Source: an uncultured Thermoanaerobaculia bacterium
GTDB taxonomy: Bacteria > Acidobacteriota > Thermoanaerobaculia > Thermoanaerobaculales > Sulfomarinibacteraceae
Length of the DNA stretch: 64,000 nucleotides
Assembly: GCA_964552395.1 (NCBI GenBank)
Contig: CAZKGM010000001.1
Coordinates: forward strand, 72,408 to 136,407
Direction: 5' to 3'
Shown: positions 1-64,000 of the stretch, piece after piece
How positions within the stretch are numbered: position 1 is the first letter of the stretch
Layout of the letters: the number at the start of each line of letters is the position of its first letter
Notes under the pieces: generated by a model
What the model was told of the DNA's origin: nothing
The model's input: the letters and a program-made list of their open reading frames with translations, nothing else
Databases searched by the model: none
Position numbers and translations under genes: made by a program

Positions 1-791
1 CTGGCCGAAGTGCGGAGGAGGAAGGGAGTCTTGCGCAGAAGGCCCTGGACACCATTCTCATGAACGTGGATCTGGCTCGCCAGCAGGTGGCGCCGATCTG
101 CCAGGACACGGGGACTCCGGTGGCGTGGATCCACCATCCCCTGGGTGTCAGCACGAGGGAGCTGGGCGAGGCCATGAGGGAGGCGGTGCGCCGGGCAACA
201 AGCCAGCAGGCTTTGCGGCCGAATGCAGTCGAGACGCTGACCGGAAGGAACACGGGTGACGGCGCCGGGCGCGGGATCCCGTTCCTCCACTTCGAGGAGT
301 GGGACCGGCCGGAGGTCGAGGTGCGGGCGCTCTTGAAAGGTGGCGGCAGCGAGAATGTCGGCATGCAGGCCAAGCTCCCTGACAACCGGCTGGACGCAGG
401 GCGCGACCTCGAGGGCGTGCGGCGGGTGGTACTGGACGCGGTAGTTCAGGCGCAGGGCAAAGGATGCGCCCCCGGGACTCTCGGAGTGTGCATCGGCGGA
501 GATCGAGTGTCGGCCTTTGAGGAGTCCAAGCGACAGCTGCTGAGACCGCTCCCCGACGAGAACCCGGTCGCCAAACTGGCGGAGCTGGAGGCGATCCTCC
601 TGCGACAGGCCAATGAGCTCGGCATCGGCCCCATGGGCTTCGGGGGGAAGACCACGCTGTTGGGCGTCAAGATCGGCTCTCTCGACCGCCTGCCCGCATG
701 CTACTTCGTCACCATCAGCTACATGTGCTGGGCCGACAGACGTGCGGGTGTCCGAATCTCGGAAGGAGGCGAGGCAACATGGCTGAGCTGA
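1..791 (+). CDS. Class I (Fe-S type) fumarate hydratase / hydro-lyase alpha subunit, 5'-partial (runs off window start)
   Basis: The frame of ORF 60..791 stays open back to nt 3. It carries the CQDTGTP and KGGGSENV motifs typical of Fe-S hydro-lyase alpha subunits. A beta subunit and mdh follow. Confidence 0.85.
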   Translation, partial: GRSAEEEGSLAQKALDTILMNVDLARQQVAPICQDTGTPVAWIHHPLGVSTRELGEAMREAVRRATSQQALRPNAVETLTGRNTGDGAGRGIPFLHFEEWDRPEVEVRALLKGGGSENVGMQAKLPDNRLDAGRDLEGVRRVVLDAVVQAQGKGCAPGTLGVCIGGDRVSAFEESKRQLLRPLPDENPVAKLAELEAILLRQANELGIGPMGFGGKTTLLGVKIGSLDRLPACYFVTISYMCWADRRAGVRISEGGEATWLS

Positions 792-1375
792 AGCTACCGG
801 CGGACGAGGAAACGATACGCGAGCTGACCGTTGGCGACTACGTCGAGCTGACCGGCCGCATGATCACTGGACGGGACGCAGCCCACAAGTGGTTGCTCGA
901 GGGTTTTCGCGAAGAGGTGGCACCGTTTCTCGATGGGACGATGATCTATCAGTGCGGGCCGGTCGTGCGCAAGAACGACGACGGGAGCTACGACTTCGTT
1001 GCCGCCGGGCCGACCACCTCGATCCGGGAAGAGCCCTACGAGGCCGAGGTCATTCGTCAGTACGGCCTCCGCGGCGTGATTGGCAAGGGGGGGATGGGGC
1101 CGAAGACCCTCGACGGTCTCGGTCGCTACGGTGCCGTCTACCTGCACGCTGTGGGCGGGGCGGCCCAAGTCCTGGCGGCCGCGGTAAAGAAGGTGGAGCG
1201 TGTCTTCATGCTCGAGGAGTTCGGTGTTCCGGAGGCCCTGTGGGTTATCCACGTCGAGCGGTTCCCTGTGATGGTTACCATGGACTCACACGGAGGAACT
1301 CTCCACGAGACGGTTGAACGTGAGTCCCGGGAACGTCTCGGCCGGTTGCTGAACAGTGAAACGAACCGGACATGA
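779..1375 (+). CDS. Class I fumarate hydratase / Fe-S hydro-lyase beta subunit
   Basis: Internal ATG at 779 (MAELKLPADEE...) overlaps the alpha-subunit stop (789-791). It has the LTGRMITGRDAAHKWL and GKGGMG patterns of FumA C-terminal / TtdB-type beta subunits. Confidence 0.85.
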   Translation: MAELKLPADEETIRELTVGDYVELTGRMITGRDAAHKWLLEGFREEVAPFLDGTMIYQCGPVVRKNDDGSYDFVAAGPTTSIREEPYEAEVIRQYGLRGVIGKGGMGPKTLDGLGRYGAVYLHAVGGAAQVLAAAVKKVERVFMLEEFGVPEALWVIHVERFPVMVTMDSHGGTLHETVERESRERLGRLLNSETNRT

Positions 1376-1453
1376 GTCTCCGCCGTTCGTCGTGAGCGGA
1401 GGAGGTTGTGAGCACAATCTCGTGAATCGGGAAATGAGAACTGGGAGGTCATC

Positions 1454-2389
1454 ATGAGGAACAAGATCACCGTCATCGGTGCTGGCCACGTCGGTGAGAC
1501 AGCCGCGTACAACATTGCTCGTCTCGAGCTGGGCGACGTCGTTCTGATCGACATCGTCGACGGAATGCCGCAAGGCAAGGCGCTCGACATGTTCGAGTCG
1601 TCGCCGGTCTTTCCGTTCGACTCGAAGATCACAGGCACTAGCGACTATGCCGATACCGCCGGCTCGGACATCGTCGTCATGACCGCGGGGCTGCCGCGCA
1701 AGCCGGGGATGAGCCGCGACGACCTGCTATTCAAGAACCTGTCGATCGTCAAGGACTGCATAGGTCGGATCATCAAGGGATCGCCAGAGGCGACGCTGAT
1801 CGTGATCACGAACCCGCTGGACGCCATGTGTGAAGTGGCGCGACGAGTCTCGGGTTTTCCGCGGGAGCGGGTGATCGGCATGGCCGGCATCCTGGACTCG
1901 GCGCGCATGCGCTCGTTCATCGCCATGGAGCTGGGAGTCTCGGTCGAGAACACGCACGCCTTCGTTCTCGGTGGTCATGGCGACAGCATGGTACCGCTGG
2001 CGCGCTACTCCACAGTCGCCGGAATCCCGATCACGCACCTGCTTTCGCAGGAGCGGATCGACGCCATTATCGAGCGGACGCGTAAGGGCGGGGGCGAGAT
2101 CGTCGCGCTGCTCAAGACCGGTTCGGCATACTACGCGCCTGGTCTGGCTGCGGCGCAGATGGCGGACGCGATTCTCAACGACAAGCACAAGATTCTGCCC
2201 TGCGCGGCGTACCTCGACGGCGAGTACGGCATCAGCGGTACTTACGTTGGCGTACCGATCCAACTCGGCCGCAAGGGCATGGAGAAGGTGATCGAGATCG
2301 AGCTGACAGAGGATGAGCGCTCCGCCTTGAACAAGAGCGCTGACGCGGTCAAGGAGCTCATCGAGATGTTCCCCAAGGACCTGGCCTGA
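1454..2389 (+). CDS. mdh: Malate dehydrogenase (LDH-like, NAD-dependent)
   Basis: N-terminal [10 protein letters not shown] Rossmann motif, ITNPLD and GGHGDSMVP motifs, length 311 aa. Context next to fumarate hydratase. Confidence 0.95.
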
Positions 2390-2396
2390 CCCGATT

Positions 2397-2421
2397 CGGG
2401 GCGGGGCTTTTCCCCGCCCCG
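2397..2421 (+). terminator. GC-rich hairpin after mdh (no U-tract)
   Basis: cggggcgggg (2397-2406) / ctttt loop / ccccgccccg (2412-2421) forms a perfect 10-bp stem 8 nt after the mdh stop. No T-run follows. Confidence 0.45.
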
Positions 2422-2546
2422 GGGTCCCATCCCACGGGCCCGAATGGGGCTTGCAGCGGCGATGCGGTGCAGGTACCGCCCGGGTGGCGAGTTGACAGCT
2501 CTCGCCGGCCGCGCGTATATTGTGGTCAGGTTGGAAGGGAGGCGAC

Positions 2547-2996
2547 ATGCGCAAAGTGTTTGTCAGCTTCTTCGTGCTGGCTTTGACCGTCGGCGTTGCC
2601 GGCGTGGCGGATGCGGGCGCTCCGGGAGCCGCTGGAGCCACCTCCGTACTGACTCATGGTGAGTTCGCCCAGCTGATGATGTCCAGGCTCGCGACCAGGC
2701 AGGCTCCGAAGCTGGAACGCGCGGACGCGCTCGAGCGTGCACAGATGCTCGGTCTGATGCCCGAGCAGTGGGCGGTTGAGTCCGTCATGACTCATGCTGA
2801 GCTCGCTCAGGTGCTCCAGGCCGCTGGGGTCGCTTACTCTCCGCGTGATGCTGAAGCGCCCCTGACCCGTGAGGTTGCCGACACGGTGGTCAGCCAGGAT
2901 GCTGACCAGCTTCGTTCGTATGTTGGAAGGACGATCGGCCGTGCCAGGTCGATCCAGGCGCCAGTAACCCACACGATCAGCGTCTCCGAGTTCTGA
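2547..2996 (+). CDS. Secreted hypothetical protein with two SLH-like short repeats
   Basis: ATG at 2547 is preceded by ggaagggagg. Signal-peptide-like MRKVFVSFFVLALTVGVAGVADA. Two similar segments (LTHGEFAQLM / MTHAELAQVL). A strong terminator lies downstream. Confidence 0.6.
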   Translation: MRKVFVSFFVLALTVGVAGVADAGAPGAAGATSVLTHGEFAQLMMSRLATRQAPKLERADALERAQMLGLMPEQWAVESVMTHAELAQVLQAAGVAYSPRDAEAPLTREVADTVVSQDADQLRSYVGRTIGRARSIQAPVTHTISVSEF

Positions 2997-3023
2997 CCTT
3001 CGACGAGTGACACAGCAACTTGG

Positions 3024-3059
3024 CGGCCGCCGGAGACCCGGCGGCCGTTGTTCTTTTTT
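3024..3059 (+). terminator. Rho-independent terminator
   Basis: cggccgccgg (3024-3033) / agac / ccggcggccg (3038-3047) forms a perfect 10-bp stem, followed by ttgttctttttt. Confidence 0.75.
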
Positions 3060-3262
3060 CAGGGCTTCACCAGTGCCTTGCGGAGATCGTCGAGCACCGG
3101 CGTCAGGTCCTCGATCCCCTTGTCGGCAGCGAGCTCGCGGAGTGTTCCCCAGAACGGTTCGCCACAGCGGATGCAAATGATCCCGTACCGCGCCAAGATC
3201 CTGACGCTCTCGGGCGACTCGGCCACCAGCTCCTCGATGCGGATGTTCGGGGTGATCTCCAT
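3059..3262 (-). CDS. DUF1858 / hybrid-cluster-protein-associated redox disulfide family small protein
   Basis: 67 aa. N-terminal ITPNIRIEELVAESPESVRILARYG and CIRCG motifs match my recollection of the DUF1858 family. Confidence 0.7.
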   Translation of the reverse strand: MEITPNIRIEELVAESPESVRILARYGIICIRCGEPFWGTLRELAADKGIEDLTPVLDDLRKALVKP

Positions 3263-3466
3263 GTCAACGCCTCCGACCAGAGTGTACAGCCAGGTGTAAC
3301 AACTGTCAGCGTCTCTCGTGCCGGCTCCTTTTGCCGGGGTGGAGGCCGAGTGGCGGCTGGCACCGGGAGGTGAATCACGCTAGACTGCGGCTCGCGGCCG
3401 GCCTCCTCGAGCCGGCAGCGGCGACAACTCTCGCCGAGCAGCAGAAGGGCCTCTGAGGAGGAGATC

Positions 3467-4249
3467 ATGGGCTTCGATAACCTCAAGGTCGCGACCCACG
3501 ATGGCGTGCAGTGGATCACGATCGACCGTCCGGAGAAGCTGAACGCTCTCAACATGGCTACGCTTGCGGAGCTCGATGCGGCGGTGGCCGCATCGGCGAG
3601 CGACAATGCTGTTCTTGCCGTGGTGCTCACCGGCAGCGGCGACAAGGCTTTTGTCGCGGGTGCCGACATCGCCGAGCTCAACGTTCTCGGGCCGGAGGCC
3701 GCGAAGGAGTATGCTCTTCGCGGGCAGGCAGTGTTCAACCGGATCGAGTGCTCGACCAAGCCGATGATCGCTGCGGTCAACGGCTATGCCCTTGGCGGTG
3801 GCTGCGAGCTGGCCATGGCGTGCCATCTGCGGCTTGCCAGCTCCAACGCCGTCTTCGGTCAGCCGGAGGTCAAGCTCGGGCTGATTCCCGGCTTTGCCGG
3901 TACCCAGCGGTTGCCACGGCTGGTTGGCAAGGGGCGTGCTCTCGAGATCCTGCTCAGCGGACGCAACGTCAAGGCAGGTGAGGCCGAACGGATTGGACTT
4001 GTCAACCGTGTCGTCGAGCCGCTCGAGCTGACTCAGGCGGTGCAGGAGCTCGTCGCGGCCATTCTCCGCAACGGCCCGGTTGCGGTGGGACACTGCGTTG
4101 AAGCGGTACAGCATGGCGTGGAAATGTCGTTCGACGATGGCTGTCTCCTCGAGGCTACCCTGTTCGGGCTCTGCGCCGCTGGGGAGGAGATGCAGGAGGG
4201 CACGGCCGCCTTCCTCGAAAAGCGGCAGCCGCGGTTCAGGAGGTCCTGA
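3467..4249 (+). CDS. Enoyl-CoA hydratase/isomerase (crotonase) family protein
   Basis: Crotonase pattern: ITIDRPEKLNAL, FVAGADI, AAVNGYALGGGCELAMACH, EGTAAFLEKR. Confidence 0.92.
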   Translation: MGFDNLKVATHDGVQWITIDRPEKLNALNMATLAELDAAVAASASDNAVLAVVLTGSGDKAFVAGADIAELNVLGPEAAKEYALRGQAVFNRIECSTKPMIAAVNGYALGGGCELAMACHLRLASSNAVFGQPEVKLGLIPGFAGTQRLPRLVGKGRALEILLSGRNVKAGEAERIGLVNRVVEPLELTQAVQELVAAILRNGPVAVGHCVEAVQHGVEMSFDDGCLLEATLFGLCAAGEEMQEGTAAFLEKRQPRFRRS

Positions 4250-4251
4250 GA

Positions 4252-4926
4252 ATGGTCCGTGCACTGGTTGGATTGTTTGCCAAGAGCCCGTTCAAACCGC
4301 TCCAGGTTCACATGGACAAGGTCATGGCCTGCGTCAACCTGGTGCCGGACCTGGTTGGCGCTCTCGTCGACGGTGATGACGAACGGTTGGCCCAGATCCG
4401 CAAGGAGATCACCCGCACCGAGCACGAGGCCGACCTTGTCAAAAACCAGCTGCGGGACAACCTCCCAAGGACCCTGTTCTTGCCGGTCTCGCGTGCCGAC
4501 CTGTTGCAGCTGATTCACCATCAGGACGATATCGCCGATGGTGCGGAGGATGCTGCGATCCTCTGTGGCATGAAGCACCTGACGGTTCCGTCCGGGCTCA
4601 AAGACGATGTCCTGCGGTTCGCGGAGCTCTGCGTGGGAGCCGCTCGCTCCGCCGAGGAGCTGGTCGCCAAGCTCGATGAGCTTCTGGAGACCGGATTCGC
4701 CGGACCGGATGCCGCGGAGGTCACGCAGCTCGTCGATCGGATAGGCCAGCAGGAGTGGGAGGCGGACAAGGGAGCGTTCAAACTTCTCAAGGCGTTCTTC
4801 CGGTCGGATCAGATGGCCTCCTGCAGCGACATTGTGCTGTGGATGAAGCTGTGCGAGGCTCTCGGCGATATCGCCAATGCCGCCGAGCAGGTCGCCAACC
4901 ACCTGCGGCTCATGCTCGCTCGCTAG
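4252..4926 (+). CDS. DUF47 (TIGR00153, PhoU-like) phosphate-transport accessory protein
   Basis: N-terminus LFAKSPFKPLQVHMDKV plus helical PhoU-like repeats. AGGAGG RBS. Sits immediately upstream of a PiT transporter, the usual pairing. Confidence 0.8.
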   Translation: MVRALVGLFAKSPFKPLQVHMDKVMACVNLVPDLVGALVDGDDERLAQIRKEITRTEHEADLVKNQLRDNLPRTLFLPVSRADLLQLIHHQDDIADGAEDAAILCGMKHLTVPSGLKDDVLRFAELCVGAARSAEELVAKLDELLETGFAGPDAAEVTQLVDRIGQQEWEADKGAFKLLKAFFRSDQMASCSDIVLWMKLCEALGDIANAAEQVANHLRLMLAR

Positions 4927-4935
4927 GGCTTGGCC

Positions 4936-6171
4936 ATGGGCGCCTTTCTCCTGGTCGTGGCCATTGCTGCAGGCTTCTACATGGCCTGGAACATCGGTGC
5001 CAACGACGTGGCGAACGCCTTCGGAACCAGTGTCGGCTCGCGAGCCCTCACGTTCCGCCAGGCGGTTGTCGTAGCGGCGGTATTCGAGTTCCTCGGCGCC
5101 GTGCTGGTCGGCGCGCACGTCACTGGCACGATCCGCTCCGGGCTGTTCGACCCGACCCTTCTCGCTGGGAGGGAGCACACGCTGGCCCTCGGGATGCTCG
5201 CGGCCCTGATCGGGGCCGGAATCTGGCTGCAGATTGCCACGCACATGGGGTATCCAGTGTCGACGACGCACTCCATCGTCGGCGCCATCGTCGGCTTCGC
5301 TCTGGTGGTCCTGCCAAGCGATGCCATCAACTGGGGTCAGGTCGCGAAGGTCGTAGCCTCTTGGATTGTCTCTCCGGTGGTCGGAGCTCTACTTGGATGG
5401 GCGATCTTCCTCGTCTTGAAGAAGCTGATCTTCAACCGGCCCGATCCGCTGGCCCGATCCCGGAAAGTCGCCCCGTTCCTTCTGTTCTCCGTTTTCTTCG
5501 TGCTGTGCCTGAGCTTCCTGTACAAGGGGCTGAAGCAGCTCCACCTCGACTTCTCTCCGTTGCATGCGGTCATGATCGCCGCGGCGGTCGGTTTCGTTGC
5601 CTGGCTCGTGGGATGGGCTCTGATCCGGGGGAATGCCCGCGACATGCCATACTCGAAGAACCTGGGCCAGGTGGAGGAGCTCTTCCGGCACCTCCAGATC
5701 ATCACAGCGTGCACGGTTGCGTTCGCCCACGGCGCGAATGACGTGGCCAACGCGGTCGGCCCGATGGCCGCCGTGGTCTCGATCATCCAGAGTGGTGCAA
5801 TCCTGCCTTCAGTGGAAGTGCCATTGTGGATCCTGGCACTGGGCGGCGTAGGCATCGTGATCGGCCTTGCGACGTTCGGCTACAGGGTGATCGAAACCGT
5901 CGGCAAGAAGATCACCGAGATGAACCCGTCCCGCGGTTTCTCCGCCGAGTTTGGGGGTGCGGTCACTGTTCTTTTTGCCTCGCGTCTCGGCCTGCCGGTG
6001 TCGACTACCCATGTCATCGTCGGCGCCGTGATCGGCGTCGGTTTCGCGCGCGGCATGGCCGCCCTCGACCTCAGGGTCATCCGCGAGATTGCAATCACGT
6101 GGATCGTGACGGTACCCGCTGCTGGGGTGGTGACCGTCCTTTGTTTCTACCTGCTCCGCGTGGTGCTATAG
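4936..6171 (+). CDS. pit: Inorganic phosphate transporter, PiT family
   Basis: Duplicated GANDVANA signature (NIGANDVANAFGTSVGS and HGANDVANAVGP) in a polytopic membrane protein. A TTG at 4930 is an alternative start. Confidence 0.93.
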   Translation: MGAFLLVVAIAAGFYMAWNIGANDVANAFGTSVGSRALTFRQAVVVAAVFEFLGAVLVGAHVTGTIRSGLFDPTLLAGREHTLALGMLAALIGAGIWLQIATHMGYPVSTTHSIVGAIVGFALVVLPSDAINWGQVAKVVASWIVSPVVGALLGWAIFLVLKKLIFNRPDPLARSRKVAPFLLFSVFFVLCLSFLYKGLKQLHLDFSPLHAVMIAAAVGFVAWLVGWALIRGNARDMPYSKNLGQVEELFRHLQIITACTVAFAHGANDVANAVGPMAAVVSIIQSGAILPSVEVPLWILALGGVGIVIGLATFGYRVIETVGKKITEMNPSRGFSAEFGGAVTVLFASRLGLPVSTTHVIVGAVIGVGFARGMAALDLRVIREIAITWIVTVPAAGVVTVLCFYLLRVVL

Positions 6172-6416
6172 GGACCCGCGCCGCATTGCCCGCCTCTGGA
6201 GCCGGGTCACGGCTGCGGGAGTTTCTGAAGGGCCGCGCGGCACGCCCTTCTTCGAGGACTTGCTGGGCGCGTCAATGGGAGCCGCGGGGGTGAGGCCTAC
6301 CGCCGCCTCACACGCTGGTAACATCCGAACAGGACCGTCCTGGGCGCAGTCTCTTGCCTGAAGCGTGTGGTGTACGCTAGATTCTTGACAGAAACGCGAG
6401 ATGAGGAGGTCCCGTA

Positions 6417-6890
6417 GTGGGCGGAGACGACGGCCCGAAGAAGATCAAGGTCGTTGACCGGCGTTGGTTCACCGATAACGGCCAGCCTCGCGAGGGCCTG
6501 GGTGGCTCGAGGTCTGCTCCCGCAAGTGCTGACTCGGTCGAAGCGGCTGGGGCTGTGAGCGGCGCGACATCGGAAGCGACTGCGCCCCGGAGCGATGCTG
6601 GTGGGTCGGCGGCGCCGACTCCTGACGAGCTCCGTCCGGACTCGGAGAGCCGCAGATTGCCGAAGGACCTCACCATCGTGCACCTGATCGACTTTCTCGC
6701 GCAGCAGGCGGTGATCCTCATGTCGGGTGCGCATGGCGTTACGAAGGATCCGGACCAGGCCCGAGTCTTCGTCGACTTTCTGGGAGTACTGGAGGCTACA
6801 ACGCGAGGGAACCTCACTCCTGACGAGGCAGGGCTACTGTCGGATGTCCTCTTCCAGCTGCGGACGCTTTACGTCCAGTCGAGCCAATGA
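6417..6890 (+). CDS. DUF1844 domain-containing protein
   Basis: GTG start with gaggagg RBS 7 nt upstream. The C-terminal half (FLAQQAVILMSG ... TRGNLTPDEAGLLSDVLFQLRTLYV) matches the DUF1844 pattern as I recall it. Confidence 0.7.
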   Translation: MGGDDGPKKIKVVDRRWFTDNGQPREGLGGSRSAPASADSVEAAGAVSGATSEATAPRSDAGGSAAPTPDELRPDSESRRLPKDLTIVHLIDFLAQQAVILMSGAHGVTKDPDQARVFVDFLGVLEATTRGNLTPDEAGLLSDVLFQLRTLYVQSSQ

Positions 6891-8698
6891 GGTTAGTGTC
6901 TCGCCTCGTGCTGTTGGCCGTGTTGGTGGCCGTTCCCGCCAGCGCGTCAATGACCCTGAGCGACTCTTGGGTGCGGGTGCAGCAGGCGCTGGCGGCGAAG
7001 GACAAGGCGGCACTGGTAGAAAGCGTCCGGGAGCTCAAGGCCGTTGCGCATGAGACCGATGCGCGACGCTTGACCCCGTACGCTCGCGCATTGGTTGCCT
7101 GGGCCCGGTCCCACCCTGGCGCGACAGGCGATGCTGCGGTGCTCCAGGCCAGAGAGCTGGACCACTGGCTGGCATCGGCGAGTTTCCTCCAGGCTAGGCT
7201 GGAATGGACGCGAGGATCCTACCTGAAGGCGGCCCGCCACTACCTGGCTGGATGGGTCTCGGTGTTTCGCGATGGCCTGACGCGGCGACGGTTTCTGGTT
7301 TCGTCCGGACCATGGCTCCTGCTGTCTCTCGGGGCGGCGTTGTTGGTCGGGATCATCTTACAGGGCCTCCGATTCATGCCTCATATCGGCCATGATGCAC
7401 TTGAGCTCGGACAGCTGCTGTTCAGCCGACCGAACGCGCTCGTGTTTGCGGTAGTTGTTCTGCTGCTGCCCCTGTTCGGGGGCTTGGGACCCATTTGGCT
7501 TGCTGGCTGGCTCTTCGCTCTCAGCCTTCCCTATGTCACGCCGGCGCGTCGCCGCAGTTCGGTTGTCTTCTGGCTGCTACTGGTCGCCGTGGTGCCTGCG
7601 CTCGAGCTGTGGCAAGCCGTTGGTGTTCGACGGACACCGATCATGGAGAGAGCGGCGGTCATGCTCGAAGAACGTCAGGTGGATCTAACAGGACTGCAGG
7701 AGTTTGCCGACCTCGAGCCGCACCTCGACCGTTCGGAGTCCTACCACCTCGTGTTGGGCGCGCTCCTCTATCTTCACAGCGATACTCTGAGCGCCAGAAT
7801 CGAGTTCCAGAGGGCGGCGATCATAGCGGACAAGGACCCGCGGCCGCTTGTGTTTCTCGGCAGCCTGGCGTACCGAGACGGGAATTTCCCGGAGGCAGTA
7901 CAGGACTACAGCTCGGCACTGGACCTGGACTCCGGCTATATTCTTGCCTACTACGACCTGTCCTTCGCCTATGACCAGGCGTACCGCTTTCGGGAGGCGG
8001 ACGGGATGCGAGGCCGCGCGCGCCGTCTGGGGAGTGATGAGCTGCTGCGGAAGATGGGCCGGGCCGGCTCGTCCACGGTCGTGGATCCACCGGTAGGGCG
8101 GGAGCAGGTTGCCCAGATCCGTCGCGAGGTGCCTCCTCTGGAGTGGAGCGCGGCCGGGCTGACCCCGCCACGCCTCGAGCCGGTTCGGTGGTTCCTCAAA
8201 CCGTTCCCACTCTCTCTCCTGACGACCGGTCTGATCGGTTTCGTGGTTTACCCGATTCGAAAGCGATGGCTGTGGACGTCGCGATCGTGCTCGAGGTGTG
8301 GCAAGGTCTTCTGCCGCAGGTGCAAGAGCGCGACCGAGAGCGATGCGTACTGCAGCCAGTGCATATCAGTGTTTCTGAAGCGTGACGTGGTCGCCATCGA
8401 TGCACAGGCGACCAAGCTCGACCAGATTCGTCGCTGGGAGAGACGCTCGACGCTGGCTCGAAGAGGGCTGGCGATTCTCGTTCCAGGGGGGGGCCTGGTG
8501 TTTGCCGGGCAGTGGGCCAGTGGGATCGCTTTCACTTTTGTAGCAGCTGTGAGCGCCTTGGGACTGCTGGTATGGCTCCCCGACTTCGTACGGGAGATCG
8601 AGCCACAGATGGCTGTCGTGCCGCTCCAGGCGGCGTTCATTGTTGGGCTGGCCGCGGCGTGGCTCGGCTCGATCGTTCGGGCCTGGAACAGGTGGTAG
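6887..8698 (+). CDS. TPR-repeat membrane protein with C-terminal zinc-ribbon
   Basis: Signal/TM N-terminus, several TM segments and TPR-like repeats (aa ~300-380). CSRCGKVFCRRC...YCSQC zinc ribbon followed by 2 TM segments. 4-nt overlap with the upstream gene. Confidence 0.7.
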   Translation: MRLVSRLVLLAVLVAVPASASMTLSDSWVRVQQALAAKDKAALVESVRELKAVAHETDARRLTPYARALVAWARSHPGATGDAAVLQARELDHWLASASFLQARLEWTRGSYLKAARHYLAGWVSVFRDGLTRRRFLVSSGPWLLLSLGAALLVGIILQGLRFMPHIGHDALELGQLLFSRPNALVFAVVVLLLPLFGGLGPIWLAGWLFALSLPYVTPARRRSSVVFWLLLVAVVPALELWQAVGVRRTPIMERAAVMLEERQVDLTGLQEFADLEPHLDRSESYHLVLGALLYLHSDTLSARIEFQRAAIIADKDPRPLVFLGSLAYRDGNFPEAVQDYSSALDLDSGYILAYYDLSFAYDQAYRFREADGMRGRARRLGSDELLRKMGRAGSSTVVDPPVGREQVAQIRREVPPLEWSAAGLTPPRLEPVRWFLKPFPLSLLTTGLIGFVVYPIRKRWLWTSRSCSRCGKVFCRRCKSATESDAYCSQCISVFLKRDVVAIDAQATKLDQIRRWERRSTLARRGLAILVPGGGLVFAGQWASGIAFTFVAAVSALGLLVWLPDFVREIEPQMAVVPLQAAFIVGLAAAWLGSIVRAWNRW

Positions 8699-8699
8699 C

Positions 8700-9989
8700 A
8701 TGGCGCTGGAAGGGACCCTCCGCGACTTCAGCTTTGCCGATATCCTGCAATTGATCTCTCTGCAGCGTAAAACGGGCGTCCTGACCCTCAAGAACGAGGG
8801 GAATGTAGTAACGATCTCCTTCATGGATGGCAAGATCGTTGCTGCGAGCGCGCTAAACCAGCAGTCGGAAGATCGTCTCGGTATTATTCTGCTCAAGCAG
8901 GGCGCGCTGAACGAAACCGAGCTCGAGGCGGCACTGAGGAGGCAGGAAGAGACGCTGCAGCGGCTCGGTAGGATTCTCATTGACCATAACATCGTGCCGA
9001 TCGACGTCGTGCGTCGTGCGCTCGAGCAGCAGATCCTGCAGATCGTCTATCGAGTCTTCCGTTGGACGGATGGGGACTACCAGTTCTCGCAGGAGACGGA
9101 GATCGACTACGACCGTGACCTGATGCTCCCTATGGCGGTGGACTCCATCATCATGGAGGGGGCGCGGATGACGGACGAATGGCCGTTCATCGACCAGCGA
9201 ATCCCCAATCGCAATGCGGTCTACAGGAAGGTGGATCCCTCCCGAACCCTAGAAGTGGTCGAGGAAGAGCACGAGTTGGAAGGGCTGGGCTTCACCTTTG
9301 CCGACACTCCGGACGACGCCTTGAAGAAGGCCGCCGGCGGGCGTCGTGTCTCCGAGAACCAGATGACGGCGTACCGGCTCGTGAACGGTCAAGACTCGGT
9401 CGAGGAAATCGTTCTCCGTAGCAATCTCCTGGAGTTTGAGACCTTCAAGGCTCTGGCCGAGCTGCTCGATCGCGGTCTGATTCGCGAGGCGACGCCGGAG
9501 GAGGTTGTCGGCGAGCTGAGCCGGGAGCAGACGCCTGCGCGACGACCAGGCATTCCTTGGGGCTCGGTTCCGTGGCTGGCGCTGCCGTTCCTCGTGCTCC
9601 TGGGGCTGTCGCTGTCGATGATGCTTCAAAACCCCTTGAATCCGGTGTTCGCCGGATCGACCGGTGTTTGGGAGCGCTTTGTCGAGAGCACCTCGTCGTG
9701 GTTCCGGTTGGAACATCTCGCGGATGAGGTGGAGGGCGTTTACTACCTCCGCGGAACGTATCCCAGGAGTATGCAGGACCTGATCGCCTCAGCTGCCGTT
9801 ACCCCCGCCGATACGATCGACCCGTGGGGACGCCCTTACCGGCTGATGATGCGCGGCAACGAGTTTCTCCTGACCGGGTCGGACGCGGCGGGCCAGCCGC
9901 TGCCACTCCTGCTCCTATCCCGTGACCTGGTCTGGGAGAGGGTCGACGACGAGGCCAGCGGACGTCCAGGGCTGGTACTCGTCGAATAG
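8700..9989 (+). CDS. DUF4388 (PATAN)-domain protein with TM segment and C-terminal GspG-like pseudopilin globular domain
   Basis: ATG at 8700, 2 nt after the upstream stop. N-terminus LEGTLRDFSFADILQLISLQRKTGVLTL is the DUF4388 signature. TM at WLALPFLVLLGLSLSMML. C-terminus YYLRGTYPRSMQDL...DPWGRPYRL...LTGSDAAGQP resembles T2SS GspG. Confidence 0.75.
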   Translation: MALEGTLRDFSFADILQLISLQRKTGVLTLKNEGNVVTISFMDGKIVAASALNQQSEDRLGIILLKQGALNETELEAALRRQEETLQRLGRILIDHNIVPIDVVRRALEQQILQIVYRVFRWTDGDYQFSQETEIDYDRDLMLPMAVDSIIMEGARMTDEWPFIDQRIPNRNAVYRKVDPSRTLEVVEEEHELEGLGFTFADTPDDALKKAAGGRRVSENQMTAYRLVNGQDSVEEIVLRSNLLEFETFKALAELLDRGLIREATPEEVVGELSREQTPARRPGIPWGSVPWLALPFLVLLGLSLSMMLQNPLNPVFAGSTGVWERFVESTSSWFRLEHLADEVEGVYYLRGTYPRSMQDLIASAAVTPADTIDPWGRPYRLMMRGNEFLLTGSDAAGQPLPLLLLSRDLVWERVDDEASGRPGLVLVE

Positions 9990-9992
9990 AAC

Positions 9993-10021
9993 TTGACAAA
10001 TCTAGGCTCAGGTCCTAAGCT
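9993..10021 (+). promoter_or_regulatory. Candidate sigma-70-type promoter of dnaK (TTGACA-17-TAAGCT) overlapping a HAIR-like element
   Basis: TTGACA at 9993-9998, 17-nt spacer, TAAGCT at 10016-10021. CTTGACA-N7-GCTCAGG (9992-10012) matches 10 of 14 positions of the HspR HAIR consensus CTTGAGT-N7-ACTCAAG. Confidence 0.5.
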
Positions 10022-10056
10022 TTTCTCTGGTAGAGAAAGTTGAGGAGGCGTCTATC

Positions 10057-11982
<1,926 letters not shown>

Positions 11983-12165
11983 ACCTACGAGCCGGGAGGA
12001 CCGCAGGCGGATCCCCAACAGATTCGGCTGGCGAGCTCAGAGAGCGCCGGGAATCGTGGCGTCGTGTATGTCCCAACTTGGTTCTGGCGGAGAATGGGGG
12101 CTCCGGAGCCCGTGGTAGAGTGAAAGAGCAGGAGGGTTAGCGTTGTTTACCGGTCTGGGGGTGCC

Positions 12166-12618
12166 ATGACGCTGGCGTGGCCGGTGCTCAAGGAGCTGTT
12201 GGCATTGAGAGAACGCCTCAACGAGCTTTTCGACGAGGCTCTTGTCGACAAGACTCTAGGTGTGGGTGAACCGACGAGCGGGCCGTTCTGCCCGGCGGGA
12301 GATCTCTACGAGACGGACGAAGAGATCGTTGTCATTCTAGAAATCCCCGGAGTCGAAGGCAGTTCGGTCGATCTGCAGCTGAACGGTGACCGGCTCCGGG
12401 TGGCCGGCCACATCGGGGGTCCGGAGGATGGCGATGAGGGGACCTACGTTCGTATGGAACGCCCCAGAGGGGCCTTCTTCCGTGACTTTCAGCTGCCGCC
12501 TACGGAGCTGTCCGGCTCGCCCAGCGCGGAGCTGGAGCGCGGAGTGCTGACTGTTCGGCTCCCCAAGGCCGGCGAGGTCCGTCGCCGGCGAGTCGCCGTT
12601 ACAGGGGGCGGCCAGTGA
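12166..12618 (+). CDS. Hsp20/alpha-crystallin family small heat-shock protein
   Basis: Alpha-crystallin domain pattern: PAGDLYETDEEIVVILEIPGV ... FFRDFQLP ... A.LERGVLTVRLPK. Confidence 0.9.
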   Translation: MTLAWPVLKELLALRERLNELFDEALVDKTLGVGEPTSGPFCPAGDLYETDEEIVVILEIPGVEGSSVDLQLNGDRLRVAGHIGGPEDGDEGTYVRMERPRGAFFRDFQLPPTELSGSPSAELERGVLTVRLPKAGEVRRRRVAVTGGGQ

Positions 12619-12989
12619 GCAGCAAACCAAGGTACCGCATGATCTCGTGGGTTGCGGAGACCTACGATGTCCATCCGCAGACCTTGCGGCTATGGGAACG
12701 GGAGGGGTTGCTGCGTCCTCAACGGTCGAAAGGCAACACTCGCCTATATGACGAGGAGACCTGCAGACGCCTCGAGACGATTCTCGCACTGACCCGTGAT
12801 TTGGGTGTCAACTTGGCGGGAGTGGAGATCGTGCTCAACCTCCGGCAACAGATCGAGAGGCTCCAACAGGAAGTGGAGATTCTAACTCGGATCCTCCGGG
12901 AGAAGCTGGAGCAGGAGCGTGGCGTTCCCAGGTACCATGCGCTGGTCAAGGTGCAGACCGGCACCATCCAGCCGACAGACGGCGAATGA
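12615..12989 (+). CDS. hspR: MerR-family heat-shock repressor (HspR-like)
   Basis: MerR HTH (ISWVAETYDVHPQTLRLWEREGLLRPQRSKGNTRLYD) followed by a coiled coil. 4-nt overlap with hsp20. Context with dnaK. Confidence 0.8.
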   Translation: MSSKPRYRMISWVAETYDVHPQTLRLWEREGLLRPQRSKGNTRLYDEETCRRLETILALTRDLGVNLAGVEIVLNLRQQIERLQQEVEILTRILREKLEQERGVPRYHALVKVQTGTIQPTDGE

Positions 12990-13849
12990 CCTCCCGCAGC
13001 TCCGGGCATGACTCTGAGGCGGCGACGCTACGTCGCTACCTGAAGGAGATTTCCCGCTATCCGCCACTGACCCACGACGAAGAGGTGGCGCTCGCGGGGC
13101 GGATCCGCGACGGCGACGAGGAGGCACTGCGCTGCCTGGTGGAGTCGAACCTCCGCTTCGTGGTTGCCTACTCCAAGAGATACCGTAATCCCAATGTACC
13201 GTTCCTCGACCTCATCCACGAAGGCAATCTCGGTCTCATTCAGGCAGCCAAGAAGTACGATCCCTTTAAGGAAGGCCAGGACGTCAAGTTCATCACCTAC
13301 GCCGTGTGGTGGATTCGCCAAGCGATTCTGCATGCCTTGGCGGAGCACGCCGGTTCCTTTCGTTTGCCGCAGAAGCAGGCTAACACCCTCTACCGTCTGG
13401 AGCGAGTTCGGGGGGCGGTTACCGAGCAGCTCGGACGGGCACCGACCGATGAGGAGCTGGCCGAGGAGCTGGGGATCTCGCTGGATGACGTCCGGCTGCT
13501 GTCGCGCGCTGCACAGGCATCGCTGTCGCTGAACGACCCTGTCGACAGTGAAGGTGACTCCGAGCTCGGAGACCTCCTCGAGCAGACGGTGCTGCCGGAC
13601 ACCGACGAGCGCATCCTCCATGACTCCTTCCTGAGGGCCCTGCAGGATGCTCTCTCCGACCTTCCCGAGCGCGAGCGCCGTGTGCTCGAGCTCAGGTTCG
13701 GGTTCGAAGACGATCAGCCGCGGACGTTGCGAGAGATCGGTGAGCTCCTGCAGCTATCCCGAGAGCGTGTTCGTCAGATCGAGAGCCGCGCCCTGAACCA
13801 GCTGCGCCGCAGCCACAAGACCAACGCCCTGGTCGGCTACCTGAACTAA
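12986..13849 (+). CDS. RNA polymerase sigma factor, sigma-70 (RpoD/SigA-like group 2/3, no region 1.1)
   Basis: Regions 2-4 are present: LIHEGNLGLIQAAKKYD, FITYAVWWIRQAI, LPERERRVLELRFG, LSRERVRQIESRAL. 4-nt overlap with hspR. Confidence 0.9.
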   Translation: MTSRSSGHDSEAATLRRYLKEISRYPPLTHDEEVALAGRIRDGDEEALRCLVESNLRFVVAYSKRYRNPNVPFLDLIHEGNLGLIQAAKKYDPFKEGQDVKFITYAVWWIRQAILHALAEHAGSFRLPQKQANTLYRLERVRGAVTEQLGRAPTDEELAEELGISLDDVRLLSRAAQASLSLNDPVDSEGDSELGDLLEQTVLPDTDERILHDSFLRALQDALSDLPERERRVLELRFGFEDDQPRTLREIGELLQLSRERVRQIESRALNQLRRSHKTNALVGYLN

Positions 13850-13911
13850 CCACCATCGTACTCACGGCCCGAGGAATACACGCGCGCGTGTGTACGTGCC
13901 CAGAGGCGAGA

Positions 13912-16308
13912 TCATCCGTCGTCGAAGAATCGACGTACAGCAACCTCGGGATCCTCAAGGAGGAGCTCCGAGGTGTCCTCGCCGACCCACTCCTGGGGCA
14001 GCAGACGGGCGTATTGCGGCTGCAGAAAACGGCGTCCTATCAGGACAATCACACCGCGGTCATCCGCGGACCGGATGAGCCGGCCCGCCGCCTGCACAAC
14101 TCGAGTCATTCCCGGGATCAAGTAGGCGTACTCGAAGCCGTGCTCGTAGTGCTCCCGGTAGTAGTCACGAAGGAGCTCGCGGTCGCTGTTGAACTGGGGA
14201 AGACCCGGTGACACCACAATGACCTCAGACAGCATCTCGCCCGGGTAGTCGACGCCCTCGGCGAAGATGCCCCCGAGCACCGCCAGAACGAGGTGTGGCT
14301 CACCGTTGCCGAGGGCGGTCAGGATATTGTGCTGGTCGCTGTCGGTCGCCCCAGGCAGTTGCCGGAGAATGCGGTGAGACATCGACGGCAGCCTGTCAGC
14401 GATGTGGTCGAGGAAGGCATAGCTGGGGAAGAGGGCAAGAGCGTTGCGGCCGGGCGGTGCGAGGCGGGCAATCCAGGCGGCGATGGGGTCGTAGCTCGTG
14501 GTGCGGCGGCGGTAGGTGGTGTCGACGGTGTTGATGATGGTCACCAACCGGTTCTCAGACGGGAACGGCGACGGCACGCGGAGCGTGTCGGTCCGCTCGC
14601 GATCGAAGCCGAGCATGTCGCTGAAGAACTCGAACGGCTCGAGGGTCGCCGAGAGAGCTACGGCGCCTGCACTGGAGTCGATCACCCGGCCCACAAAGCG
14701 TGAGGCATCGCGACAGAGAATCCGGAGCGAGACATGCTCACGCTCCCGTCTCGAGACGATATGCACGAGCTCCTCACCGTCGTCCGAAAGGACCCGATGA
14801 AAACGGGTCAGGGTCAGGAAGAGCTGCTGGACCGGATCGCTGGCCAGCCACATCTCGTTTTCCCGCTTGTACATCCAGTAGGCGAGCATGGCGGCATCGA
14901 AGCGCATCCGGAGCTCACCGATCTCCTCGGTCGGAAGCTCGACGATAGCTTCCCGGCCCGGCGGCTCCAGCTCGGAAGAGTCGAGAACGGTCCGAATCAG
15001 CTCGTCCACGTCGCGGATCAGGGCCTCAAGGGCGTCGAACACCTCGTTCTGCCGGCCGGCGACAAAGGCGAGGGCCACAGCTGTCTCCGCTGTGCCAATC
15101 TCGGGAGAGTAGTACTCTCGACTCCGGTCGACCAGATTGTGGGCCTCGTCGATGACGAGCAGAGCGTTGGACAGGGCACCCTGCCGGAGGACGGCATCGA
15201 GGCCAATAGCGGGGTCGAAGACGTAGTTGTAGTCGCAGATCACCAGGTCGGTCTCGTCGAGCAGGTCCAGGGTGACTTCGAAAGGGCAGACCGATGTCGC
15301 AACGGCGCTGGCGTAGATCTCATCGGGGTCGAGGTGACTGCGCTGGGCGAGAAGCTGGGGGATCAGCGCCGAACGGACCAGCTTCAGCCCATACTCCTCG
15401 GCGTAGGGGCAAAACTCCTCGTGGCAGATCATCTCGACGTGGGCGCACATCTTGCTCTTCGCCCGCAGTTGCAGGCTACGGACGCCCTCGGTGCTCATTG
15501 CCCGCACCGTCGAGACCGCTATACGTTGTTGAAGCGTCTTGGCGGTCAGGTAGATGACCCGCTGCCCGCGCTCCAGTGCGGTCCGCAGTGCCGGGAAGAG
15601 AACGGCCGCGGTCTTGCCACAGCCGGTCGGAGCGCTGAGCAGCAGATGGCGGTCGGAGTGGAGGCTCTCCTCTACCGCCGCCATGATCTTCTGCTGCACC
15701 GGTCGTGCCTCAGGGTGAGGGAAGACCAGCTTGCGGGCTGCCTCGCGAGCAATCTCGATACGATCCTGTCGGTGTTTCTCGACGGCGAGAAGGCGCCGGA
15801 CCCGTTGCCTTACCCAGCTGTCGACGGCACGCCGGCTCCACATCACGGACTCGGAGCGCTCATCGCCGGTGGCAATGTCGACCAGGATCAGCCGTGCTTG
15901 CGCCAGTCGTTCGGGCGGCGAGAGGAGGGAGGCATAGAGGCTGACCTGACGGCGGAAGCGGTCCAGGCGTTCCTGGTGGTACAGGTTGTTCAAGTCGACT
16001 GCGAAATGGAGGGTTTTGATCTCGTCGACCCGCGTTATTGCGCCGTCACACTCGACGACGCCGTCGGCCCGCCCGGAGATCGAGACCGTCCAGCCGTCGA
16101 CGGCCAGTGTGCCGCTGACCCTGACCTCCGAGCGGTACCCGGGTTCTGCGGCGAGCTGTGCCGCCTGGACACGGCGGTGCAACTCCTGGCCGATCCATAG
16201 CCGTGAAAGACCGGTGCCACCGAGGCCGATCGCCCTTCTCCCGGGTTCCTCGACGAGCTCTCCCACGGAGACGGTCATCAGCTTCTGGTCGGCGTCGATC
16301 TCTGCCAT
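13912..16308 (-). CDS. ATP-dependent DNA helicase, XPD/DinG (Rad3) family, with N-terminal PD-(D/E)XK nuclease-like domain
   Basis: Walker A SAPTGCGKT and DEAH box (VIDEAHNL). Cys cluster between them (MCAHVEMICHEEFCPY...VCPFEV). C-terminal helicase motifs (GGIFAEGVDYPG, QAAGRLIR). N-terminal GRADGVV...VDEIKT nuclease motif. Start is taken at the ATG at 16308; the ORF remains open to 16428. Confidence 0.85.
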   Translation of the reverse strand: MAEIDADQKLMTVSVGELVEEPGRRAIGLGGTGLSRLWIGQELHRRVQAAQLAAEPGYRSEVRVSGTLAVDGWTVSISGRADGVVECDGAITRVDEIKTLHFAVDLNNLYHQERLDRFRRQVSLYASLLSPPERLAQARLILVDIATGDERSESVMWSRRAVDSWVRQRVRRLLAVEKHRQDRIEIAREAARKLVFPHPEARPVQQKIMAAVEESLHSDRHLLLSAPTGCGKTAAVLFPALRTALERGQRVIYLTAKTLQQRIAVSTVRAMSTEGVRSLQLRAKSKMCAHVEMICHEEFCPYAEEYGLKLVRSALIPQLLAQRSHLDPDEIYASAVATSVCPFEVTLDLLDETDLVICDYNYVFDPAIGLDAVLRQGALSNALLVIDEAHNLVDRSREYYSPEIGTAETAVALAFVAGRQNEVFDALEALIRDVDELIRTVLDSSELEPPGREAIVELPTEEIGELRMRFDAAMLAYWMYKRENEMWLASDPVQQLFLTLTRFHRVLSDDGEELVHIVSRREREHVSLRILCRDASRFVGRVIDSSAGAVALSATLEPFEFFSDMLGFDRERTDTLRVPSPFPSENRLVTIINTVDTTYRRRTTSYDPIAAWIARLAPPGRNALALFPSYAFLDHIADRLPSMSHRILRQLPGATDSDQHNILTALGNGEPHLVLAVLGGIFAEGVDYPGEMLSEVIVVSPGLPQFNSDRELLRDYYREHYEHGFEYAYLIPGMTRVVQAAGRLIRSADDRGVIVLIGRRFLQPQYARLLPQEWVGEDTSELLLEDPEVAVRRFFDDG

Positions 16309-16343
16309 GTCAGACGGATTGTACTGGTACAATCGCCTCCATA

Positions 16344-17126
16344 GTGGCACGTTCCAAGGCTTCTGGGCGGCAGCAACGATCGAAGACGGCGACGAAGAGG
16401 AAGGGCCGCAACTCGAGGTGGCCTGCATGGGCCGCAGTCGCCATTCTACTGGCGCTCATCGTCGCCGTGCCCGTGTACCGGTGGTCGTGGGCGAGGGAGG
16501 AGCGCAACTCTCTTGGCTATGGACTCAGGGTGCTCCGCCAGCAAGGGTGCGTGGCCTGCCACCTCACTCCTCAGGGAGAATTCCGTTGGCGCGCTGACGG
16601 CTCGCCGCCATCGTCGGTGGAGGTGATCCGCGATGCCGTTGTCAACGGCCGTCGGGCAACGACAGGGTTCCCCGTGAAAATGCCCGCCTACGGCAGCCGC
16701 CTGTCGGTCGAAGAATGGCAGGCTGCCGCAGTTGCCGTGGCAGCTCTTTCTGGGCTTGCCGGTATTCCTGAAGATCCCGAGCTTGCCGCCGGGCACGACG
16801 TGGCGGTGCAGATGGGGTGCTTCGGCTGTCACGGGCCGCTGGGTGCCGGAGGAGTCCCCAACCCGGGCAGCCTTGCCGGAGCCGTGCCGGGCTGGTACGG
16901 GAGAGCGTTCCGCCGTGCGACAGAAAACCAGGGAGGGCTCGAGCGACTTCTCCGCGAAGGCGGGCACCAGCAACGCTTTCCGTTTCCGGGGCTGCCGGGA
17001 TCGCTCCTGCGGATGCCGGCGTATGGTGACTCACTCGACTCGACCGAGAGCTCGCTGCTTGCCCGCTACGTGGAGTGGCTCAATGCCCACCCTCCGGCCT
17101 ACCAGCATGACTCGGACCGCTCATGA
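16344..17126 (+). CDS. Membrane-anchored dihaem c-type cytochrome
   Basis: Two CxxCH motifs (CVACH, CFGCH) after a TM/signal anchor (WAAVAILLALIVAV). GTG at 16344 is the only plausible start before the anchor, so the start is uncertain. Confidence 0.65.
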   Translation: MARSKASGRQQRSKTATKRKGRNSRWPAWAAVAILLALIVAVPVYRWSWAREERNSLGYGLRVLRQQGCVACHLTPQGEFRWRADGSPPSSVEVIRDAVVNGRRATTGFPVKMPAYGSRLSVEEWQAAAVAVAALSGLAGIPEDPELAAGHDVAVQMGCFGCHGPLGAGGVPNPGSLAGAVPGWYGRAFRRATENQGGLERLLREGGHQQRFPFPGLPGSLLRMPAYGDSLDSTESSLLARYVEWLNAHPPAYQHDSDRS

Positions 17127-17196
17127 GTTATCGTGGCGGCAATAGATACTTCGGCAGCCTCGTGTAACCAGCGGGCTGAGATTGCGTATCTACTCT

Positions 17197-18294
17197 ATGA
17201 TGAGGCCACGCGCTGCGGTTGTTGGCGGTTGTTTGACCCTGCTTCTGTGCCTGGGCTGCTCGTCGGCAGGTGTCACCGCGGGCCGCTCGTACCAGGCTCG
17301 GTGGCGAAAAAGCGTGCTGGCTCGAGGAGTCAATCCGACGCGGGTCGTGTACCCGTTCGAAGTGACTCCTGAGATGCTGGAGTGGGCCAGGAAGGTCGAC
17401 CCGCAGGCATCGGATAGTCTCATTCGGCTCAAGCGACTGCAGCGTGCGCTATTCGACACCGGCGAGTTCAAGTTCATCTATGACGGCAACATCACGGCGA
17501 CAGCAGCCGACGCGTTCGAGAGCCGCCGCGGCAACTGTCTGAGCTTCACGGCCCTCTTCATCGCCCTGTCGCGTGGTCTCGGCATGAGGACGTCACTGGT
17601 CACGGTGCAGCGCAAGGTGGAGGTCAGTCGCGAGGAGGACCTGGTCATCATCAGCCGACACGTCGTCGCCGGGTACTCGCTGGCGGGCAGGCTCCACCTG
17701 TACGATTTTTACGTCGCATCTGACCAACCGTACGTGCAGCGGAGGGTGATCGACGACGTGACGGCCAGCGCCTTCTACCACACCAATATCGGCAGTGTTG
17801 CCCTCAAGCAGGGAGATATCGAGGGTGCTCTGACCAACCTTGAGCTAGCGACCCAACTGGCACCGGACGTGGCAGCCGTGTGGGTCAACCTCGGCGTCGC
17901 TCGACGGCGTCTCGGAGACCTCACGGGCGCCGCGCAGGCATACGAGAAGGCTCTCCTCGCCGAGCCGGGAAATCCTTCGGCCCTGACCAACCTCGCCTAC
18001 CTGTATCGCCTACGTGGCCACGATGCCGAGGCAAAGGCGGCTCTTCAGGCGGCCTCCAAGGGGCCCTCCAGCCCATTCACTCTGATCGCCCTCGCCGGGG
18101 TCGAAGAGGTACAGGGGAACGCGACGGATGCCCGGCGTCACCTGCTGCGAGCCAAGCGCGCCTACCGCCACGTCCCAGAGGTGTGGGAGGCTCTGGCCAG
18201 ATTCGCGTCGCGGCGCGGCGACACCAAACGGGCGGAACGGTACCGGGAGAAGGCCGCAAAGCTGCGCCAGAAGGCAGCGGCCTCGAACTCGTAG
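17197..18294 (+). CDS. Lipoprotein with transglutaminase-like core and C-terminal TPR repeats
   Basis: Lipobox-like LLLCLGC. RRGNCLSFTALFIALSRGLGM matches the transglutaminase-like Cys motif. Four or more TPR-like repeats (NLGVARRRLGDLTGAAQAYEKAL ...). Confidence 0.75.
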   Translation: MMRPRAAVVGGCLTLLLCLGCSSAGVTAGRSYQARWRKSVLARGVNPTRVVYPFEVTPEMLEWARKVDPQASDSLIRLKRLQRALFDTGEFKFIYDGNITATAADAFESRRGNCLSFTALFIALSRGLGMRTSLVTVQRKVEVSREEDLVIISRHVVAGYSLAGRLHLYDFYVASDQPYVQRRVIDDVTASAFYHTNIGSVALKQGDIEGALTNLELATQLAPDVAAVWVNLGVARRRLGDLTGAAQAYEKALLAEPGNPSALTNLAYLYRLRGHDAEAKAALQAASKGPSSPFTLIALAGVEEVQGNATDARRHLLRAKRAYRHVPEVWEALARFASRRGDTKRAERYREKAAKLRQKAAASNS

Positions 18295-18503
18295 CTGCGG
18301 CTGCCTTCCAGCAATCGTGCGAAGCCTGAAGATGACGTTCCTGGAAGGCGAATGGCCGGCCATGGTGGACCGCTGGGGAAAGACCCGGAGGGCGGTGTGG
18401 GTGCGGTACAATCCGCGCCAGGCGGTGTGCGTACAGCGTCGCAGCCGCCCGGCTGGGGCGAAGTGGTCGGACGCGGTAGGTGCGCGGCCCGTCTGGAGGT
18501 TCT

Positions 18504-19748
18504 ATGCACAAGCAACTGGTAACGACCGTGGTCGGGGTGATCTTGGCTGTCGGTGTGGCCTCGGCGCAGCAGCCGACTCCAAAGCCGCACAGTCTGCTTG
18601 TCAAGCCGCACGTCACCGTTGAGCACTCGCAGCTCGACGTTGGGGAGGTTCTGGCTGGCCGGAAGGTCGTGGCGACGTTCGTATTCCACAACAGTGGACC
18701 CAAACCAGTGAAGATACTGAAGGCAGCTCCGTCTTGAGGCTGCACGGTGACCGGGCATGACCCGGTAATCCCGGCAGGTGGGTCGGGAACGCTTGTTGCG
18801 ACCATTTCAACGCACCCCAACCAACACGGGAAGATCAGAAAGTCAGTTCGTGTCGAGACCGACGACCCCGGGGCTCGGATGCTCATGCTCACGGTCACGG
18901 CGGATCTGCAGCAGCCGATCGAGGTGGAGCCGAGGATCCCGGTATCTGTGGAGGTTAAAGAAGGAGAACCGACCGAGAAGCGTCTCCTGCTTCACCGGCA
19001 GGACGGCAAGCGGCTCGAAGTGACCAAGGTGGCCAGCAGGGATCCGAACCTGGTGATGGCGACAGCGAGCGCCGTGACCCATGAGGAGAAGGTCGACGGA
19101 CTGGTCGCGAGACCGGGTGATGTTTGGCTGGACCTTTCGGTGCCGGGAACACGAGGCAGGAGCTTCGCCACAACCCAGATCTCGGTCGCGTCCACAACGC
19201 CGGACCTGCCGGTGCTCATGGTCCCGGTTTATGTTCGGATCCGTCAGCTCATCGAGGTGATTCCGCCGCAGGCACGGGTGGTCCTTCCGCCGCACGGTGA
19301 TCGACCGCTCGTGAGGCTTGTGAAGTTGCGGCACTCCGGAGGCAAGGAGTTCAAAATCCTGGCGGCGACGAGCGATCACCCAGATTTGTTCTCCGTGGGG
19401 ATCGACGGTACGAAGGCGATGTCGACCCATACTGTGCGGCTCGAAGTGAGCTCGCGAGTGGCCCAGGAGGGGCTGGACCATGCCATTCACGGGCAGGTTG
19501 AGCTTCGGACGAACCTGCCGGAGAGACCGACCATCACGATCCCGGTCGAGGTCACCCCTGTCCGTGCTGCCGCACGGCCGAGCCCCGGAATGATCCGGGG
19601 CATCCGCGGGACCCATCAGGCAACACCGGAGGAGGGCACCCATCTGCGAGGCGGACCGCCGGGAAAACCGACTCCTGTGGGCAGGCCGTCTACAGGCATC
19701 AGATCGGGCGGCGCTGTGGGTGGGAGCGACAGGCCGGAGGGGGCGTGA
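18504..19748 (+). CDS. Secreted multi-domain DUF1573 protein with one in-frame TGA (18735-18737): candidate selenoprotein, or a disrupted gene
   Basis: ORFs 18480..18737 and 18747..19748 share one frame and are separated only by the TGA. Read-through gives ...VFHNSGPKPVKILKAAPS-[TGA]-GCTVTGHDPVIPAGGSGTLVATIS..., i.e. the DUF1573 S-C-G-C-T motif with TGA at the first Cys. Signal peptide from the ATG at 18504, with a ggagg RBS. Confidence 0.55.
18750..18787 (+). promoter_or_regulatory. Two hairpins downstream of the in-frame UGA (candidate bacterial SECIS)
   Basis: ACCGGG (18750-55) / CAUGA / CCCGGU (18761-66), with the loop starting 19 nt after the UGA. CCCGGC (18770-75) / AGGUGG / GUCGGG (18782-87), with one G-U pair. 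Confidence 0.3.
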
Positions 19749-19839
19749 CGGCAGGGCGTGGCACCCGAGAGGGGGGAAAGATGTTCATCGGTGATTCTCG
19801 CCTGGTCCCGTGCCAAGGCGTCTGGACTCCAGGGGAAAC

Positions 19840-21012
19840 ATGGCCATGAGCGGGGGTCGAAACGTACCTGAGGGCGGCGGGGAGCAAGGATCCGTTGAAG
19901 GTCTGCGCGATCTTGCTGCGATTGGGGCTCCCGAGATCTTCGAGCATCTTCGGAAGGGAGTTCTGGGCCAGGATGCGGCTTTGCATTTCGTGTCCGTCGC
20001 TGTGTTCAAGCACGTGACGGGGAAGGTCCCTGGGAACATCCTGCTGATCGGCAACTCGGGCACCGGCAAGACCACAATCATGAACAATATCCAGCGCCTC
20101 TACCAAGAGGTGCCCGAGTATCGCCCATTTCGGGCGATGACCATCATCAATGCCAACTTGCTGGTTGACCCGGACCGCATGGAGTTCCGGCCAGAGCGGG
20201 TTCTGACGGCGGCGGAGCAACGAGCTCGTTCGGTCCTCGGTACGCGGCCTACGGCCGCCGAGCTGAAGACCGCCATGGAACGGGCCACGATTTGTATCGA
20301 CGAGGTGGACAAGATGGCGTCGGTGGTTGCCGGCAAGCCCAACCCGATCGGTGTCGTCCTCCAGCAGGGTCTGCTCACGCTCATGGAGGGAGAGCGGGTG
20401 GCCTACCGGACCCATGCGGTCGTCGACGGCGAGGAGCAGGCCATCACGCTCGATATCGATACGAGCCACATGATGTTCATCTGCGGTGGCGCGTTCGAGG
20501 GACTGTATGACCAGGTGTACCTGAGGGTTGTGAAACCCGGGAGCGGTGAGAAGCTCAAGTCGCACGCGATTCAGACCGCCGACGGCCAGGTACGGATCGA
20601 GACCCGGTTTGCGCTCGCAGACTTCATCAAGCCGGAGGATCTGTTCACTTACGGGATGGTGCCCCAGTTCATGGCTCGCTTCGACAATACGGTGCTTCTC
20701 AACGACCTCTCAGTCGAGGTGCTCAAGGAGATTCTGATCAGATCAGTCGACTCTCCATTCCTCCGGTCCAGGCGCTACTTCGAGGTGTTGAACATACGGC
20801 TTGAGCTCGAGGACCTGGCAGCATCGCTGATCGCCGAGCAGGCGGAGAAACACACGCGGACGGGGGCCCGCGCGTTGCGCAGCATCTTCGGGAGAATCGC
20901 CAACCGGCTCGAGTTTGATCCGTGGCGATATGAGGGGCTCGAGGAGGGGACCGACGGCACATACCGTCTCGTGATTACGGCCGATCTTGTACGCCGGCGG
21001 CTCGCCCTGTAG
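19840..21012 (+). CDS. ClpX-like AAA+ ATPase paralogue lacking zinc-binding domain, GYVG pore loop and IGF loop
   Basis: Walker A LLIGNSGTGKT, Walker B ICIDEVDK, ClpX-type MFICGGAFEGL, GMVPQFMARF and TGARALRSI. There is no N-terminal Cys cluster, no GYVG, and GSGEKLKS stands where ClpX has GSGIGFGA. Confidence 0.8.
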   Translation: MAMSGGRNVPEGGGEQGSVEGLRDLAAIGAPEIFEHLRKGVLGQDAALHFVSVAVFKHVTGKVPGNILLIGNSGTGKTTIMNNIQRLYQEVPEYRPFRAMTIINANLLVDPDRMEFRPERVLTAAEQRARSVLGTRPTAAELKTAMERATICIDEVDKMASVVAGKPNPIGVVLQQGLLTLMEGERVAYRTHAVVDGEEQAITLDIDTSHMMFICGGAFEGLYDQVYLRVVKPGSGEKLKSHAIQTADGQVRIETRFALADFIKPEDLFTYGMVPQFMARFDNTVLLNDLSVEVLKEILIRSVDSPFLRSRRYFEVLNIRLELEDLAASLIAEQAEKHTRTGARALRSIFGRIANRLEFDPWRYEGLEEGTDGTYRLVITADLVRRRLAL

Positions 21013-21250
21013 GCCGTGCATCTCATTGTCGCGCGGCTGCAGCACGCGATGCCCCGGCGCTGGCCGTCCTCTCTCTCGATGCGGCTCACTGGGCGAGGGT
21101 TTTACACAGGTTTCACCTTCACGGGAAGTCTTGCGTTGGCTTTACTTGCGTGGCCAACGCCGGCAGGAGCGTGCTTCTCTAACCCGAGGAAGGCGGCCGG
21201 CTTGCAGTGCTGGTATGGTCCGGGCACCGGGTGGTTGCTAGACTCACTCC

Positions 21251-21931
21251 GTGGGGATCTTCGTTCTTCGCCTCGATCTCGATCTGAAGGACTCGCTCGC
21301 CCGTCGGATCCAGCCTGAAGCGCTGGTCGTGCAGGAGGACCGCAATCTGGTCATGAGTGCGCCGGCGGCGGTCGACCTCGACGTCGAAGACGAGCTGGAC
21401 GCCGCCTACGTGGCCATCTCGGCCCATCGGCCGCTACCGGTCGGCCGATATCTGCTGCGACGGCCCCGAGCGATCGCACCGTACTGGACCTACCAGGCCG
21501 TCGTTCACGACCTGGAGCAAAGCCCGACCTGCCGGCCGGGAGATGTCCGCCGAAGCCTGATTGCTATCCTCTCGGATGCGCAGAAGCGCGGTCTCGAGCA
21601 CCTCGCCGTCGAGCCCATCGGGCATTGGCGTGATGCGGGCCTGCCCTTCACCGAGATGGTCGAGGCCCTCGATGCCACGATCTTCGAGCTGACGCGCCGA
21701 CTCGTGAGCCCGTGCCGTATGACCCTGCTTCTGGACAACCTGGAGCAGCTGGAAGAGGTCTCGCACCTGCTGAGATCGCGGCTCCTGCGGAGAGCGAGTC
21801 GGAGCTTTCATATCGTCACGGGAGACGTCGCTGTGGTCGAGGTTCGAGAGCGTGGAGACCGTCTCCATTTTCGGTTCGTGCCGGGCTCGCTCTCGGGCTA
21901 CATGGTGACGAGATCGGGTGATGTGGCGTGA
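21251..21931 (+). CDS. Hypothetical protein (weak macro-domain-like pattern); start uncertain (GTG 21251 or ATG 21353)
   Basis: This is the only long sense ORF between the ClpX-like gene and the FHA regulator. QAVVHDL...RRSLIAILSDAQKRGLEHLAVEPIGHWRDAGLPFTEMVEAL loosely resembles the C-terminal half of a macro fold. Confidence 0.45.
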   Translation: MGIFVLRLDLDLKDSLARRIQPEALVVQEDRNLVMSAPAAVDLDVEDELDAAYVAISAHRPLPVGRYLLRRPRAIAPYWTYQAVVHDLEQSPTCRPGDVRRSLIAILSDAQKRGLEHLAVEPIGHWRDAGLPFTEMVEALDATIFELTRRLVSPCRMTLLLDNLEQLEEVSHLLRSRLLRRASRSFHIVTGDVAVVEVRERGDRLHFRFVPGSLSGYMVTRSGDVA

Positions 21932-22002
21932 TGTCGTCGCGCCCCGCCCGGGCAGCCTGCGCCCCGAGACATGGTGTAGAGTGAGTCCTCGGGGGAGCGA
22001 AG

Positions 22003-23811
22003 ATGGCGCACTACATCTTGGTATACAGTCACCCCGAGCTCGGGGAGCAGCGCTTTGAGCTGAGACGTGATGGCACCTACCGGATTGGCTCCCGCGGTAG
22101 CAATGACATCGTCATCGCACAGGATGACGTCTCACGCCACCACGCCGTTCTCAAGGTTCGGGCAAACGGCTTTCACATCACGGATCTCGGCAGTAAGAAC
22201 GGTACGTTCGTCAACGGCACACGTGTGACGGCGGCCGAGCTGCAGTGCGGAGACCAGATCCAGGTTTCTTCTGCCACGTTGGTTCTGGTGGAGGTGTCTT
22301 CGGGCACGTTCGCGATCGCCCCTGAGATTCGTCCCACTCCGCGCCTCGAAGGTGAGCAGGGTGAACGAGAGGACACGGTTCAGTACAAGAGTGAAGCGAC
22401 GGTGGAGGACATCGTCGAGCTCCTCGAGGTTGGGGCGCGCACCATGCACGGTGGGTCCCTGACAATGCTCCTCAGATGGATCTGTGACAGGTTCCGACTG
22501 AACGGCGTCATGATCCTGGGTCTGGACCGTCGGGATGTGGCTCTGGTCTCGAGTGCAGGAGACCTCGGCTCGCTGGTGAGTGATGTCTCGGCGCTGGCAC
22601 GGAGCCTCGGCCCGCTCGATCGACAGCAGAATCTGGACCGTCCAACCGTGAGACAGGTTGAGAGCGCCGGTGAGAATCTGCTGGTTGCCAACGTTGGTCC
22701 GCAACACCTCCTCGTCGTTCGCTACGGTGGAGACCCGCCCGCAGTCGCGGACACACGGGCCGTGATCGCGGCCGTTGATACAGCCCTTCACAAGGAAAGC
22801 ACTTCAGGTGTGGTCAAGGCAGATGGCGGCGCGCAGCCGATGCCCTCGGACGGCGCGGCCCTGGACATGATCCTCGGTGCCTCGTCCGCGCTTCAGTCCT
22901 GCAAGCGTCTCGCTGTCGAGTATGCCCACCAGGACGAACCCGTGATGATCACCGGCGAAAGCGGCACCGGCAAGGAGCTCTTTGCGCGCGCCGTTCATGC
23001 CCTGTCCCGGAGACGCCAAGCCGCGTTCGTCGCGGTCAACTGCGCCGCGATTCCCGCCGATCTTATCGAGGCAGAGCTGTTCGGCGTCGCCCCTGGAGCT
23101 GCGACGGGCGTTGGATCACGTCCCGGCAAGTTCCAGAGCGCGTCAGGGGGGACCTTGTTCCTGGATGAGATCGGCGATCTGCCGGTGAACCTGCAAGGAA
23201 AGCTCCTGAGGGTTCTGGAGGCAGGCGAGCTGTACCGTGTGGGCGATGACAAACCGACGACCTGTGAGGCGCGTGTGGTCTCCGCGACGAACCGGGACCT
23301 TGAGCAGGACGTTCGAGCTGCGCGGTTTCGCTCGGATCTCTTTTACCGGTTGCATGTCCTGCACCTGCACATTCCCCCGCTCCGCGAGAGGCAACAGGAC
23401 ATTCCACCCCTCGTCAACTGCTTTCTCGAAAGCGCTGCGAGGCGGGTCGGAAGGCGGGTCTCGGGCGTGACCGTCAGAGCACTTGATGCCCTGACAGCGT
23501 ACGGTTGGCCGGGCAATGTCCGTGAGCTGAGGAGCGAGCTGGTGCGCGCCGTGGCTTCCGTGACAGACGGTGCAGTTGTCGATCTCAGGAGTCTGTCACC
23601 CGCTGTCAGCGGTGCGCGGGCGCGACCGGCCGGCGGCCCGGCTCTGGATGAGCTCGAGGGGCTGCGCCTGGATGAGGCGCGACAGATCCTCGAGCAATGG
23701 CTCATCGAGCGCGCTCTCGAGACGGCGGGTGGCAATCAAAGCCGTGCTGCAGAAAGCCTTGGCCTCTCTCGCGCCGGTCTCTACAAGAAGATGAAGCGAC
23801 TGGGAGTCTAA
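22003..23811 (+). CDS. FHA-domain bacterial enhancer-binding protein (sigma-54-activator-type AAA+ with Fis-type HTH), GAFTGA motif degenerate
   Basis: N-terminal FHA (YRIGSRGSNDIVI...VSRHHAVL...DLGSKNGTFVNG). AAA+ core (ITGESGTGKE, GGTLFLDEIG, RVVSATN, FRSDLFYRL). C-terminal HTH (NQSRAAESLGLSRAGLYKKMKRLG). GAATGV stands in place of GAFTGA. Confidence 0.88.
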   Translation: MAHYILVYSHPELGEQRFELRRDGTYRIGSRGSNDIVIAQDDVSRHHAVLKVRANGFHITDLGSKNGTFVNGTRVTAAELQCGDQIQVSSATLVLVEVSSGTFAIAPEIRPTPRLEGEQGEREDTVQYKSEATVEDIVELLEVGARTMHGGSLTMLLRWICDRFRLNGVMILGLDRRDVALVSSAGDLGSLVSDVSALARSLGPLDRQQNLDRPTVRQVESAGENLLVANVGPQHLLVVRYGGDPPAVADTRAVIAAVDTALHKESTSGVVKADGGAQPMPSDGAALDMILGASSALQSCKRLAVEYAHQDEPVMITGESGTGKELFARAVHALSRRRQAAFVAVNCAAIPADLIEAELFGVAPGAATGVGSRPGKFQSASGGTLFLDEIGDLPVNLQGKLLRVLEAGELYRVGDDKPTTCEARVVSATNRDLEQDVRAARFRSDLFYRLHVLHLHIPPLRERQQDIPPLVNCFLESAARRVGRRVSGVTVRALDALTAYGWPGNVRELRSELVRAVASVTDGAVVDLRSLSPAVSGARARPAGGPALDELEGLRLDEARQILEQWLIERALETAGGNQSRAAESLGLSRAGLYKKMKRLGV

Positions 23812-23837
23812 GCCGCACTTCTCACCACTTTGCGGCT
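23811..23837 (+). terminator. Hairpin immediately after the regulator stop codon
   Basis: agccgca (23811-17) / 13-nt loop / tgcggct (23831-37). No U-tract. Confidence 0.3.
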
Positions 23838-24092
23838 GTGATATGCGATGCACCGGTGCCGGTGACGTTGTTTCACCTCAAGGTACTCCATCTCACGCTC
23901 GCCCCTCCGGGCCCTGACGCCCTTGACGCGGTCGCCCTGACGGGCGGCGCATGAGGTCCCTGCCGGTTCCCGAGGACGCCCCTGCGCCAGCTTGCTCCTC
24001 ATTGCACCGCAAGTGAACAGGGGTCTCTCAGCGTGTCCTGTGTGCTGCCGCAGGTTTCCGACGTCTGCTAACTCCGGTAGACAGTCCTGCAG

Positions 24093-24797
24093 ATGTCCGA
24101 GGGCACCAAGCTGAAGAAGTCGAGACCTGACGGTCGCTTGCCTTGCGTGCTCGAGATGGAACGGGACTTGCTTGAGACAAGCCTAAGGATGGCGGGGAGG
24201 ATCATGCGAGCTGTTCGATCGACGGCGGTGGGTAGAGGGGCCGACGGGAGCAGTCAAGACTTCATCAACGAGGTGCTCAGCCTTGGGAGGGAGCTTGTGG
24301 GCTCGTTGGAGAGGTCGATTGTCAGTGTGGGACACGGTTTGGCAAGCACCGTTGTGCCTGCTGGCAAACTCAGGCTTCTTGTTCTTGGCTTGCCCATTCC
24401 GGTCTTCGGTTACATCGGGGATGACAATCAAGAAGTCCTTCAGCAGGTGACTGAGTTTCTGCGGCGGTCTCTGGAGGGCGAGCTGAGAAACGGGCACCGG
24501 CTTGCGCTCCACACGTTCACGTGCTGTCTTCACGTCCTCGACCACCGTCAGATCCTGGGGTGGCTGCCCCAGGTCGGTCGGCTCGCGAAGCGGGGTGAGC
24601 CAGCATTTCTGGGTGCGCAGCTCGTGACCCTCTACCCATTCACGGAGGAGGAGATCCGACACTGGCCGCAGGCGCCCCCTGGCGCGCTTGCCTGTGCGCT
24701 GTGCTTGGAGCAGATGATAGGTGATGTGTACTCGTTCATGGACCAGCTGCTGGCTGAGCGCTGTCGCTCGGCCTCCAGACAGGGGGAACGGATGTAG
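24093..24797 (+). CDS. Orphan hypothetical protein (no family recognised)
   Basis: 234-aa ORF. By hand count it has more G/C at third positions than the overlapping antisense frame. A canonical terminator lies 44 nt downstream. Many CTT/TTG/AGG/AGA codons, unlike neighbouring genes. Confidence 0.45.
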   Translation: MSEGTKLKKSRPDGRLPCVLEMERDLLETSLRMAGRIMRAVRSTAVGRGADGSSQDFINEVLSLGRELVGSLERSIVSVGHGLASTVVPAGKLRLLVLGLPIPVFGYIGDDNQEVLQQVTEFLRRSLEGELRNGHRLALHTFTCCLHVLDHRQILGWLPQVGRLAKRGEPAFLGAQLVTLYPFTEEEIRHWPQAPPGALACALCLEQMIGDVYSFMDQLLAERCRSASRQGERM

Positions 24798-24840
24798 TTT
24801 GCACCGGAACCGGGCGTATTCAAGACCCTCCATCCTCATC

Positions 24841-24891
24841 GTGACCGTGGGTCCGTCCTCCCTCAATCCCACGGTCACCCTTTTTTTCCCC
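24841..24891 (+). terminator. Rho-independent terminator
   Basis: gtgaccgtggg (24841-51) / 16-nt loop / cccacggtcac (24868-78) forms a perfect 11-bp stem, followed by cctttttttcccc (7 consecutive T). Confidence 0.8.
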
Positions 24892-24992
24892 TTGCACAGG
24901 CCTGGGATTCGGCGAATGAACGATCTCACCGCAGGAGGGTACGGCTGCTGCGGGGGCTTGACAGCATCGCTGCGATCTCTCCGGAAGGGGCG

Positions 24993-25580
24993 GTGTATCA
25001 TGACGCGGTGAAGGTATATACGAAGATGGGAGACCGGGGTGAGACGTCGCTCTTCTCTGGGGGACGGGTGCGGAAGAGCCACCCGCGGGTAGAGGCGTAC
25101 GGGACTGTGGACGAGCTTGGATCGGCTCTCGGGCTGCTTGTCACAGAGCTCTCTGACGCGAGTGCGAAGGGGCACCTCCACACCGCCCAGGCGGCGCTGC
25201 TGGCCATCGGGAGCGCTCTTGCAGATCCTGAGGGCCGCATGGCACAGGATCCGGCAAGCTGGGATGCAGCTCAGCTTGAGGCGTGGATCGATGAGATGAG
25301 CGCCGAGCTGCCACCATTGACGGCCTTCATACTCCCGGGGGGCAGCCGTGCGGCCGCCGTCTCCCACGTGGCTCGCACCGTATGCCGACGTGCGGAGCGA
25401 CGGGTCCAGAACGTCGACACCGCGGAGGAGCCGGTACCCGCCGGTATCCTGTCCTATCTCAACCGCCTGTCGGACGCCTTGTTCGTCCTTGCCCGCCTGT
25501 CGAATCACAGGCAGGGTGTTGACAGCCCGGAGTGGCGACCGCGGCCCGCCGACCCCAGCGGGGGCGCTACCGGGGCGTGA
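24993..25580 (+). CDS. ATP:cob(I)alamin adenosyltransferase, PduO type
   Basis: VKVYTKMGDRGETSLFSGGRV.K...RVEAYGTVDEL is the PduO-type N-terminal signature. The start is GTG at 24993 or 25008. Confidence 0.88.
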   Translation: MYHDAVKVYTKMGDRGETSLFSGGRVRKSHPRVEAYGTVDELGSALGLLVTELSDASAKGHLHTAQAALLAIGSALADPEGRMAQDPASWDAAQLEAWIDEMSAELPPLTAFILPGGSRAAAVSHVARTVCRRAERRVQNVDTAEEPVPAGILSYLNRLSDALFVLARLSNHRQGVDSPEWRPRPADPSGGATGA

Positions 25581-25779
25581 TACGCCGGGCTGGTACACTA
25601 TGCGTATGGTCACCGAACCCTCGGAGCCCGATCCGGTACCCCCCCCGGCCCCGGGACGTCCCTCCCTCGCGATCGATGGCCGGCTCTGAGTTCCGCAGGG
25701 AAAGCTGCCGCCGGCGAGGTGCCGGCGCGGAGAGGGCGGGCCAGCGGTCCCCTGACGACCGAGCCCGGACAGAGGCGCA

Positions 25780-26760
25780 ATGCAGAAGCTGACCATCCAT
25801 GAGCGCCATGCCAAGCGTCTCTTCGGTATCCAGGATGAGAATCTGCGCTACCTTGAGGACCGCTTGCGGGTTACCCTCAGCGCCCGCGGTACCGAGGTGA
25901 TGATCACCGGCGACTCCGGGGCCGAGCAGATCACGGCTCGACTCCTGACATCGTTCGATAGCCTGATTGCGGCCGGCTGCGAGATCGGCCGCGAGGAGTT
26001 CAGGACCGGCGTCCGCGTCCTCGAAGAGGACCTCGAGATCGACCTCGTTGAGTTCTTCCTCGACACCAGCATTCCAGATGCCCTGAAGCGCTACGTTGTC
26101 CCACGGAACATGACCCAGCGGCTGTTCGTGCAGTCGATCGTCAAGCATGACTACGTTTTCGCCACCGGTCCGGCGGGGACAGGCAAGACCTACCTGGCCG
26201 TGGCGATGGCTGCCGCGTACCTTCTCGACAAGCAGGTCCGCAGGATTGTCCTCACCCGACCGGCTGTGGAAGCGGGGGAACGGCTCGGCTTTCTACCCGG
26301 CGACCTGGCGGAGAAGATCAACCCCTACCTCCGTCCGATCTATGACGCTCTGTACGATATTCTCGGATACGAGAAGGTCTCCCGCCTGATGGAACGACAG
26401 ATGATCGAGGTCGCCCCCCTCGCTTTCATGCGCGGAAGGACCTTGAACGACGCCTTCATCATCCTCGACGAGGCACAGAACACCACTCGCGAGCAAATGA
26501 AGATGTTCCTGACGCGGATGGGCTTCCACTCGAAGACCGTGATTACCGGAGACATAACGCAGATCGACCTTCAGGGTGGGAGGACATCGGGTATGGTCGA
26601 GGCGATCAGCGTCCTGCGAGATGTGGAAGGGATCGCCTTCATCGGCTTCACGCACCGGGATGTCGTGCGCCATCGGCTGGTGCAACGCATCGTGGACCGC
26701 TACGAGCAGTGGGAGATGCAGTCGGAAGGCCACGAGTCTGAGGGGCCGCGAGATGGTTAG
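25780..26760 (+). CDS. phoH: PhoH family ATPase (PhoH/YbeZ)
   Basis: Walker A GPAGTGKTYLAVA, ILDEAQN, GDITQIDL. Context upstream of ybeY. Confidence 0.95.
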   Translation: MQKLTIHERHAKRLFGIQDENLRYLEDRLRVTLSARGTEVMITGDSGAEQITARLLTSFDSLIAAGCEIGREEFRTGVRVLEEDLEIDLVEFFLDTSIPDALKRYVVPRNMTQRLFVQSIVKHDYVFATGPAGTGKTYLAVAMAAAYLLDKQVRRIVLTRPAVEAGERLGFLPGDLAEKINPYLRPIYDALYDILGYEKVSRLMERQMIEVAPLAFMRGRTLNDAFIILDEAQNTTREQMKMFLTRMGFHSKTVITGDITQIDLQGGRTSGMVEAISVLRDVEGIAFIGFTHRDVVRHRLVQRIVDRYEQWEMQSEGHESEGPRDG

Positions 26761-29062
26761 CGGCTCGGGCAGGACCGAGTCGGCGGCGGCAAGCCGTATT
26801 CAGCGCGGTCTCAAAGAACGCGCGGGATGGTGGGACCGGGTTCTCGAGCTTCCGCTCCTGTGGGCCGTGCTGGCGGTGGCGACGTGTGCCTGGTTGGTCA
26901 TGCCCCGGATCGGCAGTCGGCTTCCGGCCTGGGAGGCCGGTCAGGTGGCCACCTACGACATCGTGGTCACCCATGACATGGCGGTGCCGGACCAGACGGC
27001 CACCGAGGCGCTTCGAGAACAGGCGCAGGCCGAGGCCCTGCCGGTCTACGACCTGGCTCCAGGGCTTGGCACTGAGATGGTCGACGCGATCCGCGCGACC
27101 TTCGCCGTATGTCGCGTTGAGCTCAAGCAGGGAGAGCTGACGCAGGAGAACCTGAGCTCAGTTTCGGACCTCACGATTGATGCAGAGATGGTCAAGGTTC
27201 TGCACTCGGCTCAGTGCAGCGGCGAGCTCGAGCAGGCGGTGGTGGATGTGGTGCAACAGATCTACCACCAGCACGTGGTTGATGATCGCCGGATGCTCGA
27301 GCGTCGAGTGGGTGAGGGTCTGGTGATGCGGAACCTGGCGTCCGGCACCGAGCGTACGCTCGCGATCAGTGACCTGTCGTCGGTGATCGACCTCCGGTCG
27401 GAGCTCGAGCCGGCTATCCGGGCACACCTCCTCGAGCACGACGCCGTGAAGCGACGCTGGATCAAGCCAATCACGGCCTGGCTGGAGGCCAACCTGTCGC
27501 CGGACATGGTGTTCAACCGGGCGGAAACGGAGGCCCGCGTGAAGGCGGCAGCCGCGGCCGTCACTCCTCGGATGCAGATCTTCAAGAAGGGGCAGGTGAT
27601 CGTCCGGCGCGGTGATACGGTGACTCCGGCAGTGGCGCGCGCGCTGCGAGAGATGAACGAGCAACGTCAGGAGCTGACCAGCTACGCGACAATAGCCGGG
27701 ATCGTCTTGGTGGTGCTGTTGATCGTTGGCGGTTGGTGGTGCCTCCTACGCTGGTCGGGCCCGGCCGGCGAGTGGCGGCATCGCCTGTCGATCGTTTTTC
27801 TGCTGCTGGTGGTCTTTACTGCTGCGGAGCGGATGGGCCTGTTCCTGGCAAACGCGGTTGCACTGAACAGCCAAAGCTCGATCCTCTCCTCGCAGGATGC
27901 CTACCTGTGGGCGCTGCCCCACGCCGCAGGGCCGGTGGCCGCGCTGATGGTCCTCGGCCTGCAGCCGGCGATCCTGTTCTCGGTCTCGCAGGCGCTACTG
28001 GTCGGCCTGATGATGGGCGGAGATGTTTCGGTCGTGATCTATGCTCTGGCAGCCGGCGCCATAGGCATTCTTGCGGCCCAGAGGTTCAAGCAGCGAGCAG
28101 TGCTGACGCGAGTTGGTGCCGTCGTTGGCGTGGCCAACCTCCTCGTGATGGGCGTGGTCGAGCTCTACCGTGGGGTACCGGACGGTATCGGGCCGTATGC
28201 CCTCGGCGCAGTCTGCGCGCTTCTCGGGGGCCCTCTGGCGATGGGCACGGCGACCTTCTTCCTGCCGATTTTCGAGGGGCTGTTCGGAGTCACAACCGAT
28301 CTGCGGTTGCTCGAGCTCTCCAGTCAGAACTTGCCTCTTCTGAAACGGTTGTCACTGGAGGCGCCGGGCACCCACCAGCACTCGTTGGCTGTCGGCAACT
28401 TGGCGGAAGCGGGTGCCGATGCGGTGAACGCCAACGGTCTCCTGCTGCGGGTCTGCGCGTACTACCATGACGTCGGCAAGCTGGTGAAACCCGGGTACTT
28501 CGTGGAGAACCAGCACGGTGTGAACCCGCATGACAGCATTGCTCCCTCGATGTCGGCGTTGGTGATCATGAGCCATGTCAAGGAAGGCCTGGAAATGGCC
28601 CGCCGCGAGAAGCTCCCGCTTCCCATCCGACAGGCCATCGCCACGCACCACGGCACCAAGCTCATCCGCTACTTCTACTCCAAGGCAACGGCGGAGAAAG
28701 CGGCTCGGGAGAGGGAAGGTGGCGAGGTCCGGGAGAGTGACTACAGGTACCCCGGTCCAAAGCCGCACACGAAGGAGCTCGGGATTCTGCTGCTCGCGGA
28801 CGCTGTCGAGGCGGCTGCGAGAACACTGGATAACCCGACCCCCGGGAAGATTCGCAACATGGTGGAGCGGATCGTCAGCGATGCGCTCGCCGATGGACAG
28901 CTCGACCACTCGGAGCTCACTTTCAAGGAGCTCGAGAAGATCAGCTCGGCGTTCCTCTGGGTGTTGACGAATATGTATCACAGCCGCATCGACTATCCAG
29001 GCTTTGACTTCAACAGGAGGCAGCCCAAACGTGATTCGGGTGCACATCAGGTGGGATCGTAA
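26753..29062 (+). CDS. 7TM-receptor/HD-domain phosphohydrolase (PgpH/YqfF-like HDIG protein)
   Basis: ATG at 26753 overlaps the phoH stop. Large extracytoplasmic N-domain, 7 TM segments, and an HD domain (GTHQHSLAVGNLAE ... YYHDVGK ... HHG). Confidence 0.88.
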   Translation: MVSGSGRTESAAASRIQRGLKERAGWWDRVLELPLLWAVLAVATCAWLVMPRIGSRLPAWEAGQVATYDIVVTHDMAVPDQTATEALREQAQAEALPVYDLAPGLGTEMVDAIRATFAVCRVELKQGELTQENLSSVSDLTIDAEMVKVLHSAQCSGELEQAVVDVVQQIYHQHVVDDRRMLERRVGEGLVMRNLASGTERTLAISDLSSVIDLRSELEPAIRAHLLEHDAVKRRWIKPITAWLEANLSPDMVFNRAETEARVKAAAAAVTPRMQIFKKGQVIVRRGDTVTPAVARALREMNEQRQELTSYATIAGIVLVVLLIVGGWWCLLRWSGPAGEWRHRLSIVFLLLVVFTAAERMGLFLANAVALNSQSSILSSQDAYLWALPHAAGPVAALMVLGLQPAILFSVSQALLVGLMMGGDVSVVIYALAAGAIGILAAQRFKQRAVLTRVGAVVGVANLLVMGVVELYRGVPDGIGPYALGAVCALLGGPLAMGTATFFLPIFEGLFGVTTDLRLLELSSQNLPLLKRLSLEAPGTHQHSLAVGNLAEAGADAVNANGLLLRVCAYYHDVGKLVKPGYFVENQHGVNPHDSIAPSMSALVIMSHVKEGLEMARREKLPLPIRQAIATHHGTKLIRYFYSKATAEKAAREREGGEVRESDYRYPGPKPHTKELGILLLADAVEAAARTLDNPTPGKIRNMVERIVSDALADGQLDHSELTFKELEKISSAFLWVLTNMYHSRIDYPGFDFNRRQPKRDSGAHQVGS

Positions 29063-29456
29063 GCCGCTGCAGCCAACGGCGGAGGCCATGCGACGAGTCG
29101 TCGGCCTCACCTTGGGCAGTCTGGGGGTAAGTGACGCTGACGTGTCACTCCTGATCGCTGGAGACGATTGCATTCGCGAGCTCAACAGGTCCTACCGGGG
29201 AAACGATCGGGCCACCGATGTGCTGTCGTTCCCGGACGGTGATGAGCTGCCGGACGGAAGACGGTTGCTCGGCGAGATCGTGGTTTCCCTCGACACCGCC
29301 CGGGCGCAAGCTGAACGACTCGGTCACAGCGAGCTGAGAGAGCTTGAGGAGCTCGTGCTGCACGGTGTGCTTCACCTGCTTGGGCATGACCACGAGCATG
29401 ATGGTGGCGAGATGGACCGGCTGGAGCTCAAGCTGCGACGGGAGCTACTCCCATGA
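29031..29456 (+). CDS. ybeY: rRNA maturation endoribonuclease YbeY
   Basis: HGVLHLLGHDHEHD zinc motif. GTG start with aggagg RBS. Conserved phoH-HD-ybeY order. Confidence 0.92.
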   Translation: MIRVHIRWDRKPLQPTAEAMRRVVGLTLGSLGVSDADVSLLIAGDDCIRELNRSYRGNDRATDVLSFPDGDELPDGRRLLGEIVVSLDTARAQAERLGHSELRELEELVLHGVLHLLGHDHEHDGGEMDRLELKLRRELLP

Positions 29457-30721
29457 CGGCCGATGTTCTGAGCTGGCTTCGGCACCCCGTGACCCTGACT
29501 CTGGCGGGAACGGCGGTGACTCTGCTGCTCCTGGCTCTCGAGCTGCTCGCGCGGCGGCTTGCGGAGATGGGAAACGTCCGGTTTCAGGGCCTGCTCGACG
29601 ATCATGAGGAGCTGTTCCCGTTTACGCGCGAGCTTCCTCTTCCTCTGTCGCGCGTGCTTGACGCACTGCGCTGGCTCGTAATCCTCGCGACCTGGCTCAT
29701 GTGGGTCATTCTCGCGGCGTTCCCGGGCATGCGCTGGTCGTGGGCGCTGGCGGGAGCGCTGGCGGTGCCCGCTTTGGCAGTGCTCTTCTCACGCCCGATG
29801 GTGAGACGGATCGGGGAGGACGGGATCAGTGTGCTACTGCGCATGGTCAGGCCTCTTCTGCTGCCGGTGGTGGCGACTCTGTCCCGTGGCAGTGACGGCA
29901 GCCGGGTAGAGCCCGTCGAGGACGAGGAAGAGGAGGCCAGCGAACGCGAGATCAGGGCTTTCCTGGATGTCGGAGAGGCGGCCGGGATCATCGAGGGAGA
30001 CGAGGGCGAGTTCCTGGAATCGTTGGTCGACTTCTTCGACGCTACGGTGCGTGAGGTGATGACGCCGCGGACAGACATGCTGGCTGTCCCCGAGATGATC
30101 TCCTTCCATGAGCTTCTCAAGACCTTCGCGGACTCGCACCGGAGCAGGATCCCGGTCTACAGGGATACCATCGACAACGTGATTGGCGTGGTACACGTCA
30201 AGGTCGTCGTCGAGCACCTGATACTCGGCGGTGAGCCCAGGCCGGCCGAGCTGATCCGCGACTGCATGTTGGTCCCCGAGAGCAAGAAGCTCGGCGAGCT
30301 GCTGCGCGACTTCCAGCGCGAGCACCAGCAGCTGGCAATCGTCGTCGACGAGTACGGTGGCACCTCGGGACTCGTGACGTTGGAGGATCTCATGGAGGAG
30401 ATCGTCGGCGAGATCCAGGACGAGCACGAGCCCCGACAACCTCCGGATTGGGAGCAGCTCGCAGACGGGAGCTTCCGCCTCCAGGGTCGAGCGCCACTCG
30501 AGGTGTTGGAGGAGCTGCTCGGTGTGGAGGTCCACGAAGACGAGGTCGACACGGTTGGTGGGCTCGTCTTTGCCCGCTATGGGACAGTGCCCGAGGCGGG
30601 AGCATTGGTCACCGACGACGCTCTCGGCCTGGAGTTCACGGTCGAGCAGGTTGACGAGAGGCGGATTCAGCAGGTGCTGGTCAGGCGTGTGGGTCCGACA
30701 CCGGCGAGCGGAAATGGCTGA
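29453..30721 (+). CDS. CNNM (DUF21)/CBS-pair/CorC-HlyC family transporter-associated protein (hemolysin family)
   Basis: N-terminal 4-TM DUF21, a CBS pair (VREVMTPRTDM ... IPVYRDTIDNVIGVVHVKV) and a CorC_HlyC C-terminal domain. Confidence 0.88.
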   Translation: MTADVLSWLRHPVTLTLAGTAVTLLLLALELLARRLAEMGNVRFQGLLDDHEELFPFTRELPLPLSRVLDALRWLVILATWLMWVILAAFPGMRWSWALAGALAVPALAVLFSRPMVRRIGEDGISVLLRMVRPLLLPVVATLSRGSDGSRVEPVEDEEEEASEREIRAFLDVGEAAGIIEGDEGEFLESLVDFFDATVREVMTPRTDMLAVPEMISFHELLKTFADSHRSRIPVYRDTIDNVIGVVHVKVVVEHLILGGEPRPAELIRDCMLVPESKKLGELLRDFQREHQQLAIVVDEYGGTSGLVTLEDLMEEIVGEIQDEHEPRQPPDWEQLADGSFRLQGRAPLEVLEELLGVEVHEDEVDTVGGLVFARYGTVPEAGALVTDDALGLEFTVEQVDERRIQQVLVRRVGPTPASGNG

Positions 30722-31685
30722 GGGCCGACACTGCGGACTGGTGGCTTTAGTGGGCCGCCCGAACGCAGGCAAGAGCACCCTGCTCAACGCCCTCGTCGGC
30801 GAGAAGGTCGCCATCGTTTCGGACAAGCCCCAAACCACGCGGAACCGCATTGTCGGGGTCGTGACGGAAACCCGGGGGCAGATGGTGTTCTTCGACCTGC
30901 CGGGGGTGCACCGTCCCCTGCATCGGATGAACCGCAAGATGATGCAGGAGGTGCGCTCGGCACTCGAAGAGGTGGACCTCGTGCTTCACCTGGTCGATGC
31001 GTCCCAGGCATGGGGAGGGGGCGAGGAGTTCCTGTTCGATCTCCTTGCCCCAGTGAAGCCCGTCGTTCTCGGCGTGCTTACCAAGATCGACCTGATCCGT
31101 CCGAAGTCGCACCTCCTTCCGCTCCTCGACAACTACCGGAAACGCCGGCCTGGGACCGAGGTCGTGCCGATTTCGGCGCGAACCGGTGAGAGCCTCGATG
31201 AACTGCAAGCGGCGCTGTTCCGCCTCCTTCCTGTAGGGCCGCCCCTGTACCCGCCGGAGGTGAGCACAACCCAAACCGAGAGGTTCTTCGTCGCAGAGGT
31301 TGTGCGGGAGAAGCTGCTCGACCTGACACGAGACGAGCTTCCCTACACATCGGGTGTGCTGGTGGAGCTGTTCGAGGAGACCCCCGAGCTGCTCCGCATC
31401 GAGGCCGTCATCCTCGTCGAGCGTAAGAGTCAAAAAGGTCTTGTCATCGGGAAGGGCGGGAGGATGATCCGCGACATCGGGCGCGCAGCGAGAGAGGATC
31501 TCGAAGCGAGGCTGGGGTCACGAATCTTCCTCGGGCTCAGGGTCAAGGTCAGCCCCAGGTGGCGCGAGGACGCCCGCCTGCTGATTGAGATGGAGCCGGG
31601 CATGGCCATGCCCGAGGTCTGCGACGAAGGAGGATCCGGCCTCGCTGAGTCAGTCCGGGCTGACCAGCGGGGGGAGAAGCGATGA
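30714..31685 (+). CDS. era: GTPase Era
   Basis: ATG at 30714 overlaps the upstream stop. G1 GRPNAGKST, DLPG, TKID, and a KH domain (VERKSQKGLVIGKGG). Confidence 0.95.
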   Translation: MAEGRHCGLVALVGRPNAGKSTLLNALVGEKVAIVSDKPQTTRNRIVGVVTETRGQMVFFDLPGVHRPLHRMNRKMMQEVRSALEEVDLVLHLVDASQAWGGGEEFLFDLLAPVKPVVLGVLTKIDLIRPKSHLLPLLDNYRKRRPGTEVVPISARTGESLDELQAALFRLLPVGPPLYPPEVSTTQTERFFVAEVVREKLLDLTRDELPYTSGVLVELFEETPELLRIEAVILVERKSQKGLVIGKGGRMIRDIGRAAREDLEARLGSRIFLGLRVKVSPRWREDARLLIEMEPGMAMPEVCDEGGSGLAESVRADQRGEKR

Positions 31686-31936
31686 CCGGCGTGGAGACGA
31701 TCGTGGTCTTTACCGCGGACGCATGCCCTTACAGCGAGGCACTGTGTGCCGACCTGCGCCGCCGCGGCGTTCGATTTCTTGAGATCAACCTCAGCCGCGA
31801 ACGCCACCGCATCGAGGAGCTCCGACGCTACTGCTGGGAGCACCGGCTGCCAGTCATTCTTGACCACGAACGGGTCTCGATCGGCTTTCGCGGTGACTCG
31901 TCGTCATTCCGTGATGTCGGGCTGGACGATCTGTAA
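31682..31936 (+). CDS. Glutaredoxin-like small protein (CPYS active-site variant)
   Basis: Thioredoxin-fold pattern IVVFTADACPYSEALCADLRRRGVRF.EINL, 84 aa. 4-nt overlap with era. Confidence 0.7.
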   Translation: MTGVETIVVFTADACPYSEALCADLRRRGVRFLEINLSRERHRIEELRRYCWEHRLPVILDHERVSIGFRGDSSSFRDVGLDDL

Positions 31937-31937
31937 G

Positions 31938-32183
31938 ATGGGACGACAGCTGATGCCCGCTTGTCCTCGATGCAAGTGCTCGAGTGTGCACCGTTCCCGG
32001 ACCCGGACCACCTGGGAGAATCGGGTCCGTTCCGCGCTCCCGGTGCGTTTCTACCGCTGTCATGAGTGTGGCTGGCGTGGGCTGCGGCCAGTTCCGGGAG
32101 AGCTCCGGCGGGTGCTTCCGCGATACGCGTTCTGGCTCGCCGTGGCCGTCCTGGCGTGGTGGCTCCTGGTGTTTTTCTCCTAG
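31938..32183 (+). CDS. Small zinc-ribbon membrane protein
   Basis: ATG at 31938, 2 nt after the upstream stop. CPRCKC...CHECGW (C4) followed by a C-terminal TM (FWLAVAVLAWWLLVFF). Confidence 0.5.
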   Translation: MGRQLMPACPRCKCSSVHRSRTRTTWENRVRSALPVRFYRCHECGWRGLRPVPGELRRVLPRYAFWLAVAVLAWWLLVFFS

Positions 32184-32199
32184 AGGCGCGGCCGGGCCG

Positions 32200-33474
32200 C
32201 TAGACAATCAGAAACAGTACGATGCTGGCGGCTCCCCATGCAACAAGCAGTGCGAGGGACAGGCGTCCTGTCGGAGGATCGCCGAAGCTGAGGGCGTAGA
32301 TGCCCTTCATCAGGTTGTTGGTGGCGGTGGCGATCACCACCGCGAGCGAGGCGATCGAGAGGCTTATAGCGGTCCCCGCGGCTGGCGTCAGGCCGAGGAT
32401 GAAGGGGTCAACGTCGGTCGGTCCCATCAGGCCGGCCAGGACCAGCACGCCGGCGCCTCCGAACCTGGTTGCCACGACTCGGGTCACGATGAGAATGAGA
32501 AGGAACAGGGCGGCGAAGGTGAACGCCGAGGTCAGCTCGAGCGGGTTTGTGGACGGCCGAGGGGCTTCCTCCGCGGCATCGGCCGCGGCCTCTCGATTGC
32601 TCCGGTGATAGGCCAGCAGGGCTCCGGTTGCCATGGCGGATAGCCCGAGACCCCAGAAAAGCGCCGTGAGACCCTCTGCGAGCTGGCGAGAGAACAACAT
32701 GAGCAGAACCCACAGGCGAACGTACATCATGCCGGTGGCGGCGAGGATCGCTCCAGCGAGCTGCCGTGGGAGCTGTCCGCCTCTGCGTGCCTGACGCGCG
32801 AGCACAACCGTGATCGCCGTTGACGAGTAGGCGCCGCCGAGAATGCCGGCAAGCATCACTCCCGGTCCCCGTTTCCATGTCACCTGCAGCAGGTAGCTGA
32901 GGTAGGAAAGCCCGCTGACGGCGACGACCACCAGCCAGATCTTGAAAGGGTTGATCTTCAGCGTCGTGAAGACGTGGTTCGGAACCACCGGGAGGATCAC
33001 GGCGGTGAGCAGCAGGAACCGCACGAGCGTGCCGAGCTCCCTGCGCGGGATCTTCTGGACCAGACCTTCGAGGGACTGTTTCTCGTGCAGCAGGAGCACG
33101 GCAACCACGGCGGCGGCGACGCTCAGCCAGTAGGCCTGAACCGCGGAGGTGGCGCCGAGTCCGTAGGCGAGGAGCGCGGCCACCTCGGTGGTAATACCGA
33201 GCCGCGCCTCTCCCAGGCTGGCGTAGTGGGACAGGGCGAGCAACGCCCCGATGACGAGCATTCCCGCGGCAAAGGGTACCGGACTGGAAGGGAACGAGAC
33301 GACCAGCAGGTAGCCCGTGAGGGCGATGAGCGGGAAGGTCCGTACACCTCCGAAGAAGGTGGACGGACGATCGGATCGCATCTCCTCGCGCTCGAAACCG
33401 ATGAGAAGCGACAGTGCGAGCGTGAGGATGAAGCCGACCAGCTCCGGTGAGACGTGTCCTGACGCCAGCTCCAT
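32200..33474 (-). CDS. MgtC/SapB-family membrane protein with DUF4010 extension
   Basis: N-terminal LALSLLIGFEREE (MgtC signature), then ~10 further TM segments typical of MgtC-DUF4010 fusions. Confidence 0.8.
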   Translation of the reverse strand: MELASGHVSPELVGFILTLALSLLIGFEREEMRSDRPSTFFGGVRTFPLIALTGYLLVVSFPSSPVPFAAGMLVIGALLALSHYASLGEARLGITTEVAALLAYGLGATSAVQAYWLSVAAAVVAVLLLHEKQSLEGLVQKIPRRELGTLVRFLLLTAVILPVVPNHVFTTLKINPFKIWLVVVAVSGLSYLSYLLQVTWKRGPGVMLAGILGGAYSSTAITVVLARQARRGGQLPRQLAGAILAATGMMYVRLWVLLMLFSRQLAEGLTALFWGLGLSAMATGALLAYHRSNREAAADAAEEAPRPSTNPLELTSAFTFAALFLLILIVTRVVATRFGGAGVLVLAGLMGPTDVDPFILGLTPAAGTAISLSIASLAVVIATATNNLMKGIYALSFGDPPTGRLSLALLVAWGAASIVLFLIV

Positions 33475-33677
33475 GCCTCAAGTGTAGCGCGAGACGGAGC
33501 CGGACGCCTCCAGCTGCGGCGGCCACATTCCGATGTCGACGTGGGCGAGGGACGGTCCCCGAAAGACGCCATGAAGCTGTCCAGCGAATCCTAGCACCTA
33601 GCAGCACAGTCGAGCGAGGGAAGCATCTCTGCCGAGCGTGCCGGAGCCCGGCCCGGTCGTCGGAACGTCGGGCCCGT

Positions 33678-34262
33678 TCATTCCAGGATGATCGAGTCCA
33701 GGGGACGTTTTGGGACGTGGTGACGGCCCTCAGCGTCGCGCCAGTAGGCGATGTCGCGGTCGGAACGGATCTGCTCGACGATGACTGTTTCGTTGGGTAC
33801 TCCGAGTGCCAAGACGAGCAGCGGCTCGTAGCGCTCGGGAACTCCCAGCGCGGAGCGGACCGCGGTGCGTTCGAACCGGCCCATGATGCAACCGCCCAGG
33901 CCCCGCTCGGCTGCACCGAGCATGATCGTCTGTGCCGCGATGCCGTGGTCGACGGCGAAGAGCCGCGTAATCTCCTTGTCGCCAAGGATGACGATGTATG
34001 CGGCCGGCCGCTCACCATCAGCGGGTCCCGGCCAATCTTCGAGATACCCAGCCCAGGTGAGTAGGGGGAAGATCTTCTCGTTGCGCTCTCGTGTGTGGGA
34101 CAGGAAGTACTTCAAGGGTTGGAGGTTGCCGGAGCACGGGGCGAGCCTGGCGAGGTTTACGAGCTCGACCAGCGTTTCCCGGCGCACGGCAACTTCCTGA
34201 CGGAAGCGCCTGTAGCTGCGGCTTCGGCGGACCAGATCGTTGAGCATGAGCGACCGGCACAT
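33678..34262 (-). CDS. Nitroreductase family protein
   Basis: RRSRSYRRF...L..LV.LARLAPCSGNLQP and GCIMG patterns of the NADH-oxidase/flavin-reductase (nitroreductase) fold. Confidence 0.85.
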   Translation of the reverse strand: MCRSLMLNDLVRRSRSYRRFRQEVAVRRETLVELVNLARLAPCSGNLQPLKYFLSHTRERNEKIFPLLTWAGYLEDWPGPADGERPAAYIVILGDKEITRLFAVDHGIAAQTIMLGAAERGLGGCIMGRFERTAVRSALGVPERYEPLLVLALGVPNETVIVEQIRSDRDIAYWRDAEGRHHVPKRPLDSIILE

Positions 34263-34421
34263 GGTAACACCGAGCGGCCGGCGGAGCCAAGAGACAGCCG
34301 CGGCCTGTCAGGCATTGGACGGGCCATGCAGCTGTGAAGTCGTCTCAATATCTAGGGTGCGGGGAGTCATGCTAATATTGCTCGTCTGCTCATGCGCGGC
34401 ATCTGCAATGGGGGGCTCACC

Positions 34422-34874
34422 ATGAATCAAGAGACCGGCAGGGCGAAGCCGACGCGGCGGCGCGTCGTCGACTGGCTTCTGGGTACGGCGGTCGGAGGCG
34501 TGGTCGCCTCTATCCTGTACCCGGTGCTGCGCTACGTGATGCCGCCAAAGGTAGCCGAGGCCCAGACCAACAGCGTCATGGCCGGCAAGCTCTCCCAGCT
34601 TGCGCCCAACACCGGCCACATCTTCCGCTTCGGCTCCAAGCCCGGCATCGTCATCAGGACGCCGGCGGGAGATGTCAGGGCGTTCAGCGCGGTGTGCACG
34701 CACCTGCAGTGTACGGTACAGTACAGGACCGACTTCCAGGCGATCTGGTGTGCCTGTCACAACGGTCGCTACAACCTGAACGGGATCAACGTCGCCGGGC
34801 CTCCACCGCGCCCGCTCACCAAGTACAAGGTCGCCATCAAGGGCGACGATATCTGGGTGTCAAGGGAAGGTTGA
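34422..34874 (+). CDS. Rieske [2Fe-2S] subunit of a cytochrome bc-type complex
   Basis: Tat-like RRRVVDWLLG plus a TM, and CTHLQC...CACHNGRY Rieske boxes. Directly upstream of cytochrome b. Confidence 0.9.
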   Translation: MNQETGRAKPTRRRVVDWLLGTAVGGVVASILYPVLRYVMPPKVAEAQTNSVMAGKLSQLAPNTGHIFRFGSKPGIVIRTPAGDVRAFSAVCTHLQCTVQYRTDFQAIWCACHNGRYNLNGINVAGPPPRPLTKYKVAIKGDDIWVSREG

Positions 34875-34877
34875 GCC

Positions 34878-35960
34878 ATGCGAATCCTCGACAGCGCCTA
34901 CCGTTACCTCGACGAACGCTTGGAGCTGCAACCACTGGTTGAGTTTGCCAGCCACAAGGAGGTTCCGAGACACCGCTTCGACTGGGCCTACTACTTCGGA
35001 GGCCTGACCCTGTTCTTCTTCATCGTCCAGGTGTGCTCTGGCATCTTGCTGCTGCTGTACTACCGGCCCACTGCAGAGGCAGCATTCGAGAGCGTGCAGT
35101 TCATCGTGACCCACGTTCCTTTCGGATGGCTGGTGCGGTCGATTCACTCGTGGTCCGCCAACCTGATGATTCTGTCAGCGTTTCTGCACATGTTCTCGGT
35201 CCTGTTCATGAAGTCGTACGCCAAGCCGAGGGAGATGACCTGGTGGACCGGATGCCTGATGCTGGCGCTCGGCCTCGGCTTCGGTTTCTCGGGCTACCTC
35301 CTGCCGTGGAACAAGTTAGCCTTCTTCGCGACCCGCGTCGGCACCGACATGACGAGCAAAGTGCCGTTCATCGGCGACTGGCTGATGCACGTTCTCCGGG
35401 GTGGCGATGACGTGACGGGAGCGACGTTGACACGGTTCTTCGGCATCCACGTGGCGGTGTTGCCGATGCTGATGGCCGGACTCATCGCGCTCCATCTCCT
35501 GTTCATCCAGCGCCAGGGGATTCACGTTCCGATGGGCGCTGCCGAGGAGAGCAAGGCACGGCCGGGGATGAAGTTCTTCCCCGACTTCGCGCTCCGCGAG
35601 GCGGTGGTTTGGCTGATCGGGCTGGCCCTTCTGGCCTTCCTCGCGGCCTACTTCCCGTGGAACCTGGGTGTCAAGGCTGATCCGTTTGCGTCGGCGCCGG
35701 CGGGCATCAAGCCGGAGTGGTACTTCCTGTTCATGTTCGAGTCCCTGAAGCTCATTCCGGGCCACGTTCTCGGTATCGAGGGCGAGCTGCTCGGCCTCGG
35801 GGCCTTCGCGGTGCTCGGAGTGTTCTGGTTCCTCATCCCGCTGCTCGATCGCCGTTCCAGCAGAGGCGAGCGCTCGCCGCTGTTCACCTTGATCGGTGCG
35901 GTGGCGCTCGCATTCATCGCAGGGATGACCATCCTGTCGTTCTTGGGGGTGTTCTCGTGA
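34878..35960 (+). CDS. Cytochrome b (b6 plus subunit-IV-like fusion)
   Basis: YYFGGLTLFFF.VQ..SGILLLLYY, SIHSWSANLMI and LPWN motifs, with additional C-terminal TM helices. Confidence 0.92.
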   Translation: MRILDSAYRYLDERLELQPLVEFASHKEVPRHRFDWAYYFGGLTLFFFIVQVCSGILLLLYYRPTAEAAFESVQFIVTHVPFGWLVRSIHSWSANLMILSAFLHMFSVLFMKSYAKPREMTWWTGCLMLALGLGFGFSGYLLPWNKLAFFATRVGTDMTSKVPFIGDWLMHVLRGGDDVTGATLTRFFGIHVAVLPMLMAGLIALHLLFIQRQGIHVPMGAAEESKARPGMKFFPDFALREAVVWLIGLALLAFLAAYFPWNLGVKADPFASAPAGIKPEWYFLFMFESLKLIPGHVLGIEGELLGLGAFAVLGVFWFLIPLLDRRSSRGERSPLFTLIGAVALAFIAGMTILSFLGVFS

Positions 35961-37234
35961 CGCAGCAAGCCCGTTCTCACGTGCTCGTGATCCTGCTGAC
36001 CGCATGTGTCGTCGTGTCCGCGCCGGCATGGGGGTCTCCAGATCAGGGCTCAGCACCGGCGAGCGCAACGCCAGGAGGTACCTGCCAGACCTGTCACCTA
36101 CAGCTCGACGAGCCCGCGCTGAAGGACCCAGCGGTCGGATTCGAGCATGATGTGCACGATCGGCCGGGACTGGGGTGCGTCGCATGCCATGGCGGTGACC
36201 CGACGGCAGACGATCCCGATGAGTCCATGAGCCCGAAGCACGGGTTCAAGGGTGCGCCGAAACCGGGCGAGATTCCGAAGCTGTGCGGAACCTGTCACGC
36301 CGACGAAGAGGTGATCAGGAAGTTCGCTCCGAACCTCCCGACGGATCAGCTCTCGCAGTACCTTACCAGCGTCCACGGTAAGCTGAACCGCAAGGGTGAT
36401 ACCAAGGTGGCGACGTGTATCTCGTGCCACGGCGTACATGGCATCTACGCCGCCAGTGACCCGCGTTCCTCGGTTTACCCGACCCGCGTCGTGGACACCT
36501 GTGCCAAGTGCCACGCCGACGCCAAGCTGATGGCGCCGTACGGGATCTCGACGGACCAGGTGGCCAAGTACAAGAAGTCCTTTCACTTCGAGGCGTTGAC
36601 CGTCCAAAACGACCTCTCCGCGCCGACCTGCAACGACTGCCACGGCTCGCATGGCGCGACCCCTCCGGGAGTGTCGTCGATCTCCAACGTCTGTGGAACA
36701 TGCCACCCGCAGAACATGGACCTGTTTCAGAAGTCACCCCATTCCAAGGTGTTCGCGGACCAGGGAATGGGAGCCTGCGAGGCGTGCCACGGACACCATG
36801 ACATCCCGAAGCCCAGCGACGGCCTCGTGGGGCTCAAGGAAGGTGCCGCATGCGTCCAGTGCCACGACTCCGGAGATCCGGGGGGCGAGGCCGCCATCGC
36901 CATCAGCACCTCGCTGGAGCTGGCAACCGACACCGAGAGCCGCGCCGCTCAAGAGGTGGCCGAGGCTCAGCGCAAGGGCATGCTGATGGAAGATGCCGAC
37001 ATCGAGCTGCAGACCGCCCACGAGGAGATCATCAAGGCGCGCTTGGAGGTCCACCAGGCATCTCTCGGACCGGTCAATGAGCACACGTCCAAGTCCGTGA
37101 CGGCCGCCAAGAAGTCGCTGGCCCTGGCCGCCGAGGCGCGACACGAGATCCATGTCAGACGCACCGGCCTGTCGATCGCTTTCGTGTTCATTGTCTTCGC
37201 GATCATCCTGCTGATACTGAAGATTCGGAGCTGA
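35957..37234 (+). CDS. Nine-haem c-type cytochrome with C-terminal membrane anchor
   Basis: GTG at 35957 overlaps the cytochrome b stop (GTGA). Signal peptide, nine CxxCH motifs (CQTCH, CVACH, CGTCH, CISCH, CAKCH, CNDCH, CGTCH, CEACH, CVQCH) and a terminal TM. Confidence 0.85.
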   Translation: MTQQARSHVLVILLTACVVVSAPAWGSPDQGSAPASATPGGTCQTCHLQLDEPALKDPAVGFEHDVHDRPGLGCVACHGGDPTADDPDESMSPKHGFKGAPKPGEIPKLCGTCHADEEVIRKFAPNLPTDQLSQYLTSVHGKLNRKGDTKVATCISCHGVHGIYAASDPRSSVYPTRVVDTCAKCHADAKLMAPYGISTDQVAKYKKSFHFEALTVQNDLSAPTCNDCHGSHGATPPGVSSISNVCGTCHPQNMDLFQKSPHSKVFADQGMGACEACHGHHDIPKPSDGLVGLKEGAACVQCHDSGDPGGEAAIAISTSLELATDTESRAAQEVAEAQRKGMLMEDADIELQTAHEEIIKARLEVHQASLGPVNEHTSKSVTAAKKSLALAAEARHEIHVRRTGLSIAFVFIVFAIILLILKIRS

Positions 37235-37252
37235 CTCGCCCCTTGTGCCGGG

Positions 37253-39016
37253 TCAGGCAGAACTCGGAGCTCGCTCCCTTGCCGCGCGCGCCTGCCTGAG
37301 CACGTGAGGGGCGAGTAGCAGCACGGTGCCGTAGGCCGCAAAGGCGACGAAGAGGGTGGCTGGCTGGCCATGTGGAAGATCCTCGAGGAGTATCTTGATA
37401 CCACACAGGCCGAGCAGCGGGTAGACGAGCCAGGTCAGCTCGGTCAGTGAGTCCCAGCGACCCGCGGCGGCGGTGGCCAGGCAGACCGCGGCGATCACGA
37501 TCGTACGCACGGTGGCAAGGAGGGCGGCGGGCGTCCCGCCTGCCAGCCCCGCCACCAAGGGCGCCAATACACTGATGACGATGGCGCCGACTCCGCCAAG
37601 CCCTACAACCGCGATCAGGAACCGGGGGATGCGGGACCTCCACGCAGTTGTCCTGTGGCGCTGGGTGATCACGAGGGCCCCGTAGCAGACAACCGCCAGG
37701 CCGAGCACCAATAGAGCCGGAGCGGTGAACGATCGTCCAACCGTGGCGGGTGTTGCGACGAAGGCGTGAGCCGTGGCGACCCAGAGTCCGCTGACAGCCG
37801 CAGCAGAGAAGACGTACACGACGCTGTGTGAGCGCAGCGAGATGCGATTAAACCGCCCGCCGAGAGCAGCAGTCGCCAGGCCGAGCAAGGCCAGCTCCGT
37901 CGCGAGAACCGTGTCCGGGGCCACCAACCGGCTTCCGGAGAGCAGCAGGACGAGACCGATGGAAGTGTAGAAGAAGAAGTTGGGACCGCGACCCTGCCGG
38001 CGGTCGACAGCGGTGAACGCGACGGCGTAGCTGATGAGGCCGAGCACGATTCCTATCGCCCCGAGCACGGCGACGCCGGTCCCAGTTGCCCGGGCGACGT
38101 GGATCGAACCACCGTAACCGACCAGCAGGACGGCCGCGGTCTGTGTGACCTCGAACGGGTTGATGTTGCGTGCGCGTACCAGAGTTCGAACCGTGAAGGT
38201 GGCCGCATAGCTCACGAAGAGCAGCAGGGCGAGGATGAGAACGACCGTGGTGTTCAGGCTGTCGTACGGAGAGGGCGGTCCCCCCGCGGTGGCGGCGAGA
38301 AAGGCGACCTGCAGGACGGCGATGTCGACCAGCGCGGCAACCGGCCAGCGGATGCCGTGCCAGTGCCGGGAGTACGCCAGCCAGGCCGTCGCCAAGCCGA
38401 CTAGCAGCAGCACGGCTGTGAAGATCTCCGCCGCGTGCGTGCTGACGAGCAATGCCAACCCGGTCAGGGTGGCGCCAATGGACACGATCCACCCGAGCAG
38501 GTGGAGGCTCCTGTACCAGGCAACGCCGAGAGCCACGGCTGTAAGAGCCAGGAGGAGAACGCCGGCAGTGCCCGGCGACAGCACGCCCAGGCGAGTAGTA
38601 GCCTCATACAGCAGCGGATACCCGATGATTGAGGTCGACACTCCGTGAAAGGCTGCGCTGAGTCGCCGGTCGCCGGCACCGTCGCGGTTCGCGAGGAAGA
38701 CCCAGATACCGGCATAGAGGAGTCCCATTGTGACGCCCGCGGGCCGGGGAACGGTTCCCGCCTCCGTGATGGCCCGCAGGAGGAATGCTCCTGCGAGCAC
38801 GAGGAACGTCCGACCCAGCAGGGCCGGGAGACCGCGGAGATGAAGCGCCACTGCCTCCTGTGGGAGGTGCCCGGGTTCTTCGGGACGATCCTGGGGCATC
38901 TCGGCGAGGCCGCTTTGTCGAGAACTCTCCAGGATAAAGAGGCGCCTTTCGAGGCCGTCGACGGTGCTTATGAGCTCGGCAACCCGAGCTTCAAGATCGG
39001 CCAGTCGTTGCTGCAC
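37253..39016 (-). CDS. DUF2339-like polytopic membrane protein
   Basis: N-terminal coiled coil (QQRLADLEARVAELISTVDGLERRL) followed by ~15 TM helices. GTG at 39016 is preferred because 39017-39190 is AT-rich and non-coding-like. The ORF stays open to 39190. Confidence 0.7.
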   Translation of the reverse strand: MQQRLADLEARVAELISTVDGLERRLFILESSRQSGLAEMPQDRPEEPGHLPQEAVALHLRGLPALLGRTFLVLAGAFLLRAITEAGTVPRPAGVTMGLLYAGIWVFLANRDGAGDRRLSAAFHGVSTSIIGYPLLYEATTRLGVLSPGTAGVLLLALTAVALGVAWYRSLHLLGWIVSIGATLTGLALLVSTHAAEIFTAVLLLVGLATAWLAYSRHWHGIRWPVAALVDIAVLQVAFLAATAGGPPSPYDSLNTTVVLILALLLFVSYAATFTVRTLVRARNINPFEVTQTAAVLLVGYGGSIHVARATGTGVAVLGAIGIVLGLISYAVAFTAVDRRQGRGPNFFFYTSIGLVLLLSGSRLVAPDTVLATELALLGLATAALGGRFNRISLRSHSVVYVFSAAAVSGLWVATAHAFVATPATVGRSFTAPALLVLGLAVVCYGALVITQRHRTTAWRSRIPRFLIAVVGLGGVGAIVISVLAPLVAGLAGGTPAALLATVRTIVIAAVCLATAAAGRWDSLTELTWLVYPLLGLCGIKILLEDLPHGQPATLFVAFAAYGTVLLLAPHVLRQARAARERAPSSA

Positions 39017-39188
39017 ATCCCTACCTTTCCACGTCGTCTCAATTGAGCGCCAATCGGGATTATAGCAATGCCGACGAGTAACGACGCGTTTCCCTGACCC
39101 GCAGGACCCTACAGTATTTGCGATACTTTGACATTGTTTGGAGAAAAACGGGTTCCGATCGAGCTCGGCAGCCCGTATATTGGTTTTC

Positions 39189-39890
39189 ATGGAACCGGCA
39201 CGAAGAGCTGTTCTGCTGACGGGCGCATCGAGACAGTGGATGCAAAAGGCAGCGCCGCGCCTCGAAAGGTACGGTCTCCGGGTCCATGAAGCGGACTGGG
39301 AGGACGCTGTCCTCGATCTCGTCGAGCGCGTACCGTTCGGAGTTGTGGTGGCCGGCTACCCGCTAACAGGAGCCGGTTTCGGACTTCTCCTGAGCGCTGT
39401 CCGGGCCCGGTCCTCCTCCTGCCGGCGGGCTGGATTCGTGGCCGTCACGCCGCCGGACCGATTCGATGAGGCAAGCCGGCTGGTGGGTCGCGGCGTGAAC
39501 AAGGTCCTGTCGGAGGCGGCACCCCTGCACGAGCTCGGGCTCCTTGTCACATCACTTCTCGATGCGCCACCGAGGCTTCCGGTGAGGGTTCAGGTGCGGA
39601 TCACCGTGCAGCAGGAAGACGGACAGGTGGAGGTACTCTGTCAGACAGAGAACATCTCCACATCGGGCATGCTGCTGCGGCGAAGGAGTATCTCGACTCC
39701 AGGTACGCGAATCGACTTCCAGATCCAGCTGCCCGGACGGGAAGAGATGATCCAGGGCAGCGCCGAGGTGGCGCGAGTGGCGGATCCGGATCGAGAGGGA
39801 TTGGAAGGCTTTGCAGCGCGCTTCCTGGACTTCGACGGTTCCAGCCGCGAGGAGTGGGAGAGCTTCCTGGAGGCCCGGGCTCTTCCGTAG
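39189..39890 (+). CDS. Pseudo-receiver/PilZ domain protein (c-di-GMP binding predicted)
   Basis: C-terminal PilZ motifs (RLPVRVQVRI ... TENISTSGMLL). The N-terminal ~120 aa are REC-like but lack the acidic pocket (VVVAGYPL where a receiver has the phospho-Asp). Confidence 0.75.
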   Translation: MEPARRAVLLTGASRQWMQKAAPRLERYGLRVHEADWEDAVLDLVERVPFGVVVAGYPLTGAGFGLLLSAVRARSSSCRRAGFVAVTPPDRFDEASRLVGRGVNKVLSEAAPLHELGLLVTSLLDAPPRLPVRVQVRITVQQEDGQVEVLCQTENISTSGMLLRRRSISTPGTRIDFQIQLPGREEMIQGSAEVARVADPDREGLEGFAARFLDFDGSSREEWESFLEARALP

Positions 39891-39951
39891 CCCGGATCCT
39901 GCCTATCCCTTTGAGTCAGGAAGAACGCAAAGATAAGAAAAGGGACCTCTT

Positions 39952-39978
39952 CTTGGCAAACTTGGCGTACTTGGCGCC
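39952..39978. repeat. Three tandem 9-bp units CTTGGCAAA/CTTGGCGTA/CTTGGCGCC
   Basis: Read directly in the low-GC spacer between the PilZ gene and rocD. Confidence 0.8.
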
Positions 39979-40073
39979 TTCGCGGCTCATAATCAAGCCT
40001 CAACAGCCCCCGAGACCGTGCCTGACAGGAGCGAGCCTGAGCGAGAGAGATAGCCAAGGCCCGGATTATCTAC

Positions 40074-40104
40074 TCGGGCTCTGACTCCACTCCGGAGCCC
40101 GAGG
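40074..40104 (-). terminator. Hairpin just downstream of rocD stop
   Basis: ctcgggctc (40074-82) / 13-nt loop / gagcccgag (40096-104) forms a perfect 9-bp stem. No clear U-tract. Confidence 0.4.
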
Positions 40105-40108
40105 TTCC

Positions 40109-41314
40109 TCACAGCGTTGTCAGCACCTCGGCGATGCGGCCGACGGCCCACTCGATCTCGTCTTCGGTGATGACGAGCGGCGGCGCGATGCGGATCACGT
40201 TCTCGTGGGTTTCCTTGCAGAGCAGCCCGGCGTGCTGCAATGCCTCACAGAAACGGCGTGCGCCGCCGGCACTCTCCTTCAGCTCGATCCCGATCCACAG
40301 CCCCCTGCCGCGCACCTCGGCGACGTGCTCAGAGGGAATGGCTCTCAGCCGCCGCATGAAATGCTCACCGAGGTGGGCGGAGCGCTCGAGCATTCCTTCG
40401 TCGATGAGTACGTGCAAGGCCGCTCGCGCTACTGCGGCTCCGAGCGGGTTGCCACCATAGGTGGAGCCGTGGTCGCCGGGGGAGAAGACCTGCATCACGT
40501 CATCGTCGGCGAGGATTGCGGAGACGGGGTACATTCCTCCGGAAAGCGCCTTGCCGATGATGACGATGTCGGGTCTGATTCCCTCGTGCTCGTAGGCAAA
40601 GAGCCTGCCCGTGCGACCCAGCCCTGACTGGATCTCGTCGACGATCAGGAGAGCATTGTGCTCCGAGGTGAGCTCTCGCAGGCGCCGCAGGTAGCCGTCC
40701 GGAGGAATGATGATGCCGCCCTCGCCCTGGATCGGCTCGATGAGGACCGCGACCACATTCGGGTTCATGGCAGTGGCTACAGCCTCTGCGTCACCGTAAG
40801 GAAGGTTTCGGAACCCGGGCGTGAACGGTCCGAAGCCGGAACGGTACTGTTCATCCGTGGAGAAACCCACAATGGTCGTCGTCCTGCCGTGGAAGTTGCC
40901 CTCGAAGGTCAGGATCTCGGCCTGTCCCTCGGCGATGCCGCGCCGCGTGTATCCCCACTTGCGGGCGGCCTTGATGGCGGTCTCCACGGCCTCGGCTCCC
41001 GTATTCATGGGCAGCACGCGACTGAACCCGGCCAGCTCGGCGAGCTCCTGGCAGAACCTCCCGAGCTGGTCGTTGCGAAAAGCGCGTGAGGTCAATGCGA
41101 CCCTGCACGCCTGCTCGACCATGGTCTTGACCAGACGAGGATGACAGTGTCCCTGGTTGACCGCCGAGTATGCGGCAAGGCAGTCCATGTACCGCTTGCC
41201 GTCGACGTCCCACACCCACACGCCTTCTCCTCTGGCGATCACGACATCGAGCGGGTGGTAGTTGTGTGCGCCGAAGCGATCCTCGAGATCAATCAGGATG
41301 GAAGCGTTGCTCAT
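40109..41314 (-). CDS. rocD: Ornithine--oxo-acid aminotransferase
   Basis: FGAHNYHPLDVV..RGEGVWVWDVDGKRYMDCLAAYSAVNQGHCHP is OAT-typical, and the class-III aminotransferase PLP region is present (DEIQSGLGRTG). Start at MSNAS with a ggagga RBS. Confidence 0.92.
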   Translation of the reverse strand: MSNASILIDLEDRFGAHNYHPLDVVIARGEGVWVWDVDGKRYMDCLAAYSAVNQGHCHPRLVKTMVEQACRVALTSRAFRNDQLGRFCQELAELAGFSRVLPMNTGAEAVETAIKAARKWGYTRRGIAEGQAEILTFEGNFHGRTTTIVGFSTDEQYRSGFGPFTPGFRNLPYGDAEAVATAMNPNVVAVLIEPIQGEGGIIIPPDGYLRRLRELTSEHNALLIVDEIQSGLGRTGRLFAYEHEGIRPDIVIIGKALSGGMYPVSAILADDDVMQVFSPGDHGSTYGGNPLGAAVARAALHVLIDEGMLERSAHLGEHFMRRLRAIPSEHVAEVRGRGLWIGIELKESAGGARRFCEALQHAGLLCKETHENVIRIAPPLVITEDEIEWAVGRIAEVLTTL

Positions 41315-41518
41315 CAATGTCCTCCGGATTGTCTTGTGCGGGCGCCGAGCCCTGTGACGCCGCCCGCACACTACACGCTCCCGTCCCGGTGTTCAACCTC
41401 AGGGTCGACGTCACTCGATCTCTATCGAGCCTTGAGCCAGAGCCAGACGTAGCTTGGAAAGGCCACCAGCAACCTGAAACGGTTCCCGGACAGATGGCTT
41501 GAGGCCGCGTCGGGCCTC

Positions 41519-42650
41519 CTATCTCGAGCTCGGCTGCTTCTCCTGTTGTGCCTGCCAGTGTAGGTACGCCTCGATGAAGCCGTCGATATCGCCGTCCAAG
41601 ACGCGGTCGGTGTCGCCGATTTCGTGCCCGGTGCGGAGGTCCTTGACCATCCGGTACGGCTGCAGGACATAGGAACGAATCTGGTTGCCCCAGGAGATGT
41701 CCTTCTTGGGTCCCTTCAGCTTCTCGAGCTGCTCCTCTCGCTTCTGGAGCTCGAACTCGTAAAGACGCGCCTTGAGCACCTTCATGGCGGACGCGAGGTT
41801 CTTGATCTGTGACCGCTCGTTCTGGCATGTGACGATGATGCCGGTCGGGATGTGCACGAGCCTCACCGCCGAGTAGGTGGTGTTGACCCCCTGCCCACCC
41901 GGTCCCGACGAGCAGTACCGGTCGATGCGAAGGTCCTTCTCCGGAATTTCCAGATCGACCTCCTCGTCGACCTCCGGATAGATGTGGGCGGACGCGAAGG
42001 AAGTATGCCGGCGCGCCTGGGCGTCAAACGGTGAGATGCGAACCAGGCGGTGGACCCCGTTCTCTGACTTCAGGTAGCCGTAGGCGTAGGGTCCCTTGAC
42101 GAGCAGGGTCACGCTCTTGATACCGGCCTCTTCACCGGGCTGCTCGTCGAGCAGCTCCGCGTCGTACCCCCTCCGCTCGCACCAGCGAAGGTAGAGCCGC
42201 TCGAGCATCTGGGCCCAGTCTTGAGACTCTGTGCCGCCTGCGCCCGGGTGGATTTCGACGAAGGCATTGGCCCCGTCGTGTTCCCCGGTCATCTTGGTGG
42301 TGAGCTCGATGCGGTCCAGCAGGGGGCCGACTCGGCGCAGTGCCTGGTCGAGCTCGGCCTCGGCGCCGGCCTCCTTCTCGCGCGCCATCTCGAGCAGGAT
42401 CTCGAGCTCCTCGCCGACCTCGCGAAGACGGGCTGCGGTCTCGGCGGCACGCTGGAGCTCACTCCGATGCCGCATGACCTCGCGCGCCCGTTCCTGGTCC
42501 GCCCAGATATCCGGGTCCTGGGCTTGGGTGTCGACCTCCTCGAGCTCGCGGCGCAGCTTCGCCTCGTCAAAGGTACCCCCGCAGGTGGTCGACCCTTTCA
42601 ATCTCCGCCTCACTGCGCTGGACGAGCTCGTCGAGCATGGCTTCCTCCAT
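41519..42650 (-). CDS. prfB: Peptide chain release factor 2 (programmed +1 frameshift)
   Basis: Frame 0: MEEAMLDELVQRSEAEIERVDHLRGYL then TGA. The +1 frame continues DEAKLRRELEEV... with the SPF and GGQ motifs (SGPGGQGVNT). Confidence 0.97.
42566..42581 (-). other. prfB +1 frameshift site (GGGGG UAC CUU UGA C)
   Basis: The reverse complement of 42566-42581 reads CGGGGGUACCUUUGAC, nearly identical to the E. coli AGGGGGUAUCUUUGAC site. Confidence 0.9.
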
Positions 42651-42782
42651 AGCAAACCGCCCGCCGAAGCGGGCGCAACACATCTTAGCAGAATCAGGTA
42701 GCTTAGGCGAGACCCACGCGAGGATTGCAGCCCGGGGCTCTGACGAGTGAACGCAGTCGTATCGGCGGCTGAAGAACCTGCG

Positions 42783-44201
42783 CTACGGAACGAGCTTCCT
42801 GGCATCGTCGCGGAACGCGGCCTGCTCTGTGGGGCTCGCCAGGTGGGTGCCCAGCTCGGCGACGAGCTCTTCCCAGCTCGACGCTGTTTTGGATGCCCGC
42901 TTCACCAGGATCTTCGCCAGCGGTCCTATCGCCGAGGCAAGCCTCCTCTCGAGTGCCTGGAGAGCATCCTGGCTCCAGGTTTCGCCTACCGGCGAATCGC
43001 TGTCGTGAGCCTGCGGGCTGGGCTCCTGACTGCTCGTCGCGGCCGGCGGAGGGGTGAGCACGGTGGCCTCCACCTTGGGTGAGAGGCCCTCCAGGACCTC
43101 GCTCAGGAAGACGTTCCGTTGCGCTTCCGACGGTATCTGCCGGGAAAGCCTGGCGCACAAGTCGTGAAGGTCGGAAGAGCTCTGAGCGGCCTTCTTCACC
43201 AGAACCTTGGCCAGCGGTCCGATGGCGGCGGCCAACGGTGTCTCGACGCGAGCCAACACGTCGGCGTCCCAAGTCATGGACGGGATGGGACCAGCCGCGG
43301 GCGGCTGCGACGTTATAGCCTGCAGGGCCGTCTGGGCGGGCCTCGGAGCCGCGGTTGGCACGCCGTGCCCGGATTGCAGAAGAGCGAGGTCCGCATCCAC
43401 CTCCCGGGTGTTCGAGTAGCGCATGTCGCGCTCTCGAGCCATCATCTTCAGAATCACTGCGCAGATGCCGTCGCTCAACCCGGGTACGACCGTACGCGGA
43501 TCCGGAAGCTCGTCGTGGAGGTGCTTGGCGATGATCACCATCGGCGATGAGCCCTCGTACGGTGGGCGACCGGTGATGAGGTGGAAGAGGGTAGCACCCA
43601 GGGAGTAGATGTCGGTGCGGCCGTCGATGTCCTTTACTCCGGCGATCTGCTCCGGTGAGATGTAGTTTGGCGTCCCCGCGACGACCCCGGTCTGGGTCAG
43701 GTTCTGGTCGTCGGCCACGCTCTTGGCGAGCCCGAGATCGACGAGCTTCACGACGCCGTCCTGCCTGAGTATGAAGTTGTCCGGCTTCACGTCCCGGTGA
43801 ACGACTCCGGCCGCGTGTGCAACGCCGAGAGCGGTGCACGCCTGACGGGTCACGGCGATCGCGTCCGTCTCCGTCACCTTGCCGGAGGTCCTCAAGAACC
43901 AGCCGAACGACCGCCCCGGCACGAACTCCATGGCCAGGTAGTAGGCCGACTCTACACGGCCGAAGTCATAGATCTGGACGATGTTGCGGTGATTCAGACG
44001 AGCCGCGGCTCGGGCCTCTTTGAGGAAGCGCTGGAGGTACGCCTCGTCGGCGGAGTAGCGCTCCGCCAAGAGCTTGAGGGCCACATCTCGGTCGAGAGTG
44101 AGGTGACGTGCGCGGTACACCCGTCCCATGCCACCACGACCCAGCTCCTCGCGGATCTCGTAGTCGCCGAATCGCGACCCGGCACGCAGCTCCTCTTTCA
44201 A
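42783..44201 (-). CDS. Ser/Thr protein kinase with tandem C-terminal repeat domain
   Basis: Hanks kinase motifs GRGGMGRVY, ALK, HRDVKPDN, DLGLA and GTPNYISPE. The C-terminus holds two ~63-aa repeats. Confidence 0.93.
   Translation of the reverse strand: MKEELRAGSRFGDYEIREELGRGGMGRVYRARHLTLDRDVALKLLAERYSADEAYLQRFLKEARAAARLNHRNIVQIYDFGRVESAYYLAMEFVPGRSFGWFLRTSGKVTETDAIAVTRQACTALGVAHAAGVVHRDVKPDNFILRQDGVVKLVDLGLAKSVADDQNLTQTGVVAGTPNYISPEQIAGVKDIDGRTDIYSLGATLFHLITGRPPYEGSSPMVIIAKHLHDELPDPRTVVPGLSDGICAVILKMMARERDMRYSNTREVDADLALLQSGHGVPTAAPRPAQTALQAITSQPPAAGPIPSMTWDADVLARVETPLAAAIGPLAKVLVKKAAQSSSDLHDLCARLSRQIPSEAQRNVFLSEVLEGLSPKVEATVLTPPPAATSSQEPSPQAHDSDSPVGETWSQDALQALERRLASAIGPLAKILVKRASKTASSWEELVAELGTHLASPTEQAAFRDDARKLVP
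42792..43277 (-). repeat. Tandem protein-level repeat in the kinase C-terminus (aa 309-372 and 408-470)
   Basis: TWDADVLARVETPLAAAIGPLAKVLVKKAAQSSSDLHDLCARL... aligns with TWSQDALQALERRLASAIGPLAKILVKRASKTASSWEELVAEL... Confidence 0.7.
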
Positions 44202-44238
44202 CGTCGTTTACCTCACGCAAGAAGAACAGATAACGGCC

Positions 44239-45141
44239 TCAGGTCTCATCGAGCATCGCCAATGCCTTCTTGAGGCTGATCCGCATTCGGCCGAACGCAC
44301 CTGCGAGCCGGGCCACCTCATCGTGCCCCTTGAGATCGAGATCGGGCGCCTCCATGTCTCCGTGGCTTACCTGATCGGCAATGGTCGCAAGCCGCGTCAG
44401 AGGGCGGGTAACCGAGTACCTCAGCAGCAGGTTAAGCACCAGGAGTGTGACCACGAATACCCCAGCCAATGAGGCTAGCAAGGTTCGGAAGGCCTGGTTC
44501 GCCATCGAGACCGGAATCGACGTCGGCACGGAGACGATCTGCGCCCCCACGATCTCGTTGAGTTTCCAGCCGAAGCCGTTGCTGGGGCCGTAGAAGCGGA
44601 CCAGAGATGGCGGTGCCTCCTCAGGCGTGCGGTGACAGGAGAGGCACCTGGGGTCTGTGATCCGGATCGGGTGACTGAGAAACAGAGATGGGCCTTCGAC
44701 CGTCTGGCGCTCTCCGATGATCTCGGTCAGACCGGCGTTCTTCTGAAACTGGGTGATGACGTCGGCCTCCCAGTCGACCGCTCGGTCGCGCGGGTTCGAC
44801 GGGTTCAGCGTGGCTTCCTTGTAGGTGTACTCAGGGTTGCTCTGGCGCAGGTAGTTGAAGACCTCGGTCGCCGAGTAGGCCGGGACGGTCTGGGGCAGGA
44901 ACTGCTCTTTCAGCCTCGAGTTGAGGAGCGGCTTGATCTGCTTGATCGTGTACCCGCGCATCGCCATCGCGGTCTCCATCATGATGCGGGCGTTCTGGAT
45001 GACCTGCGTGCGTGCGCTCCGCTGAAGCAGAGTACGAGACACCCAACCGGCAGGGATCAACGCCAGAGAGAACACGAGCACTAGCGCCACGTTGAACTTG
45101 CTGAGCAGACTCACGAAGCCCCTCCCGGGCTGGTCCGACAT
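44239..45141 (-). CDS. DUF3365 (haem-c, Tll0287-like) periplasmic sensor domain - TM - HAMP protein, no output domain
   Basis: N-terminal TM. DUF3365-like region with FLPQTVPAYSATEVF, NPSNPRD and a single CLSCH haem site. Second TM, then HAMP (RPLTRLATIADQVSHGD ... DEVARLAGAFGRM). The protein ends 15 aa after HAMP. Confidence 0.8.
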   Translation of the reverse strand: MSDQPGRGFVSLLSKFNVALVLVFSLALIPAGWVSRTLLQRSARTQVIQNARIMMETAMAMRGYTIKQIKPLLNSRLKEQFLPQTVPAYSATEVFNYLRQSNPEYTYKEATLNPSNPRDRAVDWEADVITQFQKNAGLTEIIGERQTVEGPSLFLSHPIRITDPRCLSCHRTPEEAPPSLVRFYGPSNGFGWKLNEIVGAQIVSVPTSIPVSMANQAFRTLLASLAGVFVVTLLVLNLLLRYSVTRPLTRLATIADQVSHGDMEAPDLDLKGHDEVARLAGAFGRMRISLKKALAMLDET

Positions 45142-45286
45142 TCAACCTGCTGCTCCAGCCCACGAGCCAATTGAGGCGAATTCTCAATTATCATCGTAAC
45201 ACAAGAACAGCGGAAGCGGGCCCGCTCTTCCCCGGGGCCGGGGCCGAATCCGGAACACGATCTGAACAACCAGAGCTGTGCAGCGG

Positions 45287-46807
45287 TCACCTTCGCCTTG
45301 ACCGCGCGACGACGGCCGCCAGGCCGAGGATGCACACCGCGGACCACCAGTCACCGAGCCTGGCGCGCGGGGTCAAGCCGCACATTGGGCGGATTTGGTG
45401 GACCAGCACGCCGGCGGCCCCGACGGGCAGGTGATCGACAATCCGCCCCTGCGGGTCTATGAAGCCGGAGATCCCGGTGAGGGCCGCTCGGACCACCCAT
45501 CGGCGGGTCTCGACGGCGCGCAGCACGGCCTGGGCGAAGTGCTGCGTCGGGGCCCACGAGTAGCCGTACCAGCCGTCGTTGGTCAGGGTCCCCAGAACCT
45601 CCGCGCCGTGCCGTACCTCCGCGGTCACCAGGCCGGGGAAGACGATCTCGTAGCAGATCGCCATCCCCATTCTGAATGGTCCTACTTCGAGTGGGCGTGG
45701 GTCGTGGCCCGGTGTAAAGTGACCGACCTCTCGTATCAGGGCGCGGGCGAACGCGAGCCGGCCGACGAATGGCACGTACTCGCCGAAAGGTACGAGTCGG
45801 ATCTTGTCATACCGTCGCTTCTCGATACCGGACGGCGTCACCACGTAGGCAGCGTTGGTGTAGCCGCCGTCGGAAGTGAACCCGATCGAGTTGAGGACGA
45901 TAGTGACGTTGAGCTTCCTGGCAAGCTCCCGCACCAACTCACGGTAGGAGGCGTCGCGCTCGAGCGTGTAGGGAACTGCGCTCTCGGGCCAGAGCACGAC
46001 TCGTGCACCGGCTGAGGAGGCTTCGCCGGTCAGCCGCCATACGCGGCCGGCGATCTTGGCGCTGTCGGATGGGTCCCACTTCTCCTCGAGGGTCGTACCT
46101 GGCTGTAGAGCCGCAACCGGTACGGCGCCTGCCGACGGCCGCGCCGAAGGGGCGGCGAACGTAAAAACGGCGACACAGACCACGGCGGAGGAGCCGAGCA
46201 CGAGCCCCGAACGACGGGTGTGCTGGTGGAGGGTGGCCCACCCGGCTGCCCCGGCGGCAGTCAGTGCCCAGCCGAGCCCCGTTGCTCCCCACACCGGCAG
46301 CGAACCGAGCAGGCGCGGATGAAAGGCCAGCGCGGCCGCGGTCGGGTTCCACGGGAACCTGTAGACCAATGTCTGACGGGAAGCTTCGAGAGCTGCCCAT
46401 GCGAAGGCGAACGCCCACGGGCGCAACCACGGACGGGCGAGATGGGTCAGCACGGAGCACACGGCCCAGGTTGCGCCGAGGAAAGCGGCCATTGCCACCA
46501 GGCAGAGCACCGCTGCCGCCGCCGGCAGACCACCGTAATGATGCATCACGGGGACCACCCAGTGGGTGGCGATCATCCAGTGGACCGTGCCGGCCAGAAG
46601 CCCGAGCCCGGCGGCTTTCTTCCAGCTGGAATTACGGTGCAGGGCCTCGAGGAGGAGGCCCGGGAAGAGGAGGACCAGGGGCCACACTCCGGGGCCGGGG
46701 AGAGCAACGGCGAGAACGGCTCCGGAGGCGGCCGCGGCGAACCACGGTAGTGCTCGCACGAGGCCGTGGCTTGTTGCCCGACCTGCCCCTTGGCCTTCGT
46801 CCATCAT
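45287..46807 (-). CDS. lnt: Apolipoprotein N-acyltransferase
   Basis: Multi-TM N-domain plus a CN-hydrolase domain (VVLWPESAVP, ICYEIVFP). ATG at 46807 is preferred over the TTG at 46891. Confidence 0.92.
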   Translation of the reverse strand: MMDEGQGAGRATSHGLVRALPWFAAAASGAVLAVALPGPGVWPLVLLFPGLLLEALHRNSSWKKAAGLGLLAGTVHWMIATHWVVPVMHHYGGLPAAAAVLCLVAMAAFLGATWAVCSVLTHLARPWLRPWAFAFAWAALEASRQTLVYRFPWNPTAAALAFHPRLLGSLPVWGATGLGWALTAAGAAGWATLHQHTRRSGLVLGSSAVVCVAVFTFAAPSARPSAGAVPVAALQPGTTLEEKWDPSDSAKIAGRVWRLTGEASSAGARVVLWPESAVPYTLERDASYRELVRELARKLNVTIVLNSIGFTSDGGYTNAAYVVTPSGIEKRRYDKIRLVPFGEYVPFVGRLAFARALIREVGHFTPGHDPRPLEVGPFRMGMAICYEIVFPGLVTAEVRHGAEVLGTLTNDGWYGYSWAPTQHFAQAVLRAVETRRWVVRAALTGISGFIDPQGRIVDHLPVGAAGVLVHQIRPMCGLTPRARLGDWWSAVCILGLAAVVARSRRR

Positions 46808-46906
46808 CCGCCGGGAGTATATCCCGCGACGGCGCTGGATGGGGCCGAGAGAAGGGGGATGGCGAGGGCCATCCCCCTCTGTAGGGGACAACCGATCAGG
46901 CCGGTC

Positions 46907-47353
46907 TCAGCGGTTGCGCGGGATCAGCCCGAAGAGCCGGAATGCCGGCAGCAGCGGCCGGACCTGATCGGCATGCCTGACGAGCCCGAGCTTTCCGGTC
47001 TGCTCCTCGTTCAGCATGCCCTCGAAGCCGTCGATGTAGGTCTGGTTCGCTGCGCGGATCTGCTGCCCGAGGTCGTGCGCCTGGATTGTGAGGTTGCCAA
47101 CCTCCGTCGGATCCGGATCCGGGCCGCTGAGGAGCTCGGCCAGCTGTTGCTTGACCGCATCGAGCTGGTCGCGGAGTGGCGTCACGACAGTCTCGCGGTC
47201 TGCGATGAGGGCATCCCACTGGCTCACCTGGTCCGGCGTCATCTGCAGGAAGTTGACAATGGCCTCGTGCGAACGACCGACCACGCACGGGTCGTCCGCG
47301 AAGACCGGTACCGCCAGGGCAAGCACCAACAGGCTGAGGACGAAACGCTTCAT
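46907..47353 (-). CDS. Periplasmic Spy/CpxP-family (LTXXQ-motif) protein
   Basis: Signal peptide MKRFVLSLLVLALAVPVFA. Helical protein with MTPDQ and LNEEQ (LTXXQ-like) motifs. Confidence 0.65.
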   Translation of the reverse strand: MKRFVLSLLVLALAVPVFADDPCVVGRSHEAIVNFLQMTPDQVSQWDALIADRETVVTPLRDQLDAVKQQLAELLSGPDPDPTEVGNLTIQAHDLGQQIRAANQTYIDGFEGMLNEEQTGKLGLVRHADQVRPLLPAFRLFGLIPRNR

Positions 47354-47504
47354 TCTGAGAACCTCCCTCGGATGTCGTGCCCGCCACGACGCGCCGATGC
47401 CTGCAGAGTTGGACGTTGCCGCCGCCGCGTGGTTGACATCAAGCTCCGGGGAGGTGACTCGAGCATGCCTTTGGCGCACTGATCATGGCGTGCCGATCTG
47501 CAGC

Positions 47505-48641
47505 TCAGTGGGCGATCCCAAGCTCCTCGAGGACCGCGGCGGTATGTTCGCCGAGCGCCGGAACGGGACGGACTGGGGTTCGACCGAATGCAATCCACGG
47601 TGCCAGGCTGCTCAGGACCTCACCATCGGGAGTCGTGATCCTCTCCTCGATCCCAGGCCGTGAGCACGGCCCCTCAATACGAGCCGAGGCCAGGTCATGG
47701 ACAGCGGAGATCGGGAGACTGCGGGCGGCCGCTTCTTCCAGCCAGTGCGCGCGCGGTCGGCTGGCGAGGACCTCCCCGATCTCCCGCGCTGCCCGACGTC
47801 CCTCGTCGCCGGGGTCGAACCCGGCGCCGGCAAGATGGGGGAGGCCGAGCATGTCAAGGAAGCTGCCCCAGAACTTCGGTTCGATCACGGCCACCGCGAG
47901 CTCGAGCCTGTCGCCGCACGGGTAGCGCCGGTAGCAGGGAGCATCGCCTGCCAACAGGACGTCCAGCACGCCCGCACCGCCGGCGGCGGCATCCGCCCAG
48001 GCCCAGGCCAGAAAGGGTAGGGGGGCCGCTGCCAGTGGCTGCTCGATGACCGCGCCGCGACCGCTCTGTTGTCGAGCCAGGAGGGCGGCAAGGATGCCGG
48101 AGGTCGCAAGCAGGGCTGCGGTGACGTCAGCCAGCTGGACTGCCGGCACGCCGGTGCCCGGGAGCAGGGAAAGGAGGCCGCTGGTTGCCACGAAGTTGAG
48201 ATCATGGCCGACGCGCTCGGCCCATTCGCCGCCGTGGCCGTATGACGACAGCGAGCAGTAGACGAGCCGGGGATTGAGTGCTAGCAGGCTCTCAGCGTCC
48301 AGCCCCCAGCGCTTGGTCGTACCGGTACGGAAGCTCTCCACCACGACGTCGGCCGACTTCGCCAGGCGCAGTACGGCAGCGGCGCCTGCCTCAGATCTGA
48401 GGTCGAGGCAGACGGACTCGGAGCCGCGAAGAAGGGTCGCGAAGCCAGCACCGACGCCGCCCACGATTGGTGGTGCGGCTCGCATCGGGTCACCGCCGGT
48501 CGGGTCCTCGACCTTGATCAGGCGGGCGCCGAGGTCGATCAGCTGACGGGCGAGGACCGCGCCCGGGAGCATTCTGGAAAGATCGACTACGAGCAAGCCC
48601 GCGAGGGGCCCCGCGCTATCAGTAGCGGTTGTGGCAGTCAT
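47505..48641 (-). CDS. Family III CoA-transferase (CaiB/BaiF)
   Basis: GLLVVDLSRMLPGAVLARQLIDLGARLIKVEDPTGGDPMR is the canonical N-terminus of the family. Confidence 0.9.
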   Translation of the reverse strand: MTATTATDSAGPLAGLLVVDLSRMLPGAVLARQLIDLGARLIKVEDPTGGDPMRAAPPIVGGVGAGFATLLRGSESVCLDLRSEAGAAAVLRLAKSADVVVESFRTGTTKRWGLDAESLLALNPRLVYCSLSSYGHGGEWAERVGHDLNFVATSGLLSLLPGTGVPAVQLADVTAALLATSGILAALLARQQSGRGAVIEQPLAAAPLPFLAWAWADAAAGGAGVLDVLLAGDAPCYRRYPCGDRLELAVAVIEPKFWGSFLDMLGLPHLAGAGFDPGDEGRRAAREIGEVLASRPRAHWLEEAAARSLPISAVHDLASARIEGPCSRPGIEERITTPDGEVLSSLAPWIAFGRTPVRPVPALGEHTAAVLEELGIAH

Positions 48642-50323
48642 GGTCTTGGGACCTCCGTTCTGCTCTCCAGGACGAGCACGACAACAGTTGTGAGTGGCTC
48701 GCCTCTCCTCGGTGCGGCTCCAATACCGACGGCATCAACGTCGCCTCGGTAGATGACTTCGGGGAGGGCGATGTCGGCGGGGTCGGGGACCTCGTAGGTG
48801 AGCACTGTCAGCCGCCGGTATGAGACCCCGGCCTCACGGAGGAGGCGGCCTGCTTCTGGCGTCAGCGAGTTCGAGGACAGATCTGCCTGGCGGAGACGTA
48901 CCGCGAGCTGCTGCGTGACCTCGTCGACGGCCCTGGTCGGGCGAATTTCTGCCAGGCCGCGGACAGCGCGACGGCCTTCAATTCTGGCTCGGACTGCGTT
49001 AGCGAATGACAGTGCCGAACGGCTCAGGACCGGCTCAGCGAAGATCTGAGTCACCACCCATGGTCGCCGGCTTGCAGCCGGCTCGCGCACGATCCCGATG
49101 CCGACCACTGTGGGTTGGGGAGCGAGGATGTTGGCGCGGTGGCCCGGGCTGCGCATCAGCGCCTCCTGCGACTCGTAGATCGAGTCGCTGGTCGAGATGT
49201 TCTCTCCGGACCACTTGATCGCGTAGTGGTCGGCGGCGAGGCGTTCGGCCAGACCGCCTCGGCTGGGTGAGAGGTGGCCAAAGAAGCCGTTCAAGGCCAT
49301 GTCCTCGCTGTGGCGCCGGGCAACGGCTGCGAGGCGCTCGTCTGCCTGGACCGCAGGCAGGCCGAACCGCCGCCGGTCGGCGTTGACGAGCTCCAGCATC
49401 AGGGCTTCGGCCTCGGCCGGCGTCCTGACATCGGTCTCTTCAGGCGGTATCTTGCCCTCCCACGCACTGGCAGGGGAACTGCCGACCGTGACTGGGAACA
49501 GCGCGCAAACCTCGGGCCCGCTCGGTCCGTCGGCTGTGATCTCGACCCAGACGGTTCCCGTTCGGTGACCCAGAGGGATGCTGGCCAACCCCCAGCGGCC
49601 GGCGGCGCCGGCGCTCAGATGCTCGATGCCTCCGTCGGCAGCGAGGAGAATCACTTCGGGATCCGTGAGGCCACCAAGAAGCTGGAACTGCAAGGGAAGG
49701 TTGGAGCCCGGGCCGCCGCTGGTCGGGAAGCTCGAGAGTCTGACCGTCCGCTTGACGGCCAGGATTCCCCACCGCCATCGGAATGGAGGGTTCTGGGCGG
49801 GAACCCTGGCTACGCCGATGTGGGTCGCACCCTCGAGCCCGGGCTGGGCGAGGAGCTCACGAACACCTTCGATGACTTCCTCGGTGCTGTCCTCGGTCGT
49901 GTAGAGGACCGTCGCGGTGGCAGATGGATCCGGGCAGCCCGCCCAATGGACCATGAACTCGATCGCGGCGAGTGGTGGCTGCGTCGTGGCGTCATGCGGC
50001 ACCTGTCGGGCGTAGGCCGCCGCCGCCCGCATCAGGCAGGGTGAGAGGCGGAGCCGGGGGAAGGCGGCAGCCAGCTTCTGTGAGACCTCGGTTCGCGGGC
50101 TCTGCCCGTCGGTCGTATAGTACTGGGCCGCCGGGGCTGTCATGACGTAACGCACATGCCGGCCCAGGGCGCCGTCCACGCTTGCCGCCGGAGCCGCGCC
50201 GAGGCTCGTGAGTGCTGTGCCGCAGGCGAGGAGGAGAGCTGTTGTCGCCACCGCTGTGCCGGCCCGGCGGACAACCGTGGCGGGGGGATCACAGGTGCCG
50301 CCGTCCAGGTGCTCGACCTCCAC
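48638..50323 (-). CDS. CAP (SCP/PR1-like) domain-containing secreted/lipoprotein
   Basis: Central CAP domain (NADRRRFGLPAV...RRHSEDMALNGFFGH...GENIS...ALMRSPGHRANIL). N-terminal hydrophobic segment with LLLAC. GTG start. Confidence 0.75.
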   Translation of the reverse strand: MEVEHLDGGTCDPPATVVRRAGTAVATTALLLACGTALTSLGAAPAASVDGALGRHVRYVMTAPAAQYYTTDGQSPRTEVSQKLAAAFPRLRLSPCLMRAAAAYARQVPHDATTQPPLAAIEFMVHWAGCPDPSATATVLYTTEDSTEEVIEGVRELLAQPGLEGATHIGVARVPAQNPPFRWRWGILAVKRTVRLSSFPTSGGPGSNLPLQFQLLGGLTDPEVILLAADGGIEHLSAGAAGRWGLASIPLGHRTGTVWVEITADGPSGPEVCALFPVTVGSSPASAWEGKIPPEETDVRTPAEAEALMLELVNADRRRFGLPAVQADERLAAVARRHSEDMALNGFFGHLSPSRGGLAERLAADHYAIKWSGENISTSDSIYESQEALMRSPGHRANILAPQPTVVGIGIVREPAASRRPWVVTQIFAEPVLSRSALSFANAVRARIEGRRAVRGLAEIRPTRAVDEVTQQLAVRLRQADLSSNSLTPEAGRLLREAGVSYRRLTVLTYEVPDPADIALPEVIYRGDVDAVGIGAAPRRGEPLTTVVVLVLESRTEVPRP

Positions 50324-50344
50324 GTTCAGATCCTAACCGGATCA

Positions 50345-50659
50345 TTGACTCGCGGTCTACTGCGAACGGCCTCTCTGTCCACTCTCAACAACATGGCCGA
50401 GGTGCTGGGTCGCTATCCCGACACGCGGGTCATCGTCTCGGGCTACACGGACTCCCAGGGTAGCGAGGAGCACAACCTGCAGCTGTCGGAACGGCGCGCT
50501 TCCTCGGTCCGTAGCTCTCTCATCTCGCGCGGGGTACGGCAGGAGCGAATCACGGCGGTGGGCCTTGGGGAGAGCGATCCAGTCGACACCAACCAGACCG
50601 CCCAAGGGCAACAGAACAACCGGCGGGTGGAGCTTCGCGTCCTCTTTGATAGGGCATAG
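50345..50659 (+). CDS. OmpA-family peptidoglycan-binding domain only (N-terminally truncated ORF, possible gene remnant)
   Basis: VIVSGYTDSQGSEEHNLQLSERRASSV...G.GESDPV..N.T..G...NRRVELRV is a complete OmpA_C core. There is no signal peptide or N-domain. Candidate starts are TTG at 50345 or ATG at 50391. The upstream in-frame part overlaps the CAP gene antisense. Confidence 0.55.
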   Translation: MTRGLLRTASLSTLNNMAEVLGRYPDTRVIVSGYTDSQGSEEHNLQLSERRASSVRSSLISRGVRQERITAVGLGESDPVDTNQTAQGQQNNRRVELRVLFDRA

Positions 50660-50732
50660 GCGGCCTGTTGGCGGGCGAGTTCCGGGACGCGGTTGTGGGC
50701 CTCTGCACCACCTTCTCCTGTTGACGCGCTGA

Positions 50733-50746
50733 TTGACCTGGATCAA
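50733..50746 (+). promoter_or_regulatory. FNR/CRP-family binding box TTGAC-N4-ATCAA
   Basis: ttgacctggatcaa is read at 50733-50746, about 46 nt upstream of the ATG at 50792. A Crp/Fnr regulator with the E--SR recognition helix is encoded next door. Confidence 0.5.
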
Positions 50747-50791
50747 GGACTGCGGCGGCCTCCGGGCCGATCCTGGTTCCAGGAGGTGCGC

Positions 50792-51871
50792 ATGAGGCTG
50801 CCCAAGATCCTGGCTGCTCGTCGCGGTGCACAGCTGGTGATGGCGGCGGTCGTGATGCTCATTGGGGTTCAGTTCGGGATGTGGGTGCGCCCGCAGCTGG
50901 TCGGGTTGTGGCCGAGCGTGTCTCGCCCCGCAGGCGCCGAAGGTTTCCTGCCGATCGACGCCATGCTCGCCTTCCGTCACTGGTTGGGCACGGGCGCCAT
51001 CGATGCGATTCACCCGGCGGCACTCGCCATCTTCGTCGGCATCTGCTTGATGTCTACGATCGTCGCGAGATCCTTCTGTTCGAACCTGTGCCCAGTCGGG
51101 TTGGTCTCGGAGCTGCTCGGACGCCTCGGCCTGCGTTCGGTCGGCCGTACGGTGACGCCGCCGAATTGGATCGACATTCCGCTGCGTGGGCTCAGGTTCG
51201 TCCTGCTCGGTTTCTTTGTTTGGGTGATCTGGTTCGCCATGGACCAGCGAGGGGTCGAGGCCTTCCTCACCAGCCCCTATGCCAAGGTCGTCGATGCCAA
51301 GATGTGGTTGTTCTTTGCCAGACCGTCACGGTTGACCGTCGCCGTGCTCGGCATACTGGTCGTCGGCTCGGTGTTCGTGCGCGATCTCTGGTGCCGCTAC
51401 CTGTGTCCGTACGGAGCCCTTCTCGGGATCCTCGGTCGCCTCGCCCCGCTCAAGGTGACTCGGAGAGAGGACCTCTGCACCGGCTGTCAGGCATGTACCA
51501 GGGCCTGCCCGGCGCGCCTGCCGGTCCATAGCATGGGGCGGGTTGCGTCGATCGAGTGCACCTCGTGCCAGGACTGTGTCGTTGCATGCCCGGTCGAATC
51601 GTGTCTTGCAGTGCGGCCGCCGCTGGTCGTGTCGCGACGCCGCTGGCTCAGGCCTGCGGTGGCGGTGGCTCTGGCGGTCTCCCTCTACATCGTCGTCATC
51701 GGCGGCTTCCGTCTCACCGGTCACTGGCACACGACAGTCACACAGGCCGAGTATCACCATCGCCTGCGCCAGATCGACTCACCCCTCTACACCCATGTGA
51801 GGGGCGTCGCGATGGTCGAGCCATCGCAGGTGACCGGCGGCACTGCGGAGTCGCTTCAAGCCAGGCGCTAG
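50792..51871 (+). CDS. NapH/MauN-like membrane polyferredoxin (4Fe-4S binding)
   Basis: TM helices with CSNLCPVG and CRYLCPYG motifs, plus two ferredoxin motifs CTGCQACTRACP and CTSCQDCVVACP. Confidence 0.82.
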   Translation: MRLPKILAARRGAQLVMAAVVMLIGVQFGMWVRPQLVGLWPSVSRPAGAEGFLPIDAMLAFRHWLGTGAIDAIHPAALAIFVGICLMSTIVARSFCSNLCPVGLVSELLGRLGLRSVGRTVTPPNWIDIPLRGLRFVLLGFFVWVIWFAMDQRGVEAFLTSPYAKVVDAKMWLFFARPSRLTVAVLGILVVGSVFVRDLWCRYLCPYGALLGILGRLAPLKVTRREDLCTGCQACTRACPARLPVHSMGRVASIECTSCQDCVVACPVESCLAVRPPLVVSRRRWLRPAVAVALAVSLYIVVIGGFRLTGHWHTTVTQAEYHHRLRQIDSPLYTHVRGVAMVEPSQVTGGTAESLQARR

Positions 51872-51969
51872 CAGGGCCGTTGACACACGGCGACGGGTTA
51901 CAGCGAACCGGCTGCGACACGAGCAGGTCGGCGCCGGGAGCTGCCGGCGCAACGGCGGCTCTCGCACCG

Positions 51970-51998
51970 CTGACAGCGTCAAACATGCGCCGTATACT
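51970..51998 (+). promoter_or_regulatory. Candidate promoter cTGACA-17-TATACT placing the TSS at or next to the crp/fnr ATG (leaderless candidate)
   Basis: ctgaca at 51970-75, 17-nt spacer, tatact at 51993-98. The ATG begins at 52005 and no SD lies between. Confidence 0.4.
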
Positions 51999-52004
51999 GC
52001 CGGA

Positions 52005-52691
52005 ATGAGTCGAGCTCCCGAGACCTTGCTCGAGGTTCCGCTCGTCAGACACCTGCCGGAGGATCTCAGTCAGCGGCTGATCGCGATCGGGACGGAGCGC
52101 CGCTTCGAGCGCGGAGAGATCCTGTTCATGGAAGGGGCGACCGCAGAGGCGATGTACGCCGTCGTGTCGGGGAAGATCAAGCTCGTGCGCTACTCCCCGA
52201 AGGGCAAGGAGCTGCTTCTGCATCTCGTCAAGCCGGGCCAGAGCTTTGCCGAGGCGGCGCTGTTCGGAGAGCGGACCTACCCCGCCACGGCGGTCGCTCT
52301 CGAACGCACGGCGGTCTGGGTGTGGGAGCGGGACCGCCTGCTGCGGCTCATTGCCGAGGTGCCCGGCCTGGCCCTGGCCATGATTGCCTCTATCTCGGTG
52401 TGGACACGCCGGCTTGCCGGCAAGCTCGAGCTGCTGACCCAGCGGCGAGTCGAAGAGAGATTCGCGATCTACCTTCTCGGGCGCGCGGGGGGGCGGGACC
52501 TCGCTCAAGGCGAGGAAATCGAGCTGCGTGAGCCGCGCCACCTCATTGCTGCGCAGTGTGGGACCGCGCCCGAGGTGCTGTCACGGACCCTACGCCGTCT
52601 TGAGGAGGAGGGGATCCTCCATGCCGAGGCAGAGGTGATCCGGATTCTCGAGCCGCAGCGGCTGCGCGACCTGGCGGAGGCCATCGAGTAA
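52005..52691 (+). CDS. Crp/Fnr family transcriptional regulator (no N-terminal Cys cluster)
   Basis: cNMP-binding-like beta-barrel (FMEGATAEAMYAVVSGKIKL) and a C-terminal HTH with the E--SR motif (APEVLSRTLRRLEEEGIL). Confidence 0.92.
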   Translation: MSRAPETLLEVPLVRHLPEDLSQRLIAIGTERRFERGEILFMEGATAEAMYAVVSGKIKLVRYSPKGKELLLHLVKPGQSFAEAALFGERTYPATAVALERTAVWVWERDRLLRLIAEVPGLALAMIASISVWTRRLAGKLELLTQRRVEERFAIYLLGRAGGRDLAQGEEIELREPRHLIAAQCGTAPEVLSRTLRRLEEEGILHAEAEVIRILEPQRLRDLAEAIE

Positions 52692-52764
52692 GCGAGCCGG
52701 GTCAGAAAGTCGGTGGGAGAGAGAGTCCAACTCCTTGCAATTGACACCCGTTCTCGAGCGCGGC

Positions 52765-53136
52765 ATGATGAGGAGGATGCGAGGCCGTCGGTTGAGCTCG
52801 TTGGCGATAGCGGCCACCCTGTTGGTGGCCTGGCACGGGCTCCTCATCCGCCTGCCGCACACCCACCTTGACGACCAGGTTCCGCGCTACGAGGGAACCT
52901 GTTCGGCCGCCCGTCCCGGAAGCCATGCCTTTCACCTTCACCGCACGCCGGTACAGCTGGCGCCGCACCAGTGCCTGGCCTGCCTGGTCAGCTCCACCTC
53001 GGCTGCGCCGACCGGCGAGAGCGCGGTTCCGACGCCGCAGACGGCGACCGGGCACGCATCGTCCCTCCTCGAGAGCCCGCCGGCCATCGAGCGGGCCCAC
53101 CTTCCCGACCTACGCGCTCCTCCCATCCTCTCCTGA
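52765..53136 (+). CDS. Small DUF2946-like protein (TM anchor, CxxC, C-terminal RAPP)
   Basis: MMRRMRGRRLSSLAIAATLLVAW anchor, His-rich segment, CLAC, and an ending ...DLRAPPILS. This resembles the DUF2946 proteins found in metal-uptake loci, from memory. Start uncertain. Confidence 0.4.
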   Translation: MMRRMRGRRLSSLAIAATLLVAWHGLLIRLPHTHLDDQVPRYEGTCSAARPGSHAFHLHRTPVQLAPHQCLACLVSSTSAAPTGESAVPTPQTATGHASSLLESPPAIERAHLPDLRAPPILS

Positions 53137-53198
53137 GGTCCGCGGGTGAGACGCCCGCGCTATCGTGAACGGACAGCTCAGGGATGACAGGAGGAATC

Positions 53199-54482
53199 AT
53201 GCGACTCAAGAACGCCCGAGCTTTGCTCGGTGTGGTCCTGGTTCTCTCGACGGGACTGGTGGCATCGGCGCAAGAAACGCCGCCCGCAACCACTAAGGAG
53301 TCCCCCACCGTCGAGCAGCTGCAGCAGCGTTTGGAGAAGCTCACGCAGCAACTGCATGAGGTCCAGCAGCAGCTGCAGGAGCTCACGGCAAAGCAGAAGA
53401 CGCAGCAGCAGCAGTCTGAGGCAGAGAGCCTGCGCCAAGAAGCGGCGGCCGAGGCGGCGCGCGCAGCCTCCCCGGGAAAGGTTGACACGACCACTGCGTT
53501 CATCTCCGGAACCCGGATGCAGCCGCAGCTGAATCCGGAGATCTCGGTCACCGGCAACATGTTCGCCATCGGTGGTACCAGCGAGAAGGAGCGGGCTTCG
53601 ATCGGCGAGTGGGAGCTCGATGTGCAGTCCTACCTCGATCCGTACACCCGCATGCATGTCGTCTTTTCCAAGCCGGAGGATGGTGGCATCGATCTCGAGG
53701 AGGGGTACGTGACCTGGCTCAACCTGCCGGGTAGCACCAGCCTGTCCGTCGGCAAGAAGCGCCAGCAGTTCGGTGTCCTCAACCGCTGGCACCCGCACGC
53801 CTACGATCAGGTCGACGGCCCGTGGGTGCTTCAGGAGAGCTTCGGTGAGGAGGGACTGAAAGGGACGGGTCTGTCGCTGGACTGGCTGATGCCGCGGCTC
53901 TGGGCGCATGCCAACGAGCTCACCGTCGAGGTCATGAACGGCAACAACGATGTTGCCTTCGCCGGCGAGGACTGGCAGCACCCGTCAGTTCTCGCTCGAC
54001 TCAAGAGCTACTGGGACCTCACACCGGACAGCTACCTGGAGATCGGCCTGAACGGCCTGCATGGTAACGCGGATGCCGCGGGTCGACTGAACCATGACTT
54101 CTACGCCCTCGACCTGACCTACAACTGGTACCCGGCGAACCGCGAGATTTACCACGAGTTCACGCTGCGGGGAATGCTCCTGCGTTCTCGGCTCGACCTG
54201 GATAGCATCGCGCGGCGGGACGCGTGGGGCGGATACCTCTACGGGCAGTACAAATTCTCGCCCCACTGGATCGCCGGCCTACGCTACGACCGGGTCGACG
54301 ACCAGCGCGAGGCCGGGCACCGCTACTGGGGCTTGTCGCCATACCTGACCTTCTGGGAGTCGGAGTTCGTGCGCCTGCGCGGGCAGGCAAGCTATCGCAG
54401 AGACAATCTCTACGGAGCCGATCGGCGCTTCGTCCTCCAACTCACGATCGCGGCAGGTCCGCACAAGCACGACCACTACTGA
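53199..54482 (+). CDS. Putative outer-membrane beta-barrel (porin-like) protein with N-terminal Gln-rich coiled coil
   Basis: Signal peptide MRLKNARALLGVVLVLSTGLVASAQE. QQLQQRLEKLTQQLHEVQQQLQEL coil. Alternating beta-strand pattern, aromatic-rich with a terminal ...QLTIAAG strand and an HKHDHY tail. Confidence 0.6.
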   Translation: MRLKNARALLGVVLVLSTGLVASAQETPPATTKESPTVEQLQQRLEKLTQQLHEVQQQLQELTAKQKTQQQQSEAESLRQEAAAEAARAASPGKVDTTTAFISGTRMQPQLNPEISVTGNMFAIGGTSEKERASIGEWELDVQSYLDPYTRMHVVFSKPEDGGIDLEEGYVTWLNLPGSTSLSVGKKRQQFGVLNRWHPHAYDQVDGPWVLQESFGEEGLKGTGLSLDWLMPRLWAHANELTVEVMNGNNDVAFAGEDWQHPSVLARLKSYWDLTPDSYLEIGLNGLHGNADAAGRLNHDFYALDLTYNWYPANREIYHEFTLRGMLLRSRLDLDSIARRDAWGGYLYGQYKFSPHWIAGLRYDRVDDQREAGHRYWGLSPYLTFWESEFVRLRGQASYRRDNLYGADRRFVLQLTIAAGPHKHDHY

Positions 54483-54493
54483 CGGGAGGGATC

Positions 54494-55561
54494 ATGAATA
54501 ACGCGAGATCGATTCTGCCCATGCTGCTGGTTCTCGGCTTTCTCATGCCCTCCGCGGCCGACGCCAAGGTCAACGTCGTGACAACGTTGCAGGACTACGC
54601 GGCGATTGCGCGCGAGGTCGGCGGAGACCGGATCGAGGCGAGAGCCATCGTCGCCGGCAACGCCGATCCTCACTTCATCAAGCCGAAGCCGTCGTACGCC
54701 CTCATGCTTCGCAGCGCCGACCTGTTCGTCAGTACCGGCCTCGACCTCGAGCTGTGGGCGCCGGTGCTGGTGAACAAGTCCGGCAACCGCAACATCGTCG
54801 ACGGCGGTCCGGGCTACGTAGCGGCGGCGCACGGGATCGAGTTGCTGCAGAAGCCGGCGTCGCTGGACCGGTCCGGCGGCGATATCCACATCTACGGCAA
54901 CCCGCACATCCAGACCTCGCCACTCAATGCGGCCATCATCGCCAGGAACATTGCCACGGGCCTGTGCAAGGTGGACCCGGACGGCTGCCGCGCCTACCAG
55001 ACAAACCTGGCCGCCTTCAACGACCGGCTTGCCCGCCGGCTCTACGGCGATGACCTGGTGGGGCTACTCGGCGCGGATGCCCTGGACGGGCTGGCGCGCA
55101 AGGACCGTCTGATCCCGTTCCTGCATGATCACGGCCTGGCCGACAAGCTCGGCGGCTGGATGAAACAGGGTCTAGCGTTCCGCGGCCGGAAGATCGTCAG
55201 CTACCACAAGAACTGGGTGTACTTCACGACGCTGTTCGGCCTTGACGTGGTCGACTACGTAGAGGCCAAGCCGGGGATTCCACCTACCGCGCGCCACGTG
55301 GCTGACCTCATCCGGGAGATCAAGTCGCAGAAGATTCGTGTGCTGCTGGCGGCCAACTACTTCGAGCGGCGTAAGCCGCAGCTGATTGCCGATCGCACCG
55401 GCATCGTGCCCGTCATCGTGCCGACCTCGGTGAACGGGGAGGCCGGTGTCGACACCTACTTCAAGCTCATCGACACCTGGGTGTCTCGCCTGCGAAGCGC
55501 CTTCGCACAGGTGGATGCAGGGGAAGGGAAACCGGCATCCGCCGGAGCCGGGAAGAGCTGA
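54494..55561 (+). CDS. Metal (Zn/Mn family, cluster A-I) ABC transporter substrate-binding protein
   Basis: Signal peptide, then KVNVVTTLQDYAAIAREVGGDRI...DPHF..PKPS...HIYGNPH... is a ZnuA/TroA-type pattern. Confidence 0.88.
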   Translation: MNNARSILPMLLVLGFLMPSAADAKVNVVTTLQDYAAIAREVGGDRIEARAIVAGNADPHFIKPKPSYALMLRSADLFVSTGLDLELWAPVLVNKSGNRNIVDGGPGYVAAAHGIELLQKPASLDRSGGDIHIYGNPHIQTSPLNAAIIARNIATGLCKVDPDGCRAYQTNLAAFNDRLARRLYGDDLVGLLGADALDGLARKDRLIPFLHDHGLADKLGGWMKQGLAFRGRKIVSYHKNWVYFTTLFGLDVVDYVEAKPGIPPTARHVADLIREIKSQKIRVLLAANYFERRKPQLIADRTGIVPVIVPTSVNGEAGVDTYFKLIDTWVSRLRSAFAQVDAGEGKPASAGAGKS

Positions 55562-55634
55562 GCGAATGCAGCGGCCGCCGCGGGTCTTCCCGCGGCGGCC
55601 TTCACGATGTTGAGAGGGAACGAGGAGCCGTCCG

Positions 55635-56501
55635 ATGATCGAGATGCTGAGCTTCATGGCTGCGCCGTTTGCCGCCTGCCTGGTGCTGGTGGGGATCCAC
55701 GCCTACTTCGGAATCCACGTCATCGAGCGACGCGTGCTGTTCGTTGACCTCGCGGTCGCCCAGTTTGCGGCCCTCGGAGCGGTGGTGGGCTTTGCCGGCG
55801 GTCACCATCCCGGCAGCCTCGGCTCGACGCTGTACAGCATGGCCTTCGCGACCATTGCGGCGGCGCTCTTCGCCGTCACGCGGATGCGCCACGAGAAGCT
55901 GCCTCAGGAGGCGATCATCGGCATCACCTTTGTAGTCGCGTCGGCGGCAGCGATCCTCGTGGCCGACAAGGCGCCCGAAGGCGCCGAGCACATCAAGGAA
56001 ACGCTTGCCGGCAGCCTCCTGTGGGTCACCTGGCCGACGGTCGTCAAGGACCTCGTCATCTACTCAGCGGTGGGGCTGTTTCACTGGTGCCTTCGCAAGC
56101 GTTTCCTGCTCATTACCACCCGGCCGGAGGAGGCGTATCGACGGGGCTGGTGGGTGCAGTGGTGGGACTTTCTGTTCTACCTGTCGTTCGGGGTCATCAT
56201 CACCTTCTCGGTGGAGATCGGCGGCATCCTGATGGTGTTCAGCTACCTCGTGATCCCGGCGTGTATCGCGATCCTGCTGGCCGAGAGCATGCGCAGGCGG
56301 CTGATCCTCGGGTGGGTCATCGGCTGGCTCGGCTCGGCCGTTGGGCTGGTTGGATCGTACGTCTGGGACTTCCCGACCGGACCCGCGATCGTGGTCGTGC
56401 TCGGGCTGATGCTCATCCTGACGTGGGTGGTCGACGTGGCGCGCCGGGGCAGGGCGATTCCCCAGGTTACCGTGGGGAGCCCTCCTCGAGGTCGCCTCTG
56501 A
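55635..56501 (+). CDS. Metal ABC transporter permease (ABC-3 / ZnuB-like)
   Basis: 8-9 TM helices with an ABC-3 family N-terminus (FMAAPFAACLVLVGIHAYFGIHVIERRVLFVDLAVAQ). Confidence 0.88.
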   Translation: MIEMLSFMAAPFAACLVLVGIHAYFGIHVIERRVLFVDLAVAQFAALGAVVGFAGGHHPGSLGSTLYSMAFATIAAALFAVTRMRHEKLPQEAIIGITFVVASAAAILVADKAPEGAEHIKETLAGSLLWVTWPTVVKDLVIYSAVGLFHWCLRKRFLLITTRPEEAYRRGWWVQWWDFLFYLSFGVIITFSVEIGGILMVFSYLVIPACIAILLAESMRRRLILGWVIGWLGSAVGLVGSYVWDFPTGPAIVVVLGLMLILTWVVDVARRGRAIPQVTVGSPPRGRL

Positions 56502-57309
56502 CCGGTTTGAGGCCGCGACCGGCGTGCGGCTCCTCGGCACGGGCGGTCACGGGACAATTGATGGCCCGAGCGATCTCCACCAGTGCCGGTAGCGCTTCCT
56601 CGGCCGCAGCGGCGACAACAACCGTGGCCACCGCACGGGCCTTCGCCGACGGATGGGGGTCGACCACGACGACGGTCGCTCCGTATGCGGGGGCCCCCAT
56701 GACCAGCCACGAGGCCGGGGCCACCTCGAGGCCGGTGCCCACGGCCAGTACCGCGTCGGCCTTGCGGAAGAGCTTGGCCGCGCGCGAGAAGGCCTGCTCG
56801 GGAATGATGTCGTCGAACAGGACGATGTCTGGGCGCAGGACCGCATCGCACGACGAGCAGCGGGGGGCCGGCGGCCACGGCGCCACGTCCTCCCGGCGGT
56901 AGGTTCGCCGGCAGCCTGGGCAGTGGCCCGTGGCCACGGTTCCGTGCAGCTCGACGACCTCACGGCTTCCGGCCGCCTGGTGCAGGCCGTCGATGTTCTG
57001 CGTCACCAGCCCACCGAGCAGGCCCAGCTTCTCGAGAGCTGCGAGGGCGGTGTGGGCCGGGTTGGGGCGCGCATCCCGTAGCTCACCATCGAGGCTCCCG
57101 AACAGCCGCCACACCTTCTCCGGATCCCGCCGGAAGGCGGCTGCCGTTCCGTATTCCTCGACCGGAAACCGCGCCCAGATCCCGTCCTCGGCCCGGAACG
57201 TCGAGATCCCTGAGCCCGCGGAGACGCCGGCGCCGGTCATGGCGACCGTGAACGACGCCCCGCACAGCAGCTCGACCGCACGGTGCAGCTCGGATCTCGC
57301 GTGGCCCAT
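56467..57309 (-). CDS. cobB: NAD-dependent protein deacylase (Sir2/CobB family)
   Basis: GAGVSAGSGISTFR, TQNIDGLH, HG and a Zn ribbon CPGC...CSSC. Only the last 280 codons of the 777-aa ORF 56467..58800 are used. Confidence 0.9.
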   Translation of the reverse strand: MGHARSELHRAVELLCGASFTVAMTGAGVSAGSGISTFRAEDGIWARFPVEEYGTAAAFRRDPEKVWRLFGSLDGELRDARPNPAHTALAALEKLGLLGGLVTQNIDGLHQAAGSREVVELHGTVATGHCPGCRRTYRREDVAPWPPAPRCSSCDAVLRPDIVLFDDIIPEQAFSRAAKLFRKADAVLAVGTGLEVAPASWLVMGAPAYGATVVVVDPHPSAKARAVATVVVAAAAEEALPALVEIARAINCPVTARAEEPHAGRGLKPVRGDLEEGSPR

Positions 57310-57441
57310 CGGTTCCTCATCCGGTATTGTAGGGCGATCGCGGCGAAGCCGGCCAGCAGCCGCCAGCCTCGGGCCTCCGAGCGGGTACGAGAATGATGCG
57401 GTCCGCGGCAGGCGGTCGTAGAATCCGTCGAGGAGGTTCCC

Positions 57442-58605
57442 ATGATGAACGAGCTCGGAATCGTCGTCGCCGGTCTGTTCCTCGCCGCCGCCGCAGGCTC
57501 CGCCGCCGCCCAGGCTCCGCCCACGCGGGCCGAGGTCGAGCAGCTGATGGGTTTGCGTTCTGAGGGAGACCTGGTCCGCGGCCAACTCGACACCACGGGC
57601 TTCGTGGTGACCGCTCGGCAGGCTGACGACGTCCTCACTCAGGCTCTCCAGGCCGAGAAGACGGGGTTGGAGTCTGACCGCACCAGGCTCCATCTCGCTC
57701 CGGGCGAGGGTGTGGCGGCGGTCGTCTGCCCTCATGACGACCACCTGTACGCGGCGCGAGTCTACGTGCATGCCACCGAGCTCGTTCACGCGCCGCGGGT
57801 GATCATGATCGGCGTCTTTCACAAGGCGCTCCTGTGGAACCTCTCCGACAAGCTCGTGTTCGATCGCTTCGAGGCCTGGCACGGCCCCTGGGGCCCGGTG
57901 CGGGTCGACTCCCTGCGCAACCAGCTGCTCGGCGCCATGCCGGCGGGCGACGTCGTCGTCGACGACACCATGCACTGCCGCGAGCACTCGCTGGAGGCCA
58001 TCGTCCCGTTTCTCGAGCACGGCAACCACGAGATCACAATCGTGCCCATCCTGGTTCCATACATGGGGTGGCCTCGCATGGGAGAGCTTGCCGACCATCT
58101 CTCGGCCGCCCTGGCCCAGATCATGAAGCGCAAACGGTGGCGTCTCGGCCGCGACGTGGCCGTTGTCATCTCCACCGATCTCGTCCACTACGGACCCGAC
58201 TTCGACCATGCTCCCTTCGGTACCGATGTTGCGGCGTACGAACAAGCGGTAGCCCGTGACCGACGTCTCATTCACGATCACCTCGAGGGGCCTGTCGAGA
58301 GCCGACGGCTCGAAAGCCTCTTCGAGACCCTGGTCGATCCGGCCGACCCGCATGTCTACCGCATTCCGTGGTGCGGCCGCTTCTCGGTTCCGTTCGGGCT
58401 CGAGCTCGTCCGACGCACTGCCGAGCGGCTGCGGCTGCCGATGCCGGTCGGGCACCTGCTGCGCTACGGCACCAGCATCTCCGAGCCCGAGCTCCCGGTC
58501 TCGAAAGCCACCCGGGACGCCGGCCTCGGCTACACGGCACCGTCGAACTTGTACCACTGGGTCGGCTACGGCGCAGTGGCCTACACGCTGCCCGAGGCAA
58601 GATAG
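57442..58605 (+). CDS. MEMO1 / AmmeMemoRadiSam-system protein B family protein with N-terminal signal-like segment
   Basis: AGGAGG RBS. CPHDDHLYAARVY, MIGVFH, REHSLEAIVPFLEH, ISTDLVHYG, WCGRFSVPFGLEL and WVGYGAVAY align with MEMO family blocks. Confidence 0.7.
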   Translation: MMNELGIVVAGLFLAAAAGSAAAQAPPTRAEVEQLMGLRSEGDLVRGQLDTTGFVVTARQADDVLTQALQAEKTGLESDRTRLHLAPGEGVAAVVCPHDDHLYAARVYVHATELVHAPRVIMIGVFHKALLWNLSDKLVFDRFEAWHGPWGPVRVDSLRNQLLGAMPAGDVVVDDTMHCREHSLEAIVPFLEHGNHEITIVPILVPYMGWPRMGELADHLSAALAQIMKRKRWRLGRDVAVVISTDLVHYGPDFDHAPFGTDVAAYEQAVARDRRLIHDHLEGPVESRRLESLFETLVDPADPHVYRIPWCGRFSVPFGLELVRRTAERLRLPMPVGHLLRYGTSISEPELPVSKATRDAGLGYTAPSNLYHWVGYGAVAYTLPEAR

Positions 58606-58841
58606 CCCGAAACTCCTCAACATCCCATGGCTCCGATGGTCTCCGGGCCGACACGGCGGGTTGGTGAGAAGACGATGGAACCTCGAAGGCGCGAAGAGCA
58701 CCAAGACAAGAAATCGAAGATCCTCTTGGCGATGAACAAGTGGGCTGTGGCAGCGATCGATACACCGGCCGAGAAGGGCTCGCTTCAGCGAGCTGGACAC
58801 CCAGGATCAACATCGGCCGGCTGAGACTGTGGCCACCGCGG

Positions 58842-59960
58842 TCAGCGGCCGAACTCCTTCAGCGTCTGCAGGAAGCTGATGGTGTCCTCGCGGGTCAGCA
58901 TCCCAACCATGCGATCGTCGGTCATCACCGGAAGCTGGTTGAAGCCGTCGCGCTGCATCTCCTCGAGCGCCTTCCAGAGATCGGTGTCGGGCGTCACGAC
59001 CTTCAGGCGTTCCAGCGGGATCATGGCCTCTTCGGCCGTCGTCGTCATCCACTGGTCACGCGGGATCTCCCGCAGGCCGTGCAGCGTCAGTAGACCGGCC
59101 ACGCGGTTTCCGCGGGTTACGGCGAAGGACCGCCTGCTGCCGCCGAGAATGTGCTCGTCTACGAGGCGCGCGAGTGTTATGTCGGATGGAATCGAGACGA
59201 ACTGTGGGCTCATGGCTGCCGCCACCTTGTAGCCGGCCATCAGGTCGTGGGCGTCCTGGGCGTGGAGCTGACCCGCGGCAGCGCTGTCGAGGAACCAGCC
59301 AATGAACGCGATCCAAATGCCGTTCAGCAGATTTCCGGAGAGAGCCTGCCAGACGCCGAGGAAGATGAACGCGAAGGCGATGAAACGGCCTACATGAGCG
59401 GCGACGAAGGTGGCGCGGCGCAGGTTCTTCGTAGCCCCCCAGACGATGGCCCGCAGGACCCGGCCTCCGTCGAGAGGGAAGCCCGGCACGAGATTGAAGA
59501 GGAACAGCATGCCGTTGATGAGCGCCAGGTACTCGGCCAGAGCCATGAGCGGCTCGGCGCCGGTCAGAACGTGCCGGAGAGCCTCGAACACGCAGGCGAG
59601 AGCGAGGCTCACCGCCGGCCCGGCGAGAGCGATCCAGAACTCCGCCACGGCGCTGGGAGGCTCGGATCCGAGCTGGGCGATGCCGCCGAAGATGAACAGC
59701 GTGATCTTGCGGACCGGCACCTTGAAGCGCATGGCCACGACGGAGTGGCCCAGCTCGTGGAGCAGCACGCTGACGAACAGCATGATCGCCGTGACCGCGC
59801 CCATGATCCAGTAGAGGGATCCCGACCAGTGTGGGAACTCGTGCGGGTAGTAACTGATCGCCAGGGACCACGTGATGAGCCCGAAGATCAGGAACCAGCT
59901 GTAGTCCAAGCGGACGGGGATCCCGAGGACGCGTCCCAGCGGCACGGTGTTACGGCTCAT
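58842..59960 (-). CDS. Site-2 protease (M50) family protein with C-terminal CBS pair
   Basis: Start at MSRNTVPLG (ggaggga RBS). HELGH zinc motif, LFNLVPGFPLDGG, then two CBS motifs. Confidence 0.9.
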   Translation of the reverse strand: MSRNTVPLGRVLGIPVRLDYSWFLIFGLITWSLAISYYPHEFPHWSGSLYWIMGAVTAIMLFVSVLLHELGHSVVAMRFKVPVRKITLFIFGGIAQLGSEPPSAVAEFWIALAGPAVSLALACVFEALRHVLTGAEPLMALAEYLALINGMLFLFNLVPGFPLDGGRVLRAIVWGATKNLRRATFVAAHVGRFIAFAFIFLGVWQALSGNLLNGIWIAFIGWFLDSAAAGQLHAQDAHDLMAGYKVAAAMSPQFVSIPSDITLARLVDEHILGGSRRSFAVTRGNRVAGLLTLHGLREIPRDQWMTTTAEEAMIPLERLKVVTPDTDLWKALEEMQRDGFNQLPVMTDDRMVGMLTREDTISFLQTLKEFGR

Positions 59961-60154
59961 GTCTTCCCTCCTTTGTGCACACGGTCCTCCCCGAGCAGGT
60001 TCAACAATACCCCGGCAGACGAGATTTCGGTGCATCCGCCGACAAGCAAGGCCGAGCGGCTGTGGCCGGGTCGACTCGTAGCAGCCAGCCCAAGGCACGG
60101 GCATGTTGACTCCCGCCCCCGAGCCTGACATGGTGAAGCAGAGGAGGGCTCGCC

Positions 60155-60538
60155 ATGGAACCGCGAGTCGTTTCCAGGTACGACAGTGCCCGCAACATCC
60201 TCTTCACCGAGGACTACGGCGACCTCGGCACCCGCGAGGAGGTGGACGAGTTTGTGGCTCGGTATACGGAGATTCTGCGCGAGCTGGAGCGCCCCGCGTA
60301 CATCGTGTCGAACATTGACCACCTGCGGGTCCGGGCCGAGGCGGCGGAGTACTACGGGCAACGGGCTCGGGCAACGGTCGACCGGTACAGCCTCGGCTTC
60401 GCCCGCTGGGGCACCGACAGCTGGGCGCGGATGACCGTACGAACGACCTCGCTCAAGGCCGGCATGCCGACGAAGATCTTCGACACGCGCGACGAGGCCG
60501 TGGGAGAGATAGAGCGCATGAAGAAGGCTTCAGGGTAG
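60155..60538 (+). CDS. Hypothetical protein (127 aa)
   Basis: Clean ORF with typical codon bias. No family recognised with confidence. Confidence 0.55.
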   Translation: MEPRVVSRYDSARNILFTEDYGDLGTREEVDEFVARYTEILRELERPAYIVSNIDHLRVRAEAAEYYGQRARATVDRYSLGFARWGTDSWARMTVRTTSLKAGMPTKIFDTRDEAVGEIERMKKASG

Positions 60539-60571
60539 CGGGTAGCCCCCATCAGGCGTCCGGTATGCTCA

Positions 60572-61477
60572 TCACGTCTCCTGGGCGTCGTCGGACTCAG
60601 GCGGAGAGCTCTGGGCGAACCGGTTGTCGGCGGCTGTTCTGTCGACAGACGACCGGTCGAGCCAGCCGGCGACGGCCTCGGGATACGCGTCAAACTCGGG
60701 GACGTACGGCTTGATGTCGAGTACCGGCGTGCCGTCGAGGAGATCGAGCTCGCCGATGTCGAGTCGGCAGCCCGAGATTCCGAGCAGCCGCACCGCGGAG
60801 ATCCCTACTGGGTTGGGCCTGGAGGGGGCGCGGGTCGCAAACAGGCCGCGTTGAGCGGTGTCACGATAGGGGATGACGAGCGGCCGCCAGCCACGACCAC
60901 GGTCCAGGACGGAAACGATCCAGATCCGATCAAAGCCTTCGAGATCTGCCAGAGCCGGTGCGTACTCGGGGAGCAGCTCGACGTATCCCGTGTGGTCCTC
61001 GGCAGTCCGAGGCTGGATGGGCGTTCCCTGATGATCGTCAAACGGCGAGTGAACCACTCCGATGGGGATGAGCACCACGCTTTCGAGGTCGGTGTCCTCG
61101 ATCGCCGGCGGGGAGAGGGCTGTGGCCGCGAGCAGGTTTCGCGCACGGATGGCCAGACGGCTGAGCGTCGACCTTTGGACGGCGGACAGTGGACCGTAGC
61201 CGGTCAGACGATCCGGCTCCAGCCCGTCCGCCAGGACGGCGAGGGCCGCGAGCAGCCCCGCGGGGCTTCGCTCGGGCAGGCGCGAGCCGGTGGCCGCGAC
61301 GAGGTCGCCCAGGGCTTTCAGCTCGCCCTCGGGCAACACCGCAAGGCCGTCGGCATGAAGCTCCGACAGACGTCTCTCGAGCGTGCGCAGGACACCGGCG
61401 ATCGCGCGCCGGTGGTTGGGAGGCAGCGAGGAGATGTCATCCGGAGATGGCCATTCGGTGGTGATTCCGGAGCTCAC
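60572..61477 (-). CDS. trmO: tRNA (t6A37) methyltransferase TrmO/TsaA-like protein with ~130-aa N-terminal extension
   Basis: The C-terminal 170 aa carry IPIGVVHSPF, GFDRIWIVS, RGLFATRAPSRPNPVGIS and DGTPVLDIKPY (YaeB/TsaA signature). 4-nt overlap with the upstream permease. Confidence 0.82.
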   Translation of the reverse strand: MSSGITTEWPSPDDISSLPPNHRRAIAGVLRTLERRLSELHADGLAVLPEGELKALGDLVAATGSRLPERSPAGLLAALAVLADGLEPDRLTGYGPLSAVQRSTLSRLAIRARNLLAATALSPPAIEDTDLESVVLIPIGVVHSPFDDHQGTPIQPRTAEDHTGYVELLPEYAPALADLEGFDRIWIVSVLDRGRGWRPLVIPYRDTAQRGLFATRAPSRPNPVGISAVRLLGISGCRLDIGELDLLDGTPVLDIKPYVPEFDAYPEAVAGWLDRSSVDRTAADNRFAQSSPPESDDAQET

Positions 61478-62787
61478 GACGGTCCAACCTCCTTTGCGGC
61501 GAGGCGGAGGCTTCGATGGCCGAGAACCCGGTAGGCAGCCTCAAGACCGAACGACAGAACAACCATGGCCACCAGGGCCCACAGGTGTGAGGGCGCGGTA
61601 CGGGCCGTCTGCCATACCAACGCCGCCAGAGCACCCAGGCAGGCGGCAAGTCCGAGGACGGCCAGCAGGGGCCGGGCTCCGGTCTGACGGGCGAGGGCGA
61701 GGTTGGCGGCGTTGACGGCGGCGAAGATGAGGAGGAAGCCGGCGCTGCCCATCATCGAGATGCTGGCGAGAGCGGTGGTGTTGGCCAGCACCAGGGCGAG
61801 GGCCGCGGTGATCAGCAGCCCCTCGAGTGGCTTGTTCCACACCTCGTGCTCGATGAAGGTGGGAAGCTCGCCTTCCTTCGCGATCATGTAGCTCAGCCTG
61901 GCGGAGCCGTAGAGGGTGGCGTTGATGGCCGAGAACGTGGACAACAGGGCCGCCACCGCGATCAGGGTGAAGCCGGTCGAGCCGAGAAACGGCTTCGCGG
62001 CCTCGGCCAGAGCGTAGTCCTTGGCGGCCACGATCCGCGCCAGCGGCAGGTTGCCGACCGTGACCGTTGCCACCAGCACGTAGAGCGCGATCACAAACAG
62101 CACGGAGCCAAAGTAGGCCCGCGGCAGTGTGACGTTCGGGTTGCGCACGTCCTGAGCCGTGTTGGCGATCAGCTCGAAGCCTTCATAGGCGAGGAAGATG
62201 ATCATCCCTCCGGCGATCAGCTGCATCGGCTGCGCCCAGGTCGACGGCGCGATGCGGCTCGGATCGATACCCCACAGCCCGACCGCAACAAAGAGCGCCA
62301 GGAGCGTCAGCTTCAACCCCACGATGTAGATCTCGGCCTTGCCGACCGCCTTTGCGTTGAGCATGTTGAGAAGCGTCGGCACGATGATCCCAGCGCTGAT
62401 CAGCAGGTGCCTGATAAGGACCTGATGTTGAGCCGGAAAGAACGTGGCGCCGTAGCTGCCGAAGGCGTAGGCGTAGAGAGCGAGCATCACCACGTAGCTG
62501 ATCCACAGCAGGATGTTCATCCCACCGGTAAAGAGGTCGATGCCGAAGGCGCGGTCGAGAAAGATGATCGTGCCGCCCTGGCTCGGGTAGTGGACCGATA
62601 GCTTGGAGTAGGAGTAGGCCGTGAACAGGGCGACCAGCCCCGCGATCGCAAAGGCCACTGCAGTGGCACCGCCCGCGAGCGCCACAGCGAGGCCGAGAAC
62701 GGCGAAGATCCCGCCACCGACCATGCCGCCGACCCCCATCGAGGCGACTTCCCAGAAGCCGAGCAGCCGACGATCCTGCGAGCTCAT
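61474..62787 (-). CDS. APC-superfamily amino-acid/polyamine permease
   Basis: 12-TM protein. N-terminus LGFWEVASMGVGGMVGGGIFAVLG is typical of APC permeases. ATG at 62787 is preferred; the ORF stays open to 62892. Confidence 0.88.
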   Translation of the reverse strand: MSSQDRRLLGFWEVASMGVGGMVGGGIFAVLGLAVALAGGATAVAFAIAGLVALFTAYSYSKLSVHYPSQGGTIIFLDRAFGIDLFTGGMNILLWISYVVMLALYAYAFGSYGATFFPAQHQVLIRHLLISAGIIVPTLLNMLNAKAVGKAEIYIVGLKLTLLALFVAVGLWGIDPSRIAPSTWAQPMQLIAGGMIIFLAYEGFELIANTAQDVRNPNVTLPRAYFGSVLFVIALYVLVATVTVGNLPLARIVAAKDYALAEAAKPFLGSTGFTLIAVAALLSTFSAINATLYGSARLSYMIAKEGELPTFIEHEVWNKPLEGLLITAALALVLANTTALASISMMGSAGFLLIFAAVNAANLALARQTGARPLLAVLGLAACLGALAALVWQTARTAPSHLWALVAMVVLSFGLEAAYRVLGHRSLRLAAKEVGPS

Positions 62788-63258
62788 GGCCGCGTGACTC
62801 GGACCTGCGGTATGAGTTGGCCGGTTTGCAGAGAGCAGCAGGATCTCAGTGGCTCTCCATGATCGCTTACGTCTGGCACAGTGCGCCTCCAAGCCGATGT
62901 CGCCCGTACCCGGCCGGCGACCTGCTCGAGGCCGGATTATACCGGCGCCGGTTAGTAGCGGACGTCCAGCCAGCGCTTCTCACCATCACGCGGTTGCAGC
63001 GCGCGGTACAATGGCGCCTGCGGGGCCCTCTCGGCTCCGGGGTCCTCGGCCCACGCTGGCCCCTTCGGGGCCGCACGCCTTCGGCGAGAGCCCCTGCCAA
63101 TGCACTCGTTCGCGCCGAGGTTCGCATCGGAATCAGGACCGGTGGTGACACTGCACGGAGGAATGAGCCGTCCGTGCGTAGCGAGGCTTGTCCGGAGTAG
63201 AATCGGGGAGAAGCCTACGCCTGAGGATGTGAGACATTGCAAGGGAGGAGCGTTCGCC

Positions 63259-63867
63259 ATGAGTGAGCAGGTTTGGTTCGTCGTCAAGGACGGAGCGCAG
63301 CTCGAGGGTACCTTCGCCGCCGAGCAGGTGGCGGAGGTGGTTCGCGGTCAACCGGGCTCGAGCTTCATGGTGTGGAAGGATGGGATGGCCGCGTGGTCGG
63401 ACCCGCAGGCAGTGGCCGAGCTGGCACCGCTGCTGGCGCCGCCTCCGCCGGCCGCACCTGCTCGGGAGGAGGTCGCGCCCCCCGCACCGACGACCGGCGG
63501 CCGCCCATCCGCCCAGGCATTGATGAAGAGGGCGGGCTTCATCCGCTCGCTCTTCGACCTCAGCTTCGACAGCTTCGTGACGCCGAGGATGATCACGGTG
63601 CTCTACGTCCTGGGGATGGTCGTGGTTGGCCTCGTCCTGCTGGCCATGATCGTCTCCGGGTTCGGAACCATCTTCATGGGCATTCGGATTCACGCCTGGG
63701 GACTGTCGCTGAAGGGTCTCTTGCTGCTTGTCCTGTCTCCTGTCATCGCCGTGATCTACCTGGCGCTGATCCGTATGTGGCTGGAGCTCGTGGTGGTGCT
63801 CTTCAAGATCAAGGAGAGCCTGGAAACAATGGCGCAAGGCGGTTCGCGGGCGCCGGCGGGCGACTGA
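63259..63867 (+). CDS. GYF_2 (DUF4339) N-terminal domain / DUF4282 C-terminal membrane domain protein
   Basis: aagggaggag RBS. WFVVKDGAQLEGTFAAEQV......MVWKDGMAAWSD (GYF_2), a Pro/Ala linker, then LFDLSFDSFVTPRMITVLYVLG... (DUF4282-like, 2-3 TM). Confidence 0.75.
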   Translation: MSEQVWFVVKDGAQLEGTFAAEQVAEVVRGQPGSSFMVWKDGMAAWSDPQAVAELAPLLAPPPPAAPAREEVAPPAPTTGGRPSAQALMKRAGFIRSLFDLSFDSFVTPRMITVLYVLGMVVVGLVLLAMIVSGFGTIFMGIRIHAWGLSLKGLLLLVLSPVIAVIYLALIRMWLELVVVLFKIKESLETMAQGGSRAPAGD

Positions 63868-63892
63868 GCGGCATCGGTCCGGCGGGGAAGCG

Positions 63893-64000
63893 ATGGCAGG
63901 GGAGCGGGACGCTCGGCCGACCGCCGTTGGCGTTATCGGGTGGAGCTGGGTCGTCCTCGGGGCGCTGATGGTGCTCGGCGGCGGTCTGGGCCTGGCGATG
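63893..64000 (+). CDS. Start of a membrane protein, 3'-partial (runs off window end)
   Basis: ATG at 63893 gives MAGERDARPTAVGVIGWSWVVLGALMVLGGGLGLAM... It is too short to classify. Confidence 0.3.
   Translation, partial: MAGERDARPTAVGVIGWSWVVLGALMVLGGGLGLAM

Follow-up and report, generated by a model that had tools for sequence, protein, structure and literature searches.

A selenoprotein family catalogued as "DUF1573, motif UGC" has been listed under the name OS_HP2 since 2007 (Zhang & Gladyshev, PMC1976440), its first members coming from deltaproteobacterial worm symbionts (PMC1976440), and the DUF1573 family with the UGC motif also appears in two reviews (PMC9312934 and PMC13188914). Selenoproteins are known in the Acidobacteria as well (PMC1794560, Table 2). 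For the RNA element that follows the UGA, the published bSECIS model has a loop of 3-9 nt, a stem of 4-16 bp, a G in the first two loop positions, a spacing of 16-37 nt and an MFE of -7.5 kcal/mol or lower (PMC13188914), and some real bSECIS elements lie outside this consensus (PMC13188914).

The locus described here sits in a window of 64,000 nucleotides, the whole stretch of DNA analysed, and consists of a complete candidate selenoprotein gene at 18504..19748 on the forward strand (414 codons plus stop, with Sec at codon 78 of the read-through translation); all features below lie on this strand unless marked otherwise. Like OS_HP2, the gene has a PF07610 domain, the same Sec position, the U-G-C motif, Cys-containing homologues and an unknown function, and it is a new, unannotated member of this already listed selenoprotein family rather than the founder of a new category. 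It differs from the original OS_HP2 members in that its named relatives belong to Acidobacteriota MAGs and not to deltaproteobacteria, and in its architecture, with three Ig-like domains and a tail. It also falls outside the trusted family boundary: the NCBIfam model NF041425 (OS_HP2) matches residues 41-134 with 68.7 bits (E = 4e-19) and does not reach its curated cutoff of 100 bits, and the same model gives only 61-93 bits, all under the cutoff, on five Sec-form relatives and three Cys forms.

One in-frame TGA at 18735..18737 divides an open reading frame at 18480/18504..18737 from a second at 18747..19748, just as the preliminary description had it, and reading through the TGA yields the product that it gave, ...KILKAAPS*GCTVTGHDPVIPAGGSG..., with AAPS-U-GCTVTGHDPVIPAGGSGTLVATISTHPNQHGK as the predicted Sec-spanning peptide. 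The start codon is another, however: the gene starts not at the GTG at 18480 but at the ATG at 18504, which is preceded at a distance of 4 nt by a GGAGG ribosome-binding site (18495..18499) and opens the MHKQL N-terminus common to the orthologues. Two of these orthologues (L001 and L003) are colinear with the gene over its full length, each with the same single TGA, and both retain the arrangement TGGAGG-N5-ATG found in the window. About 95 nt 5' of the start codon, the box TGCGGTACAATCCGCGCC (18402..18419, with TACAAT at 18407-18412) is shared without change by the window, L001 and L003, in intergenic sequence that otherwise diverges, and this promoter-like box may act as the promoter of the gene.

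The preliminary description had proposed the TGA as a candidate Sec codon and asked whether close relatives carry TGA or TGC/TGT there; TGA was found in all nine lineages for which DNA was read, at protein identities ranging from 75% down to about 30%. These comprise the window itself together with an identical lineage recovered in other runs (L004 and L005), a 75%-identity lineage represented by three assemblies (L001, L002 and L008, all with TGA), L003, and L009-L014. Further scans of genome and metagenome contigs returned only the L001 lineage again (L006 and L008). All full-length homologues, which are more distant, carry Cys at the position aligned to the UGA: C78 is invariant in an alignment with P0004-P0008, and C-x-C occupies the aligned position in 31 full-length relatives. 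Two Cys forms read at the DNA level as controls (L015 and L016) have TGC at the codon; these controls were drawn from P0152 and P0004.

Both halves of the gene, which the preliminary description had judged to be well conserved, are under purifying selection, with dN/dS of 0.21-0.32 upstream of the UGA and 0.14-0.21 downstream at dS of 0.64-1.08 (0.14-0.32 over the two halves). Decay of the downstream part, raised at that stage as a sign that would count against a selenoprotein, was looked for and is absent, there being zero frameshifts or extra stops in any relative.

The protein itself supports a single reading frame. When Cys is substituted for the stop, one uninterrupted PF07610 match (51.1 bits against a gathering threshold of 26.1, profile positions 2-96 of 98) spans the UGA, which places the stop inside a domain, not between two genes, and bears out the earlier identification of a DUF1573 core with the stop at the first Cys of its C-G-C motif. 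This Ig-like domain covers residues 38-133 (18615..18902; PF22544 also matches, with 30.8 bits), and Sec takes the first position of its U-G-C motif, in the context ...PS-U-GC-T.... Ahead of it, inspection of the translation points to a Sec-type signal peptide, MHKQLVTTVVGVILAVGVASA (18504..18566), with a positive N-region, a hydrophobic core and an A-S-A motif, so that the protein is probably exported; the N-terminus of the modelled homologue P0033 is unstructured over the equivalent stretch (pLDDT 55-63). Behind the domain, alignment to P0033 suggests two more Ig-like all-beta domains at about residues 139-350 (18903..19553, with inferred boundaries), followed in the translation by a Pro/Gly/Arg-rich C-terminal tail at about residues 351-414 (19554..19745), which is poorly conserved among orthologues and missing from distant homologues. 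An AlphaFold model of P0033, the closest full-length Cys homologue, consists of three tandem beta-sandwich domains (pLDDT 91.4, pTM 0.80), and a Foldseek search with it returned only generic tandem ASH/Ig arrays, without a functional clue. Outside the cytoplasm, the U-x-C pair most likely forms either a redox-active selenylsulfide or a site that binds metal.

The stretch immediately 3' of the UGA is constrained at the level of nucleotides as well as amino acids. This SECIS region (18738..18789) covers 18 codons, recognized by codon identity and by dS, and outside codons +1 to +18 the synonymous sites are not frozen. Among three close lineages, 14 of its 17 degenerate codons are identical, compared with 35% elsewhere in the gene (P = 1e-4), and dS is 0.07-0.24 as against 0.64-1.08 elsewhere. 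Among seven deep lineages, codons are identical, given the same residue, in 237 of 272 cases (87%) within the region and in 45% outside it, and the best 18-codon window of constraint in the gene starts at +1/+2. The folding energy of the whole 56-nt stretch is unremarkable for DNA of 65% GC (z = -1.0), and folding energy over the whole region (z = -1.0 to -1.8) is no useful discriminator in such GC-rich DNA. Rfam gave zero matches at gathering thresholds over the whole window; with permissive settings, the matches in 18700-18850 were all at chance level and included no SECIS family.

The two hairpins that the preliminary description had placed behind the UGA reappear on folding in the same positions. 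Hairpin 1 (18750..18766, ACCGGG/CAUGA/CCCGGU, -9.4 kcal/mol) has a loop that begins, as described earlier, at the 19th nucleotide after the UGA, a spacing of 18 nt; hairpin 2 (18769..18788, UCCCGGC/AGGUGG/GUCGGGA, -10.9 kcal/mol) carries GGU at its apex. Each reaches a z of about -2.8 against shuffles. The expectation that a true element would be conserved downstream of the UGA in relatives holds, both in compensatory changes and in the suppression of synonymous change in exactly those 18 codons. In the close trio the three variable sites of the region all lie outside both stems and the hairpins are invariant, which leaves covariation uninformative there, and it was measured after adding distant Sec forms. 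In hairpin 1, pair 20:28 changes from G-C to A-U (four sequences against four) and pair 16:32 occurs as AU, GU or GC, and the hairpin is broken in L014. Hairpin 2 is found in all nine lineages (-11.2 to -13.3 kcal/mol), with double changes at pairs 39:50 and 40:49; L013 and L014 have a rebuilt version of it with a GGU triloop.

Over the aligned Sec forms, 96.6% of cells are paired and four pairs show double changes. For covariation the score is 0.188; shuffles give 0.098, none of the 500 reaching 0.188, and sliding the partners gives at most 0.098. As the covarying pairs change along with amino acids and one of the aligned sequences supplied the structure, part of the signal could be protein-level or phylogenetic. 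Only the Sec forms show residue coupling in step with the base pairs. Of 47 Sec-form clusters, 42 have E/S or G/P at residues +6/+9, encoded in hairpin 1, combinations that none of 31 Cys forms has; in hairpin 2, Ala at +13 is accompanied by Ser at +16 in 30 of 30 Sec forms but in only two of nine Cys forms. In the Cys form L016 the IPAGGSG peptide is unchanged but is written in other synonymous codons, and the hairpins are weaker and different.

How does this element compare with the SECIS of E. coli fdhF, whose sequence was checked in more than 5,400 genomes? Both are stem-loops within the coding sequence just past the UGA, and when they are folded side by side the edge of the apical loop, GC/AGGU, is common to them (GC-AGGUCU-GC in fdhF, GC-AGGUGG-GU in hairpin 2). 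Counted from the U of UGA, however, the GGU occupies nucleotides 22-24 in fdhF and 43-45 in the window, exactly seven codons further, and the gap is filled in the window by a separate conserved hairpin of 17 nt, unlike in fdhF. The window element also has no equivalent of the bulged U of fdhF.

Measured against the bSECIS model, the window hairpins have loops of 5 and 6 nt (3 nt in L013 and L014), stems of 6-7 bp and energies below -7.5 kcal/mol. Hairpin 1 agrees with the model except in lacking a G at loop positions 1 and 2; hairpin 2 does have a G at the second position of its loop, as the model would have it, but its spacing of 38-39 nt exceeds the limit of 37. The earlier claim of a bacterial SECIS geometry stands only in part, for loop size, stem length and MFE, and fails for the G rule in hairpin 1 and for spacing in hairpin 2 (38 nt against the published 16-37; PMC13188914). 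Hairpin 2 is likely to be the SelB-binding hairpin. It is conceivable, if on balance doubtful, that Sec is inserted here through a distinct two-hairpin class of bacterial SECIS, with a SelB-binding loop 38-39 nt from the UGA and beyond the range of standard search tools. Since its GGU loop lies just past the spacing used by bSECISearch-type tools, the conserved two-hairpin element offers a test case for the limit on the distance from the SelB loop to the UGA.

Taken as a sequence-based interpretation, the in-frame UGA is almost certainly a genuine Sec codon in a secreted protein of unknown function. It is highly probable that 18504-19748 is a single gene whose UGA is decoded as Sec by the SelB/tRNA-Sec pathway under the direction of the two-hairpin element and whose product is exported. 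One gene would then encode an exported protein of about 414 residues, with a signal peptide, the DUF1573 Ig-like domain, two further Ig-like domains and a Pro/Gly-rich tail, and the tight turn between two beta strands of the DUF1573 domain would bear Sec-Gly-Cys instead of the usual Cys-Gly-Cys. The UGA at 18735-18737 would be read as Sec by the bacterial pathway, for which I infer SelB dependence. The directing signal would be the mRNA element at 18738-18789, within the coding sequence and immediately 3' of the UGA, in which hairpin 1 would be placed between the UGA and its neighbour, and hairpin 2 would offer a GGU-containing loop resembling the SelB-binding loop of fdhF.

Four other explanations can in effect be dismissed: sequencing error, a pseudogene, a split gene and a reassigned UGA. 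A single base change from TGC or TGT would suffice to create the TGA, by a sequencing or assembly error or by a recent nonsense mutation in a dying gene, but at least seven independent assemblies share the TGA, and the purifying selection on both halves and the lack of other stops or frameshifts in every relative make such an origin extremely improbable. Reassignment of UGA to Trp or Gly in a variant genetic code is just as improbable: nothing beyond the in-frame UGA itself speaks for it, whereas TGA is a normal terminator in the window (it ends 32 of 57 crude gene calls), no other gene there has an internal in-frame TGA, and the UGA-reading release factor RF2 is encoded at 41519-42901 on the reverse strand (490 bits) with the canonical CUU UGA C autoregulatory frameshift site. 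If the TGA were instead a real stop, the locus would hold two genes, one for a secreted peptide of 77 residues and one for a protein of 333 residues re-initiating at GTG 18747, with the GAGG inside UGAGGC as its ribosome-binding site. Gene callers make this split in every assembly, GTG stands at codon +4 in eight of nine lineages, and the GAGG lies 7 nt upstream of it; yet L003 has GTT at codon +4, where a restart is impossible, and the larger piece would be left without a signal peptide. The stop would halve a beta-sandwich domain with four strands on either side of the C-G-C turn (P0033 model), the nucleotide constraint extends 40 nt downstream of the GTG and not upstream, and in the full-length homologues one protein spans both parts, with Cys in precisely the place of the stop, all of which makes two genes very unlikely.

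A reading that carries a small probability keeps the gene whole but has the UGA recoded to Cys or Ser by a tRNA-Sec-like opal suppressor, either a selC*-type tRNA-Cys(UCA) or an acidobacterial allo-tRNA, possibly still with a SelB-like factor and the same two hairpins. The likeness is real in that such systems also involve an in-frame UGA at a Cys/Sec position and a phylum with unusual tRNA-Sec-like tRNAs: selC* tRNA-Cys with UCA anticodons have been described beside selB-like genes (Mukai et al., PMC5389517), the allo-tRNAs of Acidobacteria may serve as nonsense suppressors (PMC5389517), and the named relatives of the gene are Acidobacteriota MAGs. Canonical Sec machinery was not found in the window either, with no SelA, SelB or SelD among its 40 largest genes (Pfam) and no tRNA or tmRNA, including tRNA-Sec, in its 64 kb (ARAGORN). 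The same ARAGORN search, however, revealed no selC*-type or allo-tRNA, and no cysS* or selB* gene was seen within the window. The selC* system is known from Firmicutes, Thermodesulfobacteria, Nitrospirae and Proteobacteria and not from Acidobacteria (PMC5389517), where ordinary selenoproteins do occur (PMC1794560), and the DUF1573/U-G-C family is catalogued as a selenoprotein family. It is also hard to explain why a costly UGA and SECIS would be kept over about 100 sequence clusters for Cys, when TGC suffices. With a suppressor at work, this large clade would be a natural and conserved example of a SECIS guiding a standard amino acid into a protein. Insertion of Sec through a two-hairpin SECIS class is the more probable of the two.

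Public records list the gene as a pair of truncated hypothetical proteins (MCG6963934.1 and NOZ78277.1 are examples), and this split was confirmed in DNA for nine lineages. Among the best 100 representatives of clusters at 50% identity, 63 have gene calls that begin right after the U-G-C-T position, which points to the same split in at least 63 further clusters, and only eight have a full-length call with CxC; calls starting just after the Sec position probably make up about 90 of these best 100. Because records are split in this way and the curated model NF041425 misses the whole clade, the annotation and counts of the acidobacterial selenoproteome are too low. A wider NF041425 model or a lower cutoff would correct many records together, and the gene adds a well-supported, apparently exported selenoprotein of unknown function.

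No second selenoprotein gene was found in the window, where a sensitive scan gave only antisense shadows and gene starts. Two further same-frame TGA junctions, at 34872 and at 46907, are each explained by a pair of ordinary adjacent genes (Rieske/cytochrome b at the first, a periplasmic protein/Lnt at the second). Downstream of the selenoprotein gene lies a conserved neighbour, a gene for a ClpX-like AAA+ ATPase (19810..21012, Pfam AAA_2), which scores 129 bits with the ClpX model against a cutoff of 359. L001 and L012 likewise have a ClpX-like gene behind the selenoprotein gene (77% identity), and L011 has one nearby.

As the preliminary description had it, a single TGA (18735-18737) lies between two open reading frames of the same frame, and translation of the window through it gives ...KILKAAPS-[UGA]-GCTVTGHDPVIPAGGSG.... 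The true start of the gene is ATG 18504, which is preceded by GGAGG and opens an MHKQL N-terminus common to the orthologues. With Cys put at the stop, PF07610 matches residues 38-133 at 51.1 bits (gathering score 26.1); because this match, the DUF1573 core said to span the stop, runs unbroken across the UGA position, the stop lies inside a domain. About 95 nt 5' of the start codon, a box TGCGGTACAATCCGCGCC that includes TACAAT (18402-18419, + strand) is kept in the window and its close relatives L001 and L003 amid divergent intergenic sequence, and is probably the -10 region of a promoter.

In a protein search the close relatives appeared only as C-terminal "fragments" of 75% and 71% identity, and their contigs have the same arrangement as the window: an N-terminal piece of 77 codons, a single TGA and the remainder. 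Searching all 1.84 billion representatives by HMMER with the part 3' of the UGA brought up 542 relatives. Among the best 100 cluster representatives of these, 63 start a few residues past the U-G-C-T position (their gene calls begin "[M/V]AE[Y/F]DSVIPAGGSG..." or "VIPAGGSG..."), 29 start even later, and the full-length ones, which have C-x-C, number only 8. I found a TGA at the same codon ending the upstream piece in six of the six distant members (~30-40% identity) whose DNA was fetched. Every full-length relative has Cys at the position aligned with the UGA, e.g. ...KPSCGCTVADYDRVIPAGGTG in P0033, the closest full-length Cys homologue, and both Cys-form loci read have TGC at the codon.

The codons that follow the UGA are constrained at the nucleotide level. 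In the close trio (window, L001, L003), 14 of 17 degenerate codons after it are identical compared with 35% elsewhere (binomial P = 1e-4), dS drops to 0.07-0.24, and the three variable sites (18740, 18749 and 18767) all fall outside both hairpin stems. Across seven deep lineages, a depth at which synonymous sites are expected to be saturated, codons +1 to +18 show 237/272 (87%) same-residue codon identity; elsewhere it is 45%, and over the 30 codons directly 5' of the UGA 46%. The best 18-codon window of the whole gene begins at +1/+2. After the UGA, codons that this GC3-rich genome disfavours have become fixed: GGT and GGA in 7/7 lineages, and GCA in all five with Ala at that position. The Cys form L016 has the same IPAGGSG peptide but encodes it with GCG, GGC and GGC, and its hairpins are weaker than, and different from, those of the Sec forms.

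The two hairpins reported earlier were recovered at 18750-18766 (hairpin 1, -9.4 kcal/mol) and 18769-18788 (hairpin 2, -10.9 kcal/mol), each with z ~ -2.8; folding of the whole 56-66 nt stretch is not unusual for 65% GC DNA (z = -1.0 to -1.2). In an in-register alignment of nine sequences, 96.6% of cells are paired and four base pairs have changed on both sides: 16:32 (AU/GU/GC), 20:28 (G-C to A-U, four sequences each), 39:50 (G-C to U-A) and 40:49 (G-U to C-G). Covariation reaches a score of 0.188 versus 0.098 in shuffles (0/500 as high) and <=0.098 with partners slid, for a structure that came from one of the aligned sequences and for bases whose covariation also alters amino acids. Hairpin 1 is broken in L014, the most distant member; hairpin 2 is present in 9/9 sequences, remade in L013 and L014 from other sequence with a longer stem and a GGU triloop. 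When residue coupling was compared between 47 clusters of the Sec type and 31 of the Cys type, of which the Sec forms may be one clade, residues +6/+9 were E/S or G/P (GAG:UCG or GGG:CCG) in 42/47 Sec forms and 0/31 Cys forms and, with Ala (GCA) at +13, residue +16 was Ser (UCG) in 30/30 Sec forms versus 2/9 Cys forms.

The bacterial SECIS model has a loop of 3-9 nt with G in its first two positions, a stem of 4-16 bp, MFE <= -7.5 kcal/mol and a UGA-to-loop distance of 16-37 nt (PMC13188914, Fig. 2). The SECIS geometry first claimed for these hairpins stands in part: hairpin 1 (loop CAUGA, spacing 18 nt) follows every rule except that on G, and hairpin 2 (loop AGGUGG) departs only in its spacing of 38 nt, over by 1-2 nt (39 nt in the triloop variants). 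The element matched no Rfam family. The loop of hairpin 2, GC-AGGUGG-GU, resembles the GC-AGGUCU-GC of E. coli fdhF, a SECIS sequence verified in >5,400 genomes, but its GGU lies at nt 43-45 rather than nt 22-24, exactly seven codons farther, and the gap is occupied by hairpin 1. Hairpin 2 is probably the one that SelB binds, with hairpin 1 as a conserved spacer or helper that, folded at the ribosome's mRNA entrance, would cut the effective distance. The two conserved hairpins would make up a SECIS with its GGU loop just past the spacing accepted by standard tools.

That the TGA is a sequencing error or a recent nonsense mutation, as initially allowed for, is refuted by the comparative data and has next to no probability. 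The L001 lineage is represented by three independent assemblies (L001, L002, L008) and the window lineage was recovered also in two other runs (L004, L005); because the same lineages, TGA included, were assembled independently, error is ruled out. Among the three close lineages (dS 0.64-1.08) both halves are conserved, as proposed, with dN/dS of 0.21-0.32 5' of the UGA and 0.14-0.21 3' of it, and further stops or frameshifts are absent from every relative; thus the gene is not decaying. A variant genetic code is refuted too, with as little probability, since UGA is otherwise a normal stop that ends 32 of 57 crude gene calls in the window, and the RF2 gene prfB (41519-42901, -; 490 bits) is present with its CUU-UGA-C frameshift site. 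This +1 programmed frameshift site, near 42572, is canonical (...CGG GGG TAC CTT TGA C, with an SD-like GGGGG 5' of it) and is a second, well-known UGA recoding event of the window.

Two separate genes, with re-initiation at GTG 18747, would be a very improbable reading: L003 has GTT at that position, such a split would cut through the domain and deprive the larger piece of its putative signal peptide, and the constraint sits 3' of the GTG. A little less improbable, but still unlikely, is a tRNA-Sec-like suppressor that puts Cys or Ser at the UGA, a type of decoding that has been described (PMC5389517). That this is a real selenoprotein gene, and a new member of a known family, is by contrast well supported by the comparative sequence evidence. 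The 64-kb window contains no tRNA and no second selenoprotein candidate, and its 40 largest genes include no SelA, SelB or SelD. The Sec trait of the organism is therefore my inference; as supporting context, the nearest named relatives are Acidobacteriota MAGs, and selenoproteins are known in Acidobacteria (PMC1794560, Table 2).

Two reviews (PMC9312934, PMC13188914) list a prokaryotic selenoprotein family "DUF1573 domain-containing protein, PF07610, motif UGC" and trace it to the Olavius symbiont study, which reported two OS_HP2 sequences (PMC1976440). The window gene shares the Pfam assignment and the Sec position with this family but belongs to a large clade outside its curated model, NCBIfam NF041425 ("OS_HP2 family (seleno)protein"), which has a cutoff of 100 bits. 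Against that model the window protein scores 68.7 bits (E = 4e-19), eight further members of the clade (five Sec forms, three Cys forms) score 61-93 bits, and no member tested reaches the cutoff. Because the clade sits outside that model, public records show truncated hypothetical proteins; those checked among the relatives' proteins P0009-P0157 (e.g. MCG6963934.1, NOZ78277.1) read 'hypothetical protein' with no selenoprotein flag. A large clade is systematically mis-annotated in this way.

The structure model is of P0033, not of the window protein, and was built from a 100-sequence alignment (pLDDT 91.4, pTM 0.80). In it, an unstructured N-terminus leads into three tandem all-beta domains; in the first of these, C-G-C sits in the tight turn that joins strands 62-69 and 74-78, and a real stop there would halve the modelled beta sandwich. 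The Foldseek matches to this model were all generic tandem Ig/ASH arrays: ciliary proteins of the HYDIN type, titin, an RTX adhesin and the P. gingivalis protein 2qsv, whose function is unknown. Judged by eye, the N-terminus resembles a Sec-type signal peptide. From the model, these matches and the N-terminus, I propose an exported protein with a putative U-x-C selenylsulfide or metal site.

Directly 3' of the selenoprotein gene is a ClpX-like AAA+ ATPase (19810-21012, +), as also in L001 (2139-3305) and L012 (1419-2366); in L011 (3867-4008) it lies near the selenoprotein gene. This neighbour is not a true ClpX: the ClpX model gives it 129 bits and has its cutoff at 359. In L012 the AAA+ protein is 77% identical and the selenoprotein only ~34%. 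The two genes may form a functional partnership. In one distant relative (L010) a ParE toxin/Phd-YefM antitoxin pair (2784-3383, -) is directly 3' of the selenoprotein gene, probably incidentally.

Elsewhere in the window, a respiratory cluster (34392-37234, +) encodes a Rieske iron-sulfur protein together with cytochrome b and a c7/c3-like multihaem cytochrome c that has paired CXXCH motifs; its Rieske and cytochrome b genes, in the same frame with a TGA between them, resemble a Sec candidate but are not one. Four large ORFs of 432-645 aa with coding-like composition (6887-8698, +; 24183-25814, -; 37253-39190, -; 53184-54482, +) have no Pfam match at E <= 1e-5. A stress-response cluster (8640-13849, +) comprises a DUF4388/PatA_N protein, DnaK (HSP70), HSP20, a MerR-type regulator and a sigma-70 family factor; contig L004 has them in this order as well. 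Finally, a 777-residue protein (56467-58800, -) has a Sir2 domain in its C-terminal third only (residues 525-697), besides a long N-terminal part with no assignment.
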